Position numbers and translations under genes: made by a program
Notes under the pieces: model-generated
What the model saw: the letters and a program-made list of their open reading frames with translations, nothing else
Database searches by the model: none
What the model was told of the DNA's origin: nothing
NCBI GenBank assembly: GCA_026394495.1
Contig: JAPKYE010000028.1
Coordinates: 6,691-70,690, forward strand
Length of the DNA stretch: 64,000 nucleotides
Source of the DNA: Methanobacteriota archaeon
GTDB lineage: Archaea; Thermoplasmatota; E2; DHVEG-1
Direction: 5' to 3'
Part shown: piece by piece, positions 1 through 64,000 of the stretch
Numbering within the stretch: position 1 is the first letter of the stretch
Layout: each line of letters opens with the position of its first letter

Positions 1-5
1 TCTCG

Positions 6-1208
6 ATGAACATTATCTCGAACAACACTCTTTATGGCTTGTATCTCACTCAATGTACCAATAATACTATCTTTTATAACAACTTCATCAACAACACCCA
101 GAATGCCTATGATACAGGAAGCAACACATGGTACAATATCACGTTTCATGAGGGGAATTACTGGTCTAATTTTGATGAACCCTCAGAAGGTGCCTATGAC
201 AACGACAGCGACGGCATTATTGATACACCGTATACTATTGCTGGCGGGAACTACAAGGATTATTATCCATTGATCCGTCCATGGCCACAAATACCTGGTG
301 ATCTCGACCATGATGATGATATTGACCAAGATGATTTTGCAATATTCCAACAAGCGCTCGGTCACAGCTTTGACGATCCCTTGTATAACCCTGAAGCAGA
401 CTACAATAACAACGGGGTTGTAGACCTTGTTGATTATCAGATTTGGCTTTTATATTATCGTGACTTCGTTGCATCTCATACCGATATACTGATCAATGGA
501 ATCACTGCAAATTATATCACCGGTGACTCAACAAATTTTTCTGCAGAACACGACACCGCAACAAAAATAAAACTCACAGCGACCATCAAAAACAATGGAA
601 CCATTAATATCACGACACCATTCCAAGTCTCATTCTACGGTATCAACGAACAAGATGATGCACATGCTCGCCTTGTTAGGATTGGCACGGTAGAGATCAC
701 CCATCTATTAATCGGGAGAACCGCTGAGGCAACACTTTTATGGAGACCCCAACCAGAGATTCAAACCGTTCTTGCTATTGCTGACAGCAGCAGGATTATC
801 AAAGAAAACAATGAAAATAACAACGAAATGAGTATCAAACTACCAAGTTATCCCTTATGGAAATGCCTCACTGAAACCCAAGAGATATACAAGAAACTCA
901 ACGAACAATATAAAGTCCCAAGCTCAGAAAAGATCATCGCACTTACCGACGAAGCTGTCTCTTTAGAGGTATATGTCAACCCGCAAGAGTATTTGGAGGT
1001 TATGAAGGGGATTGCAGGACTTGAGTTTCAGGTTAGTGACGAACTGAAGGGACAGGTACATGATGATCTTCTCGAAAAATACCAGGAAATGGTAAAGCAA
1101 CTTCTTGATCGCATCGTAAGCAGCTCAGAGACATCATGGGATGACGCAGCAGCTGTCGCAGAACTCCAGGTTCAAATTTGTAAACATGTGAAACAGATGA
1201 TGACGTAA
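6..1208 (+). CDS. 5'-truncated secreted protein: parallel beta-helix (NosD-like) repeats + dockerin-like Asp-rich segment (DYNNNGVVDLVD) + C-terminal domain. ORF is open to the window start.
   Basis: Asn-rich repeats NNTIxxNxF typical of right-handed beta-helix; D-x-N-x-D-G-x-x-D calcium-loop-like dockerin motif; no stop upstream of the first Met. Confidence 0.55.
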   Translation: MNIISNNTLYGLYLTQCTNNTIFYNNFINNTQNAYDTGSNTWYNITFHEGNYWSNFDEPSEGAYDNDSDGIIDTPYTIAGGNYKDYYPLIRPWPQIPGDLDHDDDIDQDDFAIFQQALGHSFDDPLYNPEADYNNNGVVDLVDYQIWLLYYRDFVASHTDILINGITANYITGDSTNFSAEHDTATKIKLTATIKNNGTINITTPFQVSFYGINEQDDAHARLVRIGTVEITHLLIGRTAEATLLWRPQPEIQTVLAIADSSRIIKENNENNNEMSIKLPSYPLWKCLTETQEIYKKLNEQYKVPSSEKIIALTDEAVSLEVYVNPQEYLEVMKGIAGLEFQVSDELKGQVHDDLLEKYQEMVKQLLDRIVSSSETSWDDAAAVAELQVQICKHVKQMMT

Positions 1209-1928
1209 AAAAAACGCGTGTCTTCCATCTCCGTAGATGATACTTGATGCACATTACAGACATCCCCCATCATTCAACAAAAAAATATACATTGGAAAAA
1301 AAATTGTTTAGGCGGTACTCAAACAAAAAAAGAAACGGAAAAAATAGGGAAAGTAGGATACAAGAAAAAAATGAAAAACAATAACAGAATTTGACTATTT
1401 ACAGCTCCTTGGTAGCCACTTTCGGAAACATGGCGTTATTATGAGGTTGGATTTTTGAAGTAATTTTAGGCCATTTTAACATAAATTCTATAGTCTATAA
1501 TAAGGAGTAGAACTCATTTTATTTTGACATATCTGCATACCAATCACTAGTGAAAATTGTAGTGTAACATTTTACACCAGTTTTTTGCACTAGAACACAG
1601 GTCCATTTTTCAATCACTCGAAATGTAAGAGTACCTCATATAGAACATACAAAAAGATCTGGTGAAACAAGATGGAAATTCATAAGAAAAAATTCAACCC
1701 TTAAATGACGCCATATTTTCGGAAAACTGAGTCGGCAACAAGATTTATATACCATATCTGACATCCGCTATTTCTCTGTCCATACCAGACATGATCGGGC
1801 AATTCCTCTGAGAAACCCGGTATCAAACAACCACAAAAAGAATTTTTGGTTGTTTGTGAAATGTCACGGCTGAGACACAATAAGGAACGAAAATTCGTTC
1901 AAAAAAACAACCGACTAGAGGGTATGTT
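1209..1928 (+). promoter_or_regulatory. AT-rich leader/promoter region upstream of the ribosomal protein operon
   Basis: 720-bp non-coding AT-rich stretch immediately upstream of rpl3; TATA-like tracts present. Confidence 0.3.
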
Positions 1929-2921
1929 ATGCCGGATATACATCGTCCACAACCAGGTTCACATGGCTATTCGCCAAGGAAAAGAGCAGGACCACGAGCA
2001 CCGCGTATACGCAGTTGGTCAGAAGGCGGGGATAAACCAAAAATCCAAGGTTTCCTTGGATATAAAGCAGGGATGACCCATGCATTAATTGTTGACTATC
2101 GACCAACGTCAACGACGTCGGGGCGAGAAGTTCGAATGCCTGTTACTATAATTGAGGCGCCGCCAGTTAAAATTGCGGCAGTCCGTATTTACAAACGAAA
2201 CTGCTATGGTTTACAAACTGCTGGCGAAATCTGGGCGGAAAAACTTGATCCCGAACTTGCCAAACGAGTTACACTAATAAAGAAAAAACCAGAATATAAC
2301 TGGGATATCGCAAAAGATGCAGAAGAGCTTCGTGCGGTTGTGTACACTCAACCAAAACTCATCAGCAGCGTCCCAAAGAAAATCCCTGATGTGCGGGAGA
2401 TGAGAATCAGCGGAGGAAGCTTAGATGAGCAGATTGCATATGCAAAAACGATCCTTGGAAAAGAGATCACCATTGCGGATACAGTGAAAGAAGGAGATAT
2501 GCTTGACGTTGTTGCTATCACAAAAGGAAAAGGATTTCAAGGAGTTGTAAAAAGATTTGGTGTTAAACTATTATTTCATAAAAACTCAAAACACAGACGT
2601 ATGATTGGTACAGCAGGATCCTGGCATCCAAACTGGGTGCAATCAACTGTTCCCCAAGCAGGACAAGTCGGATACCATCAGAGAACCGAGTACAACAAAC
2701 GAGTACTGAAAATAGGGGAGAAAGGCGAAGAGGTCACACCAGCAGGAGGCTTTCCCAACTACGGTGTGGTACATAACTCTTACATTGTGTTCCATGGATC
2801 AATCCCGGGTCCAGCGAAACGACTGATTAGTATGAGAGACGCTGTACGGTACAAACGTGGTGTCGATGTGAAGAAACCAGAAATCACATATATATCTACT
2901 ATGAGCAAACAAGGTGTGTAA
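1929..2921 (+). CDS. rpl3: 50S ribosomal protein uL3
   Basis: N-terminus MPDIHRPQPGSHGYSPRKRA plus conserved L3 core; first gene of the operon. Confidence 0.92.
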   Translation: MPDIHRPQPGSHGYSPRKRAGPRAPRIRSWSEGGDKPKIQGFLGYKAGMTHALIVDYRPTSTTSGREVRMPVTIIEAPPVKIAAVRIYKRNCYGLQTAGEIWAEKLDPELAKRVTLIKKKPEYNWDIAKDAEELRAVVYTQPKLISSVPKKIPDVREMRISGGSLDEQIAYAKTILGKEITIADTVKEGDMLDVVAITKGKGFQGVVKRFGVKLLFHKNSKHRRMIGTAGSWHPNWVQSTVPQAGQVGYHQRTEYNKRVLKIGEKGEEVTPAGGFPNYGVVHNSYIVFHGSIPGPAKRLISMRDAVRYKRGVDVKKPEITYISTMSKQGV

Positions 2922-2923
2922 CC

Positions 2924-3685
2924 ATGACGAAAGTAAATGTGTATGGGCTAGATGGCTCAGTGAAAGAAAAAATCGATTTACCGCATGTGTTTCATACACC
3001 ATATCGACCAGATATCATCAGTAAAAACGTCAATGCAATTCATTCCAACAAACGACAACCCTACGGCTGTGATCCATTTGCAGGGACCAAACATTCAGTC
3101 GCCTCAGTAGGAAAAGGCAGAGGGATGTCTCGAGTCCCAAGACTTGCCCAAGGCCGTGTTGCAGCACTTGCACCATGTGTCGTTGGTGGCAGACGGGCAC
3201 ATCCACCAAAAGTTGAGCGGAACTGGCACGAAAAAATAAACAAAAAAGAAAAGAAACTCGCAAGAAACTCAGCTCTTGCCGCTACAGCAGATAAAGAGCT
3301 TGTTTCGAAACGTGGACATAAATTCGATGAAAACGTAACCCTTCCCATTATTGTTGATGATTCATTTGAGAATCTGAAAAAAACAAAGGACGTCATCGAT
3401 GTGCTCCAGAAAATCGGTATCTACGATGATGTTGTACGAGCGACGAATGGGAAACACATTCGCGCAGGACGCGGGAAGTCACGAGGGCGAAAATACCGTA
3501 TCCCTAGATCCATTTTGATTATTTCAGCAAAAAACGATATCGTAAAAAGCTCGGAGAATCTAACCGGCGTCGAATTAACCGACCCAAAAAACCTGAACGT
3601 TGAAAACCTTGCACCAGGTGGTATCGCTGGGCGGTTAACCATAATGACTCAATCTGCGCTAAAACAACTAGGGGGTGCAAAATAA
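2924..3685 (+). CDS. rpl4: 50S ribosomal protein uL4
   Basis: L4 family sequence; position after L3. Confidence 0.9.
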   Translation: MTKVNVYGLDGSVKEKIDLPHVFHTPYRPDIISKNVNAIHSNKRQPYGCDPFAGTKHSVASVGKGRGMSRVPRLAQGRVAALAPCVVGGRRAHPPKVERNWHEKINKKEKKLARNSALAATADKELVSKRGHKFDENVTLPIIVDDSFENLKKTKDVIDVLQKIGIYDDVVRATNGKHIRAGRGKSRGRKYRIPRSILIISAKNDIVKSSENLTGVELTDPKNLNVENLAPGGIAGRLTIMTQSALKQLGGAK

Positions 3686-3942
3686 TGGATCCATATGCTA
3701 TTATCATTCACCCGTTTGTCACTGAAAAAACAATGAACCAGATGGAGAAAAACAATACTCTTGAGTTCGTTGTACGACGCACCTCAAACAAAAAACAAAT
3801 AAAAAATGCTATTGAAAAAATGTTCGATGTCAAAATAAAAGACGTACGTACGAAGATTGCGAAAGATGGAAAACACGCGCTCGTCACCTTTATGCCTGAG
3901 TTTAAGGCAGAAGATGTCGGTATGCGGATAGGTATATTCTAA
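3685..3942 (+). CDS. rpl23: 50S ribosomal protein uL23
   Basis: MDPYAIIIHPFVTEKTM motif; ATGA overlap with rpl4. Confidence 0.9.
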   Translation: MDPYAIIIHPFVTEKTMNQMEKNNTLEFVVRRTSNKKQIKNAIEKMFDVKIKDVRTKIAKDGKHALVTFMPEFKAEDVGMRIGIF

Positions 3943-3952
3943 GGTGGAATCT

Positions 3953-4657
3953 ATGGGAAAGCGTTTAATCCAACAAAGACGAGGACGGTTTCAAGGACGA
4001 TTCAACGTTCCGTCTCATAAATTTAGAGGAAATGTTACATATATTAACGACCGAGAGACAAAAGGAATCGTGGAAGAACTCATTCATGATCCTGGCCGAT
4101 CGACTCCACTTGCACGAGTGAAACTCGAAAACAACAAAAAAATATTGATGCTTGCAGGCGAAGGAATGCTTGTCGGCCAAGAAATAAAATTTACGCAGAA
4201 CAAAGAAATAAACGCAGGAAACGTACTCTCAATTGGTCTTGTACCTGAAGGATACCCGATATATAATATAGAACTTGTCCCAGGCGATGGCGGTAAATTT
4301 GTTCGTGCTGCAGGAAGCAACGCATACATCGTATCCCATGAAAACAAGAAAACAACGATACGTCTTCCCTCTGGTCAGTTTAAAACAATTGATTCCTTAT
4401 GCCGTGCAACAATTGGGTTGCCTGGTGGCGGAGGACGAAAAGATAAACCATTTATGAAAGCAGGAAAGAAATACTTCCAATATCGCAGAAAAGGAAAACA
4501 ATACCCTGTGGTCCGAGGAGTCGCAATGAACCCTGTGGATCACCCCCATGGTGGAGGAAGTCATCAACATGTCGGGAAACCAAGTACGGTTTCTCGTGGT
4601 GCACCGCCTGGACGAAAAGTAGGTAACATTGCCGCGAAACGAACGGGACGGAGGTAA
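3953..4657 (+). CDS. rpl2: 50S ribosomal protein uL2
   Basis: MGKRLIQQRRGRF...HPHGGG; AAGGTGG RBS places the start at ATG 3953 rather than GTG 3944. Confidence 0.9.
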   Translation: MGKRLIQQRRGRFQGRFNVPSHKFRGNVTYINDRETKGIVEELIHDPGRSTPLARVKLENNKKILMLAGEGMLVGQEIKFTQNKEINAGNVLSIGLVPEGYPIYNIELVPGDGGKFVRAAGSNAYIVSHENKKTTIRLPSGQFKTIDSLCRATIGLPGGGGRKDKPFMKAGKKYFQYRRKGKQYPVVRGVAMNPVDHPHGGGSHQHVGKPSTVSRGAPPGRKVGNIAAKRTGRR

Positions 4658-4662
4658 AGTGC

Positions 4663-5115
4663 ATGGCTGAAGATTTCAGAGAATCCATAAAAAGCAGACG
4701 GAAACGTGAACGGAAAAAGATAGAAATCAGGAAAAAAGAGTTCCATTACCATGGCTACACATTAGAGAACCTGCAGAGCATGTCTATCGACGAACTCATA
4801 CCAATTCTGCCATCACGAGCACGACGCACATTAACGAGAGGATTAACGCAAATACAGATGAAATTCATGGAAGATATGAAAACAGCGCAGAAAGGAGACA
4901 TCATTCGAACCCATCTGCGAGATATGCTTATTCTCCCAAGTTTCGTTGGTCATAAAATTGATATTTACAACGGAAAAGAATTCCAACGGGCTGAAATTCA
5001 ACCTCAGATGATAGGACATTACCTCGGAGAATTTTCACTCACCAGAAAACGAGTAAAACACACTGGTCCTGGTGTCGGTGCAACCCGAGGATCGAAATTT
5101 ATGCCATTGAAGTGA
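4663..5115 (+). CDS. rps19: 30S ribosomal protein uS19
   Basis: Conserved S19 C-terminal core (GHKIDIYNGKEF...). Confidence 0.9.
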   Translation: MAEDFRESIKSRRKRERKKIEIRKKEFHYHGYTLENLQSMSIDELIPILPSRARRTLTRGLTQIQMKFMEDMKTAQKGDIIRTHLRDMLILPSFVGHKIDIYNGKEFQRAEIQPQMIGHYLGEFSLTRKRVKHTGPGVGATRGSKFMPLK

Positions 5116-5122
5116 TGAGACT

Positions 5123-5569
5123 ATGCGGAAATATTCAACTGAGAAAGACTCTGAAAAAAGCGCAAAAGCCTATGGGTATGAGCTGCATTGCTCACCAAAA
5201 GATTCCGTGAACCTTGCCTATGCGTTACGAGGCCTGAAGCTTGAACATGCAAAAAAATATCTTGAGGAGGTCATCGCATTGAAACGGGCGCTCCCTGCCG
5301 TATACCATAAAAAGAAGGTTCATCATCAGACAGGAATGGGCCCAGGGAGTTTTCCGAGGAAAGCAGCCGCGTATATGTTAAAAATCCTAAAAAACGCGGA
5401 GAACAACGCAGAATACAAAGGATACGATACAGAAAACATGACGATCACCCATATCTGTGCATATCGCGGCCGGGAAATCCACGCGATGATGCCACGTGCA
5501 CATGGCCGATCAACAGATAGCAACGAACAAACCACAAATGTTGAAATCATCCTTGAAGAGGCGGAATAA
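5123..5569 (+). CDS. rpl22: 50S ribosomal protein uL22
   Basis: L22 family; operon position. Confidence 0.88.
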   Translation: MRKYSTEKDSEKSAKAYGYELHCSPKDSVNLAYALRGLKLEHAKKYLEEVIALKRALPAVYHKKKVHHQTGMGPGSFPRKAAAYMLKILKNAENNAEYKGYDTENMTITHICAYRGREIHAMMPRAHGRSTDSNEQTTNVEIILEEAE

Positions 5570-6457
5570 ATGGCAAATGAACGCAAGTTTATCAGAGAGA
5601 ATTCAAAACGATCGCTCATCAAAAAATACCTTGTCAGTCAGATAGAAGGTGCTGGTTTTGGCGGGATGAGTATTCAAAGAACACCCATTGGCACCCGTAT
5701 CAACCTTCTCGTTGAACGACCAGGAATGGTTATCGGAAAAAGCGGAATAAAAATTAAGGAGCTAACAGAGAACATTAAAACTCGGTTTAACGTCGACAAC
5801 CCGCAGATAGAAATCCAAGAGGCAGGCTCAAGTGCATCATTGAATGCTCAGATCATGTCAGAGAAACTTGCGGAGGCACTCGAACGAGGATGGCATTTCA
5901 GACGAGCAGGACATTCCACAGTACGACGAATCATGCAATCAGGGGCAAAAGGATGTCAAGTTATCATCTCAGGGAAATTAACCGGCGAACGTCATCGAAC
6001 AGAAAAATTTACAGAAGGCCATGTGAAATACTGCGGTGAAACCGCGTTACAAGTCATGGATATTGGGTTCTCAGCAGCGAAACTAAAACCAGGAATCCTG
6101 GGTGTGAAAATCCGGATTATGAGACCTGATGCGAAACTTCCTGATGAGGTTATAATAAAAAAACCAGGGGAACAAGCAACAGTAACTGCTGAAACAAAAC
6201 CTGTGGAGAAAAAAGAACCTGAAAAACCAATCGAAGCAGCTATAGGTGAAGAAAAAATCACACCCATCAAAAAAATCATAGAAATCCCAGGTGTTGGACC
6301 ATCGCTTTTAAAGAAACTGGAGAAAGCAGGGATCAAATCCGTCGAAGAACTATTCGAGATGGATATGGATGATATCCTCGCAATCGAAGGCATCGGCAAG
6401 AAAACCGCAGAAAACTTGATTAAAAACGTAAAAAAAGCACTGGAAGAAGGCGAGTAA
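5570..6457 (+). CDS. rps3: 30S ribosomal protein uS3 with C-terminal Lys/Glu-rich linker and helix-hairpin-helix module
   Basis: KH-domain S3 core; C-terminus IPGVGPSLLKKLEKAGIKSVEEL...IEGIGKKTAENL is a tandem HhH pair. Confidence 0.9.
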   Translation: MANERKFIRENSKRSLIKKYLVSQIEGAGFGGMSIQRTPIGTRINLLVERPGMVIGKSGIKIKELTENIKTRFNVDNPQIEIQEAGSSASLNAQIMSEKLAEALERGWHFRRAGHSTVRRIMQSGAKGCQVIISGKLTGERHRTEKFTEGHVKYCGETALQVMDIGFSAAKLKPGILGVKIRIMRPDAKLPDEVIIKKPGEQATVTAETKPVEKKEPEKPIEAAIGEEKITPIKKIIEIPGVGPSLLKKLEKAGIKSVEELFEMDMDDILAIEGIGKKTAENLIKNVKKALEEGE

Positions 6458-6664
6458 ATGGTTCTGAAAGTAAAAGAAATCAGAGACTTTAATACTGAGG
6501 AACGAAAAACAAAACTCAGAGAATTGAAAGAAGAACTTATGCATGAGCGAGGAGTCGCAGCAATGGGTGGATCACCGCCATCACCAGGGAAGATCAGGCA
6601 GATCCGCATGGCCATAGCAAAGATCCTTACCATCATGCGGGAGAAAGGAGAACCAAATGAGTGA
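6458..6664 (+). CDS. rpl29: 50S ribosomal protein uL29
   Basis: L29 family; ATGA overlap with rps3. Confidence 0.88.
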
Positions 6665-6956
6665 AATCTGTCCGAAATGTGGTCTGCCAACGGAAATATG
6701 TGTCTGCGAAGACATCGCACGTGAACATCAGAAAATCACGATCGCGGTCGACCAGCGCCGGTACGGGAAAATGATGACTGTTGTTGACGGCATCAACCCA
6801 CATGGACTCGATATGAATGCGCTAATCAGCAATCTGAAGTCCATCTGCGCCTGTGGCGGTACAATCAAAGAAGGAAAAATAGAGCTCCAAGGAGACCACC
6901 GAACAAAAGTCAAAGAGACTCTTGAGAAAATGGGTTTCATCGTCGAATCAGGATAA
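6657..6956 (+). CDS. Translation initiation factor aSUI1 (eIF1 homolog) with N-terminal CPxCG zinc ribbon
   Basis: SUI1 domain (...[16 protein letters not shown]...), N-terminal CPKCG...CVC. Confidence 0.85.
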
Positions 6957-7015
6957 CCAAAAAGAACACTTCACCAAATCTTGTGAGGTGATGATATACG
7001 CAACATAATACACCA

Positions 7016-7264
7016 ATTGAAAAAGATGAGATCATCGGACGAAACATCATCATAATCACCTGTACCGATCCAACATGGAATGGTGTCAAAGGACTCGTCC
7101 TTGATGAGACCAAATACACCTTTCTCATCGAGAAAGGAACACAACAAAAACGCATAGCAAAAAAAACTGCAACATTTGCATTTGATCAAAACGGCGAAAC
7201 AATAACCGTTGAAGGAAAACGATTAACATATCGACCTGAAGAAAGAATTAAGAAAGCAAGGTGA
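7016..7264 (+). CDS. rnp1: RNase P protein component 1 (Rpp29/Pop4); start codon unclear (no in-frame ATG/GTG/TTG)
   Basis: Frame-2 translation ...[36 protein letters not shown]...ATFAFDQNG matches Rpp29 and sits at the canonical L29-to-S17 position; stop overlaps the rps17 GTG start. Confidence 0.6.
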
Positions 7265-7620
7265 AAAACGTGGCACAAAAGAAAGAAGCAAGAAACATAG
7301 GAGTAAATGTCGCACCTCCCACAGAGATGTGCACAGATCCATACTGTCCGTTTCATGGAACCCTTCCCGTTCGAGGACAAATCATCATTGGAACCGTTGT
7401 TTCCACGAAGATGCATAACTCGATAACGGTCAAAAAAGAGTACCTTTGGTTTGTTCCAAAATATGAGCGGTATGAGAAACGAACATCAAAATATCATGCC
7501 CATTGCCCACCCTGCATCAAAGTGAAAAGCGGGGACACCGTGAAAATTGCAGAATGCAGACCATTGAGTAAAACCATTTCTTTTGTTACGATTGAACAAG
7601 TTAAGGAGAAATTGCTATGA
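7261..7620 (+). CDS. rps17: 30S ribosomal protein uS17
   Basis: S17 family; GTG start. Confidence 0.88.
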
Positions 7621-8015
7621 AGGGGATTGCAGGCAGAGTCATGAGAGGATTGCCCATCGGTGCACGGTTAACCTGTGTTGATAACACCGGTGCGAAAATT
7701 GTTCAGATTATTATGACGCCAAACATCAGAGGACGTCATCGACGACTGCAGAGTGCAGGCGTTGGTGATCTTGTGATCATCAGTGTAAAAAAAGGTGCAA
7801 ACGAGATGCGACGGCAGATGCTGAAAGCAGTCGTTATCCGTCAGCGACGACCCTTTAGAAGACCCGATGGGACCATGGTACAGTTTGAGGATAATGCAGC
7901 GGTGATCATCACAGAAACCGGTGAGACAAAAGGAACCATGATCAAAGGACCTGTTGCACTTGAGGCAGCGGAACGATATCCAAAGATCGCGGCGTTAGCA
8001 CCAATAATCGTATAG
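7617..8015 (+). CDS. rpl14: 50S ribosomal protein uL14
   Basis: ...[12 protein letters not shown]... L14 signature. Confidence 0.92.
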
Positions 8016-8025
8016 AGTGATAATT

Positions 8026-8697
8026 ATGATAACATCAAAAAAAGCACGGAAACAACGAAAATATCTTTACAATGCGCCCCTTCATAAGAAACGGAAGTGG
8101 ATTGCATCACATCTTGAAGAAAATTTATTGTTAAAATATGATCGACGAAGCATCCCTGTCATCAAAGGAGACACGGTTAAAGTGATGCGAGGAAACTTCA
8201 AAGGGCATGAGGATAAAATCTCCCATGTGAATGTAAAGAAGCAGATCGTGGAGATCGAAGGGCTCACCATGATTAAAGCAGATGGAAAAAAGATAGCAAA
8301 ACCGATTCACCCAAGTAACGTGCTCATCATAAAATTGAATCTTACTGATTCCTGGCGAAGAGGTATTCTGGAACGAGGTCTTTCTGAAGAAGCAAAGAAA
8401 GAAATCGAACGTGAAGCAAAAGAACAAATTCGCGAACAAGAAATTGCAAAAAAGAAAGCTGAAGAAGACGCAAAGAAAGAAGAAGAACGCATAAAAGCAG
8501 AAGAATCAGAAGAAAAGAAAGAAACAGAACCCGAGACAAAAGCAACGGAACAACCATCTGCAGAGCCAGAGATACAAGAAGAAAAACCTATTGAGGAAAT
8601 CAAAACAGAACCTGCCATAGAGCCAGAAGAGAAAAAAACAAAGAAGATGCCAGCGAAAAAAACCGTTCCGAAGAAGAAAAAGGAGGCTGAACCATGA
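8026..8697 (+). CDS. rpl24: 50S ribosomal protein uL24 with ~100-aa Lys/Glu-rich C-terminal extension
   Basis: KOW-domain L24 core (MITSKKARKQRK...); tail is K/E low complexity; ATG 8026 preferred over GTG 8017. Confidence 0.85.
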   Translation: MITSKKARKQRKYLYNAPLHKKRKWIASHLEENLLLKYDRRSIPVIKGDTVKVMRGNFKGHEDKISHVNVKKQIVEIEGLTMIKADGKKIAKPIHPSNVLIIKLNLTDSWRRGILERGLSEEAKKEIEREAKEQIREQEIAKKKAEEDAKKEEERIKAEESEEKKETEPETKATEQPSAEPEIQEEKPIEEIKTEPAIEPEEKKTKKMPAKKTVPKKKKEAEP

Positions 8698-9410
8698 GTA
8701 AACACTTAAAAAGACTTGCCGCACCACGAACCGTTCGACTCCATCGAAAAGAACGCGTCTGGACGACAAAACCATCGCCAGGTCCACATACGATAGAAAA
8801 ATCCATTGCCTTGCTCACGATCGTGCGAGATTACCTGCACCTTTGTGACCTTGGAAAAGAAGCGAAACGCATCATTTCATCTGGAGAAATCATTGTAGAT
8901 GGAGCTGCTAGGAAAGATCACCACTACCCCTGCGGGTTCATGGATGTTCTCTCAATTCCCAAGATTGAAAAGAACTATCGTATCCTTTATGACCGAAAAG
9001 GAAAACTCACGCTCGTACCCATCGAAAAACAAGATGCATCGTGGAAGCTTTGCCGTGTAGAAAACAAAACCATTGTCCGAGAGAAAAAAATCCAATTGAA
9101 TCTTCATGATGGACGCAACATGCTAGTGGAAAAAAACGAGTATAACACCGGAGATGTATTGAAACTCTCATTTGCAGATAACAAGATACTAGATGTCTAC
9201 CCCTTCAGCAAAGGTACAGTTGCTATGATCATCGGCGGAAGTCACATCGGCCAAACCGCAGGTATCGAAGATGTGGAAATCATCGTCTCATCAAAACCAA
9301 ACCTTGCTAAAATGAAGGCTGAAACAGAATTTTCTACGATAAAAAACCATGTGTTCCCCATCGGGAAAAACACACCAGCAGTTCCGTTGCCTGAGGTGAA
9401 AATGTTATGA
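8694..9410 (+). CDS. rps4e: 30S ribosomal protein eS4
   Basis: MSKHLKRLAAPRT... S4e family. Confidence 0.9.
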   Translation: MSKHLKRLAAPRTVRLHRKERVWTTKPSPGPHTIEKSIALLTIVRDYLHLCDLGKEAKRIISSGEIIVDGAARKDHHYPCGFMDVLSIPKIEKNYRILYDRKGKLTLVPIEKQDASWKLCRVENKTIVREKKIQLNLHDGRNMLVEKNEYNTGDVLKLSFADNKILDVYPFSKGTVAMIIGGSHIGQTAGIEDVEIIVSSKPNLAKMKAETEFSTIKNHVFPIGKNTPAVPLPEVKML

Positions 9411-10000
9411 GTCCCGCCGCAAAAAAAACAAAGAAACCAGCCGTGAAAACAGCGACGCATCATAAAAAAATAAAAGGAAAGAAAATATCTAAGAAACCTG
9501 GATTCACACCCTATATTGAAAAAGTAACAGTGAACATCGGCGTCGGAGAATCAGGAGAAAAACTCGCGAAAGCACAAACCGTGCTCACAGGAATAGCCAA
9601 ACAAAAACCAGTCCAAACCATTTCAAAAACTACGAGCAAAGACTGGGGGCTTCGTGACGGTATGCCGATCGGCTGTAAAGTAACACTTCGTGGAAAAAAG
9701 GCCCATGATTTAATCGTCGAAGCGTTAAAAACACGAGATAACAAAATTTCAGATTACTCCTTTGACGGCCAAGGTAATTTCTCATTTGGGATCCCAGATC
9801 ATACCTCACTTAAAGATCAGAAATACGACCCGAACATCGGGATCTTTGGCATGGATATATCAGTCACCATGCAGAAACCCGGATATCGAATCAGACGACG
9901 AAGAATCGATCAGCGCAAGATCAGACAGAGCCAACACATCACTGAAGAAGAAACAAAAGAATATCTCATAAAAGAATTCCATGTGGAGGTTGTCGAATGA
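9407..10000 (+). CDS. rpl5: 50S ribosomal protein uL5
   Basis: L5 family; operon order. Confidence 0.88.
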
Positions 10001-10152
10001 GACTGAAAATACGAAAGAAGATGTACGGCCGCAAGATAGGCTGTGAACAATGCGGCAGGAAACGAGGCCTCATTCGAAGATACGGGCTTCATCTTTGCAG
10101 ACAATGTTTCCGTGACAAAGCAGTAGAAATAGGATTCAAAAAATACGACTAA
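9997..10152 (+). CDS. rps14: 30S ribosomal protein uS14 (type Z, zinc-binding), 51 aa; absent from the ORF table because it is <60 aa
   Basis: [51 protein letters not shown]; CxxC...CxxC; ATGA overlap with rpl5. Confidence 0.85.
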
Positions 10153-10167
10153 AGGAGTCAAAAAACT

Positions 10168-10557
10168 ATGTTAAACGACCCATTGGCAGATGCATTATCC
10201 CTCATAAGAAACGCTGAACAGAAAGGAAAAGGGGACTGTACGATATGTCCTTCATCCAAACTCATCGGCGGTGTGTTATCCTTACTCAAAGAAAAAGGAT
10301 ACATCGGGAGCTTTGAGCATGTAGAAGATGGCAAAGCAGGGATGTTTCACGTTCAACTCATTGGAAACATCAACGACTGCTGCGTCATTAAACCCAGATA
10401 TCCGATTAAACGAGATGAACTGGAGAAATGGGAAGCACGATACCTTCCTGCACGAGAGTTTGGGTTACTGATCATCACCACCACGAGTGGTGTTATATCC
10501 AACGCTGATGCAAAACAACTTGGAGTTGGTGGAAAACTTCTCGCATATGTGTACTAA
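10168..10557 (+). CDS. rps8: 30S ribosomal protein uS8
   Basis: MLNDPLADALSLIRNAEQ... S8 signature. Confidence 0.9.
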   Translation: MLNDPLADALSLIRNAEQKGKGDCTICPSSKLIGGVLSLLKEKGYIGSFEHVEDGKAGMFHVQLIGNINDCCVIKPRYPIKRDELEKWEARYLPAREFGLLIITTTSGVISNADAKQLGVGGKLLAYVY

Positions 10558-10570
10558 AGGTGATTAACGT

Positions 10571-11113
10571 ATGACAAAAATGACTGAGATTAAAGAAAAC
10601 GTGAAAATCCCGGGTGGCGTTGAGATTTCCATTGACAATAAAACCGTTTTGGTGAAAGGACCAAAAGGAACACTTACGCGAACATTTGATCACCCACGAA
10701 TTAATATAACAAAAAAAGAAAACATCGTTGAAGTACTCTGCACAGAGTCACCTCATAAACGAGAAAAAGCATTAGTGGGAACAGCTGCTGCGCACATCAA
10801 CAACATGATGAAAGGGGTAAGTGAAGGGTTTGAATACAAGATGAAAACCGTGTTCGCTCATTTCCCGATTAAAACAAGTGTCGAAGGAAACACATTTATT
10901 GTTCAGAATTTTCTCGGAGAACGATCCCCGCGTAAGACAACGATCCTTGATGGAGTAAAAGTCGCAATCCAAGCTGAGATCGTCACCGTATCTGGTATCG
11001 ATAAAGAAAACGTTGGGCAAACCGCAGCGAACATCGAGCGAGCAACCAAAGTAAAAAAACGAGATGTCCGGGTGTTCCAAGACGGTATTTACATCATTAG
11101 CAGAAGAGGGTAA
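10571..11113 (+). CDS. rpl6: 50S ribosomal protein uL6
   Basis: L6 family two-domain protein. Confidence 0.88.
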   Translation: MTKMTEIKENVKIPGGVEISIDNKTVLVKGPKGTLTRTFDHPRINITKKENIVEVLCTESPHKREKALVGTAAAHINNMMKGVSEGFEYKMKTVFAHFPIKTSVEGNTFIVQNFLGERSPRKTTILDGVKVAIQAEIVTVSGIDKENVGQTAANIERATKVKKRDVRVFQDGIYIISRRG

Positions 11114-11118
11114 AACAT

Positions 11119-11868
11119 ATGACAAAAAAAGATGATACGATCAAGGAATTCACCGCGTTAAAAGGAGTGGGAAAAAACAAAGCCGAGCTCCTCTACAATC
11201 ATGGGTTTAATTCATTGCAAAAACTAAAAAAAACATCAGTTGACGATCTTGTAAAGGTGAAAGGAATCACCAAGAAAAACGCCCAGGACATACTTTCACA
11301 ACTCCAAGAAAAAAAACCTGATACGAAAAAGACACAAAAGAAAACAGAAACCAAAAAAGAATCAACAAAACCCAACTTAAAAAAAGATGAAAAAGACACC
11401 GTGACAGAAACACAAACAAAACCAGAGGAAACCGTTGAAATCGTAGAACCAGAAGGTAAATACCACGTAAAAAAGAAACCAGAGCTAACGGACAAACAAA
11501 AACAACAGCTGATCCAGCGTAAACATATAAAAAGCAGAACACCCCGGTTTCTGCGTGATCAATGGTTCCGGTATAAACGCATACCGATGACCTGGCGCAG
11601 ACCTCGAGGAATAACCTCAAAATTTCGGATGAACAAAGGATACCGACCCAGTCTGGTCCGGATCGGATTCCGCGGTCCAAAAGACGTACGCGGGTTGCAT
11701 TCATCAGGGTTTGAAGAAGTCCTCGTTCATAACGTCTTAGATTTACAGAAACTAAACCCAAAAACACAAGCGGCCCGTGTCGGCGGCACAGTCGGGACAC
11801 GCAAACGCATAGATATCGCAAAGAAAGCAGCAGAACTTGACATTCGCATATTAAACATGAAGGTGTAA
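11119..11868 (+). CDS. rpl32e: 50S ribosomal protein eL32 with N-terminal HhH + Lys-rich extension
   Basis: C-terminal half matches L32e (RFLRDQWFRYKRI...); N-terminus ALKGVGKNKAELLYNHGFNSLQKL...VKGITKKNAQDIL is an HhH pair. Confidence 0.85.
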   Translation: MTKKDDTIKEFTALKGVGKNKAELLYNHGFNSLQKLKKTSVDDLVKVKGITKKNAQDILSQLQEKKPDTKKTQKKTETKKESTKPNLKKDEKDTVTETQTKPEETVEIVEPEGKYHVKKKPELTDKQKQQLIQRKHIKSRTPRFLRDQWFRYKRIPMTWRRPRGITSKFRMNKGYRPSLVRIGFRGPKDVRGLHSSGFEEVLVHNVLDLQKLNPKTQAARVGGTVGTRKRIDIAKKAAELDIRILNMKV

Positions 11869-11871
11869 TAT

Positions 11872-12333
11872 ATGACTGATTTACGAAATCAACGCCGGAT
11901 GGCTGCATCAATTCTGAAATGCGGTAGGAACCGGGTATGGATGGATCCAGACAGAATGGAAGAGATAGCGAAAGCGGTCGTCCGAAAAGACATCCGCGTG
12001 CTCATCAACGGAGGAGCAGTAAAAAGCCTCCGGATACAAGGTATTTCCAGTGGACGAAGAAAATTAAACATCATACAGAAAGAAAAAGGCAGACAACGAG
12101 GCTTTGGCTCACGAAAAGGAAAGAAACATGCACGTCTGCCAAAAAAAGACCGCTGGATGCAAACAATCCGGGCGTTACGGACGTATCTAGCCCAACTTCG
12201 AGAAGAAAAAAAACTGGATCCGACGAGTTACCGAACATACTATATGAAATCAAAAGGCGGCGAATACCGCAGTGTGAACCATTTGAAATCCCATCTGATC
12301 TCAGATGGCGTCATTAAGGAGGAGAAACAATGA
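11872..12333 (+). CDS. rpl19e: 50S ribosomal protein eL19
   Basis: MTDLRNQRRMAASILKCGRNRVWMDP... Confidence 0.9.
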   Translation: MTDLRNQRRMAASILKCGRNRVWMDPDRMEEIAKAVVRKDIRVLINGGAVKSLRIQGISSGRRKLNIIQKEKGRQRGFGSRKGKKHARLPKKDRWMQTIRALRTYLAQLREEKKLDPTSYRTYYMKSKGGEYRSVNHLKSHLISDGVIKEEKQ

Positions 12334-12845
12334 AGGCAGGGCCACGATACCATGTAAAACCAAGGCGACAACGACTTGGACGAACAGATTACCGACGACG
12401 ACTAAGTTTGCTTCGATCAAGAAAAACACGAATCGTTGTACGAAAATCCATTAAAAACACCCGTGTTCAGTTCGTGGAATACTACCAAACAGGTGATAAG
12501 ATTCTTGTCTATGCGATTTCTGATGAACTCGTGAAACAGTATCATTGGAAATATTCAGCGGCGACGACGCCTGCTGCATATCTCACAGGGCTTCTAGCGG
12601 GAATTAAAGCAAAAGAACAAGGGATTACCGAAGGCGTTCTTGACATAGGACGATATAACCCGACGAAAGGATCAAAACTGTTTGCCGTTGTAAAAGGAGT
12701 TATTGACGCAGGAATAAATTGTCCTTGCGATGAGAAGATGCTCCCCAGTGAAGATAGACTGCTGGGAAAACACCTCAACAAAGACATTGAACATCATGTT
12801 CTTGACATAAAACAAAAGATTATGGGAGCTGCAAAGAATGACTGA
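12330..12845 (+). CDS. rpl18: 50S ribosomal protein uL18
   Basis: L18 family; ATGA overlap. Confidence 0.88.
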   Translation: MKAGPRYHVKPRRQRLGRTDYRRRLSLLRSRKTRIVVRKSIKNTRVQFVEYYQTGDKILVYAISDELVKQYHWKYSAATTPAAYLTGLLAGIKAKEQGITEGVLDIGRYNPTKGSKLFAVVKGVIDAGINCPCDEKMLPSEDRLLGKHLNKDIEHHVLDIKQKIMGAAKND

Positions 12846-13602
12846 AAGACGATCAAGACCAGCAGGACGAAGAAGACGAGTAGATCTTGATGGTGCACAA
12901 CCGTTAATTGAATGGGCACCAAAGACACAACTTGGAAAACTTGTGAAAAGTGGTGCGATCACCACCATGAGTGATGCATTGAAAACAGGTCTTCCACTCA
13001 GAGAAGCCCAAGTCGTTGACGTATTAGTCCCTGGCATCGAAGATGAGGTTATCGACGTGAACATGGTGCAGCGGATGACAGATTCCGGCAGACGGGTAAG
13101 GTTCGTGATCACGGTTGCCGTCGGCAATAACGACGGATTCATTGGTCTTGGCCAATCAAAAGGCAGAGAAGTCGGCTCCAGCATTAAACGAGCAATTGAT
13201 AATGCTAAACTTAATCTTATTGAAATTCGACGTGGCTGCGGATCATGGGAATGCGGATGTAGAAAACCACATACGGTCCCGTTTGCAGTAACGGGAAAAA
13301 GCGGATCAGTTGAAGTCACGTTTAAACCAGCACCCCATGGTATTGGTCTAGCGACTGGTGATGTCGCAAAAAAGATCCTAAAGCTAGCAGGCGTTTCAGA
13401 CTGCTGGGCATTCACCCGGGGAAAAACCAAAACCACGGTTAACTATGCAAAAGCAGTGTACAATGCACTTGAACGAAATGCTGAAATTCGCGTTACTCCT
13501 CAGGAGAAAACAAACCTGGGGATTCTCTTTGGAAAGGTAGTTCTTCCTTCATCTGAAGAAAAAATAGTGCCTGATCAACCACCAAAACAACCGGAGGCAT
13601 AG
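12838..13602 (+). CDS. rps5: 30S ribosomal protein uS5
   Basis: S5 dsRBD + C-terminal domain (…GCGSWECGCRKPH…). Confidence 0.9.
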   Translation: MTERRSRPAGRRRRVDLDGAQPLIEWAPKTQLGKLVKSGAITTMSDALKTGLPLREAQVVDVLVPGIEDEVIDVNMVQRMTDSGRRVRFVITVAVGNNDGFIGLGQSKGREVGSSIKRAIDNAKLNLIEIRRGCGSWECGCRKPHTVPFAVTGKSGSVEVTFKPAPHGIGLATGDVAKKILKLAGVSDCWAFTRGKTKTTVNYAKAVYNALERNAEIRVTPQEKTNLGILFGKVVLPSSEEKIVPDQPPKQPEA

Positions 13603-13606
13603 AATC

Positions 13607-14071
13607 ATGGTGTATGCAGTTGTACGAGTACGAGGAACAATAAAAATCAAACCCGATATCAAAAAAACGTTACGATTTCTACGGTTAAACAAAGTGAACC
13701 ATTGTGTGTTAATAGCGGAAAACGATGTTTACAAGGGCATGCTGCAGACAGCAAAGGATTATGTCACCTGGGGAGAACTCTCCAAGGACATGGTATCTAA
13801 ACTCATCACCGCACGTGGGATGCTCAGCGGGGATAAACCCGTAACAGAAGACCATGTGAAAACATCGACATCCTACAAGACCATAGAGACATTATCCGAG
13901 GCGATCACCAGTGGGAAATTCGCATACAAAGAAATCCCTGAGATAAAACCTGTGTTCCGATTACATCCACCGAAAAACGGGTACGAAGGCATCAAACGGT
14001 CATATCCCAATGGCGGAGCACTTGGATACCGCGGGAAAGAAATAAACAAGCTCATCGAACGCATGCTTTAA
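13607..14071 (+). CDS. rpl30: 50S ribosomal protein uL30
   Basis: MVYAVVRVRGTIKIKPDIKKTLRFLRLNK... Confidence 0.9.
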   Translation: MVYAVVRVRGTIKIKPDIKKTLRFLRLNKVNHCVLIAENDVYKGMLQTAKDYVTWGELSKDMVSKLITARGMLSGDKPVTEDHVKTSTSYKTIETLSEAITSGKFAYKEIPEIKPVFRLHPPKNGYEGIKRSYPNGGALGYRGKEINKLIERML

Positions 14072-14141
14072 ATACTCACCCCAAAAAAATTCAAAAGATT
14101 TTTATATAACTTCCTTTATTGTACACGCTGAGAGGGATAGT

Positions 14142-14351
14142 ATGGAGGAAGTATTATACAATATCGAAATCCATAAGGATGAGGATAGGTATCTGGGAAA
14201 AATCTACTCCGATATCGATGGGATGAAAGAATTTGAAAACCAAAAAATTTATGATCTCTTACGAGACATAACGTTTGATATCGAGCTTGCACTCGAGGAG
14301 TTCTCAAGTCGATCTGAGGATATCCTTGAACCACAAGAAGAAGTAAAATAA
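14142..14351 (+). CDS. Small acidic hypothetical protein (69 aa)
   Basis: ORF only; highly acidic (D/E-rich); occupies the slot where L15/secY normally follow L30. Confidence 0.35.
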   Translation: MEEVLYNIEIHKDEDRYLGKIYSDIDGMKEFENQKIYDLLRDITFDIELALEEFSSRSEDILEPQEEVK

Positions 14352-14466
14352 CTGATTTCACCCAGGAAACCTATATAAACCTGTGACGTAAGGCCTGTAG
14401 GGTAACCTTTTTAAATACTTCTGGTATTTGGAGGTCCTACCATCCTTATGTATTGGAGGAATTATA

Positions 14467-14652
14467 GTGGAATATACACGGTTTGAAAAAGCACGAATCA
14501 TCGGTGCACGAGCATTACAAATATCAATGGGTGCACCATCAACTCTTGCAAAGATTCCAAAAGGTGTTTATGACCCTATTGAAATCGCAATGGTAGAATT
14601 CAAAGAAGATGCAATACCGATCACAGTAAAACGAAATACAACTACTAATTAG
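14467..14652 (+). CDS. rpoK: DNA-directed RNA polymerase subunit Rpo6 (RpoK/omega-like)
   Basis: [23 protein letters not shown] matches Rpo6/Rpb6; GGAGGA RBS 7 nt upstream of GTG 14467 (the table TTG 14428 is probably an over-extension). Confidence 0.8.
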
Positions 14653-14675
14653 ACAAAAAAGAAGGAAAAAAACAT

Positions 14676-15308
14676 ATGACAGAAGAAAACGAACAAACAG
14701 CAAAAACCGAAAACGACGACATGATGGTTTCTGAAGAAACCTACATGACATCAGGAGTCCATATCGGAACCAGACAGAAAACAGCAGACATCAAAGATTT
14801 CATCTACAAAGTCAGAAATGATGGATTATACATCATCGATGTAAAACAAACCGATAAAAAAATAAAGATTGCTGCGAAGCTTCTCGCGAAATATGACCCT
14901 TCAAAAATCTTGGCGGTATCAGTACGGCAATACGGGCAGAAACCCATCCGTAAACTAGGGGAACACACCGGTATCACTGTTTTTGATGGAAGATTCAGAC
15001 CAGGGACGTTAACAAACCCTAATTCCGATAATTTTTTTGAGCCAGAGGTCATTATCTTAACAGATCCCCTCGCTGACATGCAGGCGCTTCATGAGGCACA
15101 AAACATAGGGATACCTGTGATTGCTCTTTGCGATACCAACAACGAAACCAAATACGTCGATATCGCGATTCCCACCAACAACAAAGGACGACGGGCACTT
15201 GCTTTAGTGTACTGGCTGCTCGCCCGCGAGATGCAAAAAGCACAGGGAAAAATAAAATCAGATGAAGAATTCGCTGTGACCGTGGAAGATTTCGAAGCTG
15301 AAATCTAA
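14676..15308 (+). CDS. rps2: 30S ribosomal protein uS2
   Basis: ...[11 protein letters not shown]...LYIIDV...[11 protein letters not shown]... S2 family. Confidence 0.88.
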
Positions 15309-15367
15309 AACAGGCAACAGGTTTTTGAATAGGGTTATGCATTCTATTTACTACTAAAGAGCAGGAG

Positions 15368-16552
15368 ATGCACCCATTGCACATCACCATTAATGATCGT
15401 ATTATTCTTGTGGGAACAGCCCATATTTCTCAAGAGAGCGTTGACGAGGTACGAACAGTTATTGAAACAACTCAACCCGATATTGTTGCTGTGGAACTCT
15501 GCGAACGGCGATACAAGGCGCTCACTGAGAAAACAAAATGGGAGAACACACCAATCACTGCTTTACTCAAATCAAATATGGCGTATCTTATTCTTGCACA
15601 GACGTTTCTTTCTGCGATCCAGCGGAAACTAGGCAAAGAACACGGCATTGAACCTGGCTCAGAAATGATCGCAGCTATTGACGAAGCAAAAAAACAACAA
15701 AAAACTATTGCGTTAATCGACCGTGACATCACCATTACCTTGAAACGAGCATGGCGGAAGATGGGAATCCGCGAGAAAACCCGGCTTGCTTGGGAGTTCA
15801 TGAAAGCATTGTTTGGATATGATGACGAAGAACTCGAAGAGCTTGACCTCAAAGAACTCATGAAACAAGATGTGATCTCTGCGATGATGGAAGAATTCAA
15901 AGACATCGCACCAAGCGCCGCCGAAGTACTCATTTATGAGCGAGATGCATACATCGCCAAAAAAATTTTTGAGGAAAGCAAAAAAGGAAAAGTCGTTGCG
16001 GTCGTTGGCGCAGGACATATCGAAGGCATCAAGCATCATCTCGAAGAAAAAGAACTCAACGTTGACTTAGAGAAACTTGAACAAATACCAAAAAAACGCA
16101 TCAGTGTCGGAAAAGTAGCTGCTGTTGCAGTTCCAGTGATTTTTGCAGCGGTTGTGTTTTGGCTTATTTTCTCACAAGGATTCAATCAGGCATCCTGGGA
16201 CAAAATCAAAGATATATTCCTGATATGGTTCCTAGTACACGGCTGTCTCTCAGGCCTTGGCGTTTTGATTGCTAGGGGGCATCCTCTCGCAATTCTCACC
16301 GCGTTTGTTGCAGCTCCGTTTACCTCACTTGAACCGTTTTTTGCCCCGGGTTGGTTTGCTGGTGTCGTAGAAGCAAAATTCCGGATGCCTGTGGTAAAAG
16401 ATTTCCAAGGACTGAGCAACATCGAAAGCATGAAGGATTTTTTTAACAATAAAGTCATCCGCCTCATCATGGTTGTCGCACTCGCAAACCTGGGAAGCAT
16501 CATTGGTACAATTATTGCGCTTCCCTGGATTCTAAGCCTAGGGGTTGGATAA
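15368..16552 (+). CDS. TraB/GumN family protein with C-terminal transmembrane segments
   Basis: N-terminal ILVGTAHISQES...VAVELCERR TraB signature; hydrophobic C-terminus. Confidence 0.7.
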   Translation: MHPLHITINDRIILVGTAHISQESVDEVRTVIETTQPDIVAVELCERRYKALTEKTKWENTPITALLKSNMAYLILAQTFLSAIQRKLGKEHGIEPGSEMIAAIDEAKKQQKTIALIDRDITITLKRAWRKMGIREKTRLAWEFMKALFGYDDEELEELDLKELMKQDVISAMMEEFKDIAPSAAEVLIYERDAYIAKKIFEESKKGKVVAVVGAGHIEGIKHHLEEKELNVDLEKLEQIPKKRISVGKVAAVAVPVIFAAVVFWLIFSQGFNQASWDKIKDIFLIWFLVHGCLSGLGVLIARGHPLAILTAFVAAPFTSLEPFFAPGWFAGVVEAKFRMPVVKDFQGLSNIESMKDFFNNKVIRLIMVVALANLGSIIGTIIALPWILSLGVG

Positions 16553-16602
16553 ATAAATAGGGGCACAAAACATTCATAAGCCCTTTTTTTATAAGATGTG
16601 AC

Positions 16603-17325
16603 GTGGCTGAGCAGAAAAAAATCCGTCAATCACTTCACGATATACCACCTAGAGAATACATGTATTTTCCGAAGGGAACACTTGATCTGGGGAAACCAGG
16701 GCAGTTCAGCAGAATGGAAATCAGCCATATCTTAATCGCGATGACAGTCCTCACCGTTGCGTTTGCGTTTCCGCTTTCGCAAAGTAGTCTTCTTTCCGGT
16801 AACATTTCTTTTAATGATTTGGTGTCCGTGCTGCCTATTTCGTTTCTCGCGTTGTTTACCGCGTTTTTTGTCCATGAGCTTTCGCATAAGTTTATGGCAC
16901 AGAGATATGGGTTGTGGTCTGAGTTTCGGATGTCTCTTGGCGGGCTAGTGTTTTCCATTATTCTTGCAGTGTTCACAGGTATAGTTTTTGCCGCGCCAGG
17001 GGCCGTAATGTTTCGTGGGGAGATACGCAGGTTTGAGATGGGTCGTATCGCGGTTGCAGGGGCTTTAGCAAATATTGTTATTGCAGGGGTTACTCTTCCC
17101 GCATATCTTTTTGTGTTTGCAGATGCCGGGTTTATTGGGAGGCTTGTTGGATTTGTATGTTTTGTAAATGCTCTACTTGCCACCTTTAACCTTATCCCCG
17201 TTGGTCAGCTTGATGGAGCAAAGGTTCTTTCATGGAATGAACTGGTCTGGGGACTACTATTTATTGTTGCGATCGTGATTACGATTCTGATTGTAAGTCG
17301 CCTGCCTTCTTTCTGGTTTGGATAA
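16603..17325 (+). CDS. Site-2 protease family (M50) intramembrane zinc metalloprotease
   Basis: HELSHKFMAQRYG (HExxH) within a polytopic membrane protein. Confidence 0.7.
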   Translation: MAEQKKIRQSLHDIPPREYMYFPKGTLDLGKPGQFSRMEISHILIAMTVLTVAFAFPLSQSSLLSGNISFNDLVSVLPISFLALFTAFFVHELSHKFMAQRYGLWSEFRMSLGGLVFSIILAVFTGIVFAAPGAVMFRGEIRRFEMGRIAVAGALANIVIAGVTLPAYLFVFADAGFIGRLVGFVCFVNALLATFNLIPVGQLDGAKVLSWNELVWGLLFIVAIVITILIVSRLPSFWFG

Positions 17326-17415
17326 ACATATAAATTATGAAAAGAACTCAAAACACACGTGGTTTGGGTGCTTGCAGGTCCACCACTATTTTTATAACAT
17401 ATTTTATTATAAAAA

Positions 17416-17874
17416 TTACAAGTTTTGTACCGGATAACCAGCTTCTTTCCAAGCTTCTATTCCACCAATTAAATTATATACATGGTCATCTTCCCACGTT
17501 GAATACTTTGATACTACGTAAGCAATAAATTCACTCGTTTTACCAATGTTACAATAGAGGATGACATTTTTATTTTTTAACATAACACCAAAAATATCAA
17601 TTATGCTACTCCTATCCGGGTTGCCAGGGATCGGATCTTTATAACGAAAAATAAGATAATATGGGATGCACTTCACTTTATCTGGCATTTGTATTCTTTC
17701 TTTTAAAAATGATTTATATTCTCTAATGTCTATAAATATTATATCTTTATTTGAAATACCCATCTTATATGCTTCTTCTGCAGTAATATTCGTATAGTGG
17801 GGTACTGATGTGACTATAGGGCATATTAAAAGGAATAGAATTACAAATGTTGGTATGATGCTATATTTATTCAC
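17416..17874 (-). CDS. Rhodanese-like sulfurtransferase domain protein with N-terminal signal/TM
   Basis: Active-site Cys loop YCNIGKTS and C-terminal LIGGIEAWKEAGYPV typical of rhodanese. Confidence 0.65.
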   Translation of the reverse strand: MNKYSIIPTFVILFLLICPIVTSVPHYTNITAEEAYKMGISNKDIIFIDIREYKSFLKERIQMPDKVKCIPYYLIFRYKDPIPGNPDRSSIIDIFGVMLKNKNVILYCNIGKTSEFIAYVVSKYSTWEDDHVYNLIGGIEAWKEAGYPVQNL

Positions 17875-18001
17875 AATATATTATTTATAATTACAAATAT
17901 ATAAATGTTTCTGATATATCGGCAGATCTGCTGTCGCCATTAATATTGTTTTAATTGACGAGGCAAACGTATATATTCCCACTTGTTGATATTTTCTACA
18001 G

Positions 18002-18772
18002 ATGAAAACACTCGGGGTTTACACCAAGGATTTTTCACTGTACCATGATCTGTTAAAAGTGTTAAAAAGACGAAAAATTGCGTATGTTTCATTGTTTTCA
18101 CCACAAGATATTCCCCAGCGCATAGGCATCATTCTCACCGCACATGCTGAGTTCCACGACATAAAACATAAAGAAGCGGTGGCTGCAGATGCATACGACT
18201 CACTGGATCATGCCGTAGATGTCGCCCTTCGCCTTCTACATGGCAAAGAGATGTACGCAAAGGTTTTTATTGGAATTGACCCCGGTGAATCACCAGGTGT
18301 TGCAATTGTCGGAGATGATGTTCTTTTGCATAAAACCCAGGTTGAATCACCAGAAAAAATTGTTTCCTTGGTCAAACAATACCTGCGAGAATACCCCTCG
18401 ATAGAAACCATGATTCGAATTGGACATGGTGCAATTATTATCAGAAACCGGATCATCAACTCCCTTATTCCGCTTCATATTCCAATCGAGATCGTCGACG
18501 AAACAAAAACAACACCATCCAAACAAATAAGCCGATGTGAAAAAGACAGCGAGGCAGCAGCAGCAATCGCATTACGCTCTGGGGGAAAGGTTCAGATGAA
18601 ACTCCCGCTTAAACCTACAAGAGGTGCGATAAAAGACATCCAACGACACAGCAGACAGTTCACCGATGGAACATTTACAATATCTGAGAAAACCGCTGAG
18701 GATGTGCTTAAAGGTGTTCTGAGTTTGAAAGAAGCAGTGGAAAAAGAAAAAAAACCTTCGAAACGTTTATGA
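18002..18772 (+). CDS. RNase H-fold nuclease, RuvC/YqgF-like (COG2433-like), with an extra N-terminal domain
   Basis: FIGIDPGESPGVAIV (D-x-G motif) and downstream IVDETKTT (DExxTT) resemble YqgF/RuvC catalytic motifs. Confidence 0.5.
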   Translation: MKTLGVYTKDFSLYHDLLKVLKRRKIAYVSLFSPQDIPQRIGIILTAHAEFHDIKHKEAVAADAYDSLDHAVDVALRLLHGKEMYAKVFIGIDPGESPGVAIVGDDVLLHKTQVESPEKIVSLVKQYLREYPSIETMIRIGHGAIIIRNRIINSLIPLHIPIEIVDETKTTPSKQISRCEKDSEAAAAIALRSGGKVQMKLPLKPTRGAIKDIQRHSRQFTDGTFTISEKTAEDVLKGVLSLKEAVEKEKKPSKRL

Positions 18773-18803
18773 GCCGGGTATTTATGTTCGTTGGGTAAGA
18801 GTA

Positions 18804-20354
18804 ATGGAATTGAAACGTGCGCTAATCAGTGTTTCTGATAAGACAGGTCTTGTTGAATTAGCAACCGTGTTTTCTAAAGCAGGTATTGAGATTATCTCCA
18901 CAGGTGGCACTGCATCGGTGTTACAGAAAGCTGGGATTTCTTTTATAGATATTTCTGATGTCACTGGTTTTCCTGAGATGCTTGATGGCCGGGTGAAAAC
19001 CCTTCATCCAGTTGTTCATGCAGGGATTCTTGCAGAGCGAAAGAAAAAAGAACATATGGCTACGTTACAAAAACACAAGATACAACCTGTTGATATCGTG
19101 GTATGTAACCTGTATCCTTTTGAGCAGACGATTAAAAAACCAGATGTGAAAATCGAAGAAGTCATTGAAAATATTGATATCGGCGGGCCGACGTTGATAC
19201 GGGCAGCAGCAAAAAACTATCAGGATGTCATTGTGGTCACAAATCCACAACAGTACCCGGAGATCATCAAAGGTATCACATCAAAAAAAGGATTTACTGA
19301 GGAACAACACAGAAGATTAGCTCTTGAAGCATACACACATACAGCGCAATACGACAGCATTATTTCCCAGTATCTTCACAGTAAGTGGACCACAGAGGTA
19401 TTACCTGAGAACCCGTCGTTTACCATGCGTAAGATAGAGGAAATGCGCTACGGGGAGAATCCGCATCAGAAAGGTGCATTTTATCAAAAACTTCCCGAGG
19501 TTACAGAACCATGTATTACTACTTCAAAACAACTTCAAGGAAAGGAACTATCGTTTAACAACATCCTTGATGGGAACTGCGCGATTGAATGCATAAAAGA
19601 GTTTTCTGAGCCGTCCTGCGTCATCATCAAACATGCAACGCCCTGCGGGGTTGCAAGTGCAAAAACATTGCTGCAGGCATGGAAAGATGCCTATGCCACA
19701 GACGTCTTTTCTCCTTATGGCGGTATTGTCGCGTTTAACCAAGAAGTAGATCGCGGCGTTGCTGAAGAGCTGTCCCCCTATTTTCTTGAAGTGATTATCG
19801 CCCCTCATTTTAGTAAAGATGCTTTTTCTGTGTTCGGAAAAAAGAAAAACCTCAGACTGCTTGAATGCACAAGTCTAGGAACAGATATTGAACGCAAAGG
19901 ACTTGATATCCGCAGCGTCGTCGGAGGATTTCTCATCCAAGAACGAGACATATGGTTTTCACCAAAGGAAAACTGGAAGGTTGTCACTACAAAGAAACCG
20001 TCTATTGAGGATCTTGCATCGATGGAGTTTGCAGTACGCTGTGTAAAACACGTGAAATCAAACTCAGTGCTGTTTGTGAAAGGAACACAGACTGTTGCTA
20101 TCGGCGGCGGACAAACCTCCCGGGTGGATGCCACATGGATTGCAACCCATAAAGGAAAAGATAACATAAAAGGATCAATCATGGCAAGCGATGCGTTTTT
20201 CCCATTTCGAGATGGAGTCGATGTCGCTGCACAAGCCGGAGTAAAAGCAATCATTCAACCCGGTGGAAGCATCCGCGATGAAGAAGTAATCCAGGCGGCA
20301 AACGAACATGGGATTTCGATGGTGTTTTCCGGGCAGCGATACTTTAGACATTGA
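18804..20354 (+). CDS. purH: Bifunctional AICAR transformylase / IMP cyclohydrolase
   Basis: MELKRALISVSDKTGL (MGS-like domain) followed by the AICARFT domain; 516 aa. Confidence 0.9.
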   Translation: MELKRALISVSDKTGLVELATVFSKAGIEIISTGGTASVLQKAGISFIDISDVTGFPEMLDGRVKTLHPVVHAGILAERKKKEHMATLQKHKIQPVDIVVCNLYPFEQTIKKPDVKIEEVIENIDIGGPTLIRAAAKNYQDVIVVTNPQQYPEIIKGITSKKGFTEEQHRRLALEAYTHTAQYDSIISQYLHSKWTTEVLPENPSFTMRKIEEMRYGENPHQKGAFYQKLPEVTEPCITTSKQLQGKELSFNNILDGNCAIECIKEFSEPSCVIIKHATPCGVASAKTLLQAWKDAYATDVFSPYGGIVAFNQEVDRGVAEELSPYFLEVIIAPHFSKDAFSVFGKKKNLRLLECTSLGTDIERKGLDIRSVVGGFLIQERDIWFSPKENWKVVTTKKPSIEDLASMEFAVRCVKHVKSNSVLFVKGTQTVAIGGGQTSRVDATWIATHKGKDNIKGSIMASDAFFPFRDGVDVAAQAGVKAIIQPGGSIRDEEVIQAANEHGISMVFSGQRYFRH

Positions 20355-20840
20355 TATACCTCTAATTTTTGATAGCGTGCTTTCACCGGTTTGTTTTTTG
20401 TAAATTTATTTTACACATAAAAAGAATCGCTTTGGTGTGTTGATTGGTTGTTTACAGGTGATGTATAATTATTATCTTAGGCTTGAGAACTCATTTTTTC
20501 CTCTATGAAACTATAGAATTAATCAGCAATAATATTTTATTTTGAAAGATAGAGGAACTTTGCTTTTTTTTGCTTTATAAGTATTTCTCTAAAAATTGCG
20601 ACATATTTATATAATAGCAGTGATAAATATATACACGTGCATGACATTGCCACGCATTGAAGGTGGCATGGTTGTCAAGACGAAAATAAAATATATATGG
20701 AAAAGGGGGAAAAAAAGAAAAAAATCAAAAATTTTGTTTGGGAAAAGGCTGTAGTTTTCTTAATGGAGAAAATGACGACCAGGACGTAACCGTTAGAAGT
20801 CCTTATCCTGGAAGGCAAAAAAATATTAAAAAAAAACTGT

Positions 20841-21695
20841 ATGAAAAAGGAGAAAAAGAAAAACATGAAAAATACTAAAATTTTTGGGATAGGAATAGCA
20901 GCGTTTATGATTTTAGCTGTATTTACAGTAATGATGGCCACGCCTGTACTGGCTGACGGTGATCCTTATGATGGCGCAAATGGAACCGCAGACCATCCTG
21001 ATGGACATCCTGGTCTACCTGGAGATGCAAGTCATCCAAATGGTGGTAACGGCGGGCATGCGTACCCAGGTAGTACCGGTAATGGTGGAAAAGGTGGCGA
21101 TGGAGCCTACCAAAATCCTGGTGATGGTGGCAAAGGAGGAAATGGTGGACAAAGTGCTGGTAATGGGAATGGCGGGGATGGCGGCAAAGGCGGAGGCAGC
21201 GGATCTGGTAAAGGTGGCGATGGTGGAGACGCGGGAAACTCTGGTCCCGGCAGTGGTAATGGTGGCAAGGGTGGAGAAGCAGGAGGCAGCAGTACTGGTG
21301 AGGGTGGCGAGGGTGGACACGGTGGAAACGCTGGTGGAACTGGTAATGCTGGCGAAGGTGGAGACGGCGGAGACAGCGGTACTGATAATGGCGGAGATGC
21401 AGGAGATGGGGGAAACAGTGTTGGTGGTGGTGGTGGAGACGGCGGAGACGGCGGTGATAGCGGTGGTGGTTTAACTAAACATGCCGGTGATGGCGGTGAT
21501 GGTGGAAATGGAAATCCTCCTGGAGAAGGGGGACATCATGGGACATGTGGAGGTGGGTGGCAAGGCTGGGATGGAGATGACGGCGATGTCCCACCAATAC
21601 CAGGGGAGAAAGGGAAATTTGAAAAGGTCATAAAAGGGATTGAAACAGGTGTGGAAGTAGGGAAAGTAATAGCACCCCTAATAAAAGTAAAGTAA
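20841..21695 (+). CDS. Secreted Gly/Asp/Asn-rich tandem-repeat protein (GNGGKGGDG-type repeats) with signal peptide and basic amphipathic C-terminal tail
   Basis: N-terminal KNTKIFGIGIAAFMILAVFTVMMATPVLA signal; ~200 aa of degenerate GGxGGxG repeats; coding strand G-rich, giving spurious ORFs in other frames. Confidence 0.6.
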   Translation: MKKEKKKNMKNTKIFGIGIAAFMILAVFTVMMATPVLADGDPYDGANGTADHPDGHPGLPGDASHPNGGNGGHAYPGSTGNGGKGGDGAYQNPGDGGKGGNGGQSAGNGNGGDGGKGGGSGSGKGGDGGDAGNSGPGSGNGGKGGEAGGSSTGEGGEGGHGGNAGGTGNAGEGGDGGDSGTDNGGDAGDGGNSVGGGGGDGGDGGDSGGGLTKHAGDGGDGGNGNPPGEGGHHGTCGGGWQGWDGDDGDVPPIPGEKGKFEKVIKGIETGVEVGKVIAPLIKVK

Positions 21696-21760
21696 CTCCC
21701 TTTTTTCCTTTTTTTTCTTTCTCTTTTTTTTCTTTCAGCCTAAGACCTGCTTTTTTTGAC
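21696..21760 (+). terminator. Pyrimidine/T-rich tract downstream of the Gly-rich gene (candidate archaeal oligo-T terminator)
   Basis: ctcccttttttccttttttttctttctcttttttttcttt immediately after the stop codon. Confidence 0.35.
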
Positions 21761-21791
21761 AAAAACCAGACATTCTTTGTCGGAAACCCGA

Positions 21792-22050
21792 TAATTCCCA
21801 TAGGCATGACCTACAACCCCTTTCGTTGACCTGTTTTCAGAAGCTCTAATTACTCAGTAAAAACCAGGAGAAAAACACTTCCTATCTGTGTGACATTTTC
21901 ATTTCCCATCGGCGTCACCCAAAAACACCCTCGTTGACCCAGCCTCCTCCGGGAGAAATTTCCCATCCGCATGACCTGAAGTTTTTCCCATCGGCGTGAC
22001 ATTGCATTTCCCATCTCTGTAACATTTCATTTCCAGTCATTGTGACAACG
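21792..22050 (+). repeat. Array of 7 same-orientation repeats, consensus (A)TTTCCCATCGGCGTGACATT; two ~40-bp long copies and a final block of 4 contiguous 22-25-bp tandem units
   Basis: Copies start at ~21795, 21879, 21904, 21961, 21986, 22008, 22031; copies 1 and 3 extend to ...ACC-N7-ACCC-TTCGTTGACC. Confidence 0.7.
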
Positions 22051-22163
22051 TGCTCCCAATTTTTATCACATAATGTCTTCTGTCAGTCATTTTACTCATT
22101 CATTGCTACAATCCTTTAAAAAATGCTAACCTTCTTTAAAGAGGAGAGCATATCTTTTATCCA

Positions 22164-24008
22164 ATGCAATTTACTGTAAAAAAACGCGATGGCCCTGCAC
22201 GAATCGGCGAGCTTACTATTGACCAATCCATAGTTACTACCCCTACGATTCTCTATGTTCACACCACACGATGTACTGCACCAGATTTTGCGGATATGCT
22301 TTTAACAAATAATATAGCGAAAACACAGAAACCTGCTTTGAAAGTTCTTGGGAGTATTTTTTCAAAAGAGAATGTTACGGCAAATGAACTGACTCTATCT
22401 GATTATTTGTTGTATCCAAAAGATGTCCCAACGCAATTACATAAAGATGCATTCAAACATATAGATAAAAAGAACGCAGGATGTGTCATTGTTCCCGCGG
22501 ATCCATTGCTAATCCCTGATATAACACAAGACTCCACTGCAACCATATTTATTGTTGCGAATGCTGCTCAACTCTTCTCTCAGCAGTCCGCATTCATTAG
22601 TTTCATTATTCAATTACGAGAGCACATCGGCTATCAGAAAACAATCTATCTTCCTTGCCTTGGTGATCCGACGAATCTTGCGGTTTTTACCTATATGGGT
22701 ATTGATCTCTTTGACTCGATGGCAGCGGTTCTTGCTGCACGAAACAATATTTTCTTATTTTCGACGGGTCCCTATCAAAAAAACGATCTGAGTGAACTTC
22801 CCTGCAGCTGCCCTGCTTGTACTAATGCAGGAAATGATCCATCGAAAATGGGTTACCCTGAGATCCTTCAGCACAACAACCATGGTCTTTACAACGAGTT
22901 GAAACAAATCAGAAATGCGATCACTCAAGGACAACTCAGAGAACTTGTGGAAATCAGGGTGCGAGCACATCCTGAACTCACCGCAGTTCTTCGACATCTT
23001 GATTCTGATCATTACCCTTTTCTTGAAGAAAGAACTTCTCTAATACGAAAACATCCGTTGATTGCGACAACAAAGGAAGCACTCACCCGTCCGGAGGTAC
23101 GACGATTTCAAGAACGAGTAATTCATCGTTACAAAAAACCAAAAAACGCAAAAATTTTACTTTTGCTACCTTGCTCATCAAAGAAACCGTATTCGTTTTC
23201 AAAATCACATAACCTCTTCCAACAACGGCTTTTTGGTGCGAAAAACCCGTCTGTCGTCCATGAACTCATCATCACCTCCCCTCTTGGCGTTGTCCCAAGA
23301 GAACTCGAACTTATCCCTCCTGCTTCATCCTATGATATCTCTGTCACTGGCCACTGGGATGAAGATGAAAAACACATGATTCGCACACTTCTTCAGACAT
23401 ACCTCAAAAAAAACAAGTACGAAACAGTGATCATACATCTCCCGTTAGGTCTTGCAGAGTTTGTCACTGATCTTTTTGTGGACCCAATCATCACCTGTAC
23501 CGATAAACCAACATCAGAGGAATCCTTACACAACCTTTCTCTAGCCTTAGAAAAAACCACAGTATCCTACGACAACATCCCTGTTTCAATACGTGTAAAA
23601 GAAAACATGAAAGCAATAGCCAACTTTCAATTCGACGAAAAAGCTGCAGACATCCTTTTCAACGAAAGCGAAGTACGAGGAAAATACCCGTACTGGAAAC
23701 TTCTCTCAAATAAAAAACAAATAGGGATGATCACCCAGGAACGCGGATTTCTATCACTCACACTTGATGGGGCAGAACGATTGAAACAATCAGGAACATA
23801 TTGGGTAGACATCGCTGATGATTTCATCTTGAAAGGATCGTTGTTTGCCCCAGGCGTCAAAGATGCAGACTCACTGATTCGAATTGGCGATGAAGTTGTC
23901 GTAACGAGGAATAAATTAGTCTGTGGCGTTGGTGTCGCCCAGATGAACGGTACAGAAATGAAAGAATCTACAAAAGGGGAAGCAGTGAAACTGAGACATA
24001 TCGCGTAA
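22164..24008 (+). CDS. arcS: Archaeosine synthase ArcS (TGT-like domain + Zn-binding CxCxxC + PUA), alpha subunit of the ArcS/RaSEA system
   Basis: N-terminal KKRDGPARIGEL TGT-like fold; CSCPAC zinc motif; ArcS signature PC-x3-KPY-x2-S-x2-H present as LLPCSSKKPYSFSKSH; C-terminal PUA-like domain. Confidence 0.75.
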   Translation: MQFTVKKRDGPARIGELTIDQSIVTTPTILYVHTTRCTAPDFADMLLTNNIAKTQKPALKVLGSIFSKENVTANELTLSDYLLYPKDVPTQLHKDAFKHIDKKNAGCVIVPADPLLIPDITQDSTATIFIVANAAQLFSQQSAFISFIIQLREHIGYQKTIYLPCLGDPTNLAVFTYMGIDLFDSMAAVLAARNNIFLFSTGPYQKNDLSELPCSCPACTNAGNDPSKMGYPEILQHNNHGLYNELKQIRNAITQGQLRELVEIRVRAHPELTAVLRHLDSDHYPFLEERTSLIRKHPLIATTKEALTRPEVRRFQERVIHRYKKPKNAKILLLLPCSSKKPYSFSKSHNLFQQRLFGAKNPSVVHELIITSPLGVVPRELELIPPASSYDISVTGHWDEDEKHMIRTLLQTYLKKNKYETVIIHLPLGLAEFVTDLFVDPIITCTDKPTSEESLHNLSLALEKTTVSYDNIPVSIRVKENMKAIANFQFDEKAADILFNESEVRGKYPYWKLLSNKKQIGMITQERGFLSLTLDGAERLKQSGTYWVDIADDFILKGSLFAPGVKDADSLIRIGDEVVVTRNKLVCGVGVAQMNGTEMKESTKGEAVKLRHIA

Positions 24009-24013
24009 TGTGT

Positions 24014-25750
24014 TTATTTATGGGCAAAAATCCCAATCAATGACCCAGCTTTGTCTTTCTCAATTCTTACGATACCAAATCGTTCAAACTGCACGATTTC
24101 ACCGTTTTTCACCGCAGATAATGTATCCTCCACGACACCATCTACTTGGGTGAGGCTTTTAGGGTTGAATTCTTCGTTGTTATCAACAAGAAGACCCGAA
24201 ACAAGAATTTTTATAGCAATGTTTTTTTCTGTCGTCCACTGGATTTTCGCGGTCCCAGGAAGCACCGCATCCCCTGCATGTTCACCAGTTATTTCGTCCC
24301 CAATTTTTTTGATTTTCACATTCATGAGGTCTTTCAGCCGGAAGATGTCTCCTTCATTCATTTTCATGATGTCGTCTCTGGGAACAAAAAAAACATTATG
24401 CGTATCCAGTGTTCGTTCTCCAAGATCAACATTAGGATGAAACTTCAGATGAACCGTACGTTTTGATGCGTTTTTAACAAAGAGTTTCATAGGGTTTGGA
24501 ACAAAGAAATACCGTTTCACAACAGGATCAAGAATCTTCCGATTGCATGCTTCGACAAGGCTGAACGTCACCTGGGATTCAACCTTAGAAATCCCCTGAG
24601 AAAACACAAACTGTTTGATTGCCTCAGGAAGAATCCCTCGACGATGCAACCCTCGCAATGTCGGTAAACGCGGGTCATCATATCCTGAAACCAGCCCTTG
24701 TTCAATCAAAGGTTTGATCTTTCGTTTTGATACAGGCATCCCCTCAATAGAAAGCCTGGCAAACTCCATCAGATGCGGTTTTCGCAACTTCAACAACGAC
24801 AAAATATGAAAATACACCTCATCACGAAGCTCATATTCTTTTGTTCGAAACGGATGCGTAACCCCACTGATGCTGTCTTCTATTGCCCCTGCGAAATCAT
24901 ACGTCGGCCACATCCGATATTTTGTTCCTTTCAACGGATGAGCAGCATCAATAATCCTAAACAACGCAGGATCTCTCATCGCAGTATTCGCACTCTGCAT
25001 ATCACCGCGTAATCGTAGAATCGCACCCTGCTTACCTGATGTCACAAGGTCTCTCCACATATCTTTTGCATCACCAGGATGCGTGTTTTTACAGCTGCAG
25101 GATTTCGAATGAAACCGAGATTCTTTCATCATTTCAGGCGGGCATCGGCAGATATACGCATCACCCTGATCTATAAGCTGCTCAGCAAGTTTATAATGAG
25201 TCTCCAGATGATCAGACGTGTTATATTCCTGGTCCCATTTTATTCCAAGCCATAACAGATCCTGTTTCTGAGCATCATAAAACTCAAGCGAAGCATGCTC
25301 AGGGTTTGTATCATCAAAACGAAGGATGAATTTTCCGTTATACATCCGCGCATATTCAAAATCAACGATCGCCGCCTTAGCATGCCCGATATGCAGATAT
25401 CCGTTTGGCTCCGGTGGAAAACGAGTAATAACCTTTCCCATCTCAGCAAAGGGAAGATTCGGCAACGTAAAATCCCGTTCTTTTTTCTCTTTCAATAAGA
25501 GTTCAGGTGCGAGTTTTTCCAGCTCAGAACGCTGTTTATCAAGTGAGATGCGGTTAACCTCTTCGACAACCTTGCTTGCAACCGGAAAAATATCCTTCGG
25601 ACCAACACCAGTATCTTTCAATGCAGCAATGACTTTCCCAACGACTGCCTTAAGATTCGCCTTCCCATTAAATTGTACTGCGTTCTGCAATGCGTAGATC
25701 CGCGCAGTCTTTTGTATTTTCTCAGTCACCATACTATTTTTCTCTCTCAA
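24014..25750 (-). CDS. gltX: Glutamyl-tRNA synthetase, archaeal/eukaryotic type
   Basis: Class I HIGH motif PEPNGYLHIGHAKAA; 578 aa GluRS/GlnRS-family architecture. Confidence 0.88.
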   Translation of the reverse strand: MREKNSMVTEKIQKTARIYALQNAVQFNGKANLKAVVGKVIAALKDTGVGPKDIFPVASKVVEEVNRISLDKQRSELEKLAPELLLKEKKERDFTLPNLPFAEMGKVITRFPPEPNGYLHIGHAKAAIVDFEYARMYNGKFILRFDDTNPEHASLEFYDAQKQDLLWLGIKWDQEYNTSDHLETHYKLAEQLIDQGDAYICRCPPEMMKESRFHSKSCSCKNTHPGDAKDMWRDLVTSGKQGAILRLRGDMQSANTAMRDPALFRIIDAAHPLKGTKYRMWPTYDFAGAIEDSISGVTHPFRTKEYELRDEVYFHILSLLKLRKPHLMEFARLSIEGMPVSKRKIKPLIEQGLVSGYDDPRLPTLRGLHRRGILPEAIKQFVFSQGISKVESQVTFSLVEACNRKILDPVVKRYFFVPNPMKLFVKNASKRTVHLKFHPNVDLGERTLDTHNVFFVPRDDIMKMNEGDIFRLKDLMNVKIKKIGDEITGEHAGDAVLPGTAKIQWTTEKNIAIKILVSGLLVDNNEEFNPKSLTQVDGVVEDTLSAVKNGEIVQFERFGIVRIEKDKAGSLIGIFAHK

Positions 25751-26717
25751 TGGAATAATCAGCGAACGCGTTCAAAATATCTTTTACCTGCGAATCTCGA
25801 AGCACCTCAAGAACTTTCTTTGCTTTCTTGCAGTATTTCATCGAGGTTTGTTTCGCGTAATCAATCGATCCATTCTCACGAAATACCGTAAGAATCTGTT
25901 TGATATCAGTTTCTTTTGCATCAGGGTTCCCAAAAATCTTTTCAAGCAATTTTTTACCGTTTTTATCTGCATGTTCAAGTGCATGAACTGCGATCAAGGT
26001 TTTTTTTCCGTTGCGAATATCGTTACCGATATCCTTTCCTAGAACTGTTTCACTACTGCTTAAATCAAGGTAATCATCCCATATCTGAAATGCAAGACCT
26101 AAAAACAATCCGAAATCAGCAAGCGCTTTAACTTCCTCAACAGTCCCATGGCCGATGAGACATCCGCCTTTTGCAGCACAGGAGAACAACACCGCGGTTT
26201 TTTTATGAATCATATCAAAATACTCGTCTTCCGAAACAAGTTTTCTTTTCTCAAACTCCATATCAAGCTGCTGCCCTTCGCAGATATCCTCAATACATTT
26301 TACCAAGGAATATTCTACTTCTTTGAACACACGAAGATCCCCTGCAAGATCATGCATCGCCTCAAAGGCTTTCGCAAACAGCAGATCACCTGCCATGATT
26401 GCGGTTGGTTCCCCGTATTTCGTATGAACTGTGGGAACATTTCTTCGCAGATTCGCTTTATCCATGATGTCATCATGAACCAATGTGAAATTATGTACAA
26501 GCTCAAGTGCCACAGCAAACGGCATCACCACATCTACATCATCAGAAACACTCTCACAAGATAGCATCGCAAGACACGGACGCAGACGCTTCCCACCACT
26601 GCGAGGAAGATGCCACGATGCATCATACAGCAGCTTAGGCTTCTTCTCATTCATATACGACACAAGCTGTTTGTTAAAAAGAGCGGCTCGTGTTGAAAGT
26701 TCATTTTTTAAATTCAT
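25734..26717 (-). CDS. idsA: Polyprenyl (geranylgeranyl) diphosphate synthase; start probably the internal Met (MNLKNEL), overlapping the fni stop
   Basis: FARM LVHDDIMD and second DDYLD aspartate-rich motifs. Confidence 0.85.
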   Translation of the reverse strand: MNLKNELSTRAALFNKQLVSYMNEKKPKLLYDASWHLPRSGGKRLRPCLAMLSCESVSDDVDVVMPFAVALELVHNFTLVHDDIMDKANLRRNVPTVHTKYGEPTAIMAGDLLFAKAFEAMHDLAGDLRVFKEVEYSLVKCIEDICEGQQLDMEFEKRKLVSEDEYFDMIHKKTAVLFSCAAKGGCLIGHGTVEEVKALADFGLFLGLAFQIWDDYLDLSSSETVLGKDIGNDIRNGKKTLIAVHALEHADKNGKKLLEKIFGNPDAKETDIKQILTVFRENGSIDYAKQTSMKYCKKAKKVLEVLRDSQVKDILNAFADYSIEREK

Positions 26718-27777
26718 CGTACGTGACTCCCACTGAAGAAAGCGCATCAATGTTTTCCGCTCCAACCAAAAACATCGCGGTCTGCAGCTCCCGCACAACA
26801 AGATCACAAGAAAACAGTGTTGCTCGGGAATCCTTCATAGCGGATTTCAACAAACAACGAGCAAGACCAGCTGCGTTTGCCCCAAGCACCAATGCTTTAG
26901 CAGCATCAAGACCAGACCGTACACCACCAGTGGCAATAATCGGGAGTTTCCAGTCGTTAGCCTTTCCCACTTCAAGGATAGATGTCGGCGTGGGGATCCC
27001 CCAGTCCCAAAATGTTTTCCCAAGTCGAATGTTTGCCTCTTCATTCTTCATCTGTGCTCGGTAAAATTCCACAGCAGCAAAAGAAGTACCACCTGCACCA
27101 CCAACATCAATACCTGCAACACCTGCATGATAAAGGGATTGCGCGGCATTAAAAGAGATACCAGCACCGCTTTCTTTCACAAGCACAGGTTTTTTAAACT
27201 CTTTACACAACATGGTAATCGCATCAAGGCATCCTTTTGCATGGGCTTCTCCCTCAGGTTGCACTGCTTCTTGTAAAAAATTCAGGCATATCGCAATGAC
27301 ATCCGCATCAATCATCTCTACAATCGTTTTTGCATGCTCCAACAACTCTTCTTTTTCCCAGAGGACAATCTGTGATGCACCAATGTTTGCAATCTTAAGA
27401 GGAACATCATATTCTTTGATGATACTATAGGTTTCTTTCAGCTTTGGGTTTTCAAGAGCTGCACGCTGGGAACCAACCCCGAGGCCCACCTGGAGTTTCT
27501 CTGCAGCTGCAGCAAGATTCTCATTGATTTTTTTTCCTTCTGCATAACCACCGGTCATTCCTGCGATGATGAGAGGGGCACCAAGTTTCTTCCCAAATAA
27601 AACAGTGGACAGATCAATGTCTTCTTTGTTCAATTCGGGGAGCGCGTTATGCATAAGATGAACGTCATCCCAATAGTTATGATGCATGGAGACGTCTTCA
27701 TCAAGTGCGATTTGCACGTGTTCACGTTTTCGTTCTTCAGTCTGATTCATTTTTTCATCCCGTGAATGTAGGTGCAT
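26701..27777 (-). CDS. fni: Isopentenyl-diphosphate delta-isomerase type 2 (FMN-dependent)
   Basis: TIM-barrel IDI-2 family (…GAPLIIAGMTGG…GGTSFAAVE…ATGGVRSGLD…). Confidence 0.85.
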   Translation of the reverse strand: MHLHSRDEKMNQTEERKREHVQIALDEDVSMHHNYWDDVHLMHNALPELNKEDIDLSTVLFGKKLGAPLIIAGMTGGYAEGKKINENLAAAAEKLQVGLGVGSQRAALENPKLKETYSIIKEYDVPLKIANIGASQIVLWEKEELLEHAKTIVEMIDADVIAICLNFLQEAVQPEGEAHAKGCLDAITMLCKEFKKPVLVKESGAGISFNAAQSLYHAGVAGIDVGGAGGTSFAAVEFYRAQMKNEEANIRLGKTFWDWGIPTPTSILEVGKANDWKLPIIATGGVRSGLDAAKALVLGANAAGLARCLLKSAMKDSRATLFSCDLVVRELQTAMFLVGAENIDALSSVGVTYDEFKK

Positions 27778-28529
27778 ATGGTTTCCTCCCCGACAAGGAC
27801 CTTATAGAGTCTATTTTTTTTATTTCCATTGACGACGATGGTATCAATACCTAATTGTGCAATCATTTTTATTGTATTAATCTTTCCTTTCATGCCTTCC
27901 GTTACATCAGCATGGCCATCTACTGCTGTAGTGAGGTTCTCAAGATCGCCAACTGATGCAGATTTAAGGAGAACAGCGTCAGGGTTTTTCTTCGGGTTTG
28001 CAGAGTAAATACCGTCGACATCAACAACAAACACCGCTTTTTTTGGTTTATAATGCTTAGCAAGAACCCGCATCAGAAGGTCACCAGAGCAAATCGAAAA
28101 TGACAGAGTTTTATCTAAAGCGACATCGCCAAAAGTTACGGGGGTGAACCCTTTCTTCAGATAGTTATCTATAATTGAATAATTGATTTCATCAATGCGA
28201 TGGTCATCAAGTCTGAGGAAAGCATGCGGTGGAAGAGATATTGCAGAGATTTTTTTCTCCTGAAGAGTCGATAATACTAAAGAGTTTAACTCTTGAACTT
28301 TGGCCTGAGTAAGAGCAAAACCCTTTAGTTGATCTTTGTTATTGTATCCATCGTTCAACTGGTACTCCTTTGCAAGGATATGACCGTAGGATCCTGCACC
28401 ATGAACCAGTGCCAAAGGAATATCTGCTTTTTTGATCTCATATGCAAGCCGAGTCATGGTTTTTACATGGAAACAATACCGTTTGCTCTTATCTGTTATA
28501 ACACTTCCACCAAGTTTCACGATAAACAT
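27747..28529 (-). CDS. ipk: Isopentenyl phosphate kinase (amino-acid kinase family)
   Basis: MFIVKLGGSVITDK AAK-fold N-terminus; adjacent to fni/idsA; GGAGGA RBS supports the Met-8 start. Confidence 0.75.
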   Translation of the reverse strand: MFIVKLGGSVITDKSKRYCFHVKTMTRLAYEIKKADIPLALVHGAGSYGHILAKEYQLNDGYNNKDQLKGFALTQAKVQELNSLVLSTLQEKKISAISLPPHAFLRLDDHRIDEINYSIIDNYLKKGFTPVTFGDVALDKTLSFSICSGDLLMRVLAKHYKPKKAVFVVDVDGIYSANPKKNPDAVLLKSASVGDLENLTTAVDGHADVTEGMKGKINTIKMIAQLGIDTIVVNGNKKNRLYKVLVGEETICTYIHGMKK

Positions 28530-28651
28530 ACATCCTCCCGAATGATTCATGAGATAAAAAAGGATTGTGATATGGTAAAAAAACTGAAGACACCTGTTTT
28601 TTCTTTTATTCCTCCTGAAAAAAGAACGTCGAAACGTTAAATTATAGGATT

Positions 28652-29806
28652 ATGATACACTGTTCGATACCCATGGCAATAAAATCACCTCTTCACCACA
28701 TCCATGAGAAACTAGGTGCGCGGTTCACAGAATTTGCTGGTTTTGAGATGCCAGTGATGTTCTCCTCAATAAAAGAAGAACACCTCGCAGTTCGAACCAG
28801 TGTTGGTTTATTTGACGTCTCCCATATGAGCAATGTATGGATCTATGGGAAAGACGCAACGAAACTTCTCAGTCTCATTACCGTGGCTGATACAGCTAAG
28901 ACCGGGGCACAACAAAGCCAATACACCGAGATACTGCGAGAAGATGGAACAATCATCGATGATACGATTTTTATGAACCTTGGAGACAAATACATGATGA
29001 TCCCTAACGCAGGGATGAATACGATTGTTGTTAAATGGTTAAATGACCAGGCGAAAAAACACAAACTTTGTGTAACGATTGAGGATGTATCTAGAGAATA
29101 CGCAATCCTTGCGATTCAGGGCCCAAAATCAAGAGACACGTTACAAAAAATCTCAGATAATGATTTGAACTCTGTTCAATTTTTCGGTTGTCAATACGCA
29201 AATATCGCTGGAGTGCCCTGCATTATATCACATACCGGATACACGGGGGAACTTGGGTTTGAATTGCAGATTACCCCACCAAAAAAAGCAGAAAAAGTGT
29301 TCAATGCAATACTGGATGCTGGAAAAGAATTCAACATCAAACCTATTGGCCTTGGTGCACGTGACACCCTGCGACTTGAGAAATACCTCATGCTTGCAGG
29401 AAACGAATTTCACGGAGGACGAACACCACTTGAAGCAACATTGGGATGGACGATCAACTGGGATCATGATTTCATCGGAAAACAAGCACTGTTGAAACAA
29501 AAAGAAAAAGGGACTTTTGAGCGAATGACATGCCTTGAATGTGTCGACAAAGGTATCCCACGGCATGGCTGTGAAATCCAGAAAGATGGGAAAACAATCG
29601 GCATCGTCACAAGCGGAACACTATCACCTTGCCTGAACATCGGGATTGCGACAGGGTATGTCCATCCAGATCACCGGGCTGAAGGAACAATTCTTGACAT
29701 CATTATTCGAGATAAACCCATCAAAGCAAAGGTGATAAAACCACCATTTGTGAAAAAAGACTGGGCGCAAAACCATCATCAGTTGGAAACATTTAAGACA
29801 CAGTAG
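28652..29806 (+). CDS. gcvT: Glycine cleavage system T protein (aminomethyltransferase)
   Basis: GcvT family (…GARFTEFAGFEMPV…GLFDVSHM…). Confidence 0.88.
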   Translation: MIHCSIPMAIKSPLHHIHEKLGARFTEFAGFEMPVMFSSIKEEHLAVRTSVGLFDVSHMSNVWIYGKDATKLLSLITVADTAKTGAQQSQYTEILREDGTIIDDTIFMNLGDKYMMIPNAGMNTIVVKWLNDQAKKHKLCVTIEDVSREYAILAIQGPKSRDTLQKISDNDLNSVQFFGCQYANIAGVPCIISHTGYTGELGFELQITPPKKAEKVFNAILDAGKEFNIKPIGLGARDTLRLEKYLMLAGNEFHGGRTPLEATLGWTINWDHDFIGKQALLKQKEKGTFERMTCLECVDKGIPRHGCEIQKDGKTIGIVTSGTLSPCLNIGIATGYVHPDHRAEGTILDIIIRDKPIKAKVIKPPFVKKDWAQNHHQLETFKTQ

Positions 29807-29829
29807 AAAATACGAAAGGATGGATTGTT

Positions 29830-30213
29830 ATGACAAGTGAAATAAAAAAGGATTTAAGATACACGAAAACCCATGAATGGTTAAAAGTAAAAGGCAAAAA
29901 CGCTGTGGTTGGCATCACGGATCATGCACAGAAAGCATTAACCGACATTGTGTTTGTTGAATTACCAGCTATTGGAAAAACTGTGAAAAAAGGCGAGGAA
30001 CTCTGCGTTGTAGAATCCGTGAAATCTGTTTCAGAGATCTATGCACCAGTCAGTGGAAAAGTCGTAAGCGTCAACAAAGAACTAGAGGATTCCCCTGAGA
30101 CAATCAACACAAGTCCGTATGATGACGGATGGCTTGTTGAGCTTGAGATGAACACAAGCGCAGAAGTTACTAGCCTGATGGACTCAGAGGCATACAAGAA
30201 AATCGCTGACTAA
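29830..30213 (+). CDS. gcvH: Glycine cleavage system H protein (lipoyl carrier)
   Basis: Lipoyl-lysine motif VESVKSVSEIYAPVSG. Confidence 0.88.
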   Translation: MTSEIKKDLRYTKTHEWLKVKGKNAVVGITDHAQKALTDIVFVELPAIGKTVKKGEELCVVESVKSVSEIYAPVSGKVVSVNKELEDSPETINTSPYDDGWLVELEMNTSAEVTSLMDSEAYKKIAD

Positions 30214-30215
30214 AA

Positions 30216-30262
30216 AAAACTGTTTTTTTCTTGTTTTCTTATTTTTTCTCAATTTTTTTTGT
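30216..30262 (+). terminator. Oligo-T tract downstream of gcvH
   Basis: ctgtttttttcttgttttcttattttttctcaatttttttt. Confidence 0.3.
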
Positions 30263-30712
30263 ACATTAGTGGACAACAACCATAATTGAGGCGCCAAGAA
30301 GAATTAAACAAACAGCAAGGGTAATCTGCATGTACATTGTTTTCTTTACATTTTTGGTTTCATCCAGTGTTTGAAAACAAGAGATGCTGGTGCTATCTTT
30401 CCTGCCGATAATGATGCATGTCATAATCATCAACCCTAATTATATTTATGTTTTCTTATTTATATTGTTTTCTGTACAATTCATACCAAAAAAACCATTT
30501 TGCTTTAACCAGCCCACAAAGAAGACTTATACCGCTTTGAACAAATGGGTTATGAAATTCTATGTAAAGAACAAATATACTTTGGATTGAAAACCAATGG
30601 ATGAATCAACTACGATGATTAAAAAGGAGGTCGAAAAAGCAAAAATGAAGAAAAACGAAAAGATGCATGCGTTACGACGGCTGAACGAATTCATCCCATC
30701 TGCAAAATATGA

Positions 30713-30892
30713 TTATCTCTTATTTTTCCCAGGTTGTTTCTTAAACCCAGCATCTATAAACTCTGCATGTTGTTTTGACCACATCTTATTTGGTGTTTTT
30801 TTCAGCCATTCAACATACAGGTCAATAAATTCCAGTCGTTCCTTCGTATTTTGTTTTTTTTTCTTATTCAATTCTTTTAAATCAATATTCAT
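30713..30892 (-). CDS. 59-aa basic hypothetical protein, translationally coupled (ATGA overlap) to the upstream nucleotidyltransferase gene; hidden under the 60-aa cutoff
   Basis: ATG overlaps the stop of the 30889..31524 ORF; MNIDLKELNKKKKQNTKERLEFIDLYVEWLKKTPNKMWSKQHAEFIDAGFKKQPGKNKR. Confidence 0.35.
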   Translation of the reverse strand: MNIDLKELNKKKKQNTKERLEFIDLYVEWLKKTPNKMWSKQHAEFIDAGFKKQPGKNKR

Positions 30893-31524
30893 TGTAAACC
30901 CTTCAAATATCTCTTTACCAAGGTTTTTTTAATTCTGAACGATGCGATAAAGGTATTCAGTTTTCCCACATCAAGCTGCTCTCGTAACAGATCAAATAGA
31001 AATTTTGCATCCTCAAAATCCTTATCTGAACCAAGATACATCTTATACGCAATCTGCATTTCCAATGGAGAAATCCTCAGAGAATTGCCATTTAATACCA
31101 ATGTTTTCGCCTGAGTGATACTTATACAGTCGTCGTCCCCATGGACAAATTTGAGCTCAATATTTTGGATAAAGGAACCCTTATTCGCGAAACGTATCCC
31201 ACATCCTTCAGAGAGATACTCCACATATGCATCATTAGGGTCTGAGGTGTTTACGCAGTCATATCGTTTGATAACATCGCTCCAGAGTACATTGAAGATT
31301 GCTTGAGATGTTTTTTCAACGATAACATCAACATTTTCCGTGTTTCTGCTCCTCCCAAAAACAATAGCGACATATCCAGAGACTATCACATAATTCACAT
31401 GATGTTTATCAAGGAGTTTAACAAAATCGATTACAAAATGATCCAGCAGGGATAGTTCTCGGTTGAAAATGATTTTGTTTCCCGCAACAGTGAGTTCCAC
31501 GCAGTTCACCAATAAGATGGACAA
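30889..31524 (-). CDS. Minimal nucleotidyltransferase-fold protein (AbiEii/MNT-like)
   Basis: NTase motif SGYVAIVFGRSRNTENVDVIV (G-x-R-x-T-x-D-x-D type) and C-terminal ISPLEMQIAYKMYLGSDKDFEDAKFLFDLL helix typical of the family. Confidence 0.55.
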   Translation of the reverse strand: MSILLVNCVELTVAGNKIIFNRELSLLDHFVIDFVKLLDKHHVNYVIVSGYVAIVFGRSRNTENVDVIVEKTSQAIFNVLWSDVIKRYDCVNTSDPNDAYVEYLSEGCGIRFANKGSFIQNIELKFVHGDDDCISITQAKTLVLNGNSLRISPLEMQIAYKMYLGSDKDFEDAKFLFDLLREQLDVGKLNTFIASFRIKKTLVKRYLKGLQ

Positions 31525-31655
31525 CCCCTAAAAACCTTGGTTGTTTTCTCCATATGTACACAATAGTATAGACTCTGATAAACTTTCCGTTTGTTTTGTT
31601 TATTTTCTTGAAAACTTTTAAAAGAGGCTAGTATATCCCCTTCGCATCGCATATA

Positions 31656-32351
31656 TTGGGGGAAAGAAATATGAGTGCTTCAGAAAAAAGGAAACGAGCG
31701 GGTAATCCGCCTTCAACGCAACCAAAAAAATCTTCACGGAAATGGATTATTTCCTTATTCGTTATTTTCATCTTATGCATCGCGGCAGTAGCATTTGTTT
31801 TACTTCAGAAACCATCTTCCAACAACGGAAATACCCCAGTGCCTGAAGGGAATCCTATCGCAGTATTTAACACGAGTAAAGGAACGTTTAAAGTTAAATT
31901 ATATAAAGATAAAATGCCGATAACGACAGATAATTTCGTGAAGTTGATAAATGATAAATTCTATGATGGCCTGATTTTTCATAGAATAAGCGATAACTTT
32001 ATGATTCAAGCTGGACGGTATTTCCCAGATGGCTCACAAAAAACTAATCCTTATGCAAATATTGCGTTTGAGACAAGTGATGTGACGCATGTTGATGGGG
32101 CGATCTCAATGGCAAGCACTGGGACAAAAGTTGGAGGAGGAGCAGAATTTTTTATTTGCGATGGGGCTCGACATGGGTTGGATGGTAGTTATGCAGCATT
32201 TGGTGTAGTAACTGAAGGGATGACTGTTGTTCAAACGATTGCTGCAACTGAACACGATAGAAGTTTAGAACCAACTCCCGAAAATCCTACTCTTCCGGGT
32301 GGAGGTAAACCCCTCCAAGATATCACCATTCATTCAATTCGAATAGAATAA
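31656..32351 (+). CDS. Cyclophilin-type peptidyl-prolyl cis-trans isomerase with N-terminal membrane anchor
   Basis: TM segment then cyclophilin core (…[13 protein letters not shown]…). Confidence 0.8.
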
Positions 32352-32364
32352 GGAGAAAAAACCT

Positions 32365-32853
32365 ATGACAAATAAAATAGCAGTTTTTGAAACAAACAAA
32401 GGCAAATTTAATGTTGAACTTTTTGAAGACAAAGCACCATTGACTACCGGGAATTTCATCAAACTCGTAAATAAAGGGTTCTATAACGGATTAGTTTTTC
32501 ATCGAGTGATCCCTGATTTTATGGTACAGACCGGATGCCCCAAAGGCGTAGGCACAGGTGGACCAGGATACGCAATCAAGGATGAGTTCCATAACGACCT
32601 CAGCAACGTGCGTGGGACGCTTTCCATGGCGAACAGTGGACCAAATACCGGTGGCAGTCAGTTTTTCATTAACGTTATCGACAACACATTTCTTGATTTC
32701 AACAAACCACCGTCGTCCAGTAAACATCCGGTGTTTGGAAAAGTTGTTTCAGGGATGGATATCGTTGATACCATCTCTAAGATGAAAACCGGACAAAATG
32801 ACAAACCTGTTGAAACCATCATCATTAAAACAATTACCATAAAAAACCCGTGA
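32365..32853 (+). CDS. Cyclophilin-type peptidyl-prolyl cis-trans isomerase (cytoplasmic)
   Basis: …[22 protein letters not shown]…GSQFFI… cyclophilin signatures. Confidence 0.85.
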
Positions 32854-32857
32854 AACG

Positions 32858-33346
32858 GTGAGATGTATGAGTATTCTTTCTGACAACGACATCGAGCAGC
32901 TGATGCAAAAAGATGAACTGGGGATAGAGCCGTTCCAAGAAAAAAATCTTACGCCGAACGGATATGACCTATCAATCGAAGAAGTATATATAAAGAAAAC
33001 AGAACAGCATATCAAAGAAGGAGTAGCGGTAATCCCGCCGCTCACATGGTTTGCGATCAGCACCAAAGAATTTGTTAAAATGGGGTCGAAAATCACGTCT
33101 CAACTGTGGATTAGATCAAGCTATGCACGCAGAGGAATCATGGCAAGCTTCGGAAAAGTCGATGCAGGGTTTCATGGGACATTGACAATCAGTTGTTTTA
33201 ATGCAAATGACACTGAGGTAGAGATACCGGTTGGGGACCGGTTCTGCCAGATTGTTTTCGAGAGTCTTTTGTCTGAACCAAAAGCACTGTACAGTAAACG
33301 ATCAGGGACATATCAGAATCAAAGAGGAGTTACACTAAAACGGTGA
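32858..33346 (+). CDS. dcd: dCTP deaminase (dUTPase superfamily)
   Basis: N-terminal ILSDNDIEQL and trimeric dUTPase-like motifs. Confidence 0.8.
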   Translation: MRCMSILSDNDIEQLMQKDELGIEPFQEKNLTPNGYDLSIEEVYIKKTEQHIKEGVAVIPPLTWFAISTKEFVKMGSKITSQLWIRSSYARRGIMASFGKVDAGFHGTLTISCFNANDTEVEIPVGDRFCQIVFESLLSEPKALYSKRSGTYQNQRGVTLKR

Positions 33347-33369
33347 GTTATCTTTTCTCATCAGGTATT

Positions 33370-33663
33370 TTATACTTTTTTAATGGCAATAGTCCTTGGA
33401 TTAAAATATGAAAAATACCTACCGGATTTTGTAACTCTGTTGTCTTTTTTTGCGATACGGACTTCCATGCAAATTTTCCAAAATTCAACTGCAAAGACGG
33501 CAAAAAAAACGAGGAGACCAAATTTAAAAATAGTGATGATCCAGAAAATAATATAAAAAGATGGTATTAATCCACCTATAATAATTAAAAGAAAAAAGTA
33601 GGGGTGTATAAACATATAGAGAATTTCGTCGTCTGTTTCTTTGCGTTGAAAGAATAAATACAT
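33370..33663 (-). CDS. Small hypothetical membrane protein
   Basis: Two predicted TM helices; ORF only. Confidence 0.35.
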   Translation of the reverse strand: MYLFFQRKETDDEILYMFIHPYFFLLIIIGGLIPSFYIIFWIITIFKFGLLVFFAVFAVEFWKICMEVRIAKKDNRVTKSGRYFSYFNPRTIAIKKV

Positions 33664-33704
33664 TGTTCAAAAATATGTCATAATCCTATATAAAATTTCT
33701 TGTA

Positions 33705-34478
33705 TTATAATTGCAGTACTTTTCGTGCAAACGTAAGATACCCGGTATGCCCAAGCATATCAAAACTCGGACGCGTCCCATGCTCCGAGACAATCATCTC
33801 CCGCTGGATATTCTCCATGGTTTTTATTTCGATAAACGGTTTCTGATGCAACGCATTCACAGTCAGTTCCACTTGGCTAATCAACGGGGAATACGCACAG
33901 AAATACCCGCTGACCTTCAACGCATTCCATGCATGAGAAACAGCATCCCAAGGGTCTGGGATATCAAGGATTACTGCATCCAGGTTTTCTTCATCAATCC
34001 CTAAGGTCACATCCTTTTGTTTTGTTGTCACAAAACCATCAAGCCCAGAATGTCTGAGGTTTTCCATTGCATGCTCAATGAAATCCTCACGAAGATCATA
34101 CGAAATCACATTGCCCGTTGGTGCAACCGCTGTTGCAAGAACCGTTGTAAGCGAACCTGAACCAATGCCTGCCTCAAGGACGATCTGACCTGATTCAATA
34201 GCACAATTCATGATGATATGAGCAGCATCCCGGGGAAGAATAATCTGCGCACGACGTTTCACACAGGTGAGTTTATCTTTTAACGAAGGAGCAACAACCC
34301 AGAATAATTTATTGCCCAACTCAATTTTTTTCCCATACGTTTTTCCAACCAATGATGATGGATCCAATACGCCAACACCCCGTATTTTATCGGTTTTTCC
34401 AGAGGTATGAACAAGATATTTCCGATACGCCGAATCAATAAGAACAACAATATCCCCCATCTCCACATTTGTCTTCAT
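33705..34478 (-). CDS. trmI: tRNA (adenine57/58-N1)-methyltransferase TrmI (Gcd14 family)
   Basis: GCD14 N-terminal beta-domain + SAM-binding LEAGIGSGSLT motif. Confidence 0.8.
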   Translation of the reverse strand: MKTNVEMGDIVVLIDSAYRKYLVHTSGKTDKIRGVGVLDPSSLVGKTYGKKIELGNKLFWVVAPSLKDKLTCVKRRAQIILPRDAAHIIMNCAIESGQIVLEAGIGSGSLTTVLATAVAPTGNVISYDLREDFIEHAMENLRHSGLDGFVTTKQKDVTLGIDEENLDAVILDIPDPWDAVSHAWNALKVSGYFCAYSPLISQVELTVNALHQKPFIEIKTMENIQREMIVSEHGTRPSFDMLGHTGYLTFARKVLQL

Positions 34479-35524
34479 CGCATTTCACCTGAAAAATCAA
34501 CACAAGACCCAAAACCAAGGCTTTCAAGGTTACGCTGATCCAGCCACTGCTCTTTACAACCACAGGAGAGATCATCAAACACATGGATATCCTGAGAAAG
34601 AGAAAACATACGAATCGCGGTAAGAACACCAGTATCACAGGTTCTACAGTTATGCGCACCTCTGATGCTTCCCCCACCAGTGACATCACATTGGATTCTA
34701 ACCGTCCCAACAAGGTTTTTCGTGCTTTTCAAGATTTCCACAACACTCCACAGCCACGGCGGCCGGTATTGTCTACGTCTCCACAAATGTTCCACAACCG
34801 TACGTCGTTGAACATTCACCGGATTCAACGAAATCGTATCAGAATACGATGCAACAGCTTGAATGGTACTGATGCCATCATTGAGTGCTTCTTCTTCTGA
34901 AAGAAACGGCGGTTTCACAAGCACATAGGTTTTCACCTTGCAATGATATTTTTTAAGAAGCATTGCAGCTTTTTTGTAATCATCGAAAACAAACCCTTTG
35001 TTTATTGCATGTTCTCGTATGAAATCGTTAGATGTCTCAAGCCCGATGCCGACCTCAAGAGTCTTCTGACGAATAAGTTTAGTTACGTCCGATAACGTCT
35101 CATCAGTGATGTATTCTGGCCTTGATTCAACAACTATTTTTTGGGTCTTTTCTGCGAGATCTAAAAGAATCTTTGTACGAACCGATACAGGTATCTCACA
35201 TTCATCAAAAAAACTCCCTGACGTAAAAATTTTCACAATAGGCTGCCCGGTGTATTTCTCCATCGCAGCAGTATATTGTTTCATCAGCTCATCAGAAGAA
35301 ACACTGCTTAATGCGCTGTCGTTGAAATATCCGCACATACTGCACCCCGACTGAAGCGCCCAAGTGCATCCACGGGTCCGAAGAATCATCACAAACGCAT
35401 CAACAACAGTTCCATTCAACAAATCTTTTTCAGACCAAAAACTCACTGGTTTATCCTTATCGAACGGTTTTTTTGAATGATGTTCCTCTTTGAGGTTTTT
35501 ACAAAAACGAAACAGTTCATTCAT
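34475..35524 (-). CDS. Radical SAM protein, TIGR01210-like; candidate archaeosine synthase beta subunit (RaSEA)
   Basis: Cys cluster RTRGCTWALQSGCSMCGY near the N-terminus; ~350 aa; arcS nearby. Confidence 0.5.
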   Translation of the reverse strand: MNELFRFCKNLKEEHHSKKPFDKDKPVSFWSEKDLLNGTVVDAFVMILRTRGCTWALQSGCSMCGYFNDSALSSVSSDELMKQYTAAMEKYTGQPIVKIFTSGSFFDECEIPVSVRTKILLDLAEKTQKIVVESRPEYITDETLSDVTKLIRQKTLEVGIGLETSNDFIREHAINKGFVFDDYKKAAMLLKKYHCKVKTYVLVKPPFLSEEEALNDGISTIQAVASYSDTISLNPVNVQRRTVVEHLWRRRQYRPPWLWSVVEILKSTKNLVGTVRIQCDVTGGGSIRGAHNCRTCDTGVLTAIRMFSLSQDIHVFDDLSCGCKEQWLDQRNLESLGFGSCVDFSGEMR

Positions 35525-36651
35525 ATCGTTTTCTTTTTCCTCTTCACCACAAACAGGAACAATGCAACACCGATAGCAGAGAGAAATACGATAGCTTCAA
35601 ACCCTGGAACCGGAATTGGCCGATACTGCGGCAAAACAACAGATGGTCCTAGATCTTTTGCGATACTATCAGAGCCAACCTGGAAATAATACTGCTGCGA
35701 ATCAACGATCGTGTTGTTAAATGCTTGATCCAGATGATCAAAATAGATAATGACCTGAGCATACGCATGAACAGTCACATTCTTGTTTTTCTCCCAACCA
35801 ATGTATTTCGGATAGGACTTATAAAAATCTCCTTCTTTTGTTGCGTTGATCTCAAGGCCATCATCAACCGTGTAGTAAACCCGACTTACGTTACCTCTCA
35901 CATCAAAAGACAGTGCTGATGCATACGTAACCATGGGACCCGGGGCAATGTCTGCTCCAGCAGGATCGGGTAATCTGATGGTATCGTTATCATAGATAAA
36001 AGAGCCTTGAACGACAGTTGAATGCCCACCTCTATCCTTTGCAGTAATAGTACAATAATACGTTCCCATCATGTTTGTTGGGTTCTCATAGGTGTACGAA
36101 AGAATACTTTTTTCAAAACTGAAAACAGGAGACTGGTTTGTCCCATCAGGAAATTCAATAGTTAAGCTGATATCTTGAATGTTGACGCCGACGTTATCCG
36201 TGATTTTCGCAAGGATCTTAACAGTGCCACCAGCTTCCTGCAACTGTGGTAAACTGACTGCATTCACATTTGGTGGAACATCATCGTAAAAAGGTGGATT
36301 CACAAGTACGATAAGAAGAATAATCCACGTTAAAAAATATGTTGAATACGTCCCTAGCCAACCTTTCCTACCAAAATCAGCCAAATCAATATTCAAACGA
36401 AGGAAAAGATAACGAATCCATGCAGCATTAAAAACACCAAAAAGCAAGACAAGCTCCCATCGAAGGAAACTAGCAGAGAGAAGCGCCCAGAACCCAAAGG
36501 AAATCACAGCGACAATACAACCAAAAAGAAATGCGATGACCGTGGTTTTAATATTACGTCGTTCTCGCTTCAGAAATGCTACCTCGTCAAACTTAGGGAG
36601 TTTAAAATCAAATTCCTCTTCGTCAGACTCTTCTTTTCGTTTCTTTGCCAT
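35521..36651 (-). CDS. Membrane-anchored surface protein with N-terminal TM bundle, extracellular N-glycosylation-rich domain and PGF-CTERM archaeosortase sorting signal
   Basis: C-terminus PGFEAIVFLSAIGVALFLFVVKRKKKTI is the PGF-CTERM tripartite pattern; many N-x-S/T sequons. Confidence 0.6.
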   Translation of the reverse strand: MAKKRKEESDEEEFDFKLPKFDEVAFLKRERRNIKTTVIAFLFGCIVAVISFGFWALLSASFLRWELVLLFGVFNAAWIRYLFLRLNIDLADFGRKGWLGTYSTYFLTWIILLIVLVNPPFYDDVPPNVNAVSLPQLQEAGGTVKILAKITDNVGVNIQDISLTIEFPDGTNQSPVFSFEKSILSYTYENPTNMMGTYYCTITAKDRGGHSTVVQGSFIYDNDTIRLPDPAGADIAPGPMVTYASALSFDVRGNVSRVYYTVDDGLEINATKEGDFYKSYPKYIGWEKNKNVTVHAYAQVIIYFDHLDQAFNNTIVDSQQYYFQVGSDSIAKDLGPSVVLPQYRPIPVPGFEAIVFLSAIGVALFLFVVKRKKKTI

Positions 36652-36721
36652 AGGCCTTCAAGAGGTCGCATAAAGAGTAGTTGTTTAAAAGCATTTTCCC
36701 GTAGAAAAAAGGGTTTTTTGG

Positions 36722-36931
36722 TTATTTCATGATGATTTTAAATTCATCTATCTCTTCAAGAAGCGCTAGGTTTTTACCATTATCCCACTTAATTTTTATA
36801 AGACGATCACCAAGTTCCCCCTCGATTTCAGTGACAACACCCTGATCACCGGGTTTTAACTTTGTCAATTCATCAGTAGTGAATATTAGTTCAATTCTGT
36901 CGCCGACCTTTACCGCTGTTTTTATTCCCAT
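36722..36931 (-). CDS. DUF4314-like small protein (69 aa)
   Basis: VGDRIELIF…LKPGDQGVVTEI…IKIKWDNGKNLALL pattern typical of DUF4314. Confidence 0.5.
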   Translation of the reverse strand: MGIKTAVKVGDRIELIFTTDELTKLKPGDQGVVTEIEGELGDRLIKIKWDNGKNLALLEEIDEFKIIMK

Positions 36932-36972
36932 ATTTTATTTTCTCCTCCCTCTTTTATAAAAAATTTGAGGTA

Positions 36973-37044
36973 TGCGGGCACCGGGATTCGAACCCGGGCA
37001 AACAGCTTGGGAAGCTGCAATCATAACCACTAGATCATACCCGC
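36973..37044 (-). tRNA. tRNA-Gly (anticodon CCC)
   Basis: Reverse complement GCGGGTATGATCTAGTGGTTATGATTGCAGCTTCCCAAGCTGTTTGCCCGGGTTCGAATCCCGGTGCCCGC folds as a cloverleaf: 7-bp acceptor, D-arm, anticodon loop UUCCCAA, T-arm GGTTCGAATCC; A discriminator. Confidence 0.85.
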
Positions 37045-37047
37045 AAG
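37024..37047 (+). repeat. 24-bp direct repeat copy A (tRNA-Gly 5' end nt 1-21 + 3 nt flank), putative att core
   Basis: TAACCACTAGATCATACCCGCAAG identical to 38130-38153. Confidence 0.7.
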
Positions 37048-38129
37048 TTACATGTTCATAGCTGAAACACATGTTCGTAGCTGATTTAAACATAACCGAC
37101 AACATGTAAATCCTTTTCTTTTTTATGCAATAGGTTCATACTTTGCTTGTAGATTTCTAGGTTGATTTCTCCCTTTAAAAACCGACATAACACAGTGCTT
37201 AAACAGAATATAAAACATTTCGATAGACAATCATAACATACGTACTATCCAATGAAGTAACCAAAACTTAGTGTTGACGGTAGTGGGTTCCAATGTGTCG
37301 TCGCCTGGAAATGAATCTCAAGGGTCCCTATATGGTCACCTTCAACAGCACCTTCAGGGATGTTAATTGATATCTGCACCCATACAAAATCAGCTCTCCC
37401 TGATGATGCATTTACATCACTTTGCGAATATCTCACATGTGCAGATCCATCCCAACTCGTAGAAACAGTGACTCCGTCAGAACTCATGCTACTCACATTA
37501 CCATCACCTGTATCTAGCGTCCATGCCGTCGTACTCTTAGAATAATAACTTGTCCCGTTATTGTACATGAACACACAGCTGGCATCTTCCTCAGCCCTCT
37601 GATCGCGGTCTCCATGCAGCCACACCTGCATATAATCATTCATACCACTTGTATTTGAAACCGTTATACGTGTGATATTCACATCAAAAGGTTCCTCGTT
37701 TACGATCGCAAAAGCTGCGGTATATGTCTTGTTCATACCTGCAGACCAATCACCAAAATCAAGTCTCACTATTGCGTTGGTATTGCTGTTGCCGCTGGCG
37801 CGAAGAACACGCAACCCATCAGTTGATGAATTGTCTGATCCAATAAAGCGAATATCTGCTTTGCTTGGATGGACAACTGCACATTGGATTGGTACCTTGG
37901 CCGTGGCATACTGACTGGCAAATACTATGCTCAGTAGAATAACTAGTATACCTACTACTAAGAAACGTGCATCCAAGGGAAATCCTATCCTTTTTTTCCA
38001 AAAAATTATTTTTAATGATGTCGTATGCAGATTGATATCCTTATAAAGTAGATAAATGTAATGTATTTTAGATATAAACAATAACACCATATATTGGCAG
38101 TATAAATTAATGAAAAATAGTGGTTTTCT
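37048..38129 (+). mobile_element. 1.08-kb segment bounded by 24-bp direct repeats at a tRNA gene: putative remnant of a tRNA-targeted integrated element carrying one secreted-protein gene
   Basis: Exact 24-bp direct repeats overlapping the tRNA-Gly 5' end; no integrase within. Confidence 0.35.
37245..38090 (-). CDS. Secreted/membrane-anchored Asn/Ser/Thr-rich protein with many N-glycosylation sequons (hypothetical); true start probably internal, near the hydrophobic segment
   Basis: Signal-like KKRIGFPLDARFLVVGILVILLSIVFASQYATA; numerous NxS/T; lies inside the repeat-bounded segment. Confidence 0.45.
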   Translation of the reverse strand: MVLLFISKIHYIYLLYKDINLHTTSLKIIFWKKRIGFPLDARFLVVGILVILLSIVFASQYATAKVPIQCAVVHPSKADIRFIGSDNSSTDGLRVLRASGNSNTNAIVRLDFGDWSAGMNKTYTAAFAIVNEEPFDVNITRITVSNTSGMNDYMQVWLHGDRDQRAEEDASCVFMYNNGTSYYSKSTTAWTLDTGDGNVSSMSSDGVTVSTSWDGSAHVRYSQSDVNASSGRADFVWVQISINIPEGAVEGDHIGTLEIHFQATTHWNPLPSTLSFGYFIG

Positions 38130-38153
38130 CCTGTAGACTTAACCACTAGATCA
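38130..38153 (+). repeat. 24-bp direct repeat copy B (partial tRNA-Gly 5' fragment)
   Basis: Identical to 37024-37047. Confidence 0.7.
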
Positions 38154-38323
38154 TACCCGCAAGAGAGACTTTCTGTAGTTCATGGATAGTATTTCTATTC
38201 AAATCCTTTTCTTTGTTTACCACACAGGGCATTAACGATTTTAAAACATTAAATCTTATGCCCATTGTAGTTGTTTCTTATAAAACGAAATTAAAATAAG
38301 CTATGTATTTCTTCTGATGTATC

Positions 38324-39337
38324 ATGAAGAGTCTCATCATTGACTACATGCGACTCATGAGGATGCCGGGGATTATCGGCCTAGCCATCACACCAATCGC
38401 CGGGGCTCTCAGCGTCAACAACACATCTCTTGTAGCATTGATCCCCCTGTTTTTTATCGGTGCGATATCAAAAATCTATGGATTTGTCATGAATGATTAT
38501 TTCGATGTCGAGGTAGATAAATTAAGCCCGGATCTCTCTCAAAGAGCGCTTGTGAAAGGTACTATTACAAAAAAACATGCGCTCGCCATCATCGTTAGTT
38601 GTTTTTTTATCGGTTACATAGCGATATTTGTTTTTTTCTTCAAAAACGAGCCTTTTTTCTATATGGGTCTTTTCTGCATTGTAGTAGCAGACATCCTGGG
38701 TTTCATCTATAACAAATACGGAAAACAGTTCATCGGCTCTGATTTTCTTATCGCACTTGCGGAATCGTTGTTTTTCCTCTTCGGAGCACTCATGGTTCTT
38801 CCCAACGGGTCTCTTGGTCTTCTCACATGGATCCTGTTCATAATTCTCTTCAATGAACAACTCTATATGAACGTAATAGTAGGTGGACTAAAAGATGCGG
38901 ATCACGATCCACTCATGAACGTAAAAAACATCGCTCTTGCAAGCGGAGTAAAAGTTGGACCAGAAAACACCTTATCTGTACCTCTAAATTTTAAAATATT
39001 TGGGTTAAGCGAACGCTTCATCTCTTCTTTTCTCGTATTTGTTCCTTTTCTTTTTCTCGGGATCAAATACGAACTCTGGCAAATAGGATTATTGTTAATA
39101 ATTATCGTTTTCCTCATCTCTGAAAGCACATTTATGTTGAGCAGAAAGCGATTTAACAGAAAAGAAATACGAAGACTCATCGGCGCTCAACTAATAACAT
39201 GGCATCCGTTCATGCCAATCATACTTGTCTCAGTTGTTGGCTTCTGGTACCCATTTCTATTAGTTTTTTTAGCTTTGTTTGGATACATTTTCTTTTCATT
39301 ACTGATGGGGCAAAAACTTGATGCCCCAGCAATGTAA
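38324..39337 (+). CDS. UbiA-family prenyltransferase (DGGGP synthase-like) paralog 1
   Basis: Asp-rich motif NDYFDVEVDK; 8-9 TM helices. Confidence 0.7.
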   Translation: MKSLIIDYMRLMRMPGIIGLAITPIAGALSVNNTSLVALIPLFFIGAISKIYGFVMNDYFDVEVDKLSPDLSQRALVKGTITKKHALAIIVSCFFIGYIAIFVFFFKNEPFFYMGLFCIVVADILGFIYNKYGKQFIGSDFLIALAESLFFLFGALMVLPNGSLGLLTWILFIILFNEQLYMNVIVGGLKDADHDPLMNVKNIALASGVKVGPENTLSVPLNFKIFGLSERFISSFLVFVPFLFLGIKYELWQIGLLLIIIVFLISESTFMLSRKRFNRKEIRRLIGAQLITWHPFMPIILVSVVGFWYPFLLVFLALFGYIFFSLLMGQKLDAPAM

Positions 39338-39354
39338 AATAAAATTTGGTTTAG

Positions 39355-39690
39355 TTACGGGGTGATTACTTTTTCTGATTTCATAAGTACCGATGCGATC
39401 TCCTGCATGTCGCTGACCCGCCCAGCTGCAAGTTTTCCCTCAAGCTTATAAAAATCAACACATGTTCCACACGCGATCAGATCCACTCCTGCTTTCCCAA
39501 GAGCATCCAATGCATCGAGCACAGGGGATCCTTTTACCAACAACTGAACCGCAGAGTTATAGAAGATAATGATATCAGGTTTTTTCTCAAGACCCCAAAG
39601 CTTTCGTAAAAAATTCCCCATCATCTTCTCACCTAATTCATCGCTCCCTCTTCCAAAAATTTTACTGTTCAGAATAATAGTGGTTTTCAT
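39355..39690 (-). CDS. DsrE/DsrF-like (TusD-like) sulfur-relay family protein
   Basis: MKTTIILNS…ACGTC conserved Cys region; GAGGTGA RBS supports the Met-17 start. Confidence 0.45.
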   Translation of the reverse strand: MKTTIILNSKIFGRGSDELGEKMMGNFLRKLWGLEKKPDIIIFYNSAVQLLVKGSPVLDALDALGKAGVDLIACGTCVDFYKLEGKLAAGRVSDMQEIASVLMKSEKVITP

Positions 39691-39781
39691 GATATGTATC
39701 ACCTCAAATTGAAAATGATGAATACGTGATTTCCTCAAAAACCTTCTGCCCAGATATACGAAAAAAGAAACGTATTATTTC

Positions 39782-40471
39782 TTATCTCTTTTCAAATAGA
39801 TTTTTGTGATTAGAAATATAATTCATAGTACGAGAAAAACTAGTTCCTTTGTTTCGCTTGATGAATGCATAAATATCCTCAACAGTATCGATATCTGACC
39901 ATTCAGGGAGGATATGCACAGTTTTTTTATTGCGTTTCAGAACGGCTATAGTCTCCTGAAAAACCGCTGACGTACTCCAATGAATACCTTCAAAAAACGT
40001 TGGAGAAAAACCATCTTTTTTACATCCAAACAAATAGTATCCTCCATCGACAGACGGGCCCAGGGCAACATCATTAGTTCTCAATGCCCTTATAGCTTGT
40101 TTGATGAAATAAACCGGTAGATCAGGGGTATCGCTTCCTAGTAAAACAACAGTGTTGAATCCTTCAGCAAACGTTTGTAAAAAACTGTTTTTCATTCGTT
40201 CTCCAAGATCATTGCCTTTCTGCGGAAGATAATGATATTGTTTGCCTAGCCATGCCCTCATTTCATCATATGCTGTTTTGGGGGAAAAACAGATAAAAAA
40301 TGGAAGATGTAGCGATTCAATCAACTTAAGAGAATCCTGAACAAAATTCGTATACAACTCCCTAACCACTGTTTCATCGAGATTTGTTGCAAGACGGGTT
40401 TTTACGTTACCATTTTTTGGGTATTTTACGAAAAGAAGAATGCAGGCATCCTTGATTTCATCCATAATCAC
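39782..40471 (-). CDS. DUF2064/TIGR04282-like glycosyltransferase (partner of radical SAM/Cys-rich proteins)
   Basis: ILLFVKYPKNGNVKTRL…LGERM…VVLLGSDTPDL…DGGYYLFG matches the TIGR04282-type nucleotide-diphospho-sugar transferase fold. Confidence 0.6.
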   Translation of the reverse strand: MIMDEIKDACILLFVKYPKNGNVKTRLATNLDETVVRELYTNFVQDSLKLIESLHLPFFICFSPKTAYDEMRAWLGKQYHYLPQKGNDLGERMKNSFLQTFAEGFNTVVLLGSDTPDLPVYFIKQAIRALRTNDVALGPSVDGGYYLFGCKKDGFSPTFFEGIHWSTSAVFQETIAVLKRNKKTVHILPEWSDIDTVEDIYAFIKRNKGTSFSRTMNYISNHKNLFEKR

Positions 40472-40475
40472 ACAT

Positions 40476-41600
40476 CTATGACGATTTCTTCTGATTTTCT
40501 TTTTCCAATGCTTCCTCGAATAATTTCAGGATATCAATTACTTCAACATCGTTTTTTATTTTTACGAACTCCTCATAACAAGTCAGGCAGTCGCACACCA
40601 TGGTTTTTGCGTGTTGTTTTGCTTCGTTGAGTCGTATCATACGATTTTTTGTATTCGCAGGATCATAGTCTTGATTCCAATGATAACAACACAACGCCTG
40701 ATCACGAATATTCTGCATTTCAACAAGAGTACTAAATCGACTGATAGCCTTGCGAGTGGCATCGTCTCGTTTATACCGCCTCGTCAACCGACACGAATCA
40801 TGAAACGTCACCGCATCCCGTATTTTTAACGCTGGGAATTTCTCAACATGCTGCATCAGATATTCCACAACACTATACACCTCAAATGTACAATGATATC
40901 GTTTTTTTAACCAAAGAAGTGCTTCTAAACACTCCGCACAACCCGTGAGAACAACAGAAGGATTACATCTCTGTATTTTCTCATGCAACGCTTCCATGCA
41001 GTGATCAGCCAAATCAAACTCCCCTTGCAGTAATTGAGGAACACCACAACACGTGGTCAACCCGCCCAACACAACATACGGTGTCCCAACATGATCAAGA
41101 AGGTGTTTCGTCCGCCGTATCGTCTCAAACGAATAGATATAACAACCTGGATAAAACAAAACCGAAGCAGAAGAAGGCATTGTTTCCATATGACGCGCAA
41201 GATCAGGTGCTTTCTGCATTTTCATCGCAACATACAAACCTTGTGCAGTTTGTGCAATCGGACCAAGATCTGGTCCTCTGATCGCAAGATACCGCTTGTA
41301 CCCATACGGCTTCTCCTTGCGAAGTTTATATTTACACACAAGCATCATTTCATCCCGATGCAATCCTTCAGGACATGCGGGAACGCAGCGCCTACATTGA
41401 ACACATGAGAATGTGAAATCTTTAATTTTATCCGGAATATTTGTTTCTGCTTGCGCTGATTTGTTTAAATCCTGAACAGAAAAATCGTGTTTAAAGACAG
41501 GGCACACACTAAGACATTTACTGCATAAAATACAACCAGATAATTCCTCCGCAACCTTTGTGCATATCATTTTTGTAAAAGTTTCTTGTGTTTCTGCCAT
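40476..41600 (-). CDS. HdrD/GlpC-like iron-sulfur protein: two [4Fe-4S] ferredoxin motifs + two CCG domains
   Basis: CILCSKCLSVCP and CVQCRRCVPACP; CCG motifs TTCCGVPQ and ALCCYHW. Confidence 0.65.
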   Translation of the reverse strand: MAETQETFTKMICTKVAEELSGCILCSKCLSVCPVFKHDFSVQDLNKSAQAETNIPDKIKDFTFSCVQCRRCVPACPEGLHRDEMMLVCKYKLRKEKPYGYKRYLAIRGPDLGPIAQTAQGLYVAMKMQKAPDLARHMETMPSSASVLFYPGCYIYSFETIRRTKHLLDHVGTPYVVLGGLTTCCGVPQLLQGEFDLADHCMEALHEKIQRCNPSVVLTGCAECLEALLWLKKRYHCTFEVYSVVEYLMQHVEKFPALKIRDAVTFHDSCRLTRRYKRDDATRKAISRFSTLVEMQNIRDQALCCYHWNQDYDPANTKNRMIRLNEAKQHAKTMVCDCLTCYEEFVKIKNDVEVIDILKLFEEALEKENQKKSS

Positions 41601-41620
41601 AGACGTATGTTCAAAATATC

Positions 41621-42358
41621 TTAATGGTTTAGATTCCTAAATTTTTTCTGAGCTGCAAATACGACGATTCCAAGAAGACATACTGCAGTAATAACCACAC
41701 CAATGGACATCCATGATATTTTTCCAACAAGGACGCTTTCTGTAAAGAGATCACCAAAAACCACGACCAGGATTATCGCCGGGAGCATACATAACCAAGA
41801 CCAAAAAAGATATGTTTTAAATGATACTTTTGTTAATCCAAACGCATAGTTCAACAAATTAAAAGGAAGCAGAAAATTTAAACGCGCGAGAGCAACAATG
41901 AGAGCACCGTGTTTTTCAGTTAAATCATCGAGTTGCTGTAATCGCGTATGGCTGGACAGCCATCGCTCAGCGGAATCGCGAGCGAAATGCCGTGCAATGA
42001 TAAATGCGATGCCTGCTGAAAGAGTTGAGGAGATACTTACAAGAATAATTCCGACTACGCTACCAAAAACAGAACCAGCAATTATTCCGAGAAGTAAACC
42101 AGGTAAGGCAACAACTGTTAGAATGATATAAATCCCAATATATCCCAATGGTGCCCAGAAGCCTAGTGATTGAATCCAGTTTCTGATAGTTAAAAAAAAT
42201 TCTTTTAATTGTACGTTATACATGACACTAAAAATGAGAACAACGATAATGAGCCCAAGTAGAAAAGGAGGTTTCCAGATATCACGAATTGTTTTCTTTT
42301 TTGATTGTTGTACTTCATCATTATGTTGAATTGTCTCTTTCATTATTTTACTCACCAA
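41621..42358 (-). CDS. TVP38/TMEM64 (DedA/SNARE-associated) family membrane protein
   Basis: DedA-type multi-TM protein with conserved GxxxG…P core. Confidence 0.65.
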   Translation of the reverse strand: MVSKIMKETIQHNDEVQQSKKKTIRDIWKPPFLLGLIIVVLIFSVMYNVQLKEFFLTIRNWIQSLGFWAPLGYIGIYIILTVVALPGLLLGIIAGSVFGSVVGIILVSISSTLSAGIAFIIARHFARDSAERWLSSHTRLQQLDDLTEKHGALIVALARLNFLLPFNLLNYAFGLTKVSFKTYLFWSWLCMLPAIILVVVFGDLFTESVLVGKISWMSIGVVITAVCLLGIVVFAAQKKFRNLNH

Positions 42359-42371
42359 AGTTCATAACGTG

Positions 42372-43325
42372 CTAAACGAGTGCTCCACCGCAGGATGATC
42401 CATGACCTGCGGCGCAACCAAAACAATGAGTTCCTGTCACAATTGGTCGTGTAGATAATTTTGCTTGATTAAAATCTTTTATATGTTGTGGAACCTTTGA
42501 TGCAACATGTAGCCCTTGTGCTAGGTTAAAATCGCAATCATAGAGTGTTCCATCCCATCCAATGTTAATCTGATGACGACACATCAGTCCTTCTATTGTT
42601 TCTGGGTTAAACGATGATTTGAGGAGATCACGGTATTGTTTCTCCTGGTTATTTTGCTGCAGATCTTGTAAAAAACGTCCGATTGGCATATTTGTGATCG
42701 TGATCAAACGTGTAAAGTTGATCCCGTACTCCTCACCCAATACCTGATGATATTCCTTCTCGAGTACTAACTGCTCAGGTGGTAATACTGGATTAAGTGA
42801 ATTAAAGACAAGGATAAGTGATAACGAAGAATCTACACCGTATCCGATCGTATTTAACATTTGCAGTGATTTTATACTTTTTTCAAATACCTCTTTACCT
42901 CGTTGTAAACGCACTTCTTCTTCCAGGTAACAGGGTAATGATGCTACGAGTTGAATTTTGTTTGTTTTGAGAAAATTAATGAGTGATTTCATCTCAGGAT
43001 TTTTAAGCAGGGTAAGATTGGTTCTTACTTGTATTTGATGGCCCTGTTTATGTAAAACCTGAATAAATTGTGTTAAACACGGGTGAAGTTCAGGAGCACC
43101 GCCCGTGATATCAATGAAACACTTTGGTAATTGCTTGGTCACCTCAAGAATTGCTTGCATCGTTGACCATTCCATCATCTCAACCCTGGATGGTGACCCC
43201 TGTACATGGCAATGTCTGCATTCTTGATTACAGCGAAATCCGATGTTCACCTGCACGGTTTTTAGTGAATCGCACCGCAGATTTTTTCCGGTGACTTCTT
43301 TGATTTTTTGTTCAAATTCATTCAT
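42372..43325 (-). CDS. Radical SAM/Cys-rich domain protein (TIGR04167, ArsS-like)
   Basis: CNQECRHC (CxxxCxxC) at the N-terminus; C-terminal Cys-rich tail HCFGCAAGHGSSCGG; neighbours are the two glycosyltransferase types that co-occur with this family. Confidence 0.65.
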   Translation of the reverse strand: MNEFEQKIKEVTGKNLRCDSLKTVQVNIGFRCNQECRHCHVQGSPSRVEMMEWSTMQAILEVTKQLPKCFIDITGGAPELHPCLTQFIQVLHKQGHQIQVRTNLTLLKNPEMKSLINFLKTNKIQLVASLPCYLEEEVRLQRGKEVFEKSIKSLQMLNTIGYGVDSSLSLILVFNSLNPVLPPEQLVLEKEYHQVLGEEYGINFTRLITITNMPIGRFLQDLQQNNQEKQYRDLLKSSFNPETIEGLMCRHQINIGWDGTLYDCDFNLAQGLHVASKVPQHIKDFNQAKLSTRPIVTGTHCFGCAAGHGSSCGGALV

Positions 43326-43387
43326 TGTTTGTACCTTTGAAAAACAAGTCTTTCAATCATGGCAACCATTTAAAGATTTCTTTTTCA

Positions 43388-44110
43388 TCATTCTTTTGGA
43401 TACCGATGCCATTTCGTTAATCTCTCTGCAGAAACCCCGCAGCGATAAAGGACGAGTATCAAAATATTCAGCAGAGTTGTATAGAATGTGCCTTGTTTTT
43501 CCCATCTCCTTGGAGATGTAACAACTCGATCAGGAAGAATACAGATTTTTTCTTTTGCTTTTTTGATACGTAACATAAGTTCAAGATCCTCCATCAAAGG
43601 AAGATCCGGGTATCCGCCTAACTGCTCAAAACATGTTTTTCGAAGAAAAATAACTTGGTCCCCATAGGGGATTCGCGTCAGCTGAGATCGAGTGGTTGAT
43701 AAGGCAGCGACAACCTTTGGTAATAATTTTTTTGAGTTGATCGTAAGGGTGAATGCACCGCCAACAAAATTTTTTTGTTTTAACACTTCTTTGATACGTG
43801 CGAGGGCGTTCTGGGGCAGGAACGTGTCTGCATGAAGAAACATAAGAATCTCCCCTTTAGCTATAGCTGCGCCTGCATTCATCTGTTTAGCACGTCCTTT
43901 CATGGTTGTCAGAGTTGTTACAGTTTTATCAGTAAGCGTTTGAATGGTATCTTTCTGAGGGCTTCCGTCAACAACGATGATTTCGTAGGACTCAGTGGTT
44001 TGCGACTGATGAATATGTTCAAGCAGCATATTGATGGTCTCAGATTCATGAAGAACAGGAATAATAATGGAAAAACTACATGATGCTGGTTTTTCTGTTT
44101 TCTTTATCAT
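43388..44110 (-). CDS. Family-2 glycosyltransferase (TIGR04283-like); start at the internal Met (MIKKTEKPAS…)
   Basis: GT2 signature SIIIPVLHE…IIVVDGSPQ…; the table start is over-extended through hydrophobic junk. Confidence 0.65.
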   Translation of the reverse strand: MIKKTEKPASCSFSIIIPVLHESETINMLLEHIHQSQTTESYEIIVVDGSPQKDTIQTLTDKTVTTLTTMKGRAKQMNAGAAIAKGEILMFLHADTFLPQNALARIKEVLKQKNFVGGAFTLTINSKKLLPKVVAALSTTRSQLTRIPYGDQVIFLRKTCFEQLGGYPDLPLMEDLELMLRIKKAKEKICILPDRVVTSPRRWEKQGTFYTTLLNILILVLYRCGVSAERLTKWHRYPKE

Positions 44111-44186
44111 AGTACAATACTGTATACATAAAAGAAATGATAAAATATATGGTATCCGCTTTCCTATTTCTTGTACCGAGATCTTT

Positions 44187-45062
44187 ATGAAAAAAAATAG
44201 ATCAATACTCATAATAAGTTTGCTTTTTATTAGTATACTTATCAGATGTGTTCCGACCGGATTGTGCGAGACTTCAACTGGTTCTATTTTCAATGTAGGT
44301 GGAACCGGCGCAGGAAATTACACGAACATCCAAGATGCGATCAATGTGGCATCTGCTGGAGATACCGTGTTTGTGTTCAACGGTACATATCATGAGAACC
44401 TGATCGTAAACACAAGCATTCAGCTGATTGGCGAAGACAGGAATACTACGATTATTAACGGAAGTAGGAACGGATGCGTAATTATCCTTACTGCAGACCA
44501 GGTGACGATAACTGGATTTACCATCACCTGGGGAGGACTAATGTTTCCCGATGCAGGAATATGTGTTGAATCATCAGATAACACGATTACCAAAAACACA
44601 ATTGTGGAGAATTACTATGGGATGCATATGTCGTATTTCTCAGGAAATACTTTGATTTCTGAGAATTACATTGCAAACAATCATCAATGCGGGATTTATT
44701 TCAGCAGATCTTCAAACAACCGCCTCATCGGAAACACAGTTATGAATCAACCATCGAACGGGTTTGGGCTGTATGAATCCTCAAACAACAACACCATCAT
44801 TGGAAATACCCTAAGCCATAATGGGTTCTGCGGAGTCAACATCCGAGATTCATTTAACAATCATGTCTCCAATAATCAGTTCATCGGCAACAACATTGGT
44901 TTGCATGTGCCGCCACCTGATCATTATACCGCGGTTTGCAGTAACTTTTTTTCAGACAACCACGTTGCCTATGAAGAAGGATATGATGTCTCTGCGTTTT
45001 CTCTGGTGATCGTGATGGCCCTTATTTTCATTGTTTTTATTGTGCTAAAGAAAAAAAGTTGA
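44187..45062 (+). CDS. Secreted right-handed parallel beta-helix (NosD/pectin-lyase-fold) repeat protein with C-terminal TM anchor
   Basis: Signal peptide MKKNRSILIISLLFISIL; repeated N-rich beta-helix rungs; C-terminal hydrophobic anchor + KKKS. Confidence 0.6.
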   Translation: MKKNRSILIISLLFISILIRCVPTGLCETSTGSIFNVGGTGAGNYTNIQDAINVASAGDTVFVFNGTYHENLIVNTSIQLIGEDRNTTIINGSRNGCVIILTADQVTITGFTITWGGLMFPDAGICVESSDNTITKNTIVENYYGMHMSYFSGNTLISENYIANNHQCGIYFSRSSNNRLIGNTVMNQPSNGFGLYESSNNNTIIGNTLSHNGFCGVNIRDSFNNHVSNNQFIGNNIGLHVPPPDHYTAVCSNFFSDNHVAYEEGYDVSAFSLVIVMALIFIVFIVLKKKS

Positions 45063-45080
45063 GTGACTTGCGTCTTCTTT

Positions 45081-45569
45081 CTACAAGTATTTTTTCCAAA
45101 GAAACAGGGTTGCGATGAAAACAATAAATGCAGGGATAATCACGAAAAGCATCGAGAGAAACGCATAAGGGACATACGAGTCAAAGCAAAGGACATACAA
45201 AGGATACAAAAACATCAACGCAGACCCAGCAAGACCAGTATACCACGCATAGGATTTTGAACGGACCATTGCTAGACACGTAAGAATAAGCAATACACCA
45301 GAAATGAACAATACGCCTGCGAGAATAAAAGAGTTCAGAATATATTGCAGGGAATACTTCCACAACACAGCGACGATCGCAATGTTTGCAGTATTGACAA
45401 ACACATACCATGCGATTGCTGCTAACGAAAGATACAACGAATACGCTAATAACTTTTTTTTATCAGTGACAAAAGGGGCATCATCATTGCATTTTAGGCA
45501 TTTCACCATACTATCAAACCCATTCGCTGAGAGATATACTGATAGACTGACATTAATTTTTCCCACCAT
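45081..45569 (-). CDS. Hypothetical polytopic membrane protein
   Basis: 4 predicted TM helices; ORF only. Confidence 0.4.
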   Translation of the reverse strand: MVGKINVSLSVYLSANGFDSMVKCLKCNDDAPFVTDKKKLLAYSLYLSLAAIAWYVFVNTANIAIVAVLWKYSLQYILNSFILAGVLFISGVLLILTCLAMVRSKSYAWYTGLAGSALMFLYPLYVLCFDSYVPYAFLSMLFVIIPAFIVFIATLFLWKKYL

Positions 45570-45710
45570 TGGATTGAAACCAGTAGAACATCAATTACAG
45601 ATCATTATACAGGAGAGAAATATCCTATCTTTTCAGATGGTACGATAGTTTTAAATAAAAAAGGCTTATTATCCCAGAAATAAAAAGAATACATTTGAGG
45701 AGGAAAAAAA

Positions 45711-46271
45711 ATGATTGAATGGATAATTCTTGGAATAATAGGCCTGGCTATCATTGTCTTTGTCCTATGGCTTGTTAGCTTTTATAACAGAATCATCAGA
45801 CTAGAAAACCGAATCGATAACTCATGGGCACAAATCGATGTACAACTGAAACGACGAGCAGACCTCATCCCAAACCTCATGGAATCCGTCAAAGGATATA
45901 TGAACCATGAGCGAGGAACGCTGGAAGGCGTTACGAATGCACGTGCAGCAATCATGAGCGCAAAATCACCACAAGAAGCAAACAACGCAAACAATATGCT
46001 CACCGGCGCATTGAAAACCTTATTTGCAGTCGCTGAAAGTTACCCTGATCTGAAGGCAAACCAGAATTTTTTACAACTTCAAGATGAACTCACACACACC
46101 GAAGATAAAATCTCGTTCGCACGACAACACTTCAACGACTCAGTATTATCCTACAACAACACGATTGAAACGTTCCCGGGAAGTGTCTTTGCGCGACGAA
46201 TGAGCAAAAAAGAAAAACAAATGTTACAAATCCCAGAGGCAAACCGAGAAGTACCAAAAGTAGCCTTCTAA
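45711..46271 (+). CDS. LemA family protein
   Basis: N-terminal TM + LemA conserved core (NRIIRLENRIDNSWAQIDVQLKRRADLIPNL). Confidence 0.8.
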   Translation: MIEWIILGIIGLAIIVFVLWLVSFYNRIIRLENRIDNSWAQIDVQLKRRADLIPNLMESVKGYMNHERGTLEGVTNARAAIMSAKSPQEANNANNMLTGALKTLFAVAESYPDLKANQNFLQLQDELTHTEDKISFARQHFNDSVLSYNNTIETFPGSVFARRMSKKEKQMLQIPEANREVPKVAF

Positions 46272-46302
46272 AAAAATCAAGTAACACCCTGTTTGAGATA
46301 CC

Positions 46303-47205
46303 ATGGACAAACAACTGATGTTAGAAGATCATATACGGAAAAACAAACGAGAGACCGTATTGATCTGCATGTTCATGGTTGCTCTTCTTTTTAGTGCGAT
46401 TTTTGCGATCGGATATATCCTTGGTCTACCCCCTATTTTTGCGATGGCTATCGGGCTTCCCATCTCGCTGCTGTACCTAGGTGTGACCTATTCATTCTCC
46501 GTACAAAGCGTGATCGCTGCAGCAGGTGCACGACCAGCAAACCCACAGGTCCGTGAAGAAAAACTACTCATAAACAAGGTAGAGGAAATGTCTATCGCAG
46601 CAGGGTTACCCATGCCAAAAGTCTATGTTCAAGATTCACGCGATATCAATGCGTTTGCGACCGGGAAAAAACCAGAAGCAGCACTTATCTGTGCAACCAC
46701 TGGCGCATTACATCTCCTGGACTCCGCAGAACTCGAAGGCGTCATTGGTCATGAAATGAGCCATATCCAGAATCGTGATATCCTAGTAGCAACAGTGACG
46801 GTGGCTGTTGTTGGAACCATTGCGCTTCTTGCTGAAATAGCACTTCGATCATTATTATTTGGCGGTGGACGAGGAAACAAAAGAGATGGCGGCGGAGGGC
46901 TTCTTGTCATCATCGCGATTATTTTCATTATTCTTGCTCCGATTTTCTCCCGACTCACATATCTTGCAATCTCGCGGAAAAGAGAGTACCTTGCCGATGC
47001 AAACGGAGCGTATCTGACGAGGAATCCCGAGGGCCTTGCATTAGCATTGACAAAAATAAAAAACGATCTTCCTGATGACCCAAAAGGTTCAAAGACCGTT
47101 GCTTCGCTCTATATTGCGAATCCGTTCAAACGGGAAATACGAAATTCAATATGGTCAACACATCCGCCACTTGATGAACGCATCCGACGACTGCGATCAA
47201 TGTAA
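46303..47205 (+). CDS. htpX: HtpX-like M48 zinc metalloprotease
   Basis: GHEMSHIQNRD (HExxH) within a membrane protein; classic LemA-HtpX pair. Confidence 0.8.
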   Translation: MDKQLMLEDHIRKNKRETVLICMFMVALLFSAIFAIGYILGLPPIFAMAIGLPISLLYLGVTYSFSVQSVIAAAGARPANPQVREEKLLINKVEEMSIAAGLPMPKVYVQDSRDINAFATGKKPEAALICATTGALHLLDSAELEGVIGHEMSHIQNRDILVATVTVAVVGTIALLAEIALRSLLFGGGRGNKRDGGGGLLVIIAIIFIILAPIFSRLTYLAISRKREYLADANGAYLTRNPEGLALALTKIKNDLPDDPKGSKTVASLYIANPFKREIRNSIWSTHPPLDERIRRLRSM

Positions 47206-47213
47206 AAAAAAAT

Positions 47214-48662
47214 TTAAACGTTTTCTAAGATTTTTAACACAAATTTGTAGAATTTCGGTACAGTGCTGATATGCAGTTGTTCCTCTGGCGAATGCGGATA
47301 TTTCAACGTAGGACCAATAGAGATCATATCCATCCCAGGGAATTTTTCGCCGATGATACCGGTTTCAAGCCCCGCATGGATTGCCTCTACCTTTGCATCT
47401 TGGTTGTACATCTCTTTGAAGATTTTTTTAGAAAGCGCAAGAGTCTTTGAACCTAAATTTGGTTTCCATCCAGGATACGGCGTATGCTCTGTCACTTTCG
47501 CACCAGCAAGCAATGCAATTGAATGGATACGGTCACGCATATCCTGCAGCTCGGATTTCACTGGACTTCGAGAACTCATACCCAGTGTTACAGCATTGTC
47601 TTTGAAGGCGATCGTAGCAAGATTAGTCGATGTCTCCACCAAGGTTTTGATATCGTAATTCATTAGATGAACACCATGAGGAAGACCATACAAAAGATTC
47701 AATAGTTTCTCCTGAGATGATGCATCAAGTGTTTTTTCTTGCTTACCAGTATCTTCAACACTGATTTTCAAGTTAGGATCAATAGGTTTTATTTCTTCAA
47801 AAATGTTATGTTCCTCTGCTTTCAGATCAGTGATAAATCTGGTTTTCTCTGTTTTTTTGATCAAGAGTTTCGCATATGCTTCTCGCGGGATCGCATTGTG
47901 TTTATCTCCCCCACTGATTTCTATGATATGAAACTCATGTTGTTTTGATGCTTTCCAAAGGATACGCGCAAGGATTTTTATCGCGTTTCCACGTTGCTCA
48001 TGGATATCAACACCAGAATGCCCACCACGTAAACCCCAGACTTTTACCAACAGTCCTTGCATATCAGAAGGAACAGGCTGCATTTTTACTGGGAGCTCTA
48101 TTTTTGTGTCGCCGCCGCCAGCACAACCAACAGTGATTACACCAAAATCCTCGCTATCAAGATTCAGCAAGATTTTTCCTGCGATAAAATCCGGTTTCAT
48201 AGCAAACGCACCAGTAAGACCGGTTTCTTCATCAATGGTAAACAATGCTTCAATTGGTCCGGTTTTTATTGTTTTATCCTCAAGAATAGCTAGACTAATA
48301 GCTACACCAATACCGTTGTCTGCTCCTAGTGTTGTGCCATCTGCTGTAAGAAGATCTCCTTCGCGTTTCAGTTTTATTGGGTCTTTTGAGAAATCAAAAA
48401 CCGTGTCACTGTTTTTTTCACAGACCATATCCAGATGTCCTTGCAGGATCACGGTTGGTTTGTTTTTCATTTCTGGACTAGCAGGTTTTAAAATAACCAC
48501 GTTGCCCACATCATCGGTTTTCACGGATAAACCCTGTTTTTTCCCAAAATCAACAACGTATTTCCTGATTTTTTCCTCATGTTTTGAACAACGAGGTATT
48601 TTAGTGATTTCTTCAAAATGTTTCCAGACGAGTTTTGGTTCAAGATTTTCAAGAACAGACAT
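47214..48662 (-). CDS. pepD: Aminoacyl-histidine (Xaa-His) dipeptidase, M20C family
   Basis: PepD family (…VILQGHLDMV…); GGAGGA RBS supports the internal Met start. Confidence 0.8.
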   Translation of the reverse strand: MSVLENLEPKLVWKHFEEITKIPRCSKHEEKIRKYVVDFGKKQGLSVKTDDVGNVVILKPASPEMKNKPTVILQGHLDMVCEKNSDTVFDFSKDPIKLKREGDLLTADGTTLGADNGIGVAISLAILEDKTIKTGPIEALFTIDEETGLTGAFAMKPDFIAGKILLNLDSEDFGVITVGCAGGGDTKIELPVKMQPVPSDMQGLLVKVWGLRGGHSGVDIHEQRGNAIKILARILWKASKQHEFHIIEISGGDKHNAIPREAYAKLLIKKTEKTRFITDLKAEEHNIFEEIKPIDPNLKISVEDTGKQEKTLDASSQEKLLNLLYGLPHGVHLMNYDIKTLVETSTNLATIAFKDNAVTLGMSSRSPVKSELQDMRDRIHSIALLAGAKVTEHTPYPGWKPNLGSKTLALSKKIFKEMYNQDAKVEAIHAGLETGIIGEKFPGMDMISIGPTLKYPHSPEEQLHISTVPKFYKFVLKILENV

Positions 48663-48816
48663 ACTATTCCTCCCTTGGATATGCAGAGGTAACACAACAT
48701 GATGTAAAAAAGGTTTGCGGAGAACCAACACATGGGTTTCCATTGGTAAAAATCAAGTGAAATAATTTATATAATCCTGATACCATGTATCTGAAAAAAC
48801 AGACGGATGTAAGAGT

Positions 48817-49596
48817 ATGGATTGGGGAATGAAAAACAGACTTTCAAAAATCATTAAACCAAAAGATGGACACACCGTCATGCTTGCGGTTGATCATGGA
48901 TATTTCATGGGTCCAACTACAGGTCTTGAAAATCTTGGTGCTATGGTCAATCCGTTGTTGCGATATGCAGATACTTTGATGCTTACTCGAGGGGCGCTTC
49001 GAAATTATATCGCTCCTGAGGTCGACATCCCGATAGTTTTACGGGTTTCTGGTGGAACAAGTATCGTTGGCAAAGAACTTCTCCATGAGGGAACCGTTGT
49101 TTCCATCGAGGATGCAATTCGGTTAAATGCCTCTGGTGTCGCATATTCTATTCTTGTCGGCGCTGAGTTTGAACGAGACACCCTTCTTGGGATGACACAG
49201 TATATCGATGAGGCTGAACGCTATGGAATACCTGTACTTGCGGTAACAGCAGTTGGCAGAGACATGGTAAAAGACGCAAAATACCTAAGTCTAGCCTCGC
49301 GCATGGCAGCTGAGCTTGGTGCAACCATCGTAAAAACCTATTTCTGCCCAGGTTTTGAAAAAGTCGTTGACAGCTGCCCAGTACCGATCGTCATAGCCGG
49401 TGGAAAGAAAACACCAGAAAAAGAGGCACTACAAATGGCATATGACGCAATACAAGCAGGAGCAATCGGCGTAGATATGGGTCGAAATATTTTCCAGAGT
49501 GAAAACCCCGTTGGCATGATGAAAGCGGTGCAGGTAATAGTTCATAAGAAAGCAACAGCCAAGGAAGCGTTTGATATCTTTAACGAAAAGAAATAA
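48817..49596 (+). CDS. DhnA-type class I aldolase (fructose-bisphosphate aldolase / ADH synthase family)
   Basis: DhnA family with Schiff-base Lys region IVKTYF. Confidence 0.7.
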   Translation: MDWGMKNRLSKIIKPKDGHTVMLAVDHGYFMGPTTGLENLGAMVNPLLRYADTLMLTRGALRNYIAPEVDIPIVLRVSGGTSIVGKELLHEGTVVSIEDAIRLNASGVAYSILVGAEFERDTLLGMTQYIDEAERYGIPVLAVTAVGRDMVKDAKYLSLASRMAAELGATIVKTYFCPGFEKVVDSCPVPIVIAGGKKTPEKEALQMAYDAIQAGAIGVDMGRNIFQSENPVGMMKAVQVIVHKKATAKEAFDIFNEKK

Positions 49597-49597
49597 C

Positions 49598-50287
49598 CTA
49601 CGACAAGATATTCTTTGGAGTTGGGCTTTGAAACTTCTTTCGTTCTTTTACATGGGCTCGCAAATCAAACCCAATTTTTAAAACAATCAACAGCAGCAGC
49701 ATAACAAGTTGTTGCCCGCTAAAAAAATATAGCATTCCACCAAAAATAATAGCAATCTGCATAACGATAATCCGTGCATACGGTTGCATCATGGGCATTT
49801 GTGATGTTTTTATCTGTTTGTATTCTTCCGCTCGAATATAATTTGAATAAAACGAGTATCCATGACTAATAAACAGTAGAAGTAACCCAAACCAGATTTG
49901 TTGTAAAAATGGAGTCACCGCAGAAAGGATGTTAAATCCCACCGATGGTAATGATGTTGGTGCAAAAAATGCGAGTATGAATAAGAGATGACCAAACATA
50001 AATCCGCCAAAATGAATACAAAAAAAGGGTACCATGAATATTTTTCCGAAGATTGTTATCACACGTATGAATGGATTTGATTGATGAGTGTGTTGCGGAA
50101 TGGTAACTATAATTTTTAAGATGGAATAAAAACCAATGATTCCACTTTCTGCCCAGTAAAGGAGAAAAATACTTAAAATATTATAACCGATAAAGAGTAC
50201 CCCGAAAATAGGAAAGATATTTGTGAGAATGAGAATCCATGTAGACGAGGAATGCTGAATAGTTCTGCCAAACTCAGCGATATTCAT
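49598..50287 (-). CDS. Hypothetical polytopic membrane protein
   Basis: 6+ predicted TM helices; ORF only. Confidence 0.4.
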   Translation of the reverse strand: MNIAEFGRTIQHSSSTWILILTNIFPIFGVLFIGYNILSIFLLYWAESGIIGFYSILKIIVTIPQHTHQSNPFIRVITIFGKIFMVPFFCIHFGGFMFGHLLFILAFFAPTSLPSVGFNILSAVTPFLQQIWFGLLLLFISHGYSFYSNYIRAEEYKQIKTSQMPMMQPYARIIVMQIAIIFGGMLYFFSGQQLVMLLLLIVLKIGFDLRAHVKERKKFQSPTPKNILS

Positions 50288-50301
50288 TTTTCACACAAAA
50301 A

Positions 50302-50793
50302 CTAAGGTCTTATTGCTGTTTCAATAAACATAGTAATGTTGTTTTCTCCAGTTATAATTTTTCCTTTTTTCATCTGCAAACCAAGAAATACGTCGCTTAC
50401 CTGTACCCCCGTGGGTTCCATCCAGTTTTTCATGATTTCTTTAACATGTTCTTCAGGTTTGCCACTACAGGTGATAAACACAGATGCTTTCTTTCCTTTC
50501 GCATTTTTTACTGAGTTGAAAAATGTTTTAATGAGCGGCGCTGGTTTTCCAGCCCAGATCGGTGAGCCGACAAGAAACATATCATATGGTTGTAAATCAA
50601 CGCAAGTGTTTGTAATCGGAAGTTCTTTTTCTTTCATCCCTGCGGATCCTGCTTTAAAAAACCCTGGTTTTTTTGCTGTTTGAATCTCGATGATATCGAC
50701 ATCAACTTTTTTTTCTTTCATCTTGTTTTCCAAAAGTTGTACAACGTGTCGTGTATTGCCGGTTCTTGAATAATAGATTATCGCGGTTTTCAT
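50302..50793 (-). CDS. Flavodoxin-like protein
   Basis: MKTAIIYYSRTGNTRHV flavodoxin signature. Confidence 0.7.
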   Translation of the reverse strand: MKTAIIYYSRTGNTRHVVQLLENKMKEKKVDVDIIEIQTAKKPGFFKAGSAGMKEKELPITNTCVDLQPYDMFLVGSPIWAGKPAPLIKTFFNSVKNAKGKKASVFITCSGKPEEHVKEIMKNWMEPTGVQVSDVFLGLQMKKGKIITGENNITMFIETAIRP

Positions 50794-50829
50794 ATTACGT
50801 TTCTCTCCTTGTTTTAAAGGATTAACTCA

Positions 50830-51309
50830 TCATGTAGATGAAATCGCAATGTCCTGTGTTTTCTGAACGTCAAGCTTCAGCTGTATGTCAAGATGTGCAT
50901 GGACCATCCAACGTACCGGGCCTTGCCCCCCAGTTAACGCCATTTGACCAAGAAACGATCCAACAGCTCCCAATTTCGCCTGAAGCAACTGCTGCAATTG
51001 TTGACTGGATGAATGCATCTGAAGGATATCTGATTGTATCTTGATTTCAAACGGATACATTTCACTGAGATAATCGTTTTCTCCGTCAAGAGGAACAGTA
51101 AAATCGTAGACGACGACATCCTGGGTTTGTACATGTCCATGTGAGTCCCGATGGGTTGTTCTCACCTTTCCAAGTAACGCAACAGTGAGTTTTCGTGCAT
51201 GAGCCGGTTTTCGTAGGTTCAGGCCCACAGATCCTTTGATGACGTCCCCTGGTTTGTATTGATGTTTATCAAGCGTCACAATTATTTTATCAGGCCCAAA
51301 TAAACCCAT
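50830..51309 (-). CDS. SpoOM-like (arrestin-fold) family protein
   Basis: MGLFGPDKIIVTLDKHQYKPGDVIKGSV resembles the Spo0M N-terminus. Confidence 0.45.
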   Translation of the reverse strand: MGLFGPDKIIVTLDKHQYKPGDVIKGSVGLNLRKPAHARKLTVALLGKVRTTHRDSHGHVQTQDVVVYDFTVPLDGENDYLSEMYPFEIKIQSDILQMHSSSQQLQQLLQAKLGAVGSFLGQMALTGGQGPVRWMVHAHLDIQLKLDVQKTQDIAISST

Positions 51310-51423
51310 ATTCTCTCCTCATCACCTTTTTTTGATCTAAGGACATAATGTATAATTGGTCATAAATCTTTTTGCGATAAAATCTATTAAATATCCAGTC
51401 CATACCGTGCCCCGGGGTTCAAG

Positions 51424-52458
51424 ATGAAAACAATGAATGTTGCCATGTACTACAACAACAACGATGTAAAAATCGAAAAAATGCAGATTCCAACCATCAG
51501 CGAAAACGAACTCTTAGTAAAGGTCCAAGCAAGTGGGATATGCGGCAGCGACGTCATGGAATGGTACCGTATCAAAAAAGCACCCCTAGTCCTAGGCCAT
51601 GAGATCGCAGGAGATATCGTCGAAGTCGGGAAAAATGTGAAAAAATACAAAGTCGGTGATCGCGTATTTGTATCTCATCATGTCCCCTGCAACACCTGTC
51701 GGTTCTGTCTTAACAATCAACATACCCTCTGCCATACACTTCATTCAACGAATTTTTATCCTGGCGGATTTGCTGAATATTTAAAAGTTCCCGAGATCAA
51801 CGTGGATCGTGGCACGTTTCTTCTTCCCAAAGAGATGTCATATGATGAAGGAGTGTTTATCGAACCATTAGCATGTGTCGTACGTGGACTTAGGACCGCG
51901 GAGATGAAAGCAGGACAAAGCATCCTTATCATCGGCAGCGGCATCTCTGGGTTACTAAATATAAAACTTGCTCATGCATGGCATGCAAACCGCATTATTG
52001 CAACAGATGTCAGCGATTATCGACTTCAGATGGCAAAAAAACTTGGTGCTGATGGTGTTCTTCAGGCAAAAGATGCAAATGTTGAAAACATAAAAAAGAG
52101 TAACGATGGAAAACTCGCGGATATTGTCGTCCTCTGTACAGGAGCATCATCTGCTGTGAAACAAGCACTGCAACTCGTAGATGCTGGAGGCACTATATTG
52201 TTTTTCGCGCCGACAGAACCCGGTGTGGATATTCCTTTTCCGTTGTTTGATTTATGGAATAAAGGTGTTATGATGGTTTCAACCTACGCAGGAAGCCCAA
52301 AAGATATCGTGATGGCTATCGATCTGATCTCCTCAAAAAAGGTATTGGTTACCGATATGATCACCCATAAACTTCCGTTGTCAAAGGCCGCAGAAGGATT
52401 CAAACTTGTTGCACATGCACAAGATTCAATGAAAGTCATTCTTGAGCCACATAAATAA
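51424..52458 (+). CDS. Zinc-dependent medium-chain alcohol dehydrogenase (threonine/sorbitol dehydrogenase-like)
   Basis: GICGSDVMEW…GHEIAGDIVEVG catalytic zinc motif; Rossmann GSGISG. Confidence 0.8.
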   Translation: MKTMNVAMYYNNNDVKIEKMQIPTISENELLVKVQASGICGSDVMEWYRIKKAPLVLGHEIAGDIVEVGKNVKKYKVGDRVFVSHHVPCNTCRFCLNNQHTLCHTLHSTNFYPGGFAEYLKVPEINVDRGTFLLPKEMSYDEGVFIEPLACVVRGLRTAEMKAGQSILIIGSGISGLLNIKLAHAWHANRIIATDVSDYRLQMAKKLGADGVLQAKDANVENIKKSNDGKLADIVVLCTGASSAVKQALQLVDAGGTILFFAPTEPGVDIPFPLFDLWNKGVMMVSTYAGSPKDIVMAIDLISSKKVLVTDMITHKLPLSKAAEGFKLVAHAQDSMKVILEPHK

Positions 52459-52509
52459 ACAAAAGTAACGCTCAAAAGTTTATAAGAAATCACGTCATTC
52501 AGTTTAGCG

Positions 52510-53382
52510 ATGAGAAAAATAAAAGCCATCTGGGAGCTCATGCGACTTGAACACGGTATTATGCTTGCGCTCGCAATCCTCGTTGGTGCCCTTATCGCTC
52601 AAAGGACTCTTCCCACACTTGATAAGTTCATTTTCACGTTTTTCACTGCGTTGTTTCTTGAAGCAAGTACCTTTGCTCTTAATGATTACTATGATGTCGA
52701 GATTGACAAAAAAAACAACCGAACCGATCGACCTTTGGTCCGTGGAGATCTTTTACCAAAAACCGCGCTGTATATCTTTTTTATCTGTTTTCCTCTTGGT
52801 ATCCTTTGTTCGTATTTTGTGAATATCCCTTGTTTTGTTATTGCATTGATCACCGCGATATTCGCCATTATTTATGATATGATACTAAAAAAAATAAAGC
52901 TGCTGGGGAATTTTTTCATCGCATACATTATGGCGATCCCGTTTGTGTTCGGTGCAGCAGCTGTGATGAACAATAGCCTTGCGTTTCCCCCAGCGATATG
53001 GATCATTGCATTGATCGCGTTTCTCGCTGGTGCAGGTCGAGAAATCATGAAGGATGTGATGGATTTCAAAGGAGACAGCGAACGTGGCGTGAAATCATTT
53101 CCCAGGTATATCGGTATTCGAAAATCCAATATTGTTTCCGCATTGTTTTATTTTTTTGCTGTTGTTCTTAGTTTTATTCCTTTTCTCTTTTTTGGATATG
53201 GATTGTATTATCAAAACTATTATTATCTTTTCATCATCATACTAACTGATGTGATGTTTCTTTGGACGATACTTGCACTACTAAAAACAAAGGAAATTAA
53301 CATGAAGTTTCATCGAAGATTCACCTTGGTTGCCATCTTTATTGGTCTCCTTGGGTTTTTAATCCCTGTTTTTATTTGGTGA
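52510..53382 (+). CDS. UbiA-family prenyltransferase (DGGGP synthase-like) paralog 2
   Basis: NDYYDVEIDKKNNRTDRPL Asp-rich motif; multi-TM. Confidence 0.7.
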   Translation: MRKIKAIWELMRLEHGIMLALAILVGALIAQRTLPTLDKFIFTFFTALFLEASTFALNDYYDVEIDKKNNRTDRPLVRGDLLPKTALYIFFICFPLGILCSYFVNIPCFVIALITAIFAIIYDMILKKIKLLGNFFIAYIMAIPFVFGAAAVMNNSLAFPPAIWIIALIAFLAGAGREIMKDVMDFKGDSERGVKSFPRYIGIRKSNIVSALFYFFAVVLSFIPFLFFGYGLYYQNYYYLFIIILTDVMFLWTILALLKTKEINMKFHRRFTLVAIFIGLLGFLIPVFIW

Positions 53383-53386
53383 AATA

Positions 53387-54061
53387 ATGATTCAAAACGA
53401 TCTTCTTGGTCTTATTCTTGTGTATGGATATGTCGCGGTTCTCCTGTTTTTTACAGAAAAGATTGTGGCAAAGAAATACCCGCTCATAAGTCGTAAAATT
53501 CTTCACATCCTTGTTGGAAATATTGCGTTTTTCTTACCTGTGTTTCAGACGCGGGAGATCATGGCGTTTGCCGCCGCAGGACCATTTATCATATTTACAT
53601 TTCTTATGAGCCCATATTCACCGATTAAATCAATGCGAGGAAAAACCTCAGAGGCAGGACATGGATTTGGACTTGTCTATTATGCTATTGCATGGACGGT
53701 TCTAGCGTATTTCTTCTTTGATAACAAGGAAATCATTGCGATCGGGATTCTGGCGATGTCATATGGTGACGGGTTTGCATCATTAATAGGTATAAGGTAC
53801 GGGAAAAGGAAATACAAGGTGTTTGGCGATCAGAAAAGCTATGTAGGTTCTCTTGCGATGGCATTGTTTACGTTTGGTACGATAATTATCGCTTTGTTGT
53901 TTTATCGGATATCTTTTTCACAAACATTGGTTTTGTACATCGTCGGTATCGCTATCGTTTCTGCGATTGTCGAAGGTGTGACGCCGAAAGGATTAGATAA
54001 TCTGTCTGTTCCGTTTGTCACCGCGTTGTTGTATGGGTTGATGCAGGGTGTTGTACTGTGA
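53387..54061 (+). CDS. CTP-dependent CdsA/CarS/dolichol-kinase family membrane protein
   Basis: C-terminal YGDGFASLIGIRYGKRKY motif of the CTP-transferase 1 family; immediately downstream of UbiA. Confidence 0.55.
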   Translation: MIQNDLLGLILVYGYVAVLLFFTEKIVAKKYPLISRKILHILVGNIAFFLPVFQTREIMAFAAAGPFIIFTFLMSPYSPIKSMRGKTSEAGHGFGLVYYAIAWTVLAYFFFDNKEIIAIGILAMSYGDGFASLIGIRYGKRKYKVFGDQKSYVGSLAMALFTFGTIIIALLFYRISFSQTLVLYIVGIAIVSAIVEGVTPKGLDNLSVPFVTALLYGLMQGVVL

Positions 54062-54654
54062 AAAAAAAGATGCAGTTGATTATCGTTGATGGTCTTGACG
54101 GCGTCGGAAAAGATACACACGCGCAGCTGATAAAAAAAAGATATGAAGCAAAAGGATTACGAGTCATGGTCCGGTCGCATCCAGAATCCGATAATTTTTT
54201 TGGGAGAACCTCAAAAAAAGCATTGCTTGGGTCAGGAAAAATTAATCAATTGAAGGCATCGCTGTTTTATGCTTTGGATGTACTTCATTCACTGAAACAG
54301 TTTTATCACCGAAACAAAGAATATGATGTTCTAATATTGGTTCGGTATTTGATGGGGACTGCGTATCTGCCGTCGTCACTTGCAAAAATTGGGTACATGT
54401 TTTTTATGAAGTTTGTGCCAACATCAGACTATATGTTTTTCCTTGATGCATCACCTGATGATTTGGTCGCACGGGTGAGAACACGGTCTGAGACTGAGAT
54501 GTTTGAGACGCTAGATGAGTTTGTAAAAGTTCGGAAAAAGGCGTTGATGCTTGCAGCGCATGGTTGGTATATTATCGATACCTCCGGCTCTGTCGAAAAA
54601 ACCTTTGCATCAATTGAACCGGTATTGAGTCAGTTAGACGTACATACTGGTTAG
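54058..54654 (+). CDS. tmk: Thymidylate kinase-family P-loop kinase
   Basis: IVDGLDGVGKDT P-loop, VRYLMGTAY (DRY-like), LID region; 4-nt overlap with the upstream gene. Confidence 0.55.
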   Translation: MKKKMQLIIVDGLDGVGKDTHAQLIKKRYEAKGLRVMVRSHPESDNFFGRTSKKALLGSGKINQLKASLFYALDVLHSLKQFYHRNKEYDVLILVRYLMGTAYLPSSLAKIGYMFFMKFVPTSDYMFFLDASPDDLVARVRTRSETEMFETLDEFVKVRKKALMLAAHGWYIIDTSGSVEKTFASIEPVLSQLDVHTG

Positions 54655-54762
54655 TTAAAATATGAAATGTGTTGGAACTCTCGAAAATAAAAATAGATGA
54701 TAACTGATGAATTCGATATTGAACTATCTTACTGATGTTTGATCGTAGTAAGTATTAATTCT

Positions 54763-55158
54763 TTAATTCCACACCATTACAGCCCAAGCTATACCATGTA
54801 TTTGTCCCAATCTGCAAATACCAACGAATAATTCAATAGTTACTTTACTGAAATTTGATTGACTGAATGGAATACGTTGTGGTGACACTGGGGGACGGCC
54901 CACCCATTCTAAATCAATTCCAGATATTGAAATATCTTTTTCGTTGCAAGTTACAAGTAACAATAACGAAGAGGGAGGGAATTCTCTGTTGACTGAAGTA
55001 TATCTTCCTCGAATAAATATGAGTCCGGAATACCAAGTATTCGTACTTTCGTTTTCTTCTATTTTTGTAATATTTGATGCGGTTGTGGTTACAGATAGCA
55101 TTATTGGTAATAACAATATTGAACTAACTAAGAAAGCCCCGAATATGGTTTTTTTCAT
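54763..55158 (-). CDS. Small secreted hypothetical protein (signal peptide MKKTIFGAFLVSSILLLP)
   Basis: ORF in an AT-rich region; signal peptide shared with neighbouring small ORFs. Confidence 0.3.
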   Translation of the reverse strand: MKKTIFGAFLVSSILLLPIMLSVTTTASNITKIEENESTNTWYSGLIFIRGRYTSVNREFPPSSLLLLVTCNEKDISISGIDLEWVGRPPVSPQRIPFSQSNFSKVTIELFVGICRLGQIHGIAWAVMVWN

Positions 55159-55162
55159 TTTT

Positions 55163-55396
55163 TTACCCCCTAAACTCGATATCCATCCAATGCCAATCAA
55201 TTATGAAATTTATTAGTGAAATTATATTTTTAATTAGCCGAATGATATTTTGAATAATATGGGTACTTTGTATGTTTGTTGGTTGTTGCAGTTTATTTGT
55301 TTCTACAATGGTATTGAACCGCATTGCAGATATTGATGGTGCTAGTATCAGCAATAAACAAGCTACGAAGACCCCAAATATGTTGTTAATTTTCAT
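55163..55396 (-). CDS. Small secreted hypothetical protein (MKINNIFGVFVACLLLILAPSISA…)
   Basis: Internal Met of a longer table ORF; signal peptide; upstream part overlaps the plus-strand gene. Confidence 0.3.
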   Translation of the reverse strand: MKINNIFGVFVACLLLILAPSISAMRFNTIVETNKLQQPTNIQSTHIIQNIIRLIKNIISLINFIIDWHWMDIEFRG

Positions 55397-55490
55397 TTTC
55401 TTACTCCTTTTATCCATTAACAAATAATGAAACAAAAAGTTATATAAATACTTAATGTGATTATAATCACAAAATAATCTGGTGTTTGTG

Positions 55491-56144
55491 ATGGTGACAA
55501 TTAGCCATATCGTCCAAAAATTGATTAACGACCGAATTTTCATCCAGGAAGCGATGGATAAAAAAATAGTATCGTATGGTTCGTTGGCAGCACAATTAAA
55601 ACCTGAAGTTGAAAAAGAGTTAGGAAAAGAAGCAAAACAACATGCAATCGTCATGGCACTACGAAGATATGCAGAGACATTAAATGAAAAACACAAAAAT
55701 ATAAAGTTCGACTATTCCTCAGAGATAATCTTAAAAACAGAAATATGCGACATCTCAGTGCTACGTTCACCAACGCTATTAACCAAACTAAAAAAATTAT
55801 ATGATATCGTGAATTTTGAAAAAGGAGATATCCTGAATATCATTCATGGACGATTTGAAGCAAGTATTGTAACCAACGAACGATACCGAGAAAAATTTGA
55901 AAATTTTCTCAAAGGAGAAAAAATTTTGAATATCGAAAAAGATCTTGTATCTCTGACACTTACTTTTTCTAAAGATTTTTTTTATACACCAGGAATCATC
56001 TTCAATGTCGTACGAAATATGGCATGGGAAAACATAAACATATTTGAGATCGTTTCAACCAACACAGAATTGACCATCATACTTCGAAAAAAGGATGCAA
56101 TGAGGGCATACGAGTCATTGGATAAATTAGTTCGAAACAAATAA
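55491..56144 (+). CDS. Hypothetical cytoplasmic protein, possible ACT-like regulatory domain protein
   Basis: ORF with ATG at 55491; weak resemblance to archaeal ACT-domain regulators. Confidence 0.35.
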   Translation: MVTISHIVQKLINDRIFIQEAMDKKIVSYGSLAAQLKPEVEKELGKEAKQHAIVMALRRYAETLNEKHKNIKFDYSSEIILKTEICDISVLRSPTLLTKLKKLYDIVNFEKGDILNIIHGRFEASIVTNERYREKFENFLKGEKILNIEKDLVSLTLTFSKDFFYTPGIIFNVVRNMAWENINIFEIVSTNTELTIILRKKDAMRAYESLDKLVRNK

Positions 56145-56172
56145 TGCACAGATAACCCGTAACATCAAAAAA

Positions 56173-56586
56173 TTATGATTGTAAGAGATATTTTTGAACG
56201 ATTTCTTTAAAATGTGGGACAGTGTTGTAGGTATGGATGTCTTTGGGCTTAATCCATTGATATTCAGTGTGTTCCCAATCAATTTTGATGTTTGTTTTTG
56301 GTTTGACTTTAAAGAGAAAAGGATGGATGATCCACTCATAGGTTGTTCCTTCATGGATATCTTTAATTGATTCTGGCTGTCCTTGTTTTATAAAAATGAT
56401 TTGTGTTTGGTTCAGCCCGGTTTCTTCTTGGATTTCTTTAAGTGCGGTCTCGTAGGGTTTTTCGTATTCTTCGATGTATCCTGCGACGCCGCCCCAGAGC
56501 CCTTTGTAGGTGTTTACTTTTTGGCTTCGTTTGAGGATGAGGAGTTTGTCGTTTTGTAAAAGAAGGCAGGTAACGACCTGTGGCAT
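56173..56586 (-). CDS. NUDIX hydrolase
   Basis: Nudix box GGVAGYIEEYEKPYETALKEIQEETGL. Confidence 0.85.
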   Translation of the reverse strand: MPQVVTCLLLQNDKLLILKRSQKVNTYKGLWGGVAGYIEEYEKPYETALKEIQEETGLNQTQIIFIKQGQPESIKDIHEGTTYEWIIHPFLFKVKPKTNIKIDWEHTEYQWIKPKDIHTYNTVPHFKEIVQKYLLQS

Positions 56587-56589
56587 ATC

Positions 56590-57426
56590 TTAAAACCTTT
56601 TACTAATATAATCGACAACTGAAGTAAATATTGCCTGTCCGTCGCCTTCAGATGGCGATAAACCAGTTTGTGTCCAGTCCGGATGCTGATAGCGGTAAAA
56701 AGATCGTTCCGGGTGAGGCATCATGCCAAAGACGTTTCCGATATGGTTACAGATGCCTGCGATGTTAGACATTGATCCATTGGGATTCCATGGGTATCCT
56801 GCGTAATTACCATCAGGGTCAACGTAACGGAAGACGATCTGGTCGTTGTTTTCTAGTTTTTTAAGGTATTCGTTTTGTTTTTCCAAAGGAAACATGAGTT
56901 TTCCTTCTGCATGTGCGCTGGGGATGAGACGAATTTCATTTTTTTTGAGGTTTTTTGTAAAGACGCATTTTCCTTTGTTTTCATGTTTTAAAAGAGTTGG
57001 TCTGCATTCGTATCTGTTGGAGTCGTTGATGTTCAAACAGGCATCTGGGATTGGGCTTATGATTGTATCAATTCCCGGCAGAAGTCCTAGTTCCGTGAGA
57101 ACCTGAAAACCGTTACAGATTCCAAGAACCGGGTATTCTTGCTCGACAAAGTTCTTTAATGGTGTTTGAAGCTTGCTTTTGATTCGTGCAGCAAAGATTG
57201 CCCCTGCGCGTATGTAGTCTCCTGCTGAGAAACCACCTGGGACCATGAGGCATTGATATTGGGAAAGATCTCGTATTTCGTTTTTGTCGCAGTCGATATG
57301 TAAAAGTTGTTTCAGATGGACAAACTCAGGGTTTGCTCCAAGTCGTTTGAATGCATCGTATGATTCCTGTTCGCAGTTGGTTCCTTCTATACGAAGGATT
57401 GCGACGTTGATATCTTTTGTTTTCAT
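56590..57426 (-). CDS. purQ: Phosphoribosylformylglycinamidine synthase subunit PurQ (glutaminase)
   Basis: Class I GATase with GICNGFQVL catalytic Cys. Confidence 0.85.
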   Translation of the reverse strand: MKTKDINVAILRIEGTNCEQESYDAFKRLGANPEFVHLKQLLHIDCDKNEIRDLSQYQCLMVPGGFSAGDYIRAGAIFAARIKSKLQTPLKNFVEQEYPVLGICNGFQVLTELGLLPGIDTIISPIPDACLNINDSNRYECRPTLLKHENKGKCVFTKNLKKNEIRLIPSAHAEGKLMFPLEKQNEYLKKLENNDQIVFRYVDPDGNYAGYPWNPNGSMSNIAGICNHIGNVFGMMPHPERSFYRYQHPDWTQTGLSPSEGDGQAIFTSVVDYISKRF

Positions 57427-57531
57427 TGTTTTTCACCCTGTACAACTGAGGGGTTAATGTATCGCTAGTATTTCTTTTTTTATGACTTAAAAAATAGTCT
57501 GGATCAGAAAATCATTAGGGTCTTATGTAAA

Positions 57532-58023
57532 TTAATTATAATACAGTACTCCTGTGAGGAAAATACCTAATAATAAGTAAAAGAGAATATAGATGACTTC
57601 TCCGGGGAACCATTGTTCTTCGGTCAAATATTGAAAAAATAATTTAATTAAAACACCAGGATGCCAATATTCACTTTGAAAAAAACCATATAAGATTTTT
57701 AAAAAAATGACGGGATAGAAACAAAGGAACCATTGCTCACTTTTAACAAGATCTGCGTTCACATTAATAAAAGCTCCAATAAGAAGTGCTGCCGTCTGGA
57801 TTAACGGATATAGATTATGATCTTTGAGATATTCATACATTTTTATAAAGAAATACCCTGGAAACCAGGCATCTAGCGTATTTTCATTTAATTTTTCCTT
57901 AATATTTTGGATTTTTAGTTGGATAGATTGTTTTATGGTTTGAGCACTAATAACAGAAGTAAACGACATAAGTATGACAATAATGACTGCTCCGATGCTT
58001 CCAATGAAGATTTTCTTTTTCAT
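57532..58023 (-). CDS. Small membrane protein with signal peptide and three W-x-P-G-hydrophobic repeats
   Basis: MKKKIFIGSIGAVIIVILMSF; repeats DAWFPGYFFI / EYWHPGVLIKLFF / EQWFPGEVIYILF. Confidence 0.4.
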   Translation of the reverse strand: MKKKIFIGSIGAVIIVILMSFTSVISAQTIKQSIQLKIQNIKEKLNENTLDAWFPGYFFIKMYEYLKDHNLYPLIQTAALLIGAFINVNADLVKSEQWFLCFYPVIFLKILYGFFQSEYWHPGVLIKLFFQYLTEEQWFPGEVIYILFYLLLGIFLTGVLYYN

Positions 58024-58074
58024 TTTTCTCCCCACCCGTATTTAATATTCCATACCCTGGTATTTTTATTAATT

Positions 58075-58335
58075 TTAAGGTGGGGTGTGATGGTTAATTC
58101 CCCACCATACGATAAAATACAAGAAAATACTAAAAAGTAACGCCAGTCCAGCCCCAGGATACCACATATTTTGACTTAATACTTCTTTCCAATACATATT
58201 TTTCATTGTAACAATTTTTGATTTTGCAATTTTATTGATAGACGTTGACTGAGCGCAAACACATAACGACATTGACGCTAACACTAGTAAAAACACTGCC
58301 CCAACACTTCCACCCATGCTCAAACTTCGTTTCAT
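58075..58335 (-). CDS. Small membrane protein, paralog of 57532..58023 (signal peptide + one W-Y-P-G unit)
   Basis: MKRSLSMGGSVGAVFLLVLASMSL…NMWYPGAGLALLFSIF. Confidence 0.4.
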   Translation of the reverse strand: MKRSLSMGGSVGAVFLLVLASMSLCVCAQSTSINKIAKSKIVTMKNMYWKEVLSQNMWYPGAGLALLFSIFLYFIVWWGINHHTPP

Positions 58336-58506
58336 TTTTTTAAACTCATATTATCCATGTTTGTTCTTTTATTTAAGGCTTTTCTCCCTATTTTTAATAT
58401 TTGGAGGGTGCCTTTTTTGTCAAAATTCCGCGTAAAATTTATATACTTCTTAATTACATATAACTACAGATAGTTATTAGTAATTATAGGTAATGAGGTA
58501 AATAAT

Positions 58507-58743
58507 ATGACAGAACAAAAAGATGAAAACAAATATACGACCGTCTCCATCCCAACACAACTCGCAGAAAAAATAAAAAAACGCATCCAAGGAACAGGAT
58601 TCAACTCACTCTCATCCTACGTCACCTACGTCCTCAGAGAAGTCCTCTCAAGCAACGACGACGAAGAACGAAAAGAAGCATTCAGCAAAGAAGACGAAGA
58701 AAAAGTAAAAGACAGACTCCGAGCACTCGGCTACCTCGACTAA
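58507..58743 (+). CDS. Ribbon-helix-helix (CopG-family) transcriptional regulator
   Basis: TTVSIPTQLAEKIKKRI…SSYVTYVLREVL RHH pattern. Confidence 0.6.
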   Translation: MTEQKDENKYTTVSIPTQLAEKIKKRIQGTGFNSLSSYVTYVLREVLSSNDDEERKEAFSKEDEEKVKDRLRALGYLD

Positions 58744-58765
58744 AAAAAATTAGCTTTGTGATCTC

Positions 58766-59674
58766 ATGCAATACAACTTAAACCATCTCCAAAAACTTGA
58801 ATCAGAAGCAATCTACGTTCTCCGAGAGGTTGCTGCACAATTCGAACGACCAGTCCTTCTTTTCTCAGGAGGAAAAGACTCCATCATCATGGGACATCTT
58901 GCCAAAAAAGCGTTCCAACCCGCACCAATACCATTTCCATTCCTTCACATAGACACCGGCCATAACTTCCCAGAAACCATAGAATACCGAGACGATTTCA
59001 TAAAAAAACTTGGTGTACGACTCATCGTCGGATCAGTCCAACACTCCATCGACACCGGACGCGTACGAGAAGAAAAAGGACGATACGCAAGCAGAAACAT
59101 ACTACAAACCGTAACACTCCTAGATACGATTCATGAACAGAAATACGATGCAGCAATAGGAGGCGGAAGAAGAGACGAAGAAAAAACACGAGCAAAAGAA
59201 CGATTCTTCTCCCATCGAAACGAAATCGGACAATGGGACCCCAAAAACCAACGACCCGAACTTTGGGATCTTTACAACGGAAGAAAACACCATGGAGAAC
59301 AATTCCGCATATTTCCACTTAGTAACTGGACAGAGATGGATGTATGGCAATATATCCTAAAAGAACAGATTTCCATCCCAACAATCTATTTTTCCCACAA
59401 ACGAAAATGCATCACTAGAGACGGCGTGATTCTTGCATACTCACCATATCTAAATATTGATCCTGATGAGAAAAAAAACATACAAACAATGACTGTCCGC
59501 TGTCGAACCGTAGGAGACATGACCTGCACAGGACTTGTTGAATCCGCTGCGAAAACCGTCGAGGAAATCATCGAAGAAGTCGCTGCCTGCAGATTTTCTG
59601 AGCGTATCAGCCGCGCAGATGATCTTCGATCAGAAAACGCGATGGAAGACCGAAAAAAGGAGGGATATTTCTAA
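58766..59674 (+). CDS. cysD: Sulfate adenylyltransferase subunit 2
   Basis: PAPS-reductase-fold PP-loop LLFSGGKDS. Confidence 0.88.
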   Translation: MQYNLNHLQKLESEAIYVLREVAAQFERPVLLFSGGKDSIIMGHLAKKAFQPAPIPFPFLHIDTGHNFPETIEYRDDFIKKLGVRLIVGSVQHSIDTGRVREEKGRYASRNILQTVTLLDTIHEQKYDAAIGGGRRDEEKTRAKERFFSHRNEIGQWDPKNQRPELWDLYNGRKHHGEQFRIFPLSNWTEMDVWQYILKEQISIPTIYFSHKRKCITRDGVILAYSPYLNIDPDEKKNIQTMTVRCRTVGDMTCTGLVESAAKTVEEIIEEVAACRFSERISRADDLRSENAMEDRKKEGYF

Positions 59675-59676
59675 CC

Positions 59677-60945
59677 ATGAACCAAAAAACCTATCAAGAA
59701 ATGGAGCTCCTTCGATTCACAACCGCAGGAAGCGTCGATGATGGAAAAAGCACGCTCATCGGCAGGCTTCTCTACGACACAAAAACGATTTTTCAGGATC
59801 AACTCAGAAACCTAGAACGACTCTGCTTGCAGCGAGGCGAACAACTCAATCTTGCATTGCTCACCGATGGACTGCGCGCAGAACGAGAACAAGGAATAAC
59901 AATTGATGTCGCATATCGATATTTTGCAACACCAAACAGAAAATTCATTATAGCTGATACCCCCGGCCATATTCAATATACACGGAACATGGTGACTGGC
60001 GCATCAACAGCTAACCTTGCATTGATCCTTGTCGATGCACGAAACGGGGTGACAGAACAAACCCATCGTCATCTATTCATCGCCTCACTCTTACAGATTC
60101 CACATGTAGTGATCTGCATCAATAAAATGGATCTTATGAACTACAAACAAGAAGTTTATGAATCAATAAAAAATCAATTAAAGGATTTCATCGCAAAACT
60201 CAACATCCCAGATATTTCATTTATCCCTATCAGCGCACTACAAGGAGACAACGTGGTTGAACCATCAAAACAGATGCTATGGTACAACGGTCCAACAGTT
60301 CTTTATCATCTGGAAAACGTCCATATAGGAAGCGATGAAAACCTGATTGACTGCAGATTTCCCGTTCAATACGTGATCAGACCGCGATCCGATGAGTATC
60401 ATGATTACCGGGGATACGGCGGAAAAATAGCGAGCGGCGTATTCAAAGTAGGAGACAAAATAAAGGTTCTCCCCTCAGGTTTTACCACTACAATAACATC
60501 AATAGAATCCCCAGATGGATCCATACAAGAAGCATTTCCGCCGATGTCAGTGGTGATTCAGCTTACCGATGACCTTGATATCAGCCGCGGAGACATGCTA
60601 GTCCGGGAACATAACCAGCCGACGGTGAGTCAACATATCGATGCAATGATCTGCTGGATGAACAATTGTTCTCTTCGAGCGGAAAATAAATACATTCTGC
60701 GACATACCACAAAAGAAGTCAAATGTGTGATAAACGAAATATCGTACAAACTTGATATCAACACGTTACATCGAATAGAAAATGCTACTGAACTTGGACT
60801 AAACGACATAGGAAGAATAACCCTAAAGACAGCACAACCGATTTATTTTGATAGCTACCGCAGGAACCGCTCCACAGGCTGCTTCATTTTAATCGACGAA
60901 AAAACAAACGAAACCGTAGGAGCAGGAATGATACGAGACGTGTAA
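59677..60945 (+). CDS. cysN: Sulfate adenylyltransferase subunit 1 (GTPase)
   Basis: G1 motif GSVDDGKSTLIGRLL, DTPGH, NKMD. Confidence 0.88.
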   Translation: MNQKTYQEMELLRFTTAGSVDDGKSTLIGRLLYDTKTIFQDQLRNLERLCLQRGEQLNLALLTDGLRAEREQGITIDVAYRYFATPNRKFIIADTPGHIQYTRNMVTGASTANLALILVDARNGVTEQTHRHLFIASLLQIPHVVICINKMDLMNYKQEVYESIKNQLKDFIAKLNIPDISFIPISALQGDNVVEPSKQMLWYNGPTVLYHLENVHIGSDENLIDCRFPVQYVIRPRSDEYHDYRGYGGKIASGVFKVGDKIKVLPSGFTTTITSIESPDGSIQEAFPPMSVVIQLTDDLDISRGDMLVREHNQPTVSQHIDAMICWMNNCSLRAENKYILRHTTKEVKCVINEISYKLDINTLHRIENATELGLNDIGRITLKTAQPIYFDSYRRNRSTGCFILIDEKTNETVGAGMIRDV

Positions 60946-60949
60946 AAAT

Positions 60950-61939
60950 ATGGATGAAAAAAAAGAGTTATTTCAGAACTTGAAAGGAAAAGGGCTCATC
61001 ATTCATCACTGGGACACCGATGGCATCTGCTCCGCCCACATACTCCTGCATCATTTATCGGATAAAAAAATAGTGAATAAAACACCGATTATTGGTAACT
61101 ATTTTCTTACCGAACAAGAACTAAAATCCTATGCTAAATATGATTTCATCATCATTTTGGATATGTCACTTCCTGAATCAAACATAAAGATTCTTGCGCA
61201 AAAAGCGCAGGTGTTTATTTTTGATCATCATCTTGGATCAGTGATTCCCTATGTGTTTCACCACAACCCAGTAATCAACGGAGAAAAACCAGAGAAGTAT
61301 CCTTCAACAAGCTGGATAATAAATACATTTTTTGGGAAAGCAGTAAACATCCATGCGATCTTAGGTGTTGTCGGCGACCATGAAAACAACATCCAAAAAA
61401 ACAAAGTGTTTTCATCCGTAATCTCTGAGTTCTGCAAAACATCAAACCTAAATTTCGCTGATCTCGTGCAAATGACGTATCTGCTTGACTCGTGTTACAA
61501 AGTTGGCGACAAAACAATGGTTGAAAAACTGCCAAAACTGCTTCTCAAAGAGACAGATGGCCACAGTATTGTTCAAAATGATATATTAAAAAACAATCTT
61601 ATGCTCCTTGAACAAGAGATAACAAAACATATCATACATCACGGTGAAGAAATCAACGGAGTGCTTGTAAAAAAAATTGATACAAAATACAATATTATTT
61701 CGACGGTGACACGAAAGATCGCGTGGGACAGCAAAAAAAACACGCTTGTTATTAACACTGGTTTTTTTGCAGATAGAAATCAGATTTATGTACGAAGCAA
61801 CAAAAACATGGAACCGCTGATTGCACGAGGGAAAACACTAGGATACAACTGCGGAGGAAAAAAAGAGGTGCTAGGAGCAATTGTACCAAAAGAGGAAACA
61901 GATTCTTTTGTTCAAGAGATACTACGTTTTCTTCAATGA
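60950..61939 (+). CDS. DHH-family phosphoesterase (NrnA-like; candidate 3'-phosphoadenosine-5'-phosphate phosphatase)
   Basis: HHWDTDGICSAHIL (DxD) and FDHHLG (DHH) motifs; embedded between cysN and cysC. Confidence 0.65.
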   Translation: MDEKKELFQNLKGKGLIIHHWDTDGICSAHILLHHLSDKKIVNKTPIIGNYFLTEQELKSYAKYDFIIILDMSLPESNIKILAQKAQVFIFDHHLGSVIPYVFHHNPVINGEKPEKYPSTSWIINTFFGKAVNIHAILGVVGDHENNIQKNKVFSSVISEFCKTSNLNFADLVQMTYLLDSCYKVGDKTMVEKLPKLLLKETDGHSIVQNDILKNNLMLLEQEITKHIIHHGEEINGVLVKKIDTKYNIISTVTRKIAWDSKKNTLVINTGFFADRNQIYVRSNKNMEPLIARGKTLGYNCGGKKEVLGAIVPKEETDSFVQEILRFLQ

Positions 61940-61957
61940 AAAAAAACGAGGTTTGAT

Positions 61958-62491
61958 ATGAAGGAACAAAAAGGCTTCACCGTCTGGTTCACTGGACTTC
62001 CCTGCTGCGGGAAAACAACAATCGCTGATCAACTGGCGATCATTCTAAAAAAACAGGGATATCTTGTTGAGCGACTTGATGGGGATATCATACGAAAAGA
62101 CCTCACAAGTGATCTTGGTTTTTCCAAAGAAGATCGCGACGAAAACATCAGACGAGTAACCTTTGTTGCAAAGCTTCTCACAAGAAATGGCGTTGTGGTT
62201 CTTGCCACCTTTGTTTCGCCCTACCAGGCGCAACGAACACAAGCACACAAAGAAATTGGTGCCTTCGTTGAAGTCTATGTCCGCTGTCCAAAAGACGTAT
62301 GCATGAAACGCGATGTGAAAGGAATGTACAAAAAAGCACTTGCAGGAAAACTCAAAGGATTCACTGGTGTCGACGACCCCTATGAAGAACCACAACATCC
62401 GGAAATCATTGTTGATACAGATAAAGAAACCGTAGATGAAAGCATAGAACACATCCTATACGCATTGAAACAATTAGGATATACAAAATAA
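61958..62491 (+). CDS. cysC: Adenylylsulfate (APS) kinase
   Basis: APS-kinase fold; P-loop GLPCCGKTTIA (unusual Cys-Cys in the Walker A motif). Confidence 0.8.
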   Translation: MKEQKGFTVWFTGLPCCGKTTIADQLAIILKKQGYLVERLDGDIIRKDLTSDLGFSKEDRDENIRRVTFVAKLLTRNGVVVLATFVSPYQAQRTQAHKEIGAFVEVYVRCPKDVCMKRDVKGMYKKALAGKLKGFTGVDDPYEEPQHPEIIVDTDKETVDESIEHILYALKQLGYTK

Positions 62492-62505
62492 GGAGTGAAA
62501 ACCAA

Positions 62506-63102
62506 ATGGTTACACTTGACAAAACAAGAAATTATATTGTTTCTGGTTTGGAACGATCAGGAACAAGTCTTCTCATGCAGATGCTTCATGCAGGCAACAT
62601 CCCAACAGCATCTGATACACTGCGACCAGCTGATGAACACAACCCTAAAGGATACTTTGAGCTTGAAGGCGGAAAAATCATTAACCGACTCATGGAAAAA
62701 ACATTTTCCATGGAAAAATGCAAAGGAGTATTTATCAAAATCACTGCATATGGTTTACAGTTTCTCCCACCTGGAAAATACACCATCATTTACTCAGAAC
62801 GAAACCTTGATGAAATCATGGATTCCATGGAAAAAATGACAAAAACAAAAGATACTAACCCAAAGGAAACAAAAGAGAGTTTTAGGAAATTAAACGCTCT
62901 GATAAAAAAACAGATCGAATCACGAAACGACATACAGGTGATGTTTGTGAACTACAACGATATCATTTCTCAACCAGAACATATAAGCAAAAAAATTATT
63001 GATTTCCTTGGATGCACTGATGTTAATGTACAGGACATGTTTGCAACAGTAGATAAAAACTTGTATCGGCAGAGACAAAAAACAACAGAAAACACCCCCT
63101 AA
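62506..63102 (+). CDS. PAPS-dependent sulfotransferase family protein
   Basis: 5'-PSB-like SGLERSGTSLL motif and 3'-PB region; follows cysC. Confidence 0.65.
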   Translation: MVTLDKTRNYIVSGLERSGTSLLMQMLHAGNIPTASDTLRPADEHNPKGYFELEGGKIINRLMEKTFSMEKCKGVFIKITAYGLQFLPPGKYTIIYSERNLDEIMDSMEKMTKTKDTNPKETKESFRKLNALIKKQIESRNDIQVMFVNYNDIISQPEHISKKIIDFLGCTDVNVQDMFATVDKNLYRQRQKTTENTP

Positions 63103-63159
63103 ACAACGGTTTTTCCCCCAAGGTTAACTTTATAATATATACTTGTTTATGAACGGTTC

Positions 63160-63393
63160 GTGTGCTTAGCGATCCCTGGAAAAATCATCAAAATCGACAC
63201 AAAAAAAGAACATGCGACTGTTGATTATGGCGATGGAACGAAACGAAATGCAAACATTACTCTAGTCGACGTGAAAGTCGGTGATTACGTCTTAGTCCAT
63301 GCTGGATTTGCAATCCAATTATTAAGCAAAAAAGAAGCGCAAGAAACCCTTGCGTTGTTTCGAGAGATGCTGTCTTTTGGGGAGGGCTTATAA
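63160..63393 (+). CDS. hypC: [NiFe]-hydrogenase maturation factor HypC
   Basis: N-terminal MCLAIP signature. Confidence 0.85.
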   Translation: MCLAIPGKIIKIDTKKEHATVDYGDGTKRNANITLVDVKVGDYVLVHAGFAIQLLSKKEAQETLALFREMLSFGEGL

Positions 63394-63394
63394 G

Positions 63395-64000
63395 TGTTTT
63401 CTCTTCACGATAAAAACCTTGCAAAAGAGATTCTTTCATCAATAAAAAAATCAGATGTTCATCTAAGATTCATGCATGTCTGCGGGACCCATCAAGATAC
63501 ACTAGTAAAACATGGATTGGATGAATTATTAAAAGAATGTGGAATTGAGATTGGACAAGGACCGGGATGTCCGGTTTGTGTGACCACGCCAAAAGAAATT
63601 GAAGAGATGCTTTTACTTGCACAAAAAGGGATTACCGTTACAACGTTTGGTGACATGATCAGGGTCCCTGGAGAACACTATTCGCTGCAACATATGAAGG
63701 CAGAAGGATGTGACGTTCGCACCGTATACGGCATAGAAGACGCAGTAGCTTTTGCAGAGAAACAGAAAGATAAAGAAGTCGTGTTTATGGCTGTTGGATT
63801 TGAAACAACTGCGCCGAGTACGGCAGCGGTTCTCTTGAATAAACCGCCGAGTAATTTTTCTGTGTTGTGTTGTCATCGATTAATACCACCTGCGCTGAAG
63901 GCTCTTTTGGAGATGGGTGAGACACGTATCGATGGGTTCATTGAACCAGGTCATGTTTCAACGATCATTGGTTTGGCTCCATATGAATTTATTTCAAAAA
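63395..64000 (+). CDS. hypD: [NiFe]-hydrogenase maturation factor HypD (3'-truncated at the window end; GTG start)
   Basis: FMHVCGTHQDT (CGxH motif), …GPGCPVC…. Confidence 0.8.

Follow-up and report, generated by a model that had tools for sequence, protein, structure and literature searches.

Within the window (the whole stretch of DNA that was analysed, 64,000 nucleotides), purH and arcS are separated by a 1.8-kb segment that carries a gene for a highly glycine-rich protein (Table 1). Both neighbours had been named by the first-pass annotation, and the names are borne out by domain matches: AICARFT_IMPCHas (1.5e-114) together with MGS for PurH, and TGT, DUF5591, TGT_C2 and PUA for ArcS. In four related genomes (loci L002, L004, L007 and L008) the match to PurH runs to 5955-5963, ArcS begins at 6001 and the gap between them is ~40 bp; the 1.8-kb segment is therefore an insertion. 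No Gly-rich ORF was found at any of the 27 ArcS loci compared.

The gene had also been described as sitting in an AT-rich island. This is true of its upstream flank (GC 0.29-0.31), but within the gene GC rises to 0.53-0.60, higher than anywhere else nearby, and the downstream flank (0.40-0.43) is at the average of the window (0.41). A search for the ~23-nt motif that is repeated in the downstream part of the insertion gave four matches where 0.19 were expected and none elsewhere in the window; the loci of relatives lack this motif. As possible scars of the insertion, direct repeats on either side, a tRNA and an integrase were looked for; nothing but low-complexity A/T repeats turned up, the sole tRNA being 15 kb away, and an Rfam scan of 20300-22200 returned nothing meaningful. 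Codon usage of the gene is mildly atypical (z = -2.15); together with the break in synteny, this fits a foreign or recent origin, the possibility for which a check had been proposed at the outset.

Table 1. Positions of the inserted segment, the glycine-rich gene and the parts of its product within the window.
Feature	Coordinates	Strand	Basis or remark
Lineage-specific 1.8-kb segment, purH stop to arcS start	20355..22163		Comparison with related loci
Candidate archaeal TATA element, A/T box AAAAAAATATTAAAAAAAAA	20817..20834	+	Read from sequence; 30-48 nt upstream of ATG 20865
Longest ORF, 284 aa (coordinates include stop codon)	20841..21695	+	ORF listing
Probable CDS, 276 aa, second ATG as start	20865..21695	+	Gene call on Logan contig L001; GGAG; codon usage
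Putative signal peptide, residues 1-30 (MKNTK / IFGIGIAAFMILAVFTVMMA / TPVLA, then DG)	20865..20954	+	Sequence features
Conserved N-terminal Pro/His/Asp motif, residues 32-65 (GDPYDGANGTADHPDGHPGLPGDASHPNGGNGGH)	20958..21059	+	Common to relatives
GGX-triplet repeat core, residues 59-229	21039..21551	+	Segment starts, DNA repeats, periodicity
Trp-rich acidic segment and Pro linker, residues 228-247 (CGGGWQGWDGDDGDVPPIPG)	21546..21605	+	Sequence
Basic C-terminal tail, residues 248-276 (EKGKFEKVIKGIETGVEVGKVIAPLIKVK), GxxxGxxxG pattern	21606..21692	+	Sequence
T-rich tract directly 3' of stop codon	21697..21736	+	Resembles archaeal oligo-T terminator
Seven copies of ~23-nt motif (cATTTCCCATCnGCGTGACat)	21794..22052	+	Downstream part of insertion, 110-370 nt upstream of arcS

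Reading frame and layout of the product

The longest ORF was found exactly as first described, including its signal peptide, its repeats and the C-terminal sequences CGGGWQGWDGDDGD and KGKFEKVIKGIETGVEVGKVIAPLIKVK. However, translation probably starts at the second ATG. In an independent Logan assembly (contig L001, 99.7% identical to the window across 5186 nt, with every difference at the contig end, 19757-19838) the gene caller begins at 20865, giving a 276-aa product, and a GGAG lies at 20849-20852, 12 nt upstream of this ATG. Moreover, an exact-sequence look-up found the 276-aa form on record and no match for the 284-aa form. The A/T box upstream is a candidate TATA element, and the T-rich tract behind the stop codon may act as an oligo-T terminator.

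The two shadow ORFs noted previously (20959-21474 on the forward strand and 21015-21320 on the reverse) are both present in the ORF listing. Equal coding potential in another frame had been named as grounds for rejecting the gene, yet the annotated frame scores best for codon usage (-0.061, the other two frames scoring -0.236 and -0.176). GC at codon positions 1, 2 and 3 of the CDS is 0.71, 0.59 and 0.29; the third-position value is in line with the AT bias of the genome, and the first two are high. The gene contains tandem 9-, 42- and 87-nt repeats, and its internal repeat copies are 42, 45, 54, 81, 87 and 90 nt apart, all of these spacings being multiples of three. A non-coding satellite had been raised as the alternative, but in relatives the reading frame is conserved as a protein motif with synonymous differences. 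Codon usage, in-frame repeat spacing and conservation of the amino-acid motif together identify the frame as coding, and the ORF is a real, previously unannotated gene.

The signal peptide recognized in the first-pass annotation has the features of the Sec type: an n-region with basic residues precedes a hydrophobic core of 20 residues, and positions -3 and -1 are V and A. AF2 places a helix at residues 4-25/29 within it. At the corresponding position the relatives described below carry either a signal peptide or a lipobox (LVGC in P0007, SIGC in L035). This suggests that the protein is exported via Sec and then probably cleaved after VLA, which would give a mature protein of ~245 aa, 21.6 kDa and pI 4.4, with a repeat core of pI 4.1. 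The only Cys of the protein lies within residues 228-247 (Trp-rich segment and linker).

The C-terminal tail had been proposed as a basic, amphipathic anchoring peptide. It is indeed basic (pI 9.6; seven Lys vs four Glu; net charge +3), but its amphipathicity is marginal, a hydrophobic moment of 0.50 being matched by 165 of 2000 shuffles and so not significant, and it has no NCBIfam match to a C-terminal sorting signal at E <= 10. Tail residues 250-273 are helical in the single-sequence AF2 model (pLDDT ~63) and fall below pLDDT 50 in the model built from an alignment. A PGF-CTERM/archaeosortase target was rejected, since there is no NCBIfam match (E <= 10), no PGF string and no hydrophobic stretch of transmembrane length, Lys and Glu residues interrupting it.

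Glycine periodicity and predicted structure

Gly accounts for 105 of the 284 residues, and Gly-rich repeats cover ~190 residues, in agreement with the highly repetitive Gly/Asp/Asn-rich composition reported at first. Gly autocorrelation at lag 3 is 0.25, a value reached by 2 of 5000 shuffles, and a further peak at lag 14 (0.22) is reached by 102 of 5000; both periodicities are significant. The lag-3 value is lower than in GrAFP (0.44), the L034 homolog (0.51) or sfAFP (0.69). The repeats resolve into at least ten in-phase GGX segments of 7-13 residues, separated by loops of 3-8 residues. The segments begin at residues 59, 72, 86, 101, 115, 131, 145, 163, 186 and 208, with start-to-start distances of 13, 14, 15, 14, 16, 14 and 18 residues, and at the DNA level repeat families D1-D3 and D5 have a period of 42/87-90 nt. 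The outward X residues of the in-phase segments are D (12), N (8), K (5), E (4), H (2), Q (1) and V (1). Most Pro residues are in the N-terminal motif or behind the repeats on their C-terminal side, and a few loops have isolated ones. A collagen-like triple helix (PF01391) was considered and rejected: there is no Pfam match, the triplet phase shifts every 13-16 residues, and Pro is mostly outside the repeats.

Structure prediction had been suggested as a check for a β-roll or β-solenoid. The AF2 model from the single sequence has a mean pLDDT of 43.6, with most of the core below 50, and a shallow alignment of 10 sequences raises the mean to 55.9 and the core to 52-66. The latter model has lone DSSP bridges at residues 156, 171, 185 and 199 and no β-strands. 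In a Foldseek search of the PDB the sole matches were 7JJV (E 7e-4, TMt 0.55) and 2PNE/3BOG, all of them polyproline-II (PPII) bundles; the rmsd values are high (7-13 Å), and because Foldseek scores amino-acid identity besides 3Di states these matches to antifreeze proteins may partly reflect Gly composition. In sfAFP the PPII helices span residues 2-11, 15-24, 29-39, 44-54, 59-68 and 72-81 (PMC13243192). The 13-16-residue period of the GGX segments matches the helix-turn period of this snow flea protein and so supports a PPII-bundle fold, and two Gly in every three residues fits the two-layer type (bioRxiv 10.1101/2023.11.25.568672; PMC10235112). With a single Cys, the stabilizing disulfide bonds of sfAFP could not form.

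A sparse family of metagenomic relatives

Profile searches of Pfam (E <= 1), NCBIfam and PHROG gave no match to the protein, and phmmer against PDB sequences found nothing at E <= 10, antifreeze proteins included. An exhaustive HMMER scan (phmmer, 1.84 billion proteins) and a DNA-pattern scan supplied only ~10 relatives, all unnamed and metagenomic, on contigs of 43-74% GC from archaeal and bacterial metagenomes. In the phmmer scan E values were 2.6e-8 for P0002, 5e-8 for P0001, 1.9e-5 for P0005 and 5.5e-4 for P0007; three further matches (P0003, P0004 and P0006) were judged compositional, with collagen-like or acidic repeats, and were excluded from the family. When the whole protein was used as query against a word-indexed set of 5.8 billion proteins, Gly-rich candidates swamped the results and one match was obtained, and motif alignments A1 and A2 retrieved only short fragments (P0008-P0012) from the same index. 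A search of metagenome and viral contigs with A1 gave no locus confirmed by tblastn, probably because of low-complexity masking. A degenerate DNA pattern for HPDGYDGxPGD located four metagenome loci (L033-L036) and none in viral contigs. Plasmids and phages, searched by tblastn and blastn, yielded at most short GGN-repeat matches.

The window protein shares its N-terminal motif with P0001, P0002, P0005, P0007-P0012 and the L033-L036 ORFs. In the motif alignments (A1-A3) G40, G47, G50 and P52 are invariant and H44 and P45 nearly so, and across contigs of 41-74% GC the motif is kept at the amino-acid level with synonymous differences. In the family pattern a signal peptide or lipobox is followed by the motif (YPxDYPFG)xxGxxxHPDG[YH]xGxPGDxxxPNGGxGG, then by GGX repeats and a variable C-terminus. 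The window protein conforms to this pattern, although the first half of its motif is degenerate, with DPYDG in place of YPxDYPFG. C-terminal to the repeats, the relatives have a PT-HINT pretoxin domain (P0001, 4.8e-14), a ~200-aa domain (P0007 and L035) or helical tails (P0002 and L036). When the window protein is compared with the L034 homolog by BLASTP with composition correction, the similarity is not significant (E 32), and the family thus rests on the 30-40-residue motif and the HMMER E values of 2.6e-8 to 5.5e-4. The best reading of these matches is that the protein belongs to a very rare, undescribed family spread across archaeal and bacterial metagenomes.

A candidate polyglycine-II bundle and the competing explanations

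On balance, the protein seems to be an exported, acidic, two-layer polyglycine-II bundle of an undescribed family, its fold, as modelled, probably being like that of springtail antifreeze proteins or PGRS domains. The N-terminal Pro motif (GHPGLPGDA...) and 10-12 GGX segments would fold into left-handed polyglycine/polyproline-II helices, each 3-4 triplets long and linked by short loops into a flat antiparallel bundle. The Gly pair of each triplet would face inward and sideways, and the residue in third place (D, N, K, E or H) outward, giving charged, net-negative faces. Since the signal peptide, N-terminal motif and GGX scaffold are kept while the C-terminus varies, the bundle resembles a rigid scaffold outside the cytoplasm with a variable C-terminal module, here predicted to be a 29-residue cationic helix with GxxxGxxxG. 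The protein may be retained at the surface, and it is our guess that the cationic tail attaches it to the anionic membrane or envelope of the cell.

The repeats had at first been likened to those of PE_PGRS, RTX and ice-binding proteins. For PE_PGRS the likeness holds for the repeat type but does not extend to membership of the family. PGRS domains, which are predicted PGII sandwiches (PMC9436101, PMC13243192), also have GGX triplets with N, D or A at the third position, 3-4 triplets per segment, many segments, acidic lateral faces and an extracytoplasmic location, and they are modular with variable C-terminal modules (PMC9436101). The window protein has 15 GG.GG strings, and its third positions hold D, N, K and E in place of A and N. 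However, it has no PE domain (PF00934; no Pfam family at E <= 1), no GRPLI linker string and a Sec signal peptide instead of ESX-5 export. The Phe/Trp-rich 'straight edge' loops by which PGRS domains are proposed to sit in the mycomembrane are missing from it. It also differs in its conserved N-terminal motif, its archaeal host and the absence of detectable sequence homology.

The springtail antifreeze proteins (HhAFP/sfAFP, 2PNE and 3BOG; GrAFP, 7JJV) have the same G-X1-X2 triplets with X1 mostly Gly, in ~10-residue segments every 13-16 residues; they are secreted, and their helix number (6-13) is comparable. The window protein, with its ten in-phase segments and short loops, shares this repeat type, the 14-residue period and the fold matches, but an ice-binding function in the springtail manner is highly improbable. 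Its outward residues do not make the defining flat Ala/Ser/Thr/Val face (PMC10235112), disulfide bonds are missing, sequence homology to antifreeze proteins is undetectable in the phmmer search above, and it is strongly acidic, with an extra N-terminal motif and a basic C-terminal tail. Any relationship to the springtail proteins would be convergence. The same principle, Gly-rich PPII helices packed by backbone hydrogen bonds, is found in the phage S16 gp38 adhesin (6F45), Obg (1LNZ), acetophenone carboxylase (5L9W) and ALK (7N00), and the PPII fold tolerates diverse flanking modules (bioRxiv 10.1101/2023.11.25.568672). These differ in being domains inside larger folded proteins, some of which have poly-Gly runs and pack in three layers or as a honeycomb; Foldseek retrieved none of the four, and viral and phage searches found no viral relatives.

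The bundle has to be weighed against an exported, intrinsically disordered Gly-rich polyanion that would serve as a flexible matrix, spacer, hydrogel-like coat or cation sponge at the cell. The low pLDDT values of the core, the low-complexity composition and a lag-3 periodicity weaker than in solved PPII bundles all speak for disorder, as does the merely transient PPII that plant GGX proteins show in MD (PMC13243192). Yet a disordered chain would have no need to hold its non-Gly residues to one triplet phase, and the regular spacing of in-phase segments with non-Gly loops between them, the conserved N-terminal motif and fold matches exclusively to PPII bundles also speak against it; disorder is rather unlikely. 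A delivery scaffold of the polymorphic-toxin or bacteriocin-like kind is improbable. Here the conserved N-terminal part would export and present a variable effector, in this case a cationic, glycine-zipper-like, membrane-active peptide, which would suit the variable C-termini of the family, the PT-HINT domain directly after the repeats of P0001, the GxxxGxxxG and net charge of the tail, and a patchy, mobile-looking distribution (the insertion here; an integrase and excisionase ~5 kb from P0002). Against it, the 1.8-kb segment holds no candidate immunity gene or toxin domain, P0001 ends after its Hint domain with no toxin, the hydrophobic moment of the tail is not significant, and plasmid and phage libraries gave only the short GGN-repeat matches and PHROG none.

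It is very improbable that the ORF is a G-rich low-complexity satellite open in one frame by chance, or that it encodes an RTX-like calcium β-roll. Tandem repeats and long shadow ORFs speak for a satellite, but the repeats here are flanked in the same frame by a non-repetitive signal peptide and tail, codon usage strongly favours the annotated frame, and the protein motif is kept over very different GC. RTX nonapeptide proteins are likewise Gly/Asp-rich, acidic and extracellular, and the window protein has six GGxGxD strings as well as weak blastn matches to a plasmid gene annotated 'calcium-binding protein'. The RTX likeness nevertheless fails: there is no HemolysinCabind match (PF00353, Pfam E <= 1) and no full GGxGxDxUx unit (the pattern GG.G.D.[LIVMFYW]. 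is without a match), neither a hydrophobic position 8 nor a nonapeptide period (the periods are 3 and 14 residues), the AF2 model has no β-strands, and the signal is an N-terminal Sec signal vs the C-terminal T1SS signal of RTX proteins.

If the polyglycine-II bundle is correct, a broader but more tentative proposal is possible. The protein could be the first archaeal member of a cross-domain, Sec- or lipoprotein-exported family of free-standing two-layer polyglycine-II bundles, in which a conserved motif at the N-terminus would act as a cap and the C-terminal modules would be interchangeable (a Hint autoprocessing domain, uncharacterized domains or a membrane-binding helix). Such a family would be an ESX-independent, non-mycobacterial analogue of the PE_PGRS 'sails', and the 'Collembola-only' PPII bundle would have arisen independently in prokaryotes and be spreading horizontally. 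The free-standing two-layer form has been described from springtails only (PMC10235112).

The bundle fold, if true, would widen the known range of two-layer PPII architecture and add a scaffold for PPII-based protein design; were the protein merely disordered, it would be an ordinary low-complexity orphan. Mycobacterial PGRS proteins are hard to express, and to our knowledge there is no experimental structure of a PGRS domain. A ~22 kDa, disulfide-free protein with a Sec signal and this fold might serve as an easier PGRS-like model. The gene arrived together with its flanks, and the locus is a clear example of a lone orphan gene that, with regulatory flanks of its own, has been inserted between two tightly linked housekeeping genes in an uncultured Thermoplasmatota lineage.

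The Gly-rich gene and the segment that carries it

The ORF was present as the first-pass annotation had described it, with an identical translation (284 residues, including 105 Gly, 25 Asp, 20 Lys and 18 Asn), and both of the claimed shadow ORFs were found. The same locus occurs in an independent assembly (Logan SRR20698646, contig L001; 99.7% identity over 5186 nt), with all differences confined to the contig end at 19757-19838. These comprise 12 mismatches and 2 indels against the first 85 nt of L001 (1-85), inside purH, and probably reflect a junction between strains or an artefact of the assembly end. The gene call on L001 uses the second ATG (20865), giving 276 residues; since GGAG lies 12 nt 5' of this ATG, with an A/T box further upstream (20817-34), position 20865 is the likely start codon. 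At its purine-rich 5' end (AAAAAGGAGAAAAAGAAAAAC..., 20837-20872) the gene shows 78% complementarity, across 36 nt, to a pyrimidine-rich tract just 3' of the stop codon (21703-21738), which may be low-complexity chance or may reflect pairing of the mRNA 5' and 3' ends.

The alternative that the repeats are a satellite was weighed against coding in the annotated frame. GC contents at codon positions 1, 2 and 3 are 0.71, 0.59 and 0.29, the last matching or exceeding the AT bias of the genome (mean GC3 of window genes, 0.38). On a synonymous-codon scale derived from 59 window ORFs, the frame of the gene scores -0.061 and the two alternatives -0.236 and -0.176. Internal DNA repeats are spaced start-to-start by 42, 45, 54, 81, 87 and 90 nt, all multiples of three, and are flanked in-frame by non-repetitive ends, the signal peptide and the tail. 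The decisive point is a 30-40-residue N-terminal motif whose protein sequence is kept across unrelated contigs (43-74% GC), the differences at wobble positions being synonymous. The first-pass annotation had named an equally good alternative frame, or a frame that is not conserved, as grounds for rejection; neither was found. This is therefore very probably a real gene, coding in the annotated frame.

Pfam architecture confirmed PurH and ArcS as the flanking genes, and by its ArcS homologues (best 55% identity) the organism belongs to Thermoplasmatota. The wider neighbours are housekeeping genes, namely ribosomal protein S2, a class I Glu/Gln-type tRNA synthetase, a polyprenyl synthetase, an amino-acid-kinase-family protein and a glycine-cleavage T protein. 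Pfam gave no match at E<=1e-5 for the 256-aa ORF (18002-18772, +) directly 5' of purH. The distance from the end of PurH to the start of ArcS is ~40 bp in four related MAGs (L002, L004, L007 and L008), and a Gly-rich ORF was found at 0 of 27 ArcS loci; the 1809-bp segment around the gene is thus an insertion specific to this lineage. AT-rich DNA makes up its first 510 bp, followed by the gene, a terminator-like T-rich tract and 468 bp of downstream DNA. The 'AT-rich island' proposed earlier holds for the upstream flank (GC 0.29-0.31) but not for the gene (up to 0.60) or the downstream flank, which equals the window average. Codon usage of the gene is slightly unusual (z = -2.15, the second-lowest value among 60). 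At the segment borders, neither an integrase nor a tRNA nor a clean target duplication was found, and searches of phage and plasmid sequences gave no similarity beyond short GGN-repeat matches. The downstream half also carries copies of a roughly 23-nt motif (cATTTCCCATCnGCGTGACat), 110-370 nt 5' of arcS (4 matches versus 0.19 expected), which is absent elsewhere in the 64-kb window and from related loci. These copies could have come in together with the gene, as iteron-like repeats or as sites bound by a protein.

Features of the gene, its product and the C-termini of relatives (residue numbers refer to the 276-aa form)
Feature	Position	Description
Gly-rich ORF	20841-21695 (+)	
Inserted segment	20355-22163	
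23-nt motif array	21794-22052	seven copies, four nearly tandem
Signal peptide (predicted)	residues 1-30	MKNTK / 20 hydrophobic residues / TPVLA
Conserved motif	residues 32-65	itself G-x-P triplets (GHPGLPGDA)
GGX segments	residues 59-216	ten, strictly in-phase, 7-13 residues each; starts at 59, 72, 86, 101, 115, 131, 145, 163, 186, 208
Segment after repeats	residues 228-247	CGGGWQGWDGDDGDVPPIPG
Basic C-terminal tail	residues 248-276	29 residues, GxxxGxxxG pattern
P0001 C-terminus		PT-HINT/Hint domain straight after repeats
P0007 and L035 C-terminus		~200-aa unassigned domain
P0002 and L036 C-terminus		helical tails

Repeat periodicity and a candidate fold

Loops such as AYQNP, SAGN, SGS and AGGSST lie between the GGX segments. 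Gly autocorrelation is 0.25 at lag 3 (equalled in 2 of 5000 shuffles) and 0.22 at lag 14 (102 of 5000), and the third-position residues of the in-phase segments are D12, N8, K5, E4, H2, Q1 and V1. The pI is 4.1 for the core and 9.6 for the tail. The segments have the same period, 13-15 residues, as the helices of snow flea antifreeze protein (2-11, 15-24, 29-39, 44-54, 59-68 and 72-81; PMC13243192). Models of the PGRS domains of mycobacterial PE_PGRS proteins show polyglycine-II (PGII) sandwiches in which each helix has 3-4 triplets, the faces are acidic and the cargo is C-terminal (PMC9436101). AlphaFold2 run without an alignment gave no information on the core (pLDDT 43.6) and predicted only the helices of the signal peptide and tail. 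With a 10-sequence family alignment the core pLDDT rose to 52-66, with no helices or strands and with lone DSSP bridges at 156, 171, 185 and 199, a 14-15-residue register. A two-layer PGII bundle is slightly favoured as the fold.

In the proposed mechanism the protein would be exported by Sec, a step we regard as probable; residues ~40-230 would then fold into a two-layer PGII bundle, flat and acidic, that acts as a rigid scaffold outside the cytoplasm, and the cationic C-terminal helix might hold it at an anionic membrane or envelope. This anchoring role is doubtful, and the tail matches none of the known archaeal C-terminal sorting signals. Rival readings are a disordered polyanion and a scaffold for toxin delivery whose tail would act on membranes. 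An antifreeze protein would share the helix period, but the Ala/Thr face and disulfide bonds are both absent. The RTX reading lacks a PF00353 match and a complete nonapeptide, and the secretion signal is of the wrong kind. Membership of PE_PGRS is rejected on the absence of both the PE domain and GRPLI, and collagen on triplet phase shifts and the lack of a Pfam match.

The polyproline-II/PGII architecture class is already known, and the papers on such bundles that were consulted mention no archaeal or Sec-exported examples. For specialists in these bundles and in PGRS domains, the protein, with its predicted Sec export and proposed fold, is an archaeal, disulfide-free candidate worth expressing.

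A metagenomic family with variable C-termini

The protein matched nothing in Pfam, NCBIfam, PHROGs or PDB sequences, and the family itself is absent from the first three. Searching 1.84 billion cluster representatives exhaustively with phmmer gave seven matches, four of which (P0001, P0002, P0005 and P0007; E 2.6e-8 to 5.5e-4) share one layout: a signal peptide or lipobox followed directly by the motif (YPxDYPFG)xxGxxxHPDG[YH]xGxPGDxxxPNGGxGG....GxGG[KR]GGD and then GGX repeats. Word-indexed protein searches added only fragments, and a degenerate DNA pattern for HPDGYDGxPGD identified four further metagenome loci (L033-L036; L036 has 74% GC). All members are unnamed metagenomic singletons, and no viral relatives were found among viral contigs and phage sequences. 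Composition-corrected BLASTP does not detect the similarity between the window protein and its L034 homologue, so that the evidence for a family is the motif together with the HMMER statistics.

The 304-aa L034 homologue (contig GC 43%; 5743-6657) is the closest to the window protein in overall design. It lies 138 bp 3' of a 1714-aa ORF (460-5604) in which a putative subtilisin-type protease region, parallel beta-helix-/PKD-like repeat modules and a dockerin-like C-terminal end can be made out by eye. This ORF looks like a large repetitive secreted surface protein, and the pair may form a cell-surface gene cluster.

In P0001 (contig L032, 555-1529) a Hedgehog-like T|CF junction (…GSGNPTCFAAGTSV…) lies between the GGX repeats and the Hint domain, and the protein ends ~10 residues past that domain. 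This arrangement suggests autoprocessing that would free or ligate the Gly-rich domain, rather than a toxin. The L033 and L035 homologues resemble P0007. In L035 an in-frame TAA (~2706-2709, minus strand), at exactly the position of the conserved Tyr of P0007, separates a lipoprotein signal peptide (…LLLGSIGC…TTLAA) from PADYPFG…HPDGYDG; the same stop occurs in L033, from a different sample, and marks either a nonsense pseudogene or a read-through site. P0002 (contig L030, 6001-6501) lies among small unannotated ORFs on a contig that includes CheB/CheR and Crp-type genes. A tyrosine integrase (11229-12317) and an excisionase-like HTH_17 gene (11017-11232) are found ~5 kb away, and P0002 may be within a mobile island.

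Follow-up and report, generated by a model that had tools for sequence, protein, structure and literature searches.

A row of direct repeats in inserted DNA between purH and arcS of an uncultured Thermoplasmatota archaeon, tentatively read as an orphan array of protein-binding sites

The DNA considered here, called the window, is a 64-kb stretch of a contig from a Methanobacteriota archaeon (GTDB: Thermoplasmatota; E2; DHVEG-1) and corresponds to a housekeeping region. Pfam scans took in ∼55 of its open reading frames (ORFs), nearly all of those of at least 200 aa. They identify ribosomal proteins, purH (18804-20354) and arcS (22164-24008), together with GluRS, a polyprenyl synthase, IPP isomerase, IP kinase, glycine-cleavage proteins and genes of the mevalonate pathway. 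Orc1/Cdc6, Rep, integrase, transposase and obvious regulator genes are all missing among these ∼55 ORFs. Among species representatives, the best ArcS match reaches 55% identity. In four relatives (L001, L003, L006 and L007), purH abuts arcS, with only 37-45 bp between the stop of the former and the start of the latter. Roughly 20355-22095 of the window is therefore inserted DNA and not ancestral.

The insertion comprises an AT-rich spacer (20355-20840, 486 bp, GC 0.30), an ORF encoding a Gly-rich protein, runs of T and the array of direct repeats under study (GC 0.45). Repeats are frequent in all of this DNA, with units of 9, 42 and 87 nt in the Gly-rich ORF and T-rich units of 8 and 15 nt after it. 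The Gly-rich ORF has no real homologues, and a search among 1.84 billion representatives returned seven weak matches only. A gap of 469 bp separates it from arcS. Oligo-T tracts have a known role in archaeal termination, and the T-rich tract at the start of this gap probably acts as such a terminator. The coordinates of all these features are compiled in Table 1.

The array consists of seven plus-strand copies of the motif TTTCCCATCnGYRTGACAT, located at 21794-22052 and recognized by reading of the sequence, by a direct-repeat search (families D6, D8, D13 and D17) and by TRF, which calls a tandem repeat of period 23 with a score of 67 at 21984-22034. The units are 17-20 bp long and belong to two subtypes, type I (A, C and D) and type II (B, E, F and G). 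From A to G, their starts are separated by 84, 24, 57, 25, 23 and 23 bp. Three copies (A, B and C) are thus scattered upstream of a tandem block, in which the last five units, including a decayed unit H, follow each other head-to-tail (D-E-F-G-H) with periods of 25, 23, 23 and 23 bp. The first-pass annotation of this DNA had described seven copies of ∼20 bp in the same orientation within ∼260 bp, the last four of them contiguous at 21957-22050 with a period of 22-25 bp. The repeat search, TRF and sequence reading all bear this out, the spacing in the contiguous part being 25, 23 and 23 bp. The extended unit of ∼40 bp that had been ascribed to the first and third copies is likewise real: units A and C carry an extension of ∼15 nt, and 21795-21831 and 21903-21939 are 76% identical over 37 nt (family D17). 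The closest pairs of units are not adjacent ones, since they associate A with C and D, and B with F. An independent Logan assembly of SRR20698646 (L028) reproduces the array region base for base, and the array is therefore no artefact of one assembly.

Table 1. Features of the purH-arcS interval in the window, and related repeat units in a contig of a relative (L190)
Feature	Coordinates	Strand	Remarks
Inserted DNA between purH and the arcS promoter, lineage-specific and strain-variable	20355-22095		Absent in L001, L003, L006 and L007
Gly-rich ORF with N-terminal signal-peptide-like segment	20865-21695	+	No Pfam match; GC 0.52; earlier ATG at 20841 possible
T-rich tract with T6-T8 runs, between Gly-rich ORF and array	21697-21760	+	Period 8/15 repeat at 21704-21736
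Unit A, type I, ATTCCCATAGGCATGACC plus extension ending CGTTGACC	21794-21831	+	Families D6 and D17; 23.6 bits
Unit B, type II, CTTCCTATCTGTGTGACATTTTC	21878-21900	+	Families D6 and D8; 25.3 bits; nearest to unit F (18/23)
Unit C, type I, TTTCCCATCGGCGTCACC plus extension ending CGTTGACC	21902-21939	+	Families D6 and D17; 26.7 bits
Unit D, type I, 25-bp period, opens the head-to-tail block	21959-21983	+	27.0 bits; aligns with L190 u1
Unit E, type II, nearest to consensus, TTTCCCATCGGCGTGACATTGCA	21984-22006	+	31.1 bits; aligns with L190 u2
Unit F, type II	22007-22029	+	24.6 bits; aligns with L190 u3
Unit G, type II, degenerate, TTTCCAGTCATTGTGACAACGTG	22030-22052	+	Family D8; 18.3 bits; leave-one-out 4.9 bits
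Unit H, decayed, CTCCCAATTTTTATCACATAATG	22053-22075	+	8.2 bits; in register, exactly 23 bp after G
Conserved arcS promoter segment	22096-22163	+	64/68 identical to L190
L190 units u1 ATTTCCCGTCTTCGTCGC, u2 ATTTCCCATTTCCGTTGC and u3 ATTTCCTGTCTTTGTGAT	76-145 of L190		Align with units D, E and F of the window

Such a cluster exceeds what chance produces in DNA of this composition. With up to three mismatches, TTTCCCATCNGCRTGAC is matched seven times in the 64 kb against 1.18 expected, and six of the seven matches fall within 230 bp; in the shuffling control that had been proposed for the array, none of 100 shuffles reached seven matches. A matrix built on the seven copies gives them scores of 18-31 bits, and the best score elsewhere in the window, on both strands, is 13.2 bits, with no minus-strand copy at or above 13 bits. 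In leave-one-out matrices, six units keep 17-29 bits and the seventh (22030) falls to 4.9 bits. A related sequence had also been pointed out near 20640, in the AT-rich spacer. The sequence GTGCATGACATTGCC is indeed present at 20637-20651, but it covers only the second half of a unit and scores below 3 bits, and so does not count as a further copy; by our own estimate, the number of comparisons is large enough for matches this long to arise by chance.

Within the 64-kb window, the motif is confined to this locus; the corresponding loci of 27 relatives have no further copies either, and the idea of a motif bound by a global regulator is rejected on that account. An exact-pattern scan of metagenome contigs gives at least 120 single matches, judged to be due to chance, with no clusters among the matches listed, and two viral scans give chance pairs only. 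One of the viral contigs (L175, 124 kb) has a tandem pair resembling the motif at 12005-12045; this match is largely forced by the pattern, and its context looks unrelated. BLAST of the array region (21740-22130) against plasmid and phage collections returns nothing.

The array is non-coding. Its period is not a multiple of three, and the ORFs that overlap it are short, devoid of Pfam matches and not conserved in the related contig L190, which rules out a coding region, one of the findings that the first-pass annotation had named as fatal to its proposal. Nor is there any sign of a structured RNA, a riboswitch or a C/D sRNA: Rfam yields nothing over the array better than E = 1, and folding z-scores are -0.24 (plus strand) and +1.93 (minus strand). 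A CRISPR-like array is rejected because spacers are missing: units D-H are contiguous, and the other gaps are irregular (84, 24 and 57 bp).

The DNA upstream of arcS varies in related genomes. Contigs of a cluster with ArcS proteins ∼90% identical (P0006 and P0125-P0128) are syntenic with the window downstream of arcS and differ from it upstream. In two of them, a giant ORF (>3178 aa and >2193 aa, with a faint RHS signal) is followed by a 484-bp gap and arcS. Upstream of arcS, the remaining contigs have an IS110-family transposase, an RHH/PIN (toxin-antitoxin) pair, a 306-bp gap and a minus-strand gene for an AAA_14/DUF4143 ATPase. That the Gly-rich ORF could be a fragment of the giant ORF finds no support, given its lack of real homologues. 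In more distant relatives (L187-L189, with ArcS 61% identical), a 272-aa minus-strand ORF lies between purH and arcS, and the array is absent. The purH-arcS interval is best read as an insertion hot spot in one genus-level lineage of uncultured Thermoplasmatota.

Comparison of the array across lineages is with a single one of these ∼90% contigs, L190. It aligns with the window at 90% identity, from position 22096 onwards only. Past the ATPase gene, at the extreme left of this contig, lie three tandem units with periods of 25 and 23 bp. The subtype order I-II-II and the 25/23 periods are common to these units and to D, E and F of the window, which indicates that the array predates the split of the two lineages. 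Copy numbers are 7-8 units in the window versus at least three in L190. In L190, the array is found 1.5 kb from arcS, flanked on both sides by the 3′ ends of convergent genes, and insertion of the ATPase gene has separated it from arcS. Its flanks have thus been exchanged and the array kept, with the Gly-rich ORF, the IS110/RHH/PIN genes or, in contigs that may also carry the array, a giant ORF upstream, and the AAA ATPase on the arcS side. This ATPase is promiscuous, with proteins 60-79% identical in Methanocellales, Patescibacteria, Nanoarchaeota and other groups. No array is found downstream of its homologues in L191-L196; the array therefore did not arrive with the ATPase, and its membership of an AAA_14/DUF4143 cassette is rejected.

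The location of the array directly upstream of arcS, to which the first-pass annotation had drawn attention, is correct as to position, the last clear unit ending 83 bp upstream of a TATA-like box in the window. This box (TTTAAAG at 22136-22142) precedes the arcS ATG by ∼22 nt and forms part of a promoter box, TTCTTTAAAG...CATAT, which spans 22133-22163 and is conserved in relatives without the array. The form TTCTTTAAA...CATAT is kept in the window and in L001, L003, L006, L007 and L187, and is considered the ancestral core promoter of arcS. Its distance from the ATG suggests that the arcS mRNA is leaderless or has a short leader. In a MAFFT alignment, 22107-22127 weakly resembles the 3′ end of purH. 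The array might be regarded as a set of operator or upstream-activating sites controlling arcS, or as a shield protecting the arcS promoter from read-through of the cargo. Its distance from the TATA-like box, the spacing of the direct repeats by ∼2.2 helical turns and its location after the T-rich terminator tract, where a roadblock or insulator would sit, are all consistent with such a role. However, the core promoter is ancestral and functions without the array in relatives, and the position of the array is not fixed, as seen from its distant location in L190. Both facts weaken the operator or insulator reading, and neither an adjacent regulator gene nor another site of at least 14 bits is found in the 64 kb. 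Control of arcS is thus unlikely, and proximity to arcS is probably irrelevant to the core promoter.

A stronger competitor is neutral drift. Here, the array would be a decaying minisatellite without function, the product of slippage or unequal exchange that multiplied a 23-25-bp unit in the junk DNA of a flexible island. TRF does call the array a tandem repeat, the insertion as a whole is rich in tandem repeats, copy number differs between the two lineages and no partner gene is present. Along the tandem block D-H, the scores fall towards arcS (27.0, 31.1, 24.6, 18.3 and 8.2 bits), as they do towards the edge of neutral tandem arrays. Moreover, orthologous units (D/E/F versus u1/u2/u3) are identical at 45 of 69 positions (65%), versus 71.5% in arcS and 74% in GluRS at 4-fold degenerate sites, and versus 94% (64/68) in the adjacent arcS promoter segment. 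Overall, the array drifts at about, or slightly above, the neutral rate.

Several properties are less easily reconciled with a minisatellite. Mismatches are not spread evenly over the unit but cluster in particular columns. Eight of 23 columns (TTCC, T, T and AC) are invariant across the window units (p ∼0.002 for random placement of mismatches), and in these columns 21 of 24 positions of the L190 units agree with the window consensus, versus 21 of 45 in the others (Fisher p = 8e-4), both tests being made too favourable by the common ancestry of the units and by the procedure used to recognize them. What appears to persist, judging from these alignments, is a TTTCC-n-R-T block, together with a weaker trace of Y-R-T-n-n-C some ∼12 bp, or one helical turn, downstream; of this second block (GTGAC), little is left in L190. 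In addition, the most similar units are not neighbours, and the array survived in two lineages while its flanks were replaced, which is unexpected for junk DNA; compact archaeal genomes have a deletion bias. A functionless minisatellite is nevertheless quite possible, if somewhat short of an even chance.

The first-pass annotation had also considered origin-recognition boxes (ORBs), and proposed cumulative GC skew as a test. The archaeal ORB consensus, CTTCCAGTGGAAACGAAAGGGGT, combines a dyad, TTCCAnTGGAAA, with a following G-string, and the version of Methanomassiliicoccales reads GTTCCAGTGGAAATGG-AGGGGTA; in that order, ORBs are mostly paired, some of them inverted, and lie near orc1/cdc6 (PMC4153887). 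The array units read TTTCCCATCGGCGTGAC and possess neither the dyad nor the G-string. The full ORB pattern, with up to three mismatches, has no match in the 64-kb window, and the ORB core pattern has none within ∼3 kb of the array, the nearest being at 15618 and 25103. All units are on the plus strand, instead of facing each other across an AT-rich unwinding element. The ∼55 ORFs scanned in the 64-kb window include no orc1/cdc6 gene, and the neighbours of the array are purH, arcS, GluRS and genes of the mevalonate pathway. Cumulative GC skew peaks locally at ∼22 kb instead of reaching a minimum there; this sign is terminus-like, the Gly-rich ORF inflates it through its G-rich coding strand, and 64 kb of DNA does not suffice for a firm verdict. 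Together with the absence of the locus in relatives, these observations lead to rejection of an ORB-type origin.

In a wider sense, the array could still mark a chromosomal replication origin if it consisted of the iterons of an integrated replicon that continues to fire. Its layout is iteron-like, it coincides with a local extreme of the cumulative skew, and AT-rich DNA is near, both in the spacer and in the right flank (22053-22163, GC 0.315). That flank, however, is partly (22096-22163) the arcS promoter, and the spacer is ∼950 bp away, separated from the array by an ORF of 855 bp. Rep genes are as absent from the 64 kb as orc1/cdc6, and similar DNA is absent from plasmid and phage collections. 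An origin of either type is thus highly improbable, and the array is unsuitable for annotating a replication origin in this genome, whether it is a binding platform or a minisatellite.

The position of the array at the edge of variable DNA evokes yet another possibility, namely that it contains the recombinase or transposase sites of one end of a mobile element (Tn7/Mu sub-terminal sites or lambda-type arm sites) and serves as a landing pad for cargo. Variable cargo beside a conserved housekeeping gene, insertions on both sides of the array and the IS110-family transposase in one variant are in line with this proposal. So is the combination of four to five contiguous and three dispersed sites, which recalls the right and left ends of Tn7. 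Against it, no inverted copies are found in the window, which has no integrase or transposase gene either; a duplication (att or target-site) linking both junctions of the insertion is not significant (p = 0.16); and IS110 elements are not known to rely on arrays of this kind. A mobile-element end is accordingly seen as quite unlikely. The same low weight is given to the broader proposal of a conserved cis landing pad, a multi-site platform for a recombinase or an initiator that would anchor the exchange of cargo upstream of arcS. On this equally doubtful view, the cargo swapped on either side of the pad in this archaeal genus would include genes for an AAA ATPase, for a secreted Gly-rich protein, for a giant surface protein and for a toxin-antitoxin pair accompanied by IS110.

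The reading preferred here, with a probability of about 40%, sees in the array an iteron-like series of protein-binding sites, orphan and belonging to accessory DNA. It is preferred because the motif is unique to the locus within the window and because the array persisted in two lineages despite exchange of its flanks. The units would be non-coding, head-to-tail sites for one sequence-specific DNA-binding protein. Each site would offer two blocks, TTCC-n-R-T and Y-R-T-n-n-C, separated by roughly one helical turn, and in the tandem part the sites recur every 23-25 bp, so that several copies of the protein could load side by side and cooperatively, to form one nucleoprotein complex acting in cis. 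The array would work in the manner of iterons, partition sites or the arm sites of recombinases, as a piece of accessory DNA lodged at the purH-arcS hot spot and not as part of the ancestral chromosome. As no partner gene is found nearby, it is classed as orphan, a cis-element of accessory or mobile DNA that may be bound in trans or may be decaying. The same architecture is seen in partition sites and in the multi-site ends recognized by recombinases and transposases.

Iterons are units of 17-22 bp present in 2-7 copies, in which the WH1 and WH2 domains of Rep contact two sub-motifs (PMC4980987). Direct repeats of ∼17-22 bp in the same orientation, in 2-7 or more copies, are what the array displays, and the earlier suggestion of iterons or multimeric protein-binding sites is sound as far as architecture goes. 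It falters on the partner: a Rep initiator gene is missing in cis, the insertion holding only the Gly-rich ORF and the window no Rep family. Since neither a Rep gene, nor a cognate regulator, nor a further copy was found, the likeness to iterons is one of resemblance and not of membership. Among the named families against which the array was compared, it belongs only to the generic intergenic tandem repeats. The motif is new, the kind of element is known and the novelty is modest.

If it is a true binding platform, the array would mark a recurrent insertion hot spot in an uncultured lineage of Thermoplasmatota and would give a handle on how archaeal flexible islands are anchored, replaced or insulated beside housekeeping genes. 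As no more than a decaying minisatellite, it would be ordinary. The value of the finding lies mainly in the context of the hot spot, and less in the repeats. Should it prove to be a landing pad, it would be an archaeal counterpart of the attachment platforms of Tn7 or integron type, with a new motif.

With ORBs and mini-ORBs, bound by Orc1/Cdc6, the array shares repeated intergenic elements of ∼20 bp that begin with TTCC, and unit G has TTCCAGT in common with the ORB consensus. It differs from them by the missing TTCCAnTGGAAA dyad and GGGGT string, by copies that are direct and not inverted around an AT-rich unwinding element, by the absence of orc1/cdc6 in 64 kb and by a locus that is not conserved in relatives. 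Intergenic minisatellites of the VNTR type likewise have head-to-tail non-coding units, variable copy number, decayed edges and near-neutral drift, whereas the units of the array are old and diverged (60-80% identical), not recently homogenized, and keep a pattern of conserved columns and a subtype order across lineages. The ends of Tn7 and Mu and the arm sites of tyrosine recombinases resemble the array by contiguous direct repeats of ∼20 bp accompanied by dispersed copies, at the edge of variable cargo and next to a conserved housekeeping gene; in contrast to them, the array has no second, inverted end, no transposase or integrase in the window and no detected target-site or att duplication at its locus. 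Finally, the iterons of theta-type plasmids (R6K, pPS10, RK2, P1 and F) differ from the array by their rep gene; the array, for its part, is chromosomal, resides in a flexible island of an archaeal host and has no similar DNA in plasmid and phage collections. What the two have in common is units of 17-22 bp in the same orientation, part of them contiguous (∼22-23 bp) and part dispersed, and two sub-motifs about one helical turn apart, like those contacted by the WH1 and WH2 domains of Rep (PMC4980987).

The junction between purH and arcS, spanning positions 20355-22095 of the window, is a recurrent insertion hot spot, as seen by comparison with L190 (a contig with ~90%-identical ArcS), L187-L189 (the lineage with 61% ArcS identity) and further contigs carrying ArcS relatives. 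Its content varies by lineage, and some have no insert at all. In L187-L189, the insert is a 272-aa ORF on the minus strand, and in the window it is a Gly-rich ORF without real homologues. Other cargo variants are a giant ORF (>3000 aa) showing a faint RHS signal and a combination of IS110, RHH/PIN and an AAA ATPase.

On the arcS side, the box TTCTTTAAA(G)...CATAT ends ~22 nt 5' of the arcS ATG. It is kept in L190, in L187 and in L001, L003, L006 and L007 (relatives in which purH lies close to arcS), where ArcS identity is only 44-90%. We take it as a putative TATA box of a leaderless or short-leader arcS mRNA. Just 5' of this promoter, CAATCCTTTAAAAAATGCTAA aligns in MAFFT to the purH 3' end of the relatives, CAACGATACTTTAGACATTAA, with a similarity that lacks statistical significance; this stretch may be what the insertion has left of the ancestral purH 3' end.

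In the product of the Gly-rich ORF, GGxGG-type Gly/Asp/Asn-rich repeats come after a signal-peptide-like N-terminus; in the DNA they show periodicities of 9, 42 and 87 nt. This protein has no Pfam match, and homologues are essentially absent among 1.84 billion representatives. A 36-nt purine-rich arm overlaps the start of the ORF, and a pyrimidine-rich tract directly past its stop is 78% complementary to this arm; the complementarity may be a low-complexity coincidence or a pairing of the 5' and 3' ends. The 30%-GC spacer upstream holds a GC-rich islet, ~190-230 bp 5' of the ORF, with three GCAT(G/T) repeats (GTGCATGAC..CGCATTGA..GGCATGGT); the islet might act as a regulatory site.

Coordinates of the features discussed, in the window and in contigs L175 and L190
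Feature	Sequence	Positions	Strand
GC-rich islet	window	20633-20680	
Purine-rich arm	window	20837-20872	
Gly-rich ORF	window	20865-21695	+
Pyrimidine-rich tract	window	21703-21738	
CAATCCTTTAAAAAATGCTAA	window	22107-22127	
Conserved box 5' of arcS	window	22133-22163	
AT-rich tandem repeat	window	55200-55255	
Tandem pair	L175	12005-12045	-
AAA_14/DUF4143 ATPase gene	L190	167-1474	-

Elsewhere in the window, a small AT-rich tandem repeat (ATTAGCCAAATGATATTTTGA x2.1, periods 13 and 21) occupies an intergenic or overlap zone. Between 54000 and 63000, GC skew is opposite in sign to gene orientation, being positive at minus-strand genes and negative at plus-strand genes; the coding strand is G-rich in most of the window outside this segment.

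Two further features lie on other contigs. The viral contig L175 (IMG/VR UViG_2788500396_000001) carries an intergenic tandem pair, ATTCCCATGAACGTGACGTT / TTTCCCATAAACGTAACATT, of 21-bp period and similar to the direct-repeat motif of the window; the likeness is probably coincidental, because the search pattern imposed much of the match. The AAA_14/DUF4143 ATPase gene of L190 has homologues, 60-79% identical, in phyla as distant as Methanocellales, Thermoplasmatota, Patescibacteria, Nanoarchaeota and WOR-3, which suggests that it is horizontally mobile.

Follow-up and report, generated by a model that had tools for sequence, protein, structure and literature searches.

A decayed integrative element at a tRNA-Gly gene

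The 64,000-nucleotide stretch of archaeal DNA analyzed here (hereinafter the window) carries at 37024-38163 what we take, with a probability of about 88%, to be the deletion-decayed remnant of an integrative element that entered by tyrosine-recombinase-catalyzed site-specific recombination with the 5′ part of a tRNA-Gly(CCC) gene. The segment has the layout attL, integrase pseudogene, cargo gene and attR. It is bounded by a direct repeat of part of the tRNA, retains the 3′ end of an integrase gene beside that tRNA, and is homologous at both ends to the ends of related elements. Moreover, relatives provide both empty and occupied sites, and the element side shows greater similarity between hosts than the host side. 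From the repeat, the first-pass annotation of this DNA had recognized the arrangement of attL and attR cores left by an integrase-mediated insertion. The integrase remnant, the homology of both arms, the empty sites and a closely related contig retaining more of the integrase gene (L193, below) all bear it out. That annotation had left the choice between a decayed element and a cargo gene captured by recombination between att-like sites, and it is the former version that finds support.

The window represents core chromosome from an uncultivated member of the Thermoplasmatota and codes for ribosomal proteins, GluRS, archaeosine TGT and PurH, among others. Read on the tRNA strand, the order of the locus is a DsrE-like gene, a UbiA-family prenyltransferase gene on the opposite strand (38324-39337, plus strand, beyond the distal repeat), the distal repeat, the cargo gene, the tRNA, a DUF4314 gene and a gene for an EMC6-like protein. 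A scan for promoters and terminators of the bacterial type was uninformative, this being an archaeon.

The tRNA and the direct repeat

The tRNA-Gly(CCC) gene is intact on the minus strand at 36973-37044 (Rfam RF00005, 62.6 bits), with ARAGORN placing it at 36972-37045 with the anticodon CCC; both thus agree with the identity first assigned to it. It is the sole tRNA gene in the window. The 24-mer TAACCACTAGATCATACCCGCAAG is the reverse complement of nucleotides 1-21 of this tRNA together with three upstream nucleotides, and it is present in the window exactly twice, in direct orientation. The proximal copy (37024-37047), which contains nucleotides 1-21 of the tRNA, constitutes the attL core, while the distal copy (38140-38163), a displaced 5′ fragment of the tRNA (nucleotides 1-21 plus 3 nucleotides), constitutes the attR core. 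The initial description was correct regarding the two identical copies and the site of the first. However, it placed the second at 38130-38153, 10 nucleotides too far to the left, such that its right end at 38153 would cut through the repeat. Likewise, the bounded segment, then given as 37048-38129 (1.08 kb), actually spans 37048-38139 and measures 1,092 bp. Similarity between the copies stretches weakly to 33 nucleotides (88%), but past the 24-mer it is not significant.

We found no third copy in the window, allowing up to three mismatches, no 3′ part of a tRNA following the copy at 38140-38163, where neither ARAGORN nor Rfam calls a tRNA, and no additional copy of the 3′ part of the tRNA-Gly anywhere in the window. 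The G+C fraction of the segment is 0.416, the same as that of its surroundings.

One might consider an origin without any site-specific recombination, in which the 5′ end or promoter of the tRNA was partially duplicated locally, or the repeat arose by chance or as an assembly artefact, the gene between the copies being unrelated to it. The tiny size of the segment, its want of a working integrase and its unremarkable G+C content would sit well with such an origin. However, in 100 dinucleotide shuffles the expected number of such 24-mer repeats is 0. An independently assembled Logan unitig contig (SRR20698646, L001) spans 36989-38929, including both copies, at 99.95% identity; since its k of 31 exceeds the 24-nucleotide repeat, the two-copy layout is not a repeat-induced misassembly. 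In addition, the fragments of this tRNA have their left boundary at the same position (nucleotides 21-24 of the tRNA) in 21 independent loci, and the integrase remnant and both conserved arms described below lie exactly at the repeat boundaries. As the remnant by itself already contradicts it, we regard such an origin as very improbable.

An integrase pseudogene beside the tRNA

On the minus strand, 37193-37089 translates to VLCRFLKGEINLEIYKQSMNLLHKKEKDLHVVGYV followed by a stop. These are the last 35 codons of a tyrosine recombinase gene, of which 30 of 35 residues match the C-terminus of the 328-residue integrase from a related locus (L187; E = 1e-13); they were detected using tblastn with residues 294-328 of that integrase together with alignment of the C-termini. 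The pseudogene, of the XerA-like kind, thus occupies 37086-37193 (minus strand), inclusive of its TAA stop codon (37086-37088). The whole catalytic domain, and with it every catalytic residue, has been deleted, with the breakpoint at about 37193-37200, and no other part of the gene is left in the window. The first-pass annotation had reported no integrase in the segment. This holds for a working gene, with none being present elsewhere in the 64 kb either, but it overlooked the 35-codon 3′ remnant inside the bounded segment next to one of its att sites.

The timing of the truncation is illuminated by a 606-nucleotide ENA contig (L193) that is 95.5% identical to window positions 36613-37192 and whose DUF4314 protein does not differ from that of the window. 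At the very point where the window departs from it, this contig carries on into additional integrase codons, and the truncation is therefore recent, having occurred within the species-level lineage of the window.

We recovered the integrase family by clustering all open reading frames of the loci with the tRNA core. Its members are 328-331 residues long, are encoded on the tRNA strand, and their reading frames end 40-65 nucleotides from the 5′ end of the same tRNA, being complete in the integrated state. A full-length gene stands beside the tRNA in eight loci (L143, L106, L188, L147, L187, L153, L197 and L199), and a truncated one is found in four others (L129, L141, L176 and L157). The full-length relatives match the Pfam Phage_integrase model (PF00589) with 54 bits (E = 2e-14). 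Their best relative of solved structure is XerA of Thermoplasma acidophilum (PDB 5hxy; E = 2.5e-21), but against the NCBIfam XerA equivalog model (NF040815) they attain 100.1 bits with a cut-off of 220 and hence fall outside that equivalog. Against the tyrosine recombinase active-site set R..K..HxxR..H/W..Y, alignment to XerA displays the tyrosine (RYDH) and the box I arginine, while the HxxR position reads YIIK. Among sequenced phages and plasmids there is no close relative, the only matches being generic integrases of about 23% identity.

The element arms

The element arm beside the tRNA (P′ arm; 37048-37085, minus strand) is 82-91% identical to its counterparts in L187, L153 and L157. It features two tandem 19-nucleotide repeats (37050-37068 and 37069-37087) of the core-like form ACATGTTCrTAGCTGA, which in the tRNA sense read GCTATGAACATGTG and resemble the core GGGTATGATCTAGTGG. 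In addition, a TATA-like TTTAAAT (37084-37090, minus sense) overlaps the stop codon of the integrase. The arm is kept, with both 19-nucleotide repeats and the TTTAAAT, in all integrase-bearing loci. We posit that this TTTAAAT might be the promoter of the reconstituted tRNA. The P′ arm and the integrase 3′ end probably harbor the present tRNA promoter, a role that would account for their retention when the rest of the gene was lost.

Of the distal arm (P arm) a remnant of 36 nucleotides (38104-38139) adjoins the displaced tRNA fragment. Window positions 38104-38160 are 96.5% identical over 57 nucleotides to L150 and L102 and 84% identical to L183, and in all three the matching stretches are the left flanks of tRNA 5′ fragments, which in L150 and L102 are orphans. 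More generally, 20 of 21 tRNA-fragment flanks have in common a P-arm module of about 100 nucleotides with two to four TCGTCGA repeats spaced by 11-12 nucleotides; the window keeps only the proximal 36 nucleotides of it and has lost the repeats. In contrast to these two ends, the interior of the segment (about 37193-38103; 911 bp) matches none of the related loci at the nucleotide level. Beyond the tRNA fragment lies the chromosomal-side flank (B′; 38164-38323), presumably the native upstream region of the tRNA, which extends up to the UbiA-family gene. Window positions 38140-38330 are 92.9% identical to L133, the nearest relative for the far flank, which continues into the UbiA-family (95% amino acid identity) and DsrE-like (87%) genes; its contig starts 4 nucleotides before the core.

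Empty sites, occupied sites and horizontal transfer

A scan of JGI metagenomes for the 21-nucleotide 5′ core of the tRNA yielded 110 loci. At least 14 of these present the layout of an empty site, with DUF4314 and the tRNA followed after about 90 bp by DsrE-DUF2064-FeS-DedA; thus, the tRNA abuts genes which in the window lie beyond the insert and UbiA. Six other contigs pair a full tRNA with a direct copy of its 5′ 21-46 nucleotides situated 1.6-5.1 kb upstream, and about twenty further copies of the core are orphan fragments devoid of the tRNA 3′ part. An empty locus (L100) and one with a 5.1-kb insert (L131) share 95.8% identity across 3.8 kb of the DsrE-side flank and 100% identity in the tRNA, thereby constituting an empty/occupied pair for the element family. 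Hence, the comparison with uninterrupted relatives first suggested for this locus comes out in favor of insertion at the level of the family. Two observations had been named in advance as contrary to an insertion, a 1.1-kb segment common to the relatives and a repeat that forms part of a conserved duplication of the tRNA promoter. Neither was made: the related genomes lack the segment, and the repeat is no such duplication.

For the window's own species, exact-protein look-ups (UbiA, DsrE, cargo and DUF4314) returned only SRR20698646 and one 606-nucleotide ENA contig, and thus no insertion-free strain. GTDB relatives traced via the neighboring radical-SAM protein (52-62% identical) are syntenic up to the EMC6-like gene and have no tRNA-Gly at this place, which precludes an empty-site comparison with them. 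A scan of IMG/VR for the 21-mer core retrieved nothing. Next to the full-length integrases, a search tolerating as many as 4-6 mismatches detected no second core over a distance of 8-11 kb, and no contig among the related loci combines a full integrase with both att copies. The P-core-P′-integrase layout of L129 could represent either attP or a tandem array.

The two sides of the proximal junction point to horizontal transfer. On the element side, the 149 nucleotides outside the tRNA are 89-91% identical to L187 and L153, whereas on the host side the 251 nucleotides of the DUF4314 region are only 57-62% identical to the same two loci. Thus, the DNA of the element is more alike between hosts than the flanks into which it has been inserted.

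A proposed course of integration and decay

We infer the following order of events. A circular element would have carried an attP whose core corresponded to nucleotides 1-21 of the tRNA plus a few upstream nucleotides, with the P′ arm just downstream of the integrase gene and a P arm bearing helically phased TCGTCGA repeats on the other side. As the crossover falls within the 5′ part of the tRNA, such an element must supply the 5′ end and the promoter. Integration would accordingly have rebuilt an intact tRNA whose first 21 or more nucleotides and promoter region are element-derived (attL), with the original 5′ fragment and the native upstream DNA being pushed 1.1 kb away (attR). A later internal deletion or replacement would have removed about 293 integrase codons and most of the P arm, leaving the integrase 3′ end, the secreted pilin-like cargo gene and 36 nucleotides of the P arm. 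The resulting remnant is probably immobile on its own. On this model, the attB junction is expected to read ...GCTGCAATCA, the core and AAGAGAGACTTTCTG, with the tRNA joined to 38164 onward, and the circle or attP junction to read ...CTCCTGTAGACT, the core and AAGTTACATGTTCATAG, i.e., 38139, the core and then 37048.

The cargo gene

The longest open reading frame in the segment is that reported in the first-pass annotation for a secreted, sequon-rich protein (37245-38090, minus strand), and it does code for one. Its true start is likely the TTG at 37976, as this agrees with a database protein (P0001) and with the N-termini of the homologues, in which case the gene spans 37245-37976 (minus strand) and specifies 243 amino acids. 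The product carries seven N-x-S/T sequons in addition to a Sec-type signal peptide (ATA|K), and does look like a secreted protein with a pilin-like β-sandwich fold. In the databases it is found as NT038_04345 from 'Euryarchaeota archaeon'. Thermoplasmatota MAGs code for more than 200 members of its family, which are about 230 residues long, and the MAG from which it comes has at least two paralogues. It has no Pfam or NCBIfam match; DUF2271, at 16.7 bits with a cut-off of 27.3, was disregarded. The homologues are single genes in varied, unrelated contexts, and the present copy may have belonged to the original element or may have replaced part of its interior.

The cargo protein shares 8-15% identity with the archaeal donor-strand pilins, namely AbpA of the Pyrobaculum bundling pilus (7ueg), the Sulfolobus threads (7pnb) and the Natrinema Tafi pilin (9p0a), but differs from these in that no pilus assembly genes are near it. 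The C-terminus of the EMC6-like protein on the other side of the tRNA resembles a PGF-CTERM anchor, with PGF preceding a hydrophobic tail and basic residues. From this proximity cell-surface variation had been suggested. The secreted and pilin-like character of the cargo notwithstanding, that suggestion finds no support as it was put and remains speculation. A decayed island at the tRNA explains the occurrence of a lone secreted pilin-like gene between the tRNA and the prenyltransferase gene.

Could the segment still be mobile?

The alternative that fares best, although we consider it improbable, is that the segment is a still-mobile, non-autonomous mini-element, i.e., a cis-mobilizable cassette that is excised and re-integrated in trans by a related integrase elsewhere in the genome, with the tRNA serving as an exchange platform for surface-protein cassettes. 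Both cores are indeed perfect 24-mers and the P′ arm is intact. Several other inserts lacking an integrase keep perfect repeats of 22-46 nucleotides along with conserved arms, including that in L131, where the 96%-identical L100 is without the insert. Against this, the window has only 36 nucleotides of the roughly 100-nucleotide P-arm module with none of its TCGTCGA repeats, its 64 kb contain no integrase besides the remnant, and no junction of the attP type was observed for this cargo among the metagenomic loci. Neither does the locus resemble an integron-like platform, in which a resident integrase is located at attI outside an array of cassettes with attC sites. In intact relatives the integrase lies between two cores, inside the repeat-bounded unit, and hence the system is not integron-like; the conserved P arms on the integrase-less inserts fit attP arms.

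A broader form of the idea appears doubtful too, if marginally less so. It holds that the integrase-less inserts at this tRNA, including the one with the pilin-like gene, are cassettes moved in trans by the family integrases via the P-arm module of about 100 nucleotides and the tRNA-like core. Were this true, sediment Thermoplasmatota would be using the 5′ end of tRNA-Gly(CCC) as a site for exchanging gene cassettes, at which genes for secreted or surface proteins, for radical-SAM enzymes and even for TBP and TFB paralogues would be shuffled.

A third alternative invokes an integrase of the SSV/pTN3 'suicidal' type, whose gene contains attP and is split upon integration. Here, the P-arm frame that is open through the core (..ENIAEILVDFLVEK..ITTRSYPR) would be a remnant of Int(N). 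In its favor, one plus-strand frame is open through the core, and among archaeal integrases it is the pTN3-like family for which use of the tRNA 5′ half has been described (PMC8371274). However, the full-length reading frames stop 40-65 nucleotides before the core and are intact when integrated. An integrase gene that neither contains the core nor is broken by integration is not of the SSV/pTN3 type, and we observed no Int(N)/Int(C) split with attP inside the reading frame. The best sequence relatives are likewise XerA-type rather than SSV-type. Furthermore, the P arm was rejected as coding sequence, be it for Int(N) or for a small protein, as both candidate frames lack start codons and contain frequent stops, the latter in many loci. 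We accordingly give this alternative very little credence and retain the decayed, conventionally integrated element as the best account of the segment.

Relationship to known systems

As a genome scar the segment is ordinary and belongs to a known kind, resulting from a less common type of insertion. Short att-flanked segments without recombination genes are known as cis-mobilizable elements (CIMEs) from the sites of Streptococcus ICEs. The present segment is alike in being short, bounded by attL and attR and without a working integrase. It differs in that there is no evidence of mobilization in trans and in that its distal arm is truncated.

With the classical tyrosine-integrase tRNA islands and proviruses and their decayed remnants (Williams 2002; She et al. 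2004; Krupovic et al. 2019, PMC6563490) it shares the bounding repeats of part of a tRNA, the reconstitution of the tRNA, a tRNA-proximal integrase inside the element, varied cargo, decay of the integrase by deletion and re-use of the site. In those, however, the crossover is usually in the 3′ part of the tRNA, whereas here it is in the 5′-distal part (nucleotides 1-21, comprising the acceptor and D arms). Such 5′-distal integration is described as 'considerably less frequent' (PMC6563490), and a 2021 review holds that attB in the 5′ half is unique among archaea to pTN3-like integrases (PMC8371274). As portrayed in that review, these SSV-type 'suicidal' integrases of Thermococcales (Cossu et al. 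2017, via PMC8371274) likewise have attB in the 5′ part of a tRNA, the rebuilding of which needs upstream sequence borne by the element. Compared to that portrayal, the present integrase is unsplit, ends upstream of the core and is XerA-like, and the host phylum is Thermoplasmatota. Since 5′-half targeting is called unique to pTN3 (PMC8371274), the family described here would be a second, unrelated one.

The archaeal XerA dimer resolvase (T. acidophilum; 5hxy), for its part, lacks the extra C-terminal tail of about 50 residues seen in the present family. XerA is moreover a single housekeeping gene, whereas the family integrase gene adjoins a tRNA with att duplications.

The finding leaves existing knowledge of integration unchanged, and it marks a small horizontally acquired scar in this genome. 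It should be of use for the annotation of islands in archaeal MAGs and for studying how elements replace tRNA promoters. A 5′-targeting, non-split, XerA-like integrase family in uncultivated Thermoplasmatota appears to be mildly new and a modest addition to the known types. Finally, the tRNA-Gly(CCC) gene proved to be a hot spot that is hit from both ends.

The tRNA-Gly(CCC) gene as an insertion hot spot

Copies of the 3′ end of tRNA-Gly(CCC) are seen in two of the related loci, where, in the window orientation, the 3′ 22-mer of the tRNA recurs at 4741 in L107 and at 293 in L161, with the full tRNA-Gly(CCC) at 12159 and 8481, respectively. These copies adjoin DUF4314 and lie 7–8 kb from the full tRNA. 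More generally, the loci display two kinds of flank on the 3′ side of the tRNA, namely DUF4314 or a small ORF with a 275-aa ORF before it. This tRNA is thus hit from its 3′ end as well, and both of its ends are insertion hot spots. The window itself contains no extra copy of the 3′ 22-mer.

On the 5′ side of the window tRNA, a UbiA-family gene (38324-39337) has the displaced tRNA fragment on one side and DsrE on the other. Most relatives lack a UbiA-family gene at this position, with the tRNA directly adjoining DsrE. Among the related loci, L133 has such a gene with 95% amino acid identity, and L186 has one with 62% identity, located 3.4 kb from the tRNA. This gene may represent an older gain at the tRNA-Gly(CCC) hot spot. 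The window carries another UbiA-family gene at 52510-53382.

The Logan unitigs of SRR20698646 split within the tRNA (window 36989-37013), with the unitig contig L192 stopping at 37013 and L001 beginning at 36989. This break points to a branching of the graph at the tRNA, whereby other genomes or variants in the same sample share the tRNA and differ in their flanks.

Element arms and variation in the core

The P arm of the related locus L157 (3490-3577) and 19 other left-hand flanks of displaced tRNA fragments share a conserved module of about 100 nt, whose remnant in the window lies at 38104-38139. The module features two to four copies of a TCGTCGA repeat spaced by 11–12 nt, i.e., about one helical turn, and these look like arm-type protein-binding sites. 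We also considered the module as coding sequence; both candidate frames are broken by stops in many loci. The P′ arm, which stretches from the integrase stop to the tRNA-side core, displays two 19-nt tandem repeats immediately upstream of the tRNA (window 37050-37087), which are found at the equivalent place in L187, L153, L106, L143, L131 and other related loci. By eye, 11–12 of their 19 positions are like those of the tRNA 5′ core, and they may be either additional integrase-binding sites or older decayed cores. The core itself shows variation in the related locus L101: the tRNA (7002-7075) has a 5′ acceptor strand reading GCGGATA, with a compensated 3′ strand, as against GCGGGTA in the distal fragment (13626). 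Thus, the L101 att copies differ by one base within the core.

The integrase family and its neighbor gene

Alignment to Thermoplasma acidophilum XerA suggests that the conserved HxxR active-site motif takes the form YIIK in this integrase family (residues ~225–232 of L187), with a lysine replacing the second arginine. A conserved gene of about 113 aa abuts the integrase gene on its upstream side in L187 (2171-2638), L153 (3011-3352) and L106 (4076-4417; all in window orientation). It yielded no match in a Pfam search and could code for an excisionase or accessory factor.

Cargo of related islands and a compositional outlier

The full-integrase island of L106 (4740-14193) has ORFs with N-termini that, read by eye, are tentatively similar to those of a large restriction/modification enzyme and of a reverse transcriptase. 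Another full-integrase island, L197 (1-10000), carries an N6/N4 DNA methylase and a UvrD-PDDEXK helicase-nuclease detected with Pfam. In L167, a repeat-bounded segment at tRNA-Gly(CCC) (137-4793) contains Pfam-confirmed TFB, TBP and Alba genes, which are either basal transcription-factor paralogues carried as island cargo or host genes caught between att sites.

Elsewhere in the window, a 284-aa ORF (20841-21695), for which a Pfam search returned no match, overlaps a compositional outlier at 21001-22000, with a GC content of 0.515, as compared to about 0.41 elsewhere, and a GC skew of +0.26.

Follow-up and report, generated by a model that had tools for sequence, protein, structure and literature searches.

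An ArsS-centred gene cassette with an HdrD-type iron-sulfur protein beside DedA in a Thermoplasmatota archaeon

Enzymes of the ArsS family carry out a biochemically established reaction, in which SAM is reductively cleaved and the 5'-deoxyadenosyl radical combines with the trivalent methylarsenical DMAs(III) to give 5'-deoxy-5'-dimethylarsinoyl-adenosine; catalysis is reported to be redox-neutral (PMC13598754; bioRxiv 10.64898/2026.04.29.721666). About 10% of COG0398 DedAs are multi-domain (PMC10127716). Here we analyse a 64-kb stretch of DNA (64,000 nucleotides, hereinafter designated the window) from a Thermoplasmatota MAG, in which an ArsS gene lies among genes for two transferase-fold proteins, a DedA protein, an HdrD-like Fe-S protein and a DsrE-like protein. 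The original prediction judged the function of this expanded archaeal version to be apparently undescribed, and our literature search returned no paper that connects DedA or Hdr-type proteins with arsenosugar genes. We conclude that the variant is real and undescribed, and that the pathway itself is probably of a known kind.

Gene content and host

The archaeal origin claimed for the DNA is borne out by the window, which encodes archaeal L3, archaeal GltX, ArcS and RaSEA, each above cut-off. A PAPS-synthesis gene set is also encoded there. The six genes predicted to share a strand are all present as minus-strand ORFs where predicted (Table 1), with intergenic gaps, in transcription order, of 62 bp (GT2 to ArsS), 13 bp (ArsS to DedA), 20 bp (DedA to HdrD-like), 4 bp (HdrD-like to DUF2064) and 91 bp (DUF2064 to DsrE-like); the DsrE-like gene has GGTGAT ahead of its start at 39690. 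The predicted extent, 39355–44293, has to be redrawn. Its upper limit is merely the end of the longest TTG-started ORF for the GT2 gene, whose product, when read from the ATG at 44110, has 240 aa, in line with homologs of 234–255 aa, and the conserved module is larger, spanning 39355–45569 with the addition of a NosD-like gene (probable true start, ATG 44187) and a 4-TM gene (probable start M21, about 45509).

Table 1 Genes of the conserved module in the window
Product	Coordinates	Strand	Remark
GT2-type transferase, TIGR04283	43388..44110	-	first operon gene
Radical SAM enzyme ArsS, TIGR04167, Cys form of (seleno)protein	42372..43325	-	
DedA/VTT-domain membrane protein, TVP38-type	41621..42358	-	
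HdrD-type Fe-S protein, soluble; 2x CxxCxxCxxxCP ferredoxin domain + two complete CCG domains	40476..41600	-	
DUF2064 / TIGR04282, CofC-like nucleotide-diphospho-sugar transferase-fold protein	39782..40471	-	
DsrE-fold protein, 111 aa, stand-alone YedF C-terminal-type domain	39355..39690	-	
NosD-like parallel beta-helix surface protein	44067..45062	+	divergent from GT2
Small 4-TM membrane protein, ~140 aa, family unassigned	45081..45569	-	convergent with NosD-like gene

Profile searches identify the predicted core of a radical SAM enzyme, two transferases and DedA as the TIGR04167/04282/04283 cassette. ArsS scores 397.9 bits against TIGR04167 (cut-off 300) and has Radical_SAM and DUF3641 domains. 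The GT2 protein (TIGR04283, 249.6 bits, cut-off 182) and the DUF2064 protein (TIGR04282, 192.1 bits, cut-off 134) also match Glycos_transf_2 and DUF2064, respectively, and the latter protein matches PDB 3cgx (E 1.7e-57), a structural-genomics entry of no assigned function. The DedA/TVP38 assignment is supported by a VTT match of 90.8 bits (PF09335, cut-off 33.9) and by multiple TM segments in the hydropathy profile. In 10 of the 11 clade loci the GT2 gene directly precedes ArsS; in the remaining one, L096, a GT2-like match lies nearby. A triple fusion of GT2, DUF2064 and ArsS (P0256) links the cassette core.

ArsS and its link to arsenic

The window ArsS carries the C32x3C36x2C39 motif and the C-terminal CFGCAAGHGSSCGG, and keeps 14/14 invariant family positions, C32/C36/C39 and C249/C264/C301/C304 among them. 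Its Sec position is occupied by Cys (TGC); selenoprotein members exist in TIGR04167, and a sample of 82 ArsS copies contains Cys forms only.

Of 45 diverse loci, 14 have ArsM next to ArsS. Fusion of the two is also frequent: of 20 long family members scanned, at least 10 are ArsM-like-ArsS fusions. The best matches of the methyltransferases fused to ArsS are arsenite methyltransferase models, and in an alignment of ArsM-like partners the conserved-Cys columns fall in the motifs YGCG, VSNCV and GC(I/L)SGA in 20–21 of 21 sequences. One such fusion (P0122) is 51% identical to the window ArsS, and the ArsS of the ArsM-linked locus L012 is 54% identical. The window protein scores on par with ArsM-fused members, and in a rough NJ tree the ArsM-linked L012, L017 and L021 branch in among members of the HdrD-bearing clade. 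The association of ArsM with ArsS across the family, nearest relatives included, argues that arsenic chemistry is retained.

As had been claimed, neither arsM nor any other arsenic-resistance gene is found among the genes scanned in the 64-kb window, nor is selD, and arsM is absent within 10 kb of any of the 11 clade loci. A methyltransferase near the cassette in L092 was rejected as ArsM, at 40 bits only.

Redox partners of DedA

Among 15 ArsS-linked DedAs in 45 diverse ArsS loci, 11 have a thiol/disulfide redox enzyme fused or adjacent; the partner is a flavoprotein in most cases and an HdrD-type domain in one. The fusions comprise Pyr_redox_2+Pyr_redox_dim in six cases, C_GCAxxG_C_C in L017 and Fer4_8+CCG in L050, and L012, L013, L017 and L062 carry a neighbouring gene for a flavoprotein disulfide reductase (FDR). 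The L050 HdrD-type domain is 23% identical to the window HdrD-like protein, and its fusion to DedA is, judged from sequence, an analogous and not an orthologous recruitment. In L012 and L013, which have the closest DedA orthologs (45–46% identity), the gene order is ArsS-DedA-FDR, whereas the window has ArsS-DedA-HdrD-like: the reductase slot is the same and the enzyme different. The HdrD-like protein is therefore best read as a replacement, so that the description of the cassette as "expanded" with HdrD-like and DsrE-like proteins holds in that both are conserved neighbours, but not in treating the former as an addition. By sequence comparison, the arrangement is best read as a non-orthologous replacement of the disulfide reductase usual beside DedA by an HdrD-type Fe-S enzyme, together with clade-specific accessories.

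The predicted architecture of the HdrD-like protein, two ferredoxin motifs followed by two CCG domains, is confirmed by its motifs and by Pfam matches to the Fer4_8 dicluster and CCG families, and both CCG motifs are complete (C153..CC184/185..C221xxC224 and C270..CC304/305..C338xxC341). Hydropathy analysis reveals no hydrophobic segment. No NCBIfam model matches above cut-off, the best partial matches being TfrB, diclust_near_Sec, LdhH, GlpC and DsrK. The subfamily is tight and clade-specific (~105 clusters at ≥42% identity, with the next drop to 27%), and its gene follows DedA throughout the clade. CCG domains, as in HdrB, HdrD and DsrK, are thiol/disulfide or related substrate sites and not simple relays. 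As to electron input, L094 carries an FMN reductase gene ahead of GT2 and, after the HdrD-like gene, a Pyr_redox_2 NAD(P)H:ferredoxin-reductase-like one, and P0135 joins a flavin reductase to ArsS.

The redox module had been taken as a sign of a different substrate. That argument fails, as a thiol/disulfide partner is general for DedA in ArsS cassettes, those that also contain ArsM included (L012, L017, L057 and L077), and ArsM is found adjacent or fused to ArsS across the family. An ArsS-CMD/AhpD fusion (P0164) attaches another thiol redox domain to ArsS chemistry.

We see about an even chance that the window carries the Thermoplasmatota form of the organoarsenical ('arsenosugar-type') biosynthesis cassette built around ArsS, and that this form works as follows; its function beyond ArsS is what we infer. 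The methylarsenical would be taken up from the environment or made by an ArsM whose gene lies elsewhere in the genome. ArsS would cleave SAM and add the 5'-deoxyadenosyl radical to DMAs(III), forming 5'-deoxy-5'-dimethylarsinoyl-adenosine, whose arseno-ribosyl moiety the DUF2064 and GT2 proteins may process or transfer, possibly to a lipid or glycerol acceptor. DedA may carry an arsenical or a lipid-linked intermediate to the other side of the membrane, with the soluble HdrD-like protein putatively docked on DedA. Electrons would enter the HdrD-like protein at its two [4Fe-4S] clusters, with ferredoxin the probable donor or, in the L094 variant, the adjacent NAD(P)H flavoprotein, and the CCG clusters would then reduce a disulfide, whose most likely site is CxTC in the DsrE-like protein, the C-terminal Cys triad in ArsS, or both. 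The effect would be to maintain arsenic-binding thiols in the reduced state or to provide reductant for As(V)-to-As(III) conversion. Counting against this proposal, neither arsM nor an arsenic-resistance gene was found among the window genes scanned, nor arsM within 10 kb of the clade loci, and redox-neutral catalysis means that a dedicated reductase is not obviously needed by ArsS itself. In L098, moreover, ArsS is a 12-aa remnant among apparently intact module genes, which may therefore serve an ArsS-independent function.

Companion genes and competing explanations

The DsrE-like protein matches PF02635 (27.6 bits, cut-off 22.7) and, at profile positions 85–194 only, TIGR03527 (YedF; 111.9 bits, cut-off 110). 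The fold implied by the label "DsrE-like" is thus correct, and a more exact name is the stand-alone C-terminal domain of YedF-type proteins. A C74-x-T76-C77 motif (CxTC) is invariant in 37 DsrE-like sequences. Foldseek with the AF2 model (pLDDT 95.5) retrieves YchN, DsrEFH and TusBCD at TM ~0.65–0.75, and when the DsrE-family structures 2fb6 and 2pd2 are aligned, their Cys falls on C74.

That the above-cut-off family match is to a selenium-metabolism protein counts against the arsenic reading, and homologs are called YedF by JGI. The clade cassette might accordingly be repurposed, with ArsS adenosylating selenium or sulfur species, the DsrE-like and HdrD-like proteins forming a chalcogen relay, and a seleno-/thio-sugar or lipid as product. 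The partial diclust_near_Sec match, the selenoprotein members of TIGR04167, the lack of arsM near any clade locus and the persistence of the L098 module fit this account, and the title of Ledgham 2005 ties DedA to selenite. We nevertheless consider it unlikely: only the C-terminal half of the YedF profile is matched, neither YedE nor SelD is found among the window genes scanned, every sampled ArsS is a Cys form, the window ArsS keeps all invariant residues, scores like ArsM-fused members and groups among ArsM-linked loci in the rough NJ tree, and redox partners also occur in ArsM-containing cassettes.

Radical SAM enzymes require an electron donor of low potential, the HdrD-like protein begins with a ferredoxin-like 2x[4Fe-4S] domain, and flavin reductase-ArsS fusions (P0135) and FMN reductase neighbours are known. 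The HdrD-like protein could thus simply feed electrons to the radical SAM [4Fe-4S] cluster of ArsS, without disulfide chemistry and with the DsrE-like protein an unrelated neighbour. This is improbable given that both CCG motifs are complete and conserved, that in bacteria the counterpart, fused to DedA and not to ArsS, is a class-I flavoprotein disulfide reductase or a C_GCAxxG_C_C domain, and that the DsrE-like gene stays by the cassette across unrelated flanks.

The NosD-like protein (NosD and Beta_helix Pfam matches) has hydrophobic ends, an N-terminal signal-like and a C-terminal TM segment. Its gene lies between cassette and DsrE-like gene in L004, L007, L008, L090, L092, L096, L098 and L099; in the window it has shifted to the cassette's other side, and the NosD/4-TM pair, although relocated, is still side by side. 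The 4-TM protein has no NCBIfam match and aligns with the relatives' 138–154-aa protein encoded after DUF2064/HdrD-like (23–37% identity; invariant Y43, L45, W70, Y72, Y76, N79, K105, G112 and A147). NosD is the periplasmic part of NosDFY, implicated in sulfur delivery to N2O reductase; DsrE3/TusA carry sulfane sulfur as persulfide for sHdr systems, in whose gene clusters a DsrE-family protein and an Hdr-type CCG enzyme occur together. A sulfur relay would use the DsrE-like protein as persulfide carrier, the HdrD-like protein for mobilisation and the NosD-like protein for extracellular sulfur, converting oxo- to thio-arsenosugars or handling As-S species in sulfidic sediment. The DsrE/TusD fold with Cys at the conserved family position, the sHdr-like pairing and the PAPS-synthesis genes are compatible with such a relay. 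It is distinctly improbable, as the module lacks TusA, rhodanese, lipoate-binding protein, NosF and NosY, CxTC resembles a dithiol redox or metal site more than a single persulfide Cys, and NosD-like beta-helix surface proteins abound in these genomes (window 6–1208; L096).

The DsrE-like, 4-TM and NosD-like genes travel with the HdrD-like cassette as clade-specific companions. The HdrD-like gene is inside the cassette in 11 of 11 distinct clade loci, four unrelated flank sets among them, and the DsrE-like gene is near it in 9 of 10 testable loci, establishing both as conserved neighbours. Inherited synteny in one lineage, suggested by housekeeping flanks common to many clade loci (M20 peptidase, DeoC, LemA, M48 and RFC), is a very improbable and largely refuted explanation, as the HdrD-like subfamily was never found outside the cassette among the loci examined, the window's NosD/4-TM pair moved together, an independent Fer4+CCG-DedA fusion stands beside ArsS in L050, and the module gene order recurs amid unrelated flanks in L090, L092, L094 and L096.

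Composition of the ArsS module

All six minus-strand genes that the original prediction had assigned to an ArsS-like cassette in an archaeon are present and tightly packed, the gaps, read in the direction of transcription from the GT2 to the DsrE-like gene, being 62, 13, 20, 4 and 91 bp. The predicted families hold against curated HMMs: TIGR04167 (ArsS), TIGR04282 and TIGR04283 are each above cut-off, adjacent and on the same strand within 39782-44110. The predicted extent, 39355-44293, is right for the six genes except at its upper limit, which is only the longest-ORF boundary of GT2, the ATG at 44110 matching homolog lengths. The conserved module is also larger than six genes and spans 39355-45569, because a pair encoding a NosD-like beta-helix surface protein and a small 4-TM membrane protein, though relocated in the window, is homologous to the pair found in relatives. 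The window carries archaeal L3, archaeal GltX, ArcS and RaSEA, all above cut-off, every named close homolog comes from Thermoplasmatota, and identical proteins are deposited from a MAG labelled Euryarchaeota archaeon. A promoter and terminator scan built on bacterial consensus patterns returned sites no commoner than in shuffled sequence and carries no information for an archaeal host.

Features of the window, with profile scores in bits
Feature	Position	Strand	Evidence
GT2/TIGR04283	43388-44110	-	249.6 vs cut-off 182
ArsS/TIGR04167	42372-43325	-	397.9 vs cut-off 300; Radical_SAM and DUF3641 matches
VTT/DedA	41621-42358	-	PF09335 90.8 vs gathering score 33.9; multi-TM by hydropathy
HdrD-like	40476-41600	-	two CxxCxxCxxxCP and two complete CCG motifs; Pfam matches
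TIGR04282/DUF2064	39782-40471	-	192.1 vs cut-off 134
DsrE-family protein, 111 aa	39355-39690	-	PF02635 27.6 vs 22.7
NosD-like and 4-TM pair	44067-45569		homologous to pair in relatives
UbiA-family prenyltransferase, 337 aa, divergent	38324-39337	+	61, below all NCBIfam cut-offs
Second UbiA homolog	52510-53382		NF009523 prenyltransferase model 264.8 vs 269, just below cut-off
CysD, CysN, CysC	58766-63102		all above cut-off
DHH/RecJ-like, possibly PAP phosphatase	58766-63102		
198-aa ORF	62506-63102		no family match; sulfotransferase-like by eye
ArcS and RaSEA	22164-24008 and 33705-35524		
Class-I methyltransferase	33705-34478		weakly PIMT/ArsM-fold-like
tRNA-Gly(CCC)	36972-37045		

The window ArsS covers positions 2-303 of 303 in the TIGR04167 profile (equivalog cut-off passed), with the radical SAM motif CX3CX2C at C32/C36/C39, a DUF3641 match of 176 bits and the C-terminal motif CFGCAAGHGSSCGG. 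At the Sec position of CxxC...GSS(C/U) it has Cys (TGC), and none of 82 copies has TGA there, arguing against a selenocysteine form of the enzyme. A PDB sequence search returned no ArsS structure, the best match being YydG (E 1e-4). The TIGR04167 family, the CX3CX2C motif and the C-terminal Cys-rich DUF3641 domain are common to the window protein and ArsS of the Synechocystis sp. PCC 6803 ArsM-ArsS arsenosugar pathway (Xue et al. 2019), and the window protein would presumably share the reaction, in which a 5'-deoxyadenosyl group is transferred to DMAs(III); ArsS biochemistry (reviewed in PMC13598754) comes from the cyanobacterial enzyme only. Whereas arsS is co-transcribed with arsM in Synechocystis, no arsM lies nearby in the window, whose host is an archaeon and probably anaerobic, and the operon goes beyond the Synechocystis pathway by DedA, an Fe-S reductase, two transferases and a DsrE-fold protein.

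A family search at E <= 1e-30 yielded ~376 ArsS representatives (50%-identity clusters; P numbers), among which at least 10 are fusions to an ArsM-like methyltransferase, including P0122, the second-closest representative (51% identity). The top matches of these fusion partners are arsenite methyltransferase models, and three sets of Cys-motif columns are conserved in 20-21 of the 21 aligned partners, which we take to be YGCG, VSNCV and GC(I/L)SGA, the As(III)-binding cysteines of ArsM/AS3MT. One representative (P0256) is a GT2+DUF2064+ArsS triple fusion, which supports the linkage of TIGR04167, TIGR04282 and TIGR04283; single representatives are fused to a flavin reductase and to CMD/AhpD. 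Seven further homologs (P0143, P0150, P0160, P0152, P0153, P0169 and P0241) carry N-terminal extensions of 120-430 residues with no Pfam match and, for the three scanned (P0143, P0150 and P0160), no NCBIfam match.

Conservation of the HdrD-like and DsrE-like genes in Thermoplasmatota

The HdrD-like and DsrE-like genes, predicted to expand the cassette, prove to be its conserved neighbours, including where flanks are unrelated. We assembled a clade set of 11 distinct cassette-carrying loci, comprising the window and the compared loci L003, L004, L007, L008, L090, L092, L094, L096, L098 and L099. The HdrD-like gene follows DedA in 11/11, and the 111-aa DsrE-like gene lies within ~3 kb in nine of the ten loci extending far enough, the exception being L094. 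Taken alone, this would be weak evidence, since housekeeping flanks are common to many of the loci; in L090, L092, L094 and L096 the flanks are wholly different and the cassette order is unchanged. The HdrD-like subfamily is sharply bounded, with ~105 clusters at 42% identity or more followed by a drop to 27%, the ceiling for its nearest homologs beyond the clade, and all members looked up lie within the cassette. The ~140-aa 4-TM protein and the NosD-like protein travel with it as a convergent gene pair between DUF2064 and DsrE-like in L004, L007, L008, L090, L092, L096 and L099. In the window the pair has moved by local rearrangement to the opposite side of the operon, upstream of GT2, and still adjoins the cassette.

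Two clade loci depart from this arrangement. In L098 (5779-5995; ENA ERZ27275860 k141_1348825) all that is left of the ArsS gene between GT2 and DedA encodes 12 aa, CIRCATGHTSSC, which align with ArsS 301-312, while DedA and the HdrD-like, DUF2064, 4-TM, NosD-like and DsrE-like genes appear intact, reflecting either gene decay or a module whose remainder functions without ArsS. L094 (6891-14562; NCBI GCA_030740765.1), which has no DsrE-like or NosD-like gene, runs FMN reductase-GT2-ArsS-DedA-HdrD-like-Pyr_redox_2-DUF2064. The Pyr_redox_2 protein directly after HdrD-like is an NAD(P)H:ferredoxin-reductase-like flavoprotein, and a dihydrolipoyl-dehydrogenase-type flavoprotein comes next on the opposite strand, suggesting a source of electron input to the HdrD-like protein.

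Both conserved additions are soluble by hydropathy. The HdrD-like protein combines a 2x[4Fe-4S] ferredoxin-type domain with two CCG domains (motifs, Pfam). Among HdrD, HdrB, DsrK, TfrB and GlpC, HdrD is identical to it in architecture, with full CX(30-33)CCX(32-35)CxxC motifs. The likeness is one of architecture only: it stays below cut-off on every Hdr, Dsr and Tfr model (best TfrB, 66.6 bits vs 385). A PDB sequence search gave a weak match to 9ojn only. Unlike HdrD/DsrK systems, it lacks a membrane cytochrome partner such as HdrE or DsrM, and its setting is that of neither methanogenesis nor sulfate reduction; neither an HdrE cytochrome b nor a methanogenic CoM-S-S-CoB setting was found in the operon or the clade loci.

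The DsrE-like protein is one of a family of 111-aa proteins that is conserved in Thermoplasmata in stand-alone form and has an invariant C74-x-T76-C77 motif. Its confident model (pLDDT 95.5) has the DsrE/TusD/YchN fold, with Foldseek matches to 1jx7, 2hy5 and 2d1p (probability 1.00, TM 0.65-0.75). C74, the first Cys of the CxTC pair, aligns with the Cys of the DsrE-family structures 2fb6 and 2pd2, which makes it a candidate for the conserved, persulfide-carrying site of the DsrE/TusD family; sequence comparison gave no alignment to Cys78 of DsrE or TusD. The invariant dithiol contrasts with the single active Cys of DsrE/TusD sulfur carriers. TIGR03527 (YedF) is passed marginally (111.9 vs 110) and failed by the L092 ortholog (97.3 against the same cut-off). 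Of the 194 profile positions only 85-194 are matched, those of the C-terminal domain in long YedF; the protein lacks the TusA/SirA-like N-terminal half and is no full two-domain YedF. Unlike YedE-YedF and DsrE/TusD it has no YedE, SelD, DsrF/H or TusB/C partner, YedE and SelD being absent among the window genes scanned. A homolog with 59% identity (L097:1721-3034), with genes for an Avidin_like protein and a flavin reductase next to it downstream, has no visible cassette, but its contig ends 1.7 kb upstream and a cassette may lie beyond.

Redox partners of DedA in ArsS loci

When metagenomes were searched with an alignment of diverse ArsS sequences, 80 loci were recovered (42-57% identity); the counts below are for the 45 whose flanks reach 3 kb or more. 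Within 6 kb of ArsS we found ArsM in 14/45, GT2 and/or DUF2064 in 19/45, DedA in 15/45 and an HdrD-type domain in one (L050). DsrE-like and NosD-like genes were found in 0/45; these and the 4-TM protein, absent from the diverse loci, are the clade-only additions relative to the bacterial cassette. A separate scan of a genome collection with the single ArsS protein gave one locus, L001 (Hymenobacter), which was discarded as irrelevant, 57 residues being matched inside a 522-aa ORF.

Some ArsS-linked 'DedA' ORFs reach ~750 aa, and fusions of three kinds occur among them. DedA is joined to a class-I pyridine-nucleotide-disulfide oxidoreductase (a flavoprotein disulfide reductase, FDR) in six loci (L053:9259-11496 and five similar), to Fer4_8+CCG in L050 (1090-2814) and to a 'putative redox-active' C_GCAxxG_C_C domain in L017 (8112-9356), in each case beside ArsS. 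A separate FDR gene follows DedA in L012, L013, L017 and L062, and altogether a thiol/disulfide redox partner accompanies 11 of the 15 ArsS-linked DedAs. The DedAs nearest that of the window are those of L012 and L013 (45-46% identity), both in ArsS-DedA-FDR order; in the window the HdrD-like gene, 20 bp from DedA, fills that slot. The Fer4+CCG domain of L050 has only 23% identity to the window HdrD-like protein and was therefore recruited independently as the same enzyme type.

The bacterial 'rSAM/selenodomain-associated' cassette (TIGR04167+TIGR04282+TIGR04283), presently named arsenosugar biosynthesis by NCBI, usually comes with DedA or a DedA-flavoprotein reductase and shares four core families and a similar order with the window, the bacterial-type order ArsS-DedA-(reductase)-GT2-DUF2064 being seen in L013, L053, L059, L061 and L089. 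The reductase differs, being a class-I pyridine-nucleotide-disulfide oxidoreductase in the bacterial cassette and an HdrD-type Fe-S/CCG protein in the window. Multi-domain forms make up ~10% of this DedA subfamily (COG0398/TVP38-type), and the commonest fusion, to PF07992+PF02852, was tied to aerobic metabolism with no function proposed (PMC10127716). These fusions share with the window the VTT-domain family and the pairing of DedA with a dedicated redox enzyme; the published partner is a flavoprotein, whereas that of the window is an oxygen-sensitive Fe-S enzyme in an ArsS cassette. Neither a link between DedA fusions and ArsS cassettes nor a general association of DedA-reductase pairs with ArsS was found in the literature searched. 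ArsS cassettes repeatedly include a DedA-tied thiol/disulfide reductase, a feature that had gone unremarked; an anaerobe-type HdrD-like Fe-S enzyme stands in for the flavoprotein in the Thermoplasmatota clade, and the so far unexplained DedA-Pyr_redox fusions gain a concrete, testable context.

Arsenic and alternative acceptors

As a whole, the evidence speaks for an archaeal form of the organoarsenical ArsS cassette, one in which an anaerobe-suited Fe-S/CCG enzyme has taken over from the disulfide reductase associated with DedA and the clade has gained accessories of its own. On a rough NJ tree, ArsS sequences from HdrD-bearing loci are interspersed with those of the ArsM-ArsS-DedA loci L012, L017 and L021. 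The cassette is not a categorically new system, three of its genes being already named 'arsenosugar biosynthesis' proteins by NCBI; the literature searched mentions none of its HdrD-like, DsrE-like, 4-TM and NosD-like additions. The sequence data establish family membership, conservation, gene order, the fusions and the replacement by position. Beyond that, methylarsenite would be the ArsS substrate in the clade, and electrons may pass from ferredoxin through the HdrD-like protein, with a disulfide of the CxTC pair or of ArsS, or else As(V), as acceptor. DedA and the two transferases have putative roles, as may the NosD-like and 4-TM proteins.

Four observations sit uneasily with a simple arsenic reading. 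As the original prediction held, no arsM or arsenic-resistance gene occurs among the window genes scanned, and no arsM lies within 10 kb in the 11 clade loci; the DsrE-like protein has an affinity to YedF, a selenium protein; ArsS catalysis is reported to be redox-neutral; and L098 keeps the rest of the module with ArsS reduced to its remnant. DedA, the HdrD-like protein, the DsrE-fold CxTC protein and the 4-TM and NosD-like proteins never have arsM nearby and outlast ArsS loss in one genome; they might instead form a ferredoxin-driven, membrane-associated chalcogen/metalloid relay, with ArsS acting on a non-arsenic acceptor such as a selenium or sulfur species. We consider this improbable. 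If true, the archaeal clade would run a hitherto undescribed pathway to a seleno- or thio-sugar/lipid, and DedA-reductase pairs would be redox-coupled transporters, giving the DedA-flavoprotein fusions a function. For its part, arsM has been reported in some Thermoplasmatota MAGs.

Three candidate arsenic genes were rejected. The L092 Methyltransf_31 protein is UbiE/BioC-like (40.5 bits vs 263 for ArsM), the 'ArsP_1' permease of L094 resembles SO_0444/SaoE and falls short of cut-off, and the class-I methyltransferase of the window is generic and adjoins RaSEA.

The cassette is a useful entry point to the uncharacterised steps by which organoarsenicals are made and to the function of DedA-reductase pairs. 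In arsenosugar biosynthesis the ArsS step alone is characterised, and the names of the two 'arsenosugar glycosyltransferases' and DedA derive solely from gene context. A membrane redox step in the synthesis of organoarsenicals (possibly arsenolipids) is indicated, with the DsrE-fold CxTC protein as a candidate carrier or redox mediator, and uncultured sediment archaea may be producers of complex organoarsenicals.

Several other genes of the window were recorded. Sulfated arsenosugars exist; the window holds a sulfate-activation set, and in L007 a sulfotransferase lies ~5 kb from the cassette. The divergent UbiA gene is convergent with the DsrE-like gene and does not occupy that position in relatives, and the second UbiA homolog also matches DGGGP-synthase (geranylgeranylglycerol-phosphate geranylgeranyltransferase) models, further under their cut-offs. 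ArcS and RaSEA are archaeosine tRNA-modification genes, and RaSEA overlaps the class-I methyltransferase by 4 bp.
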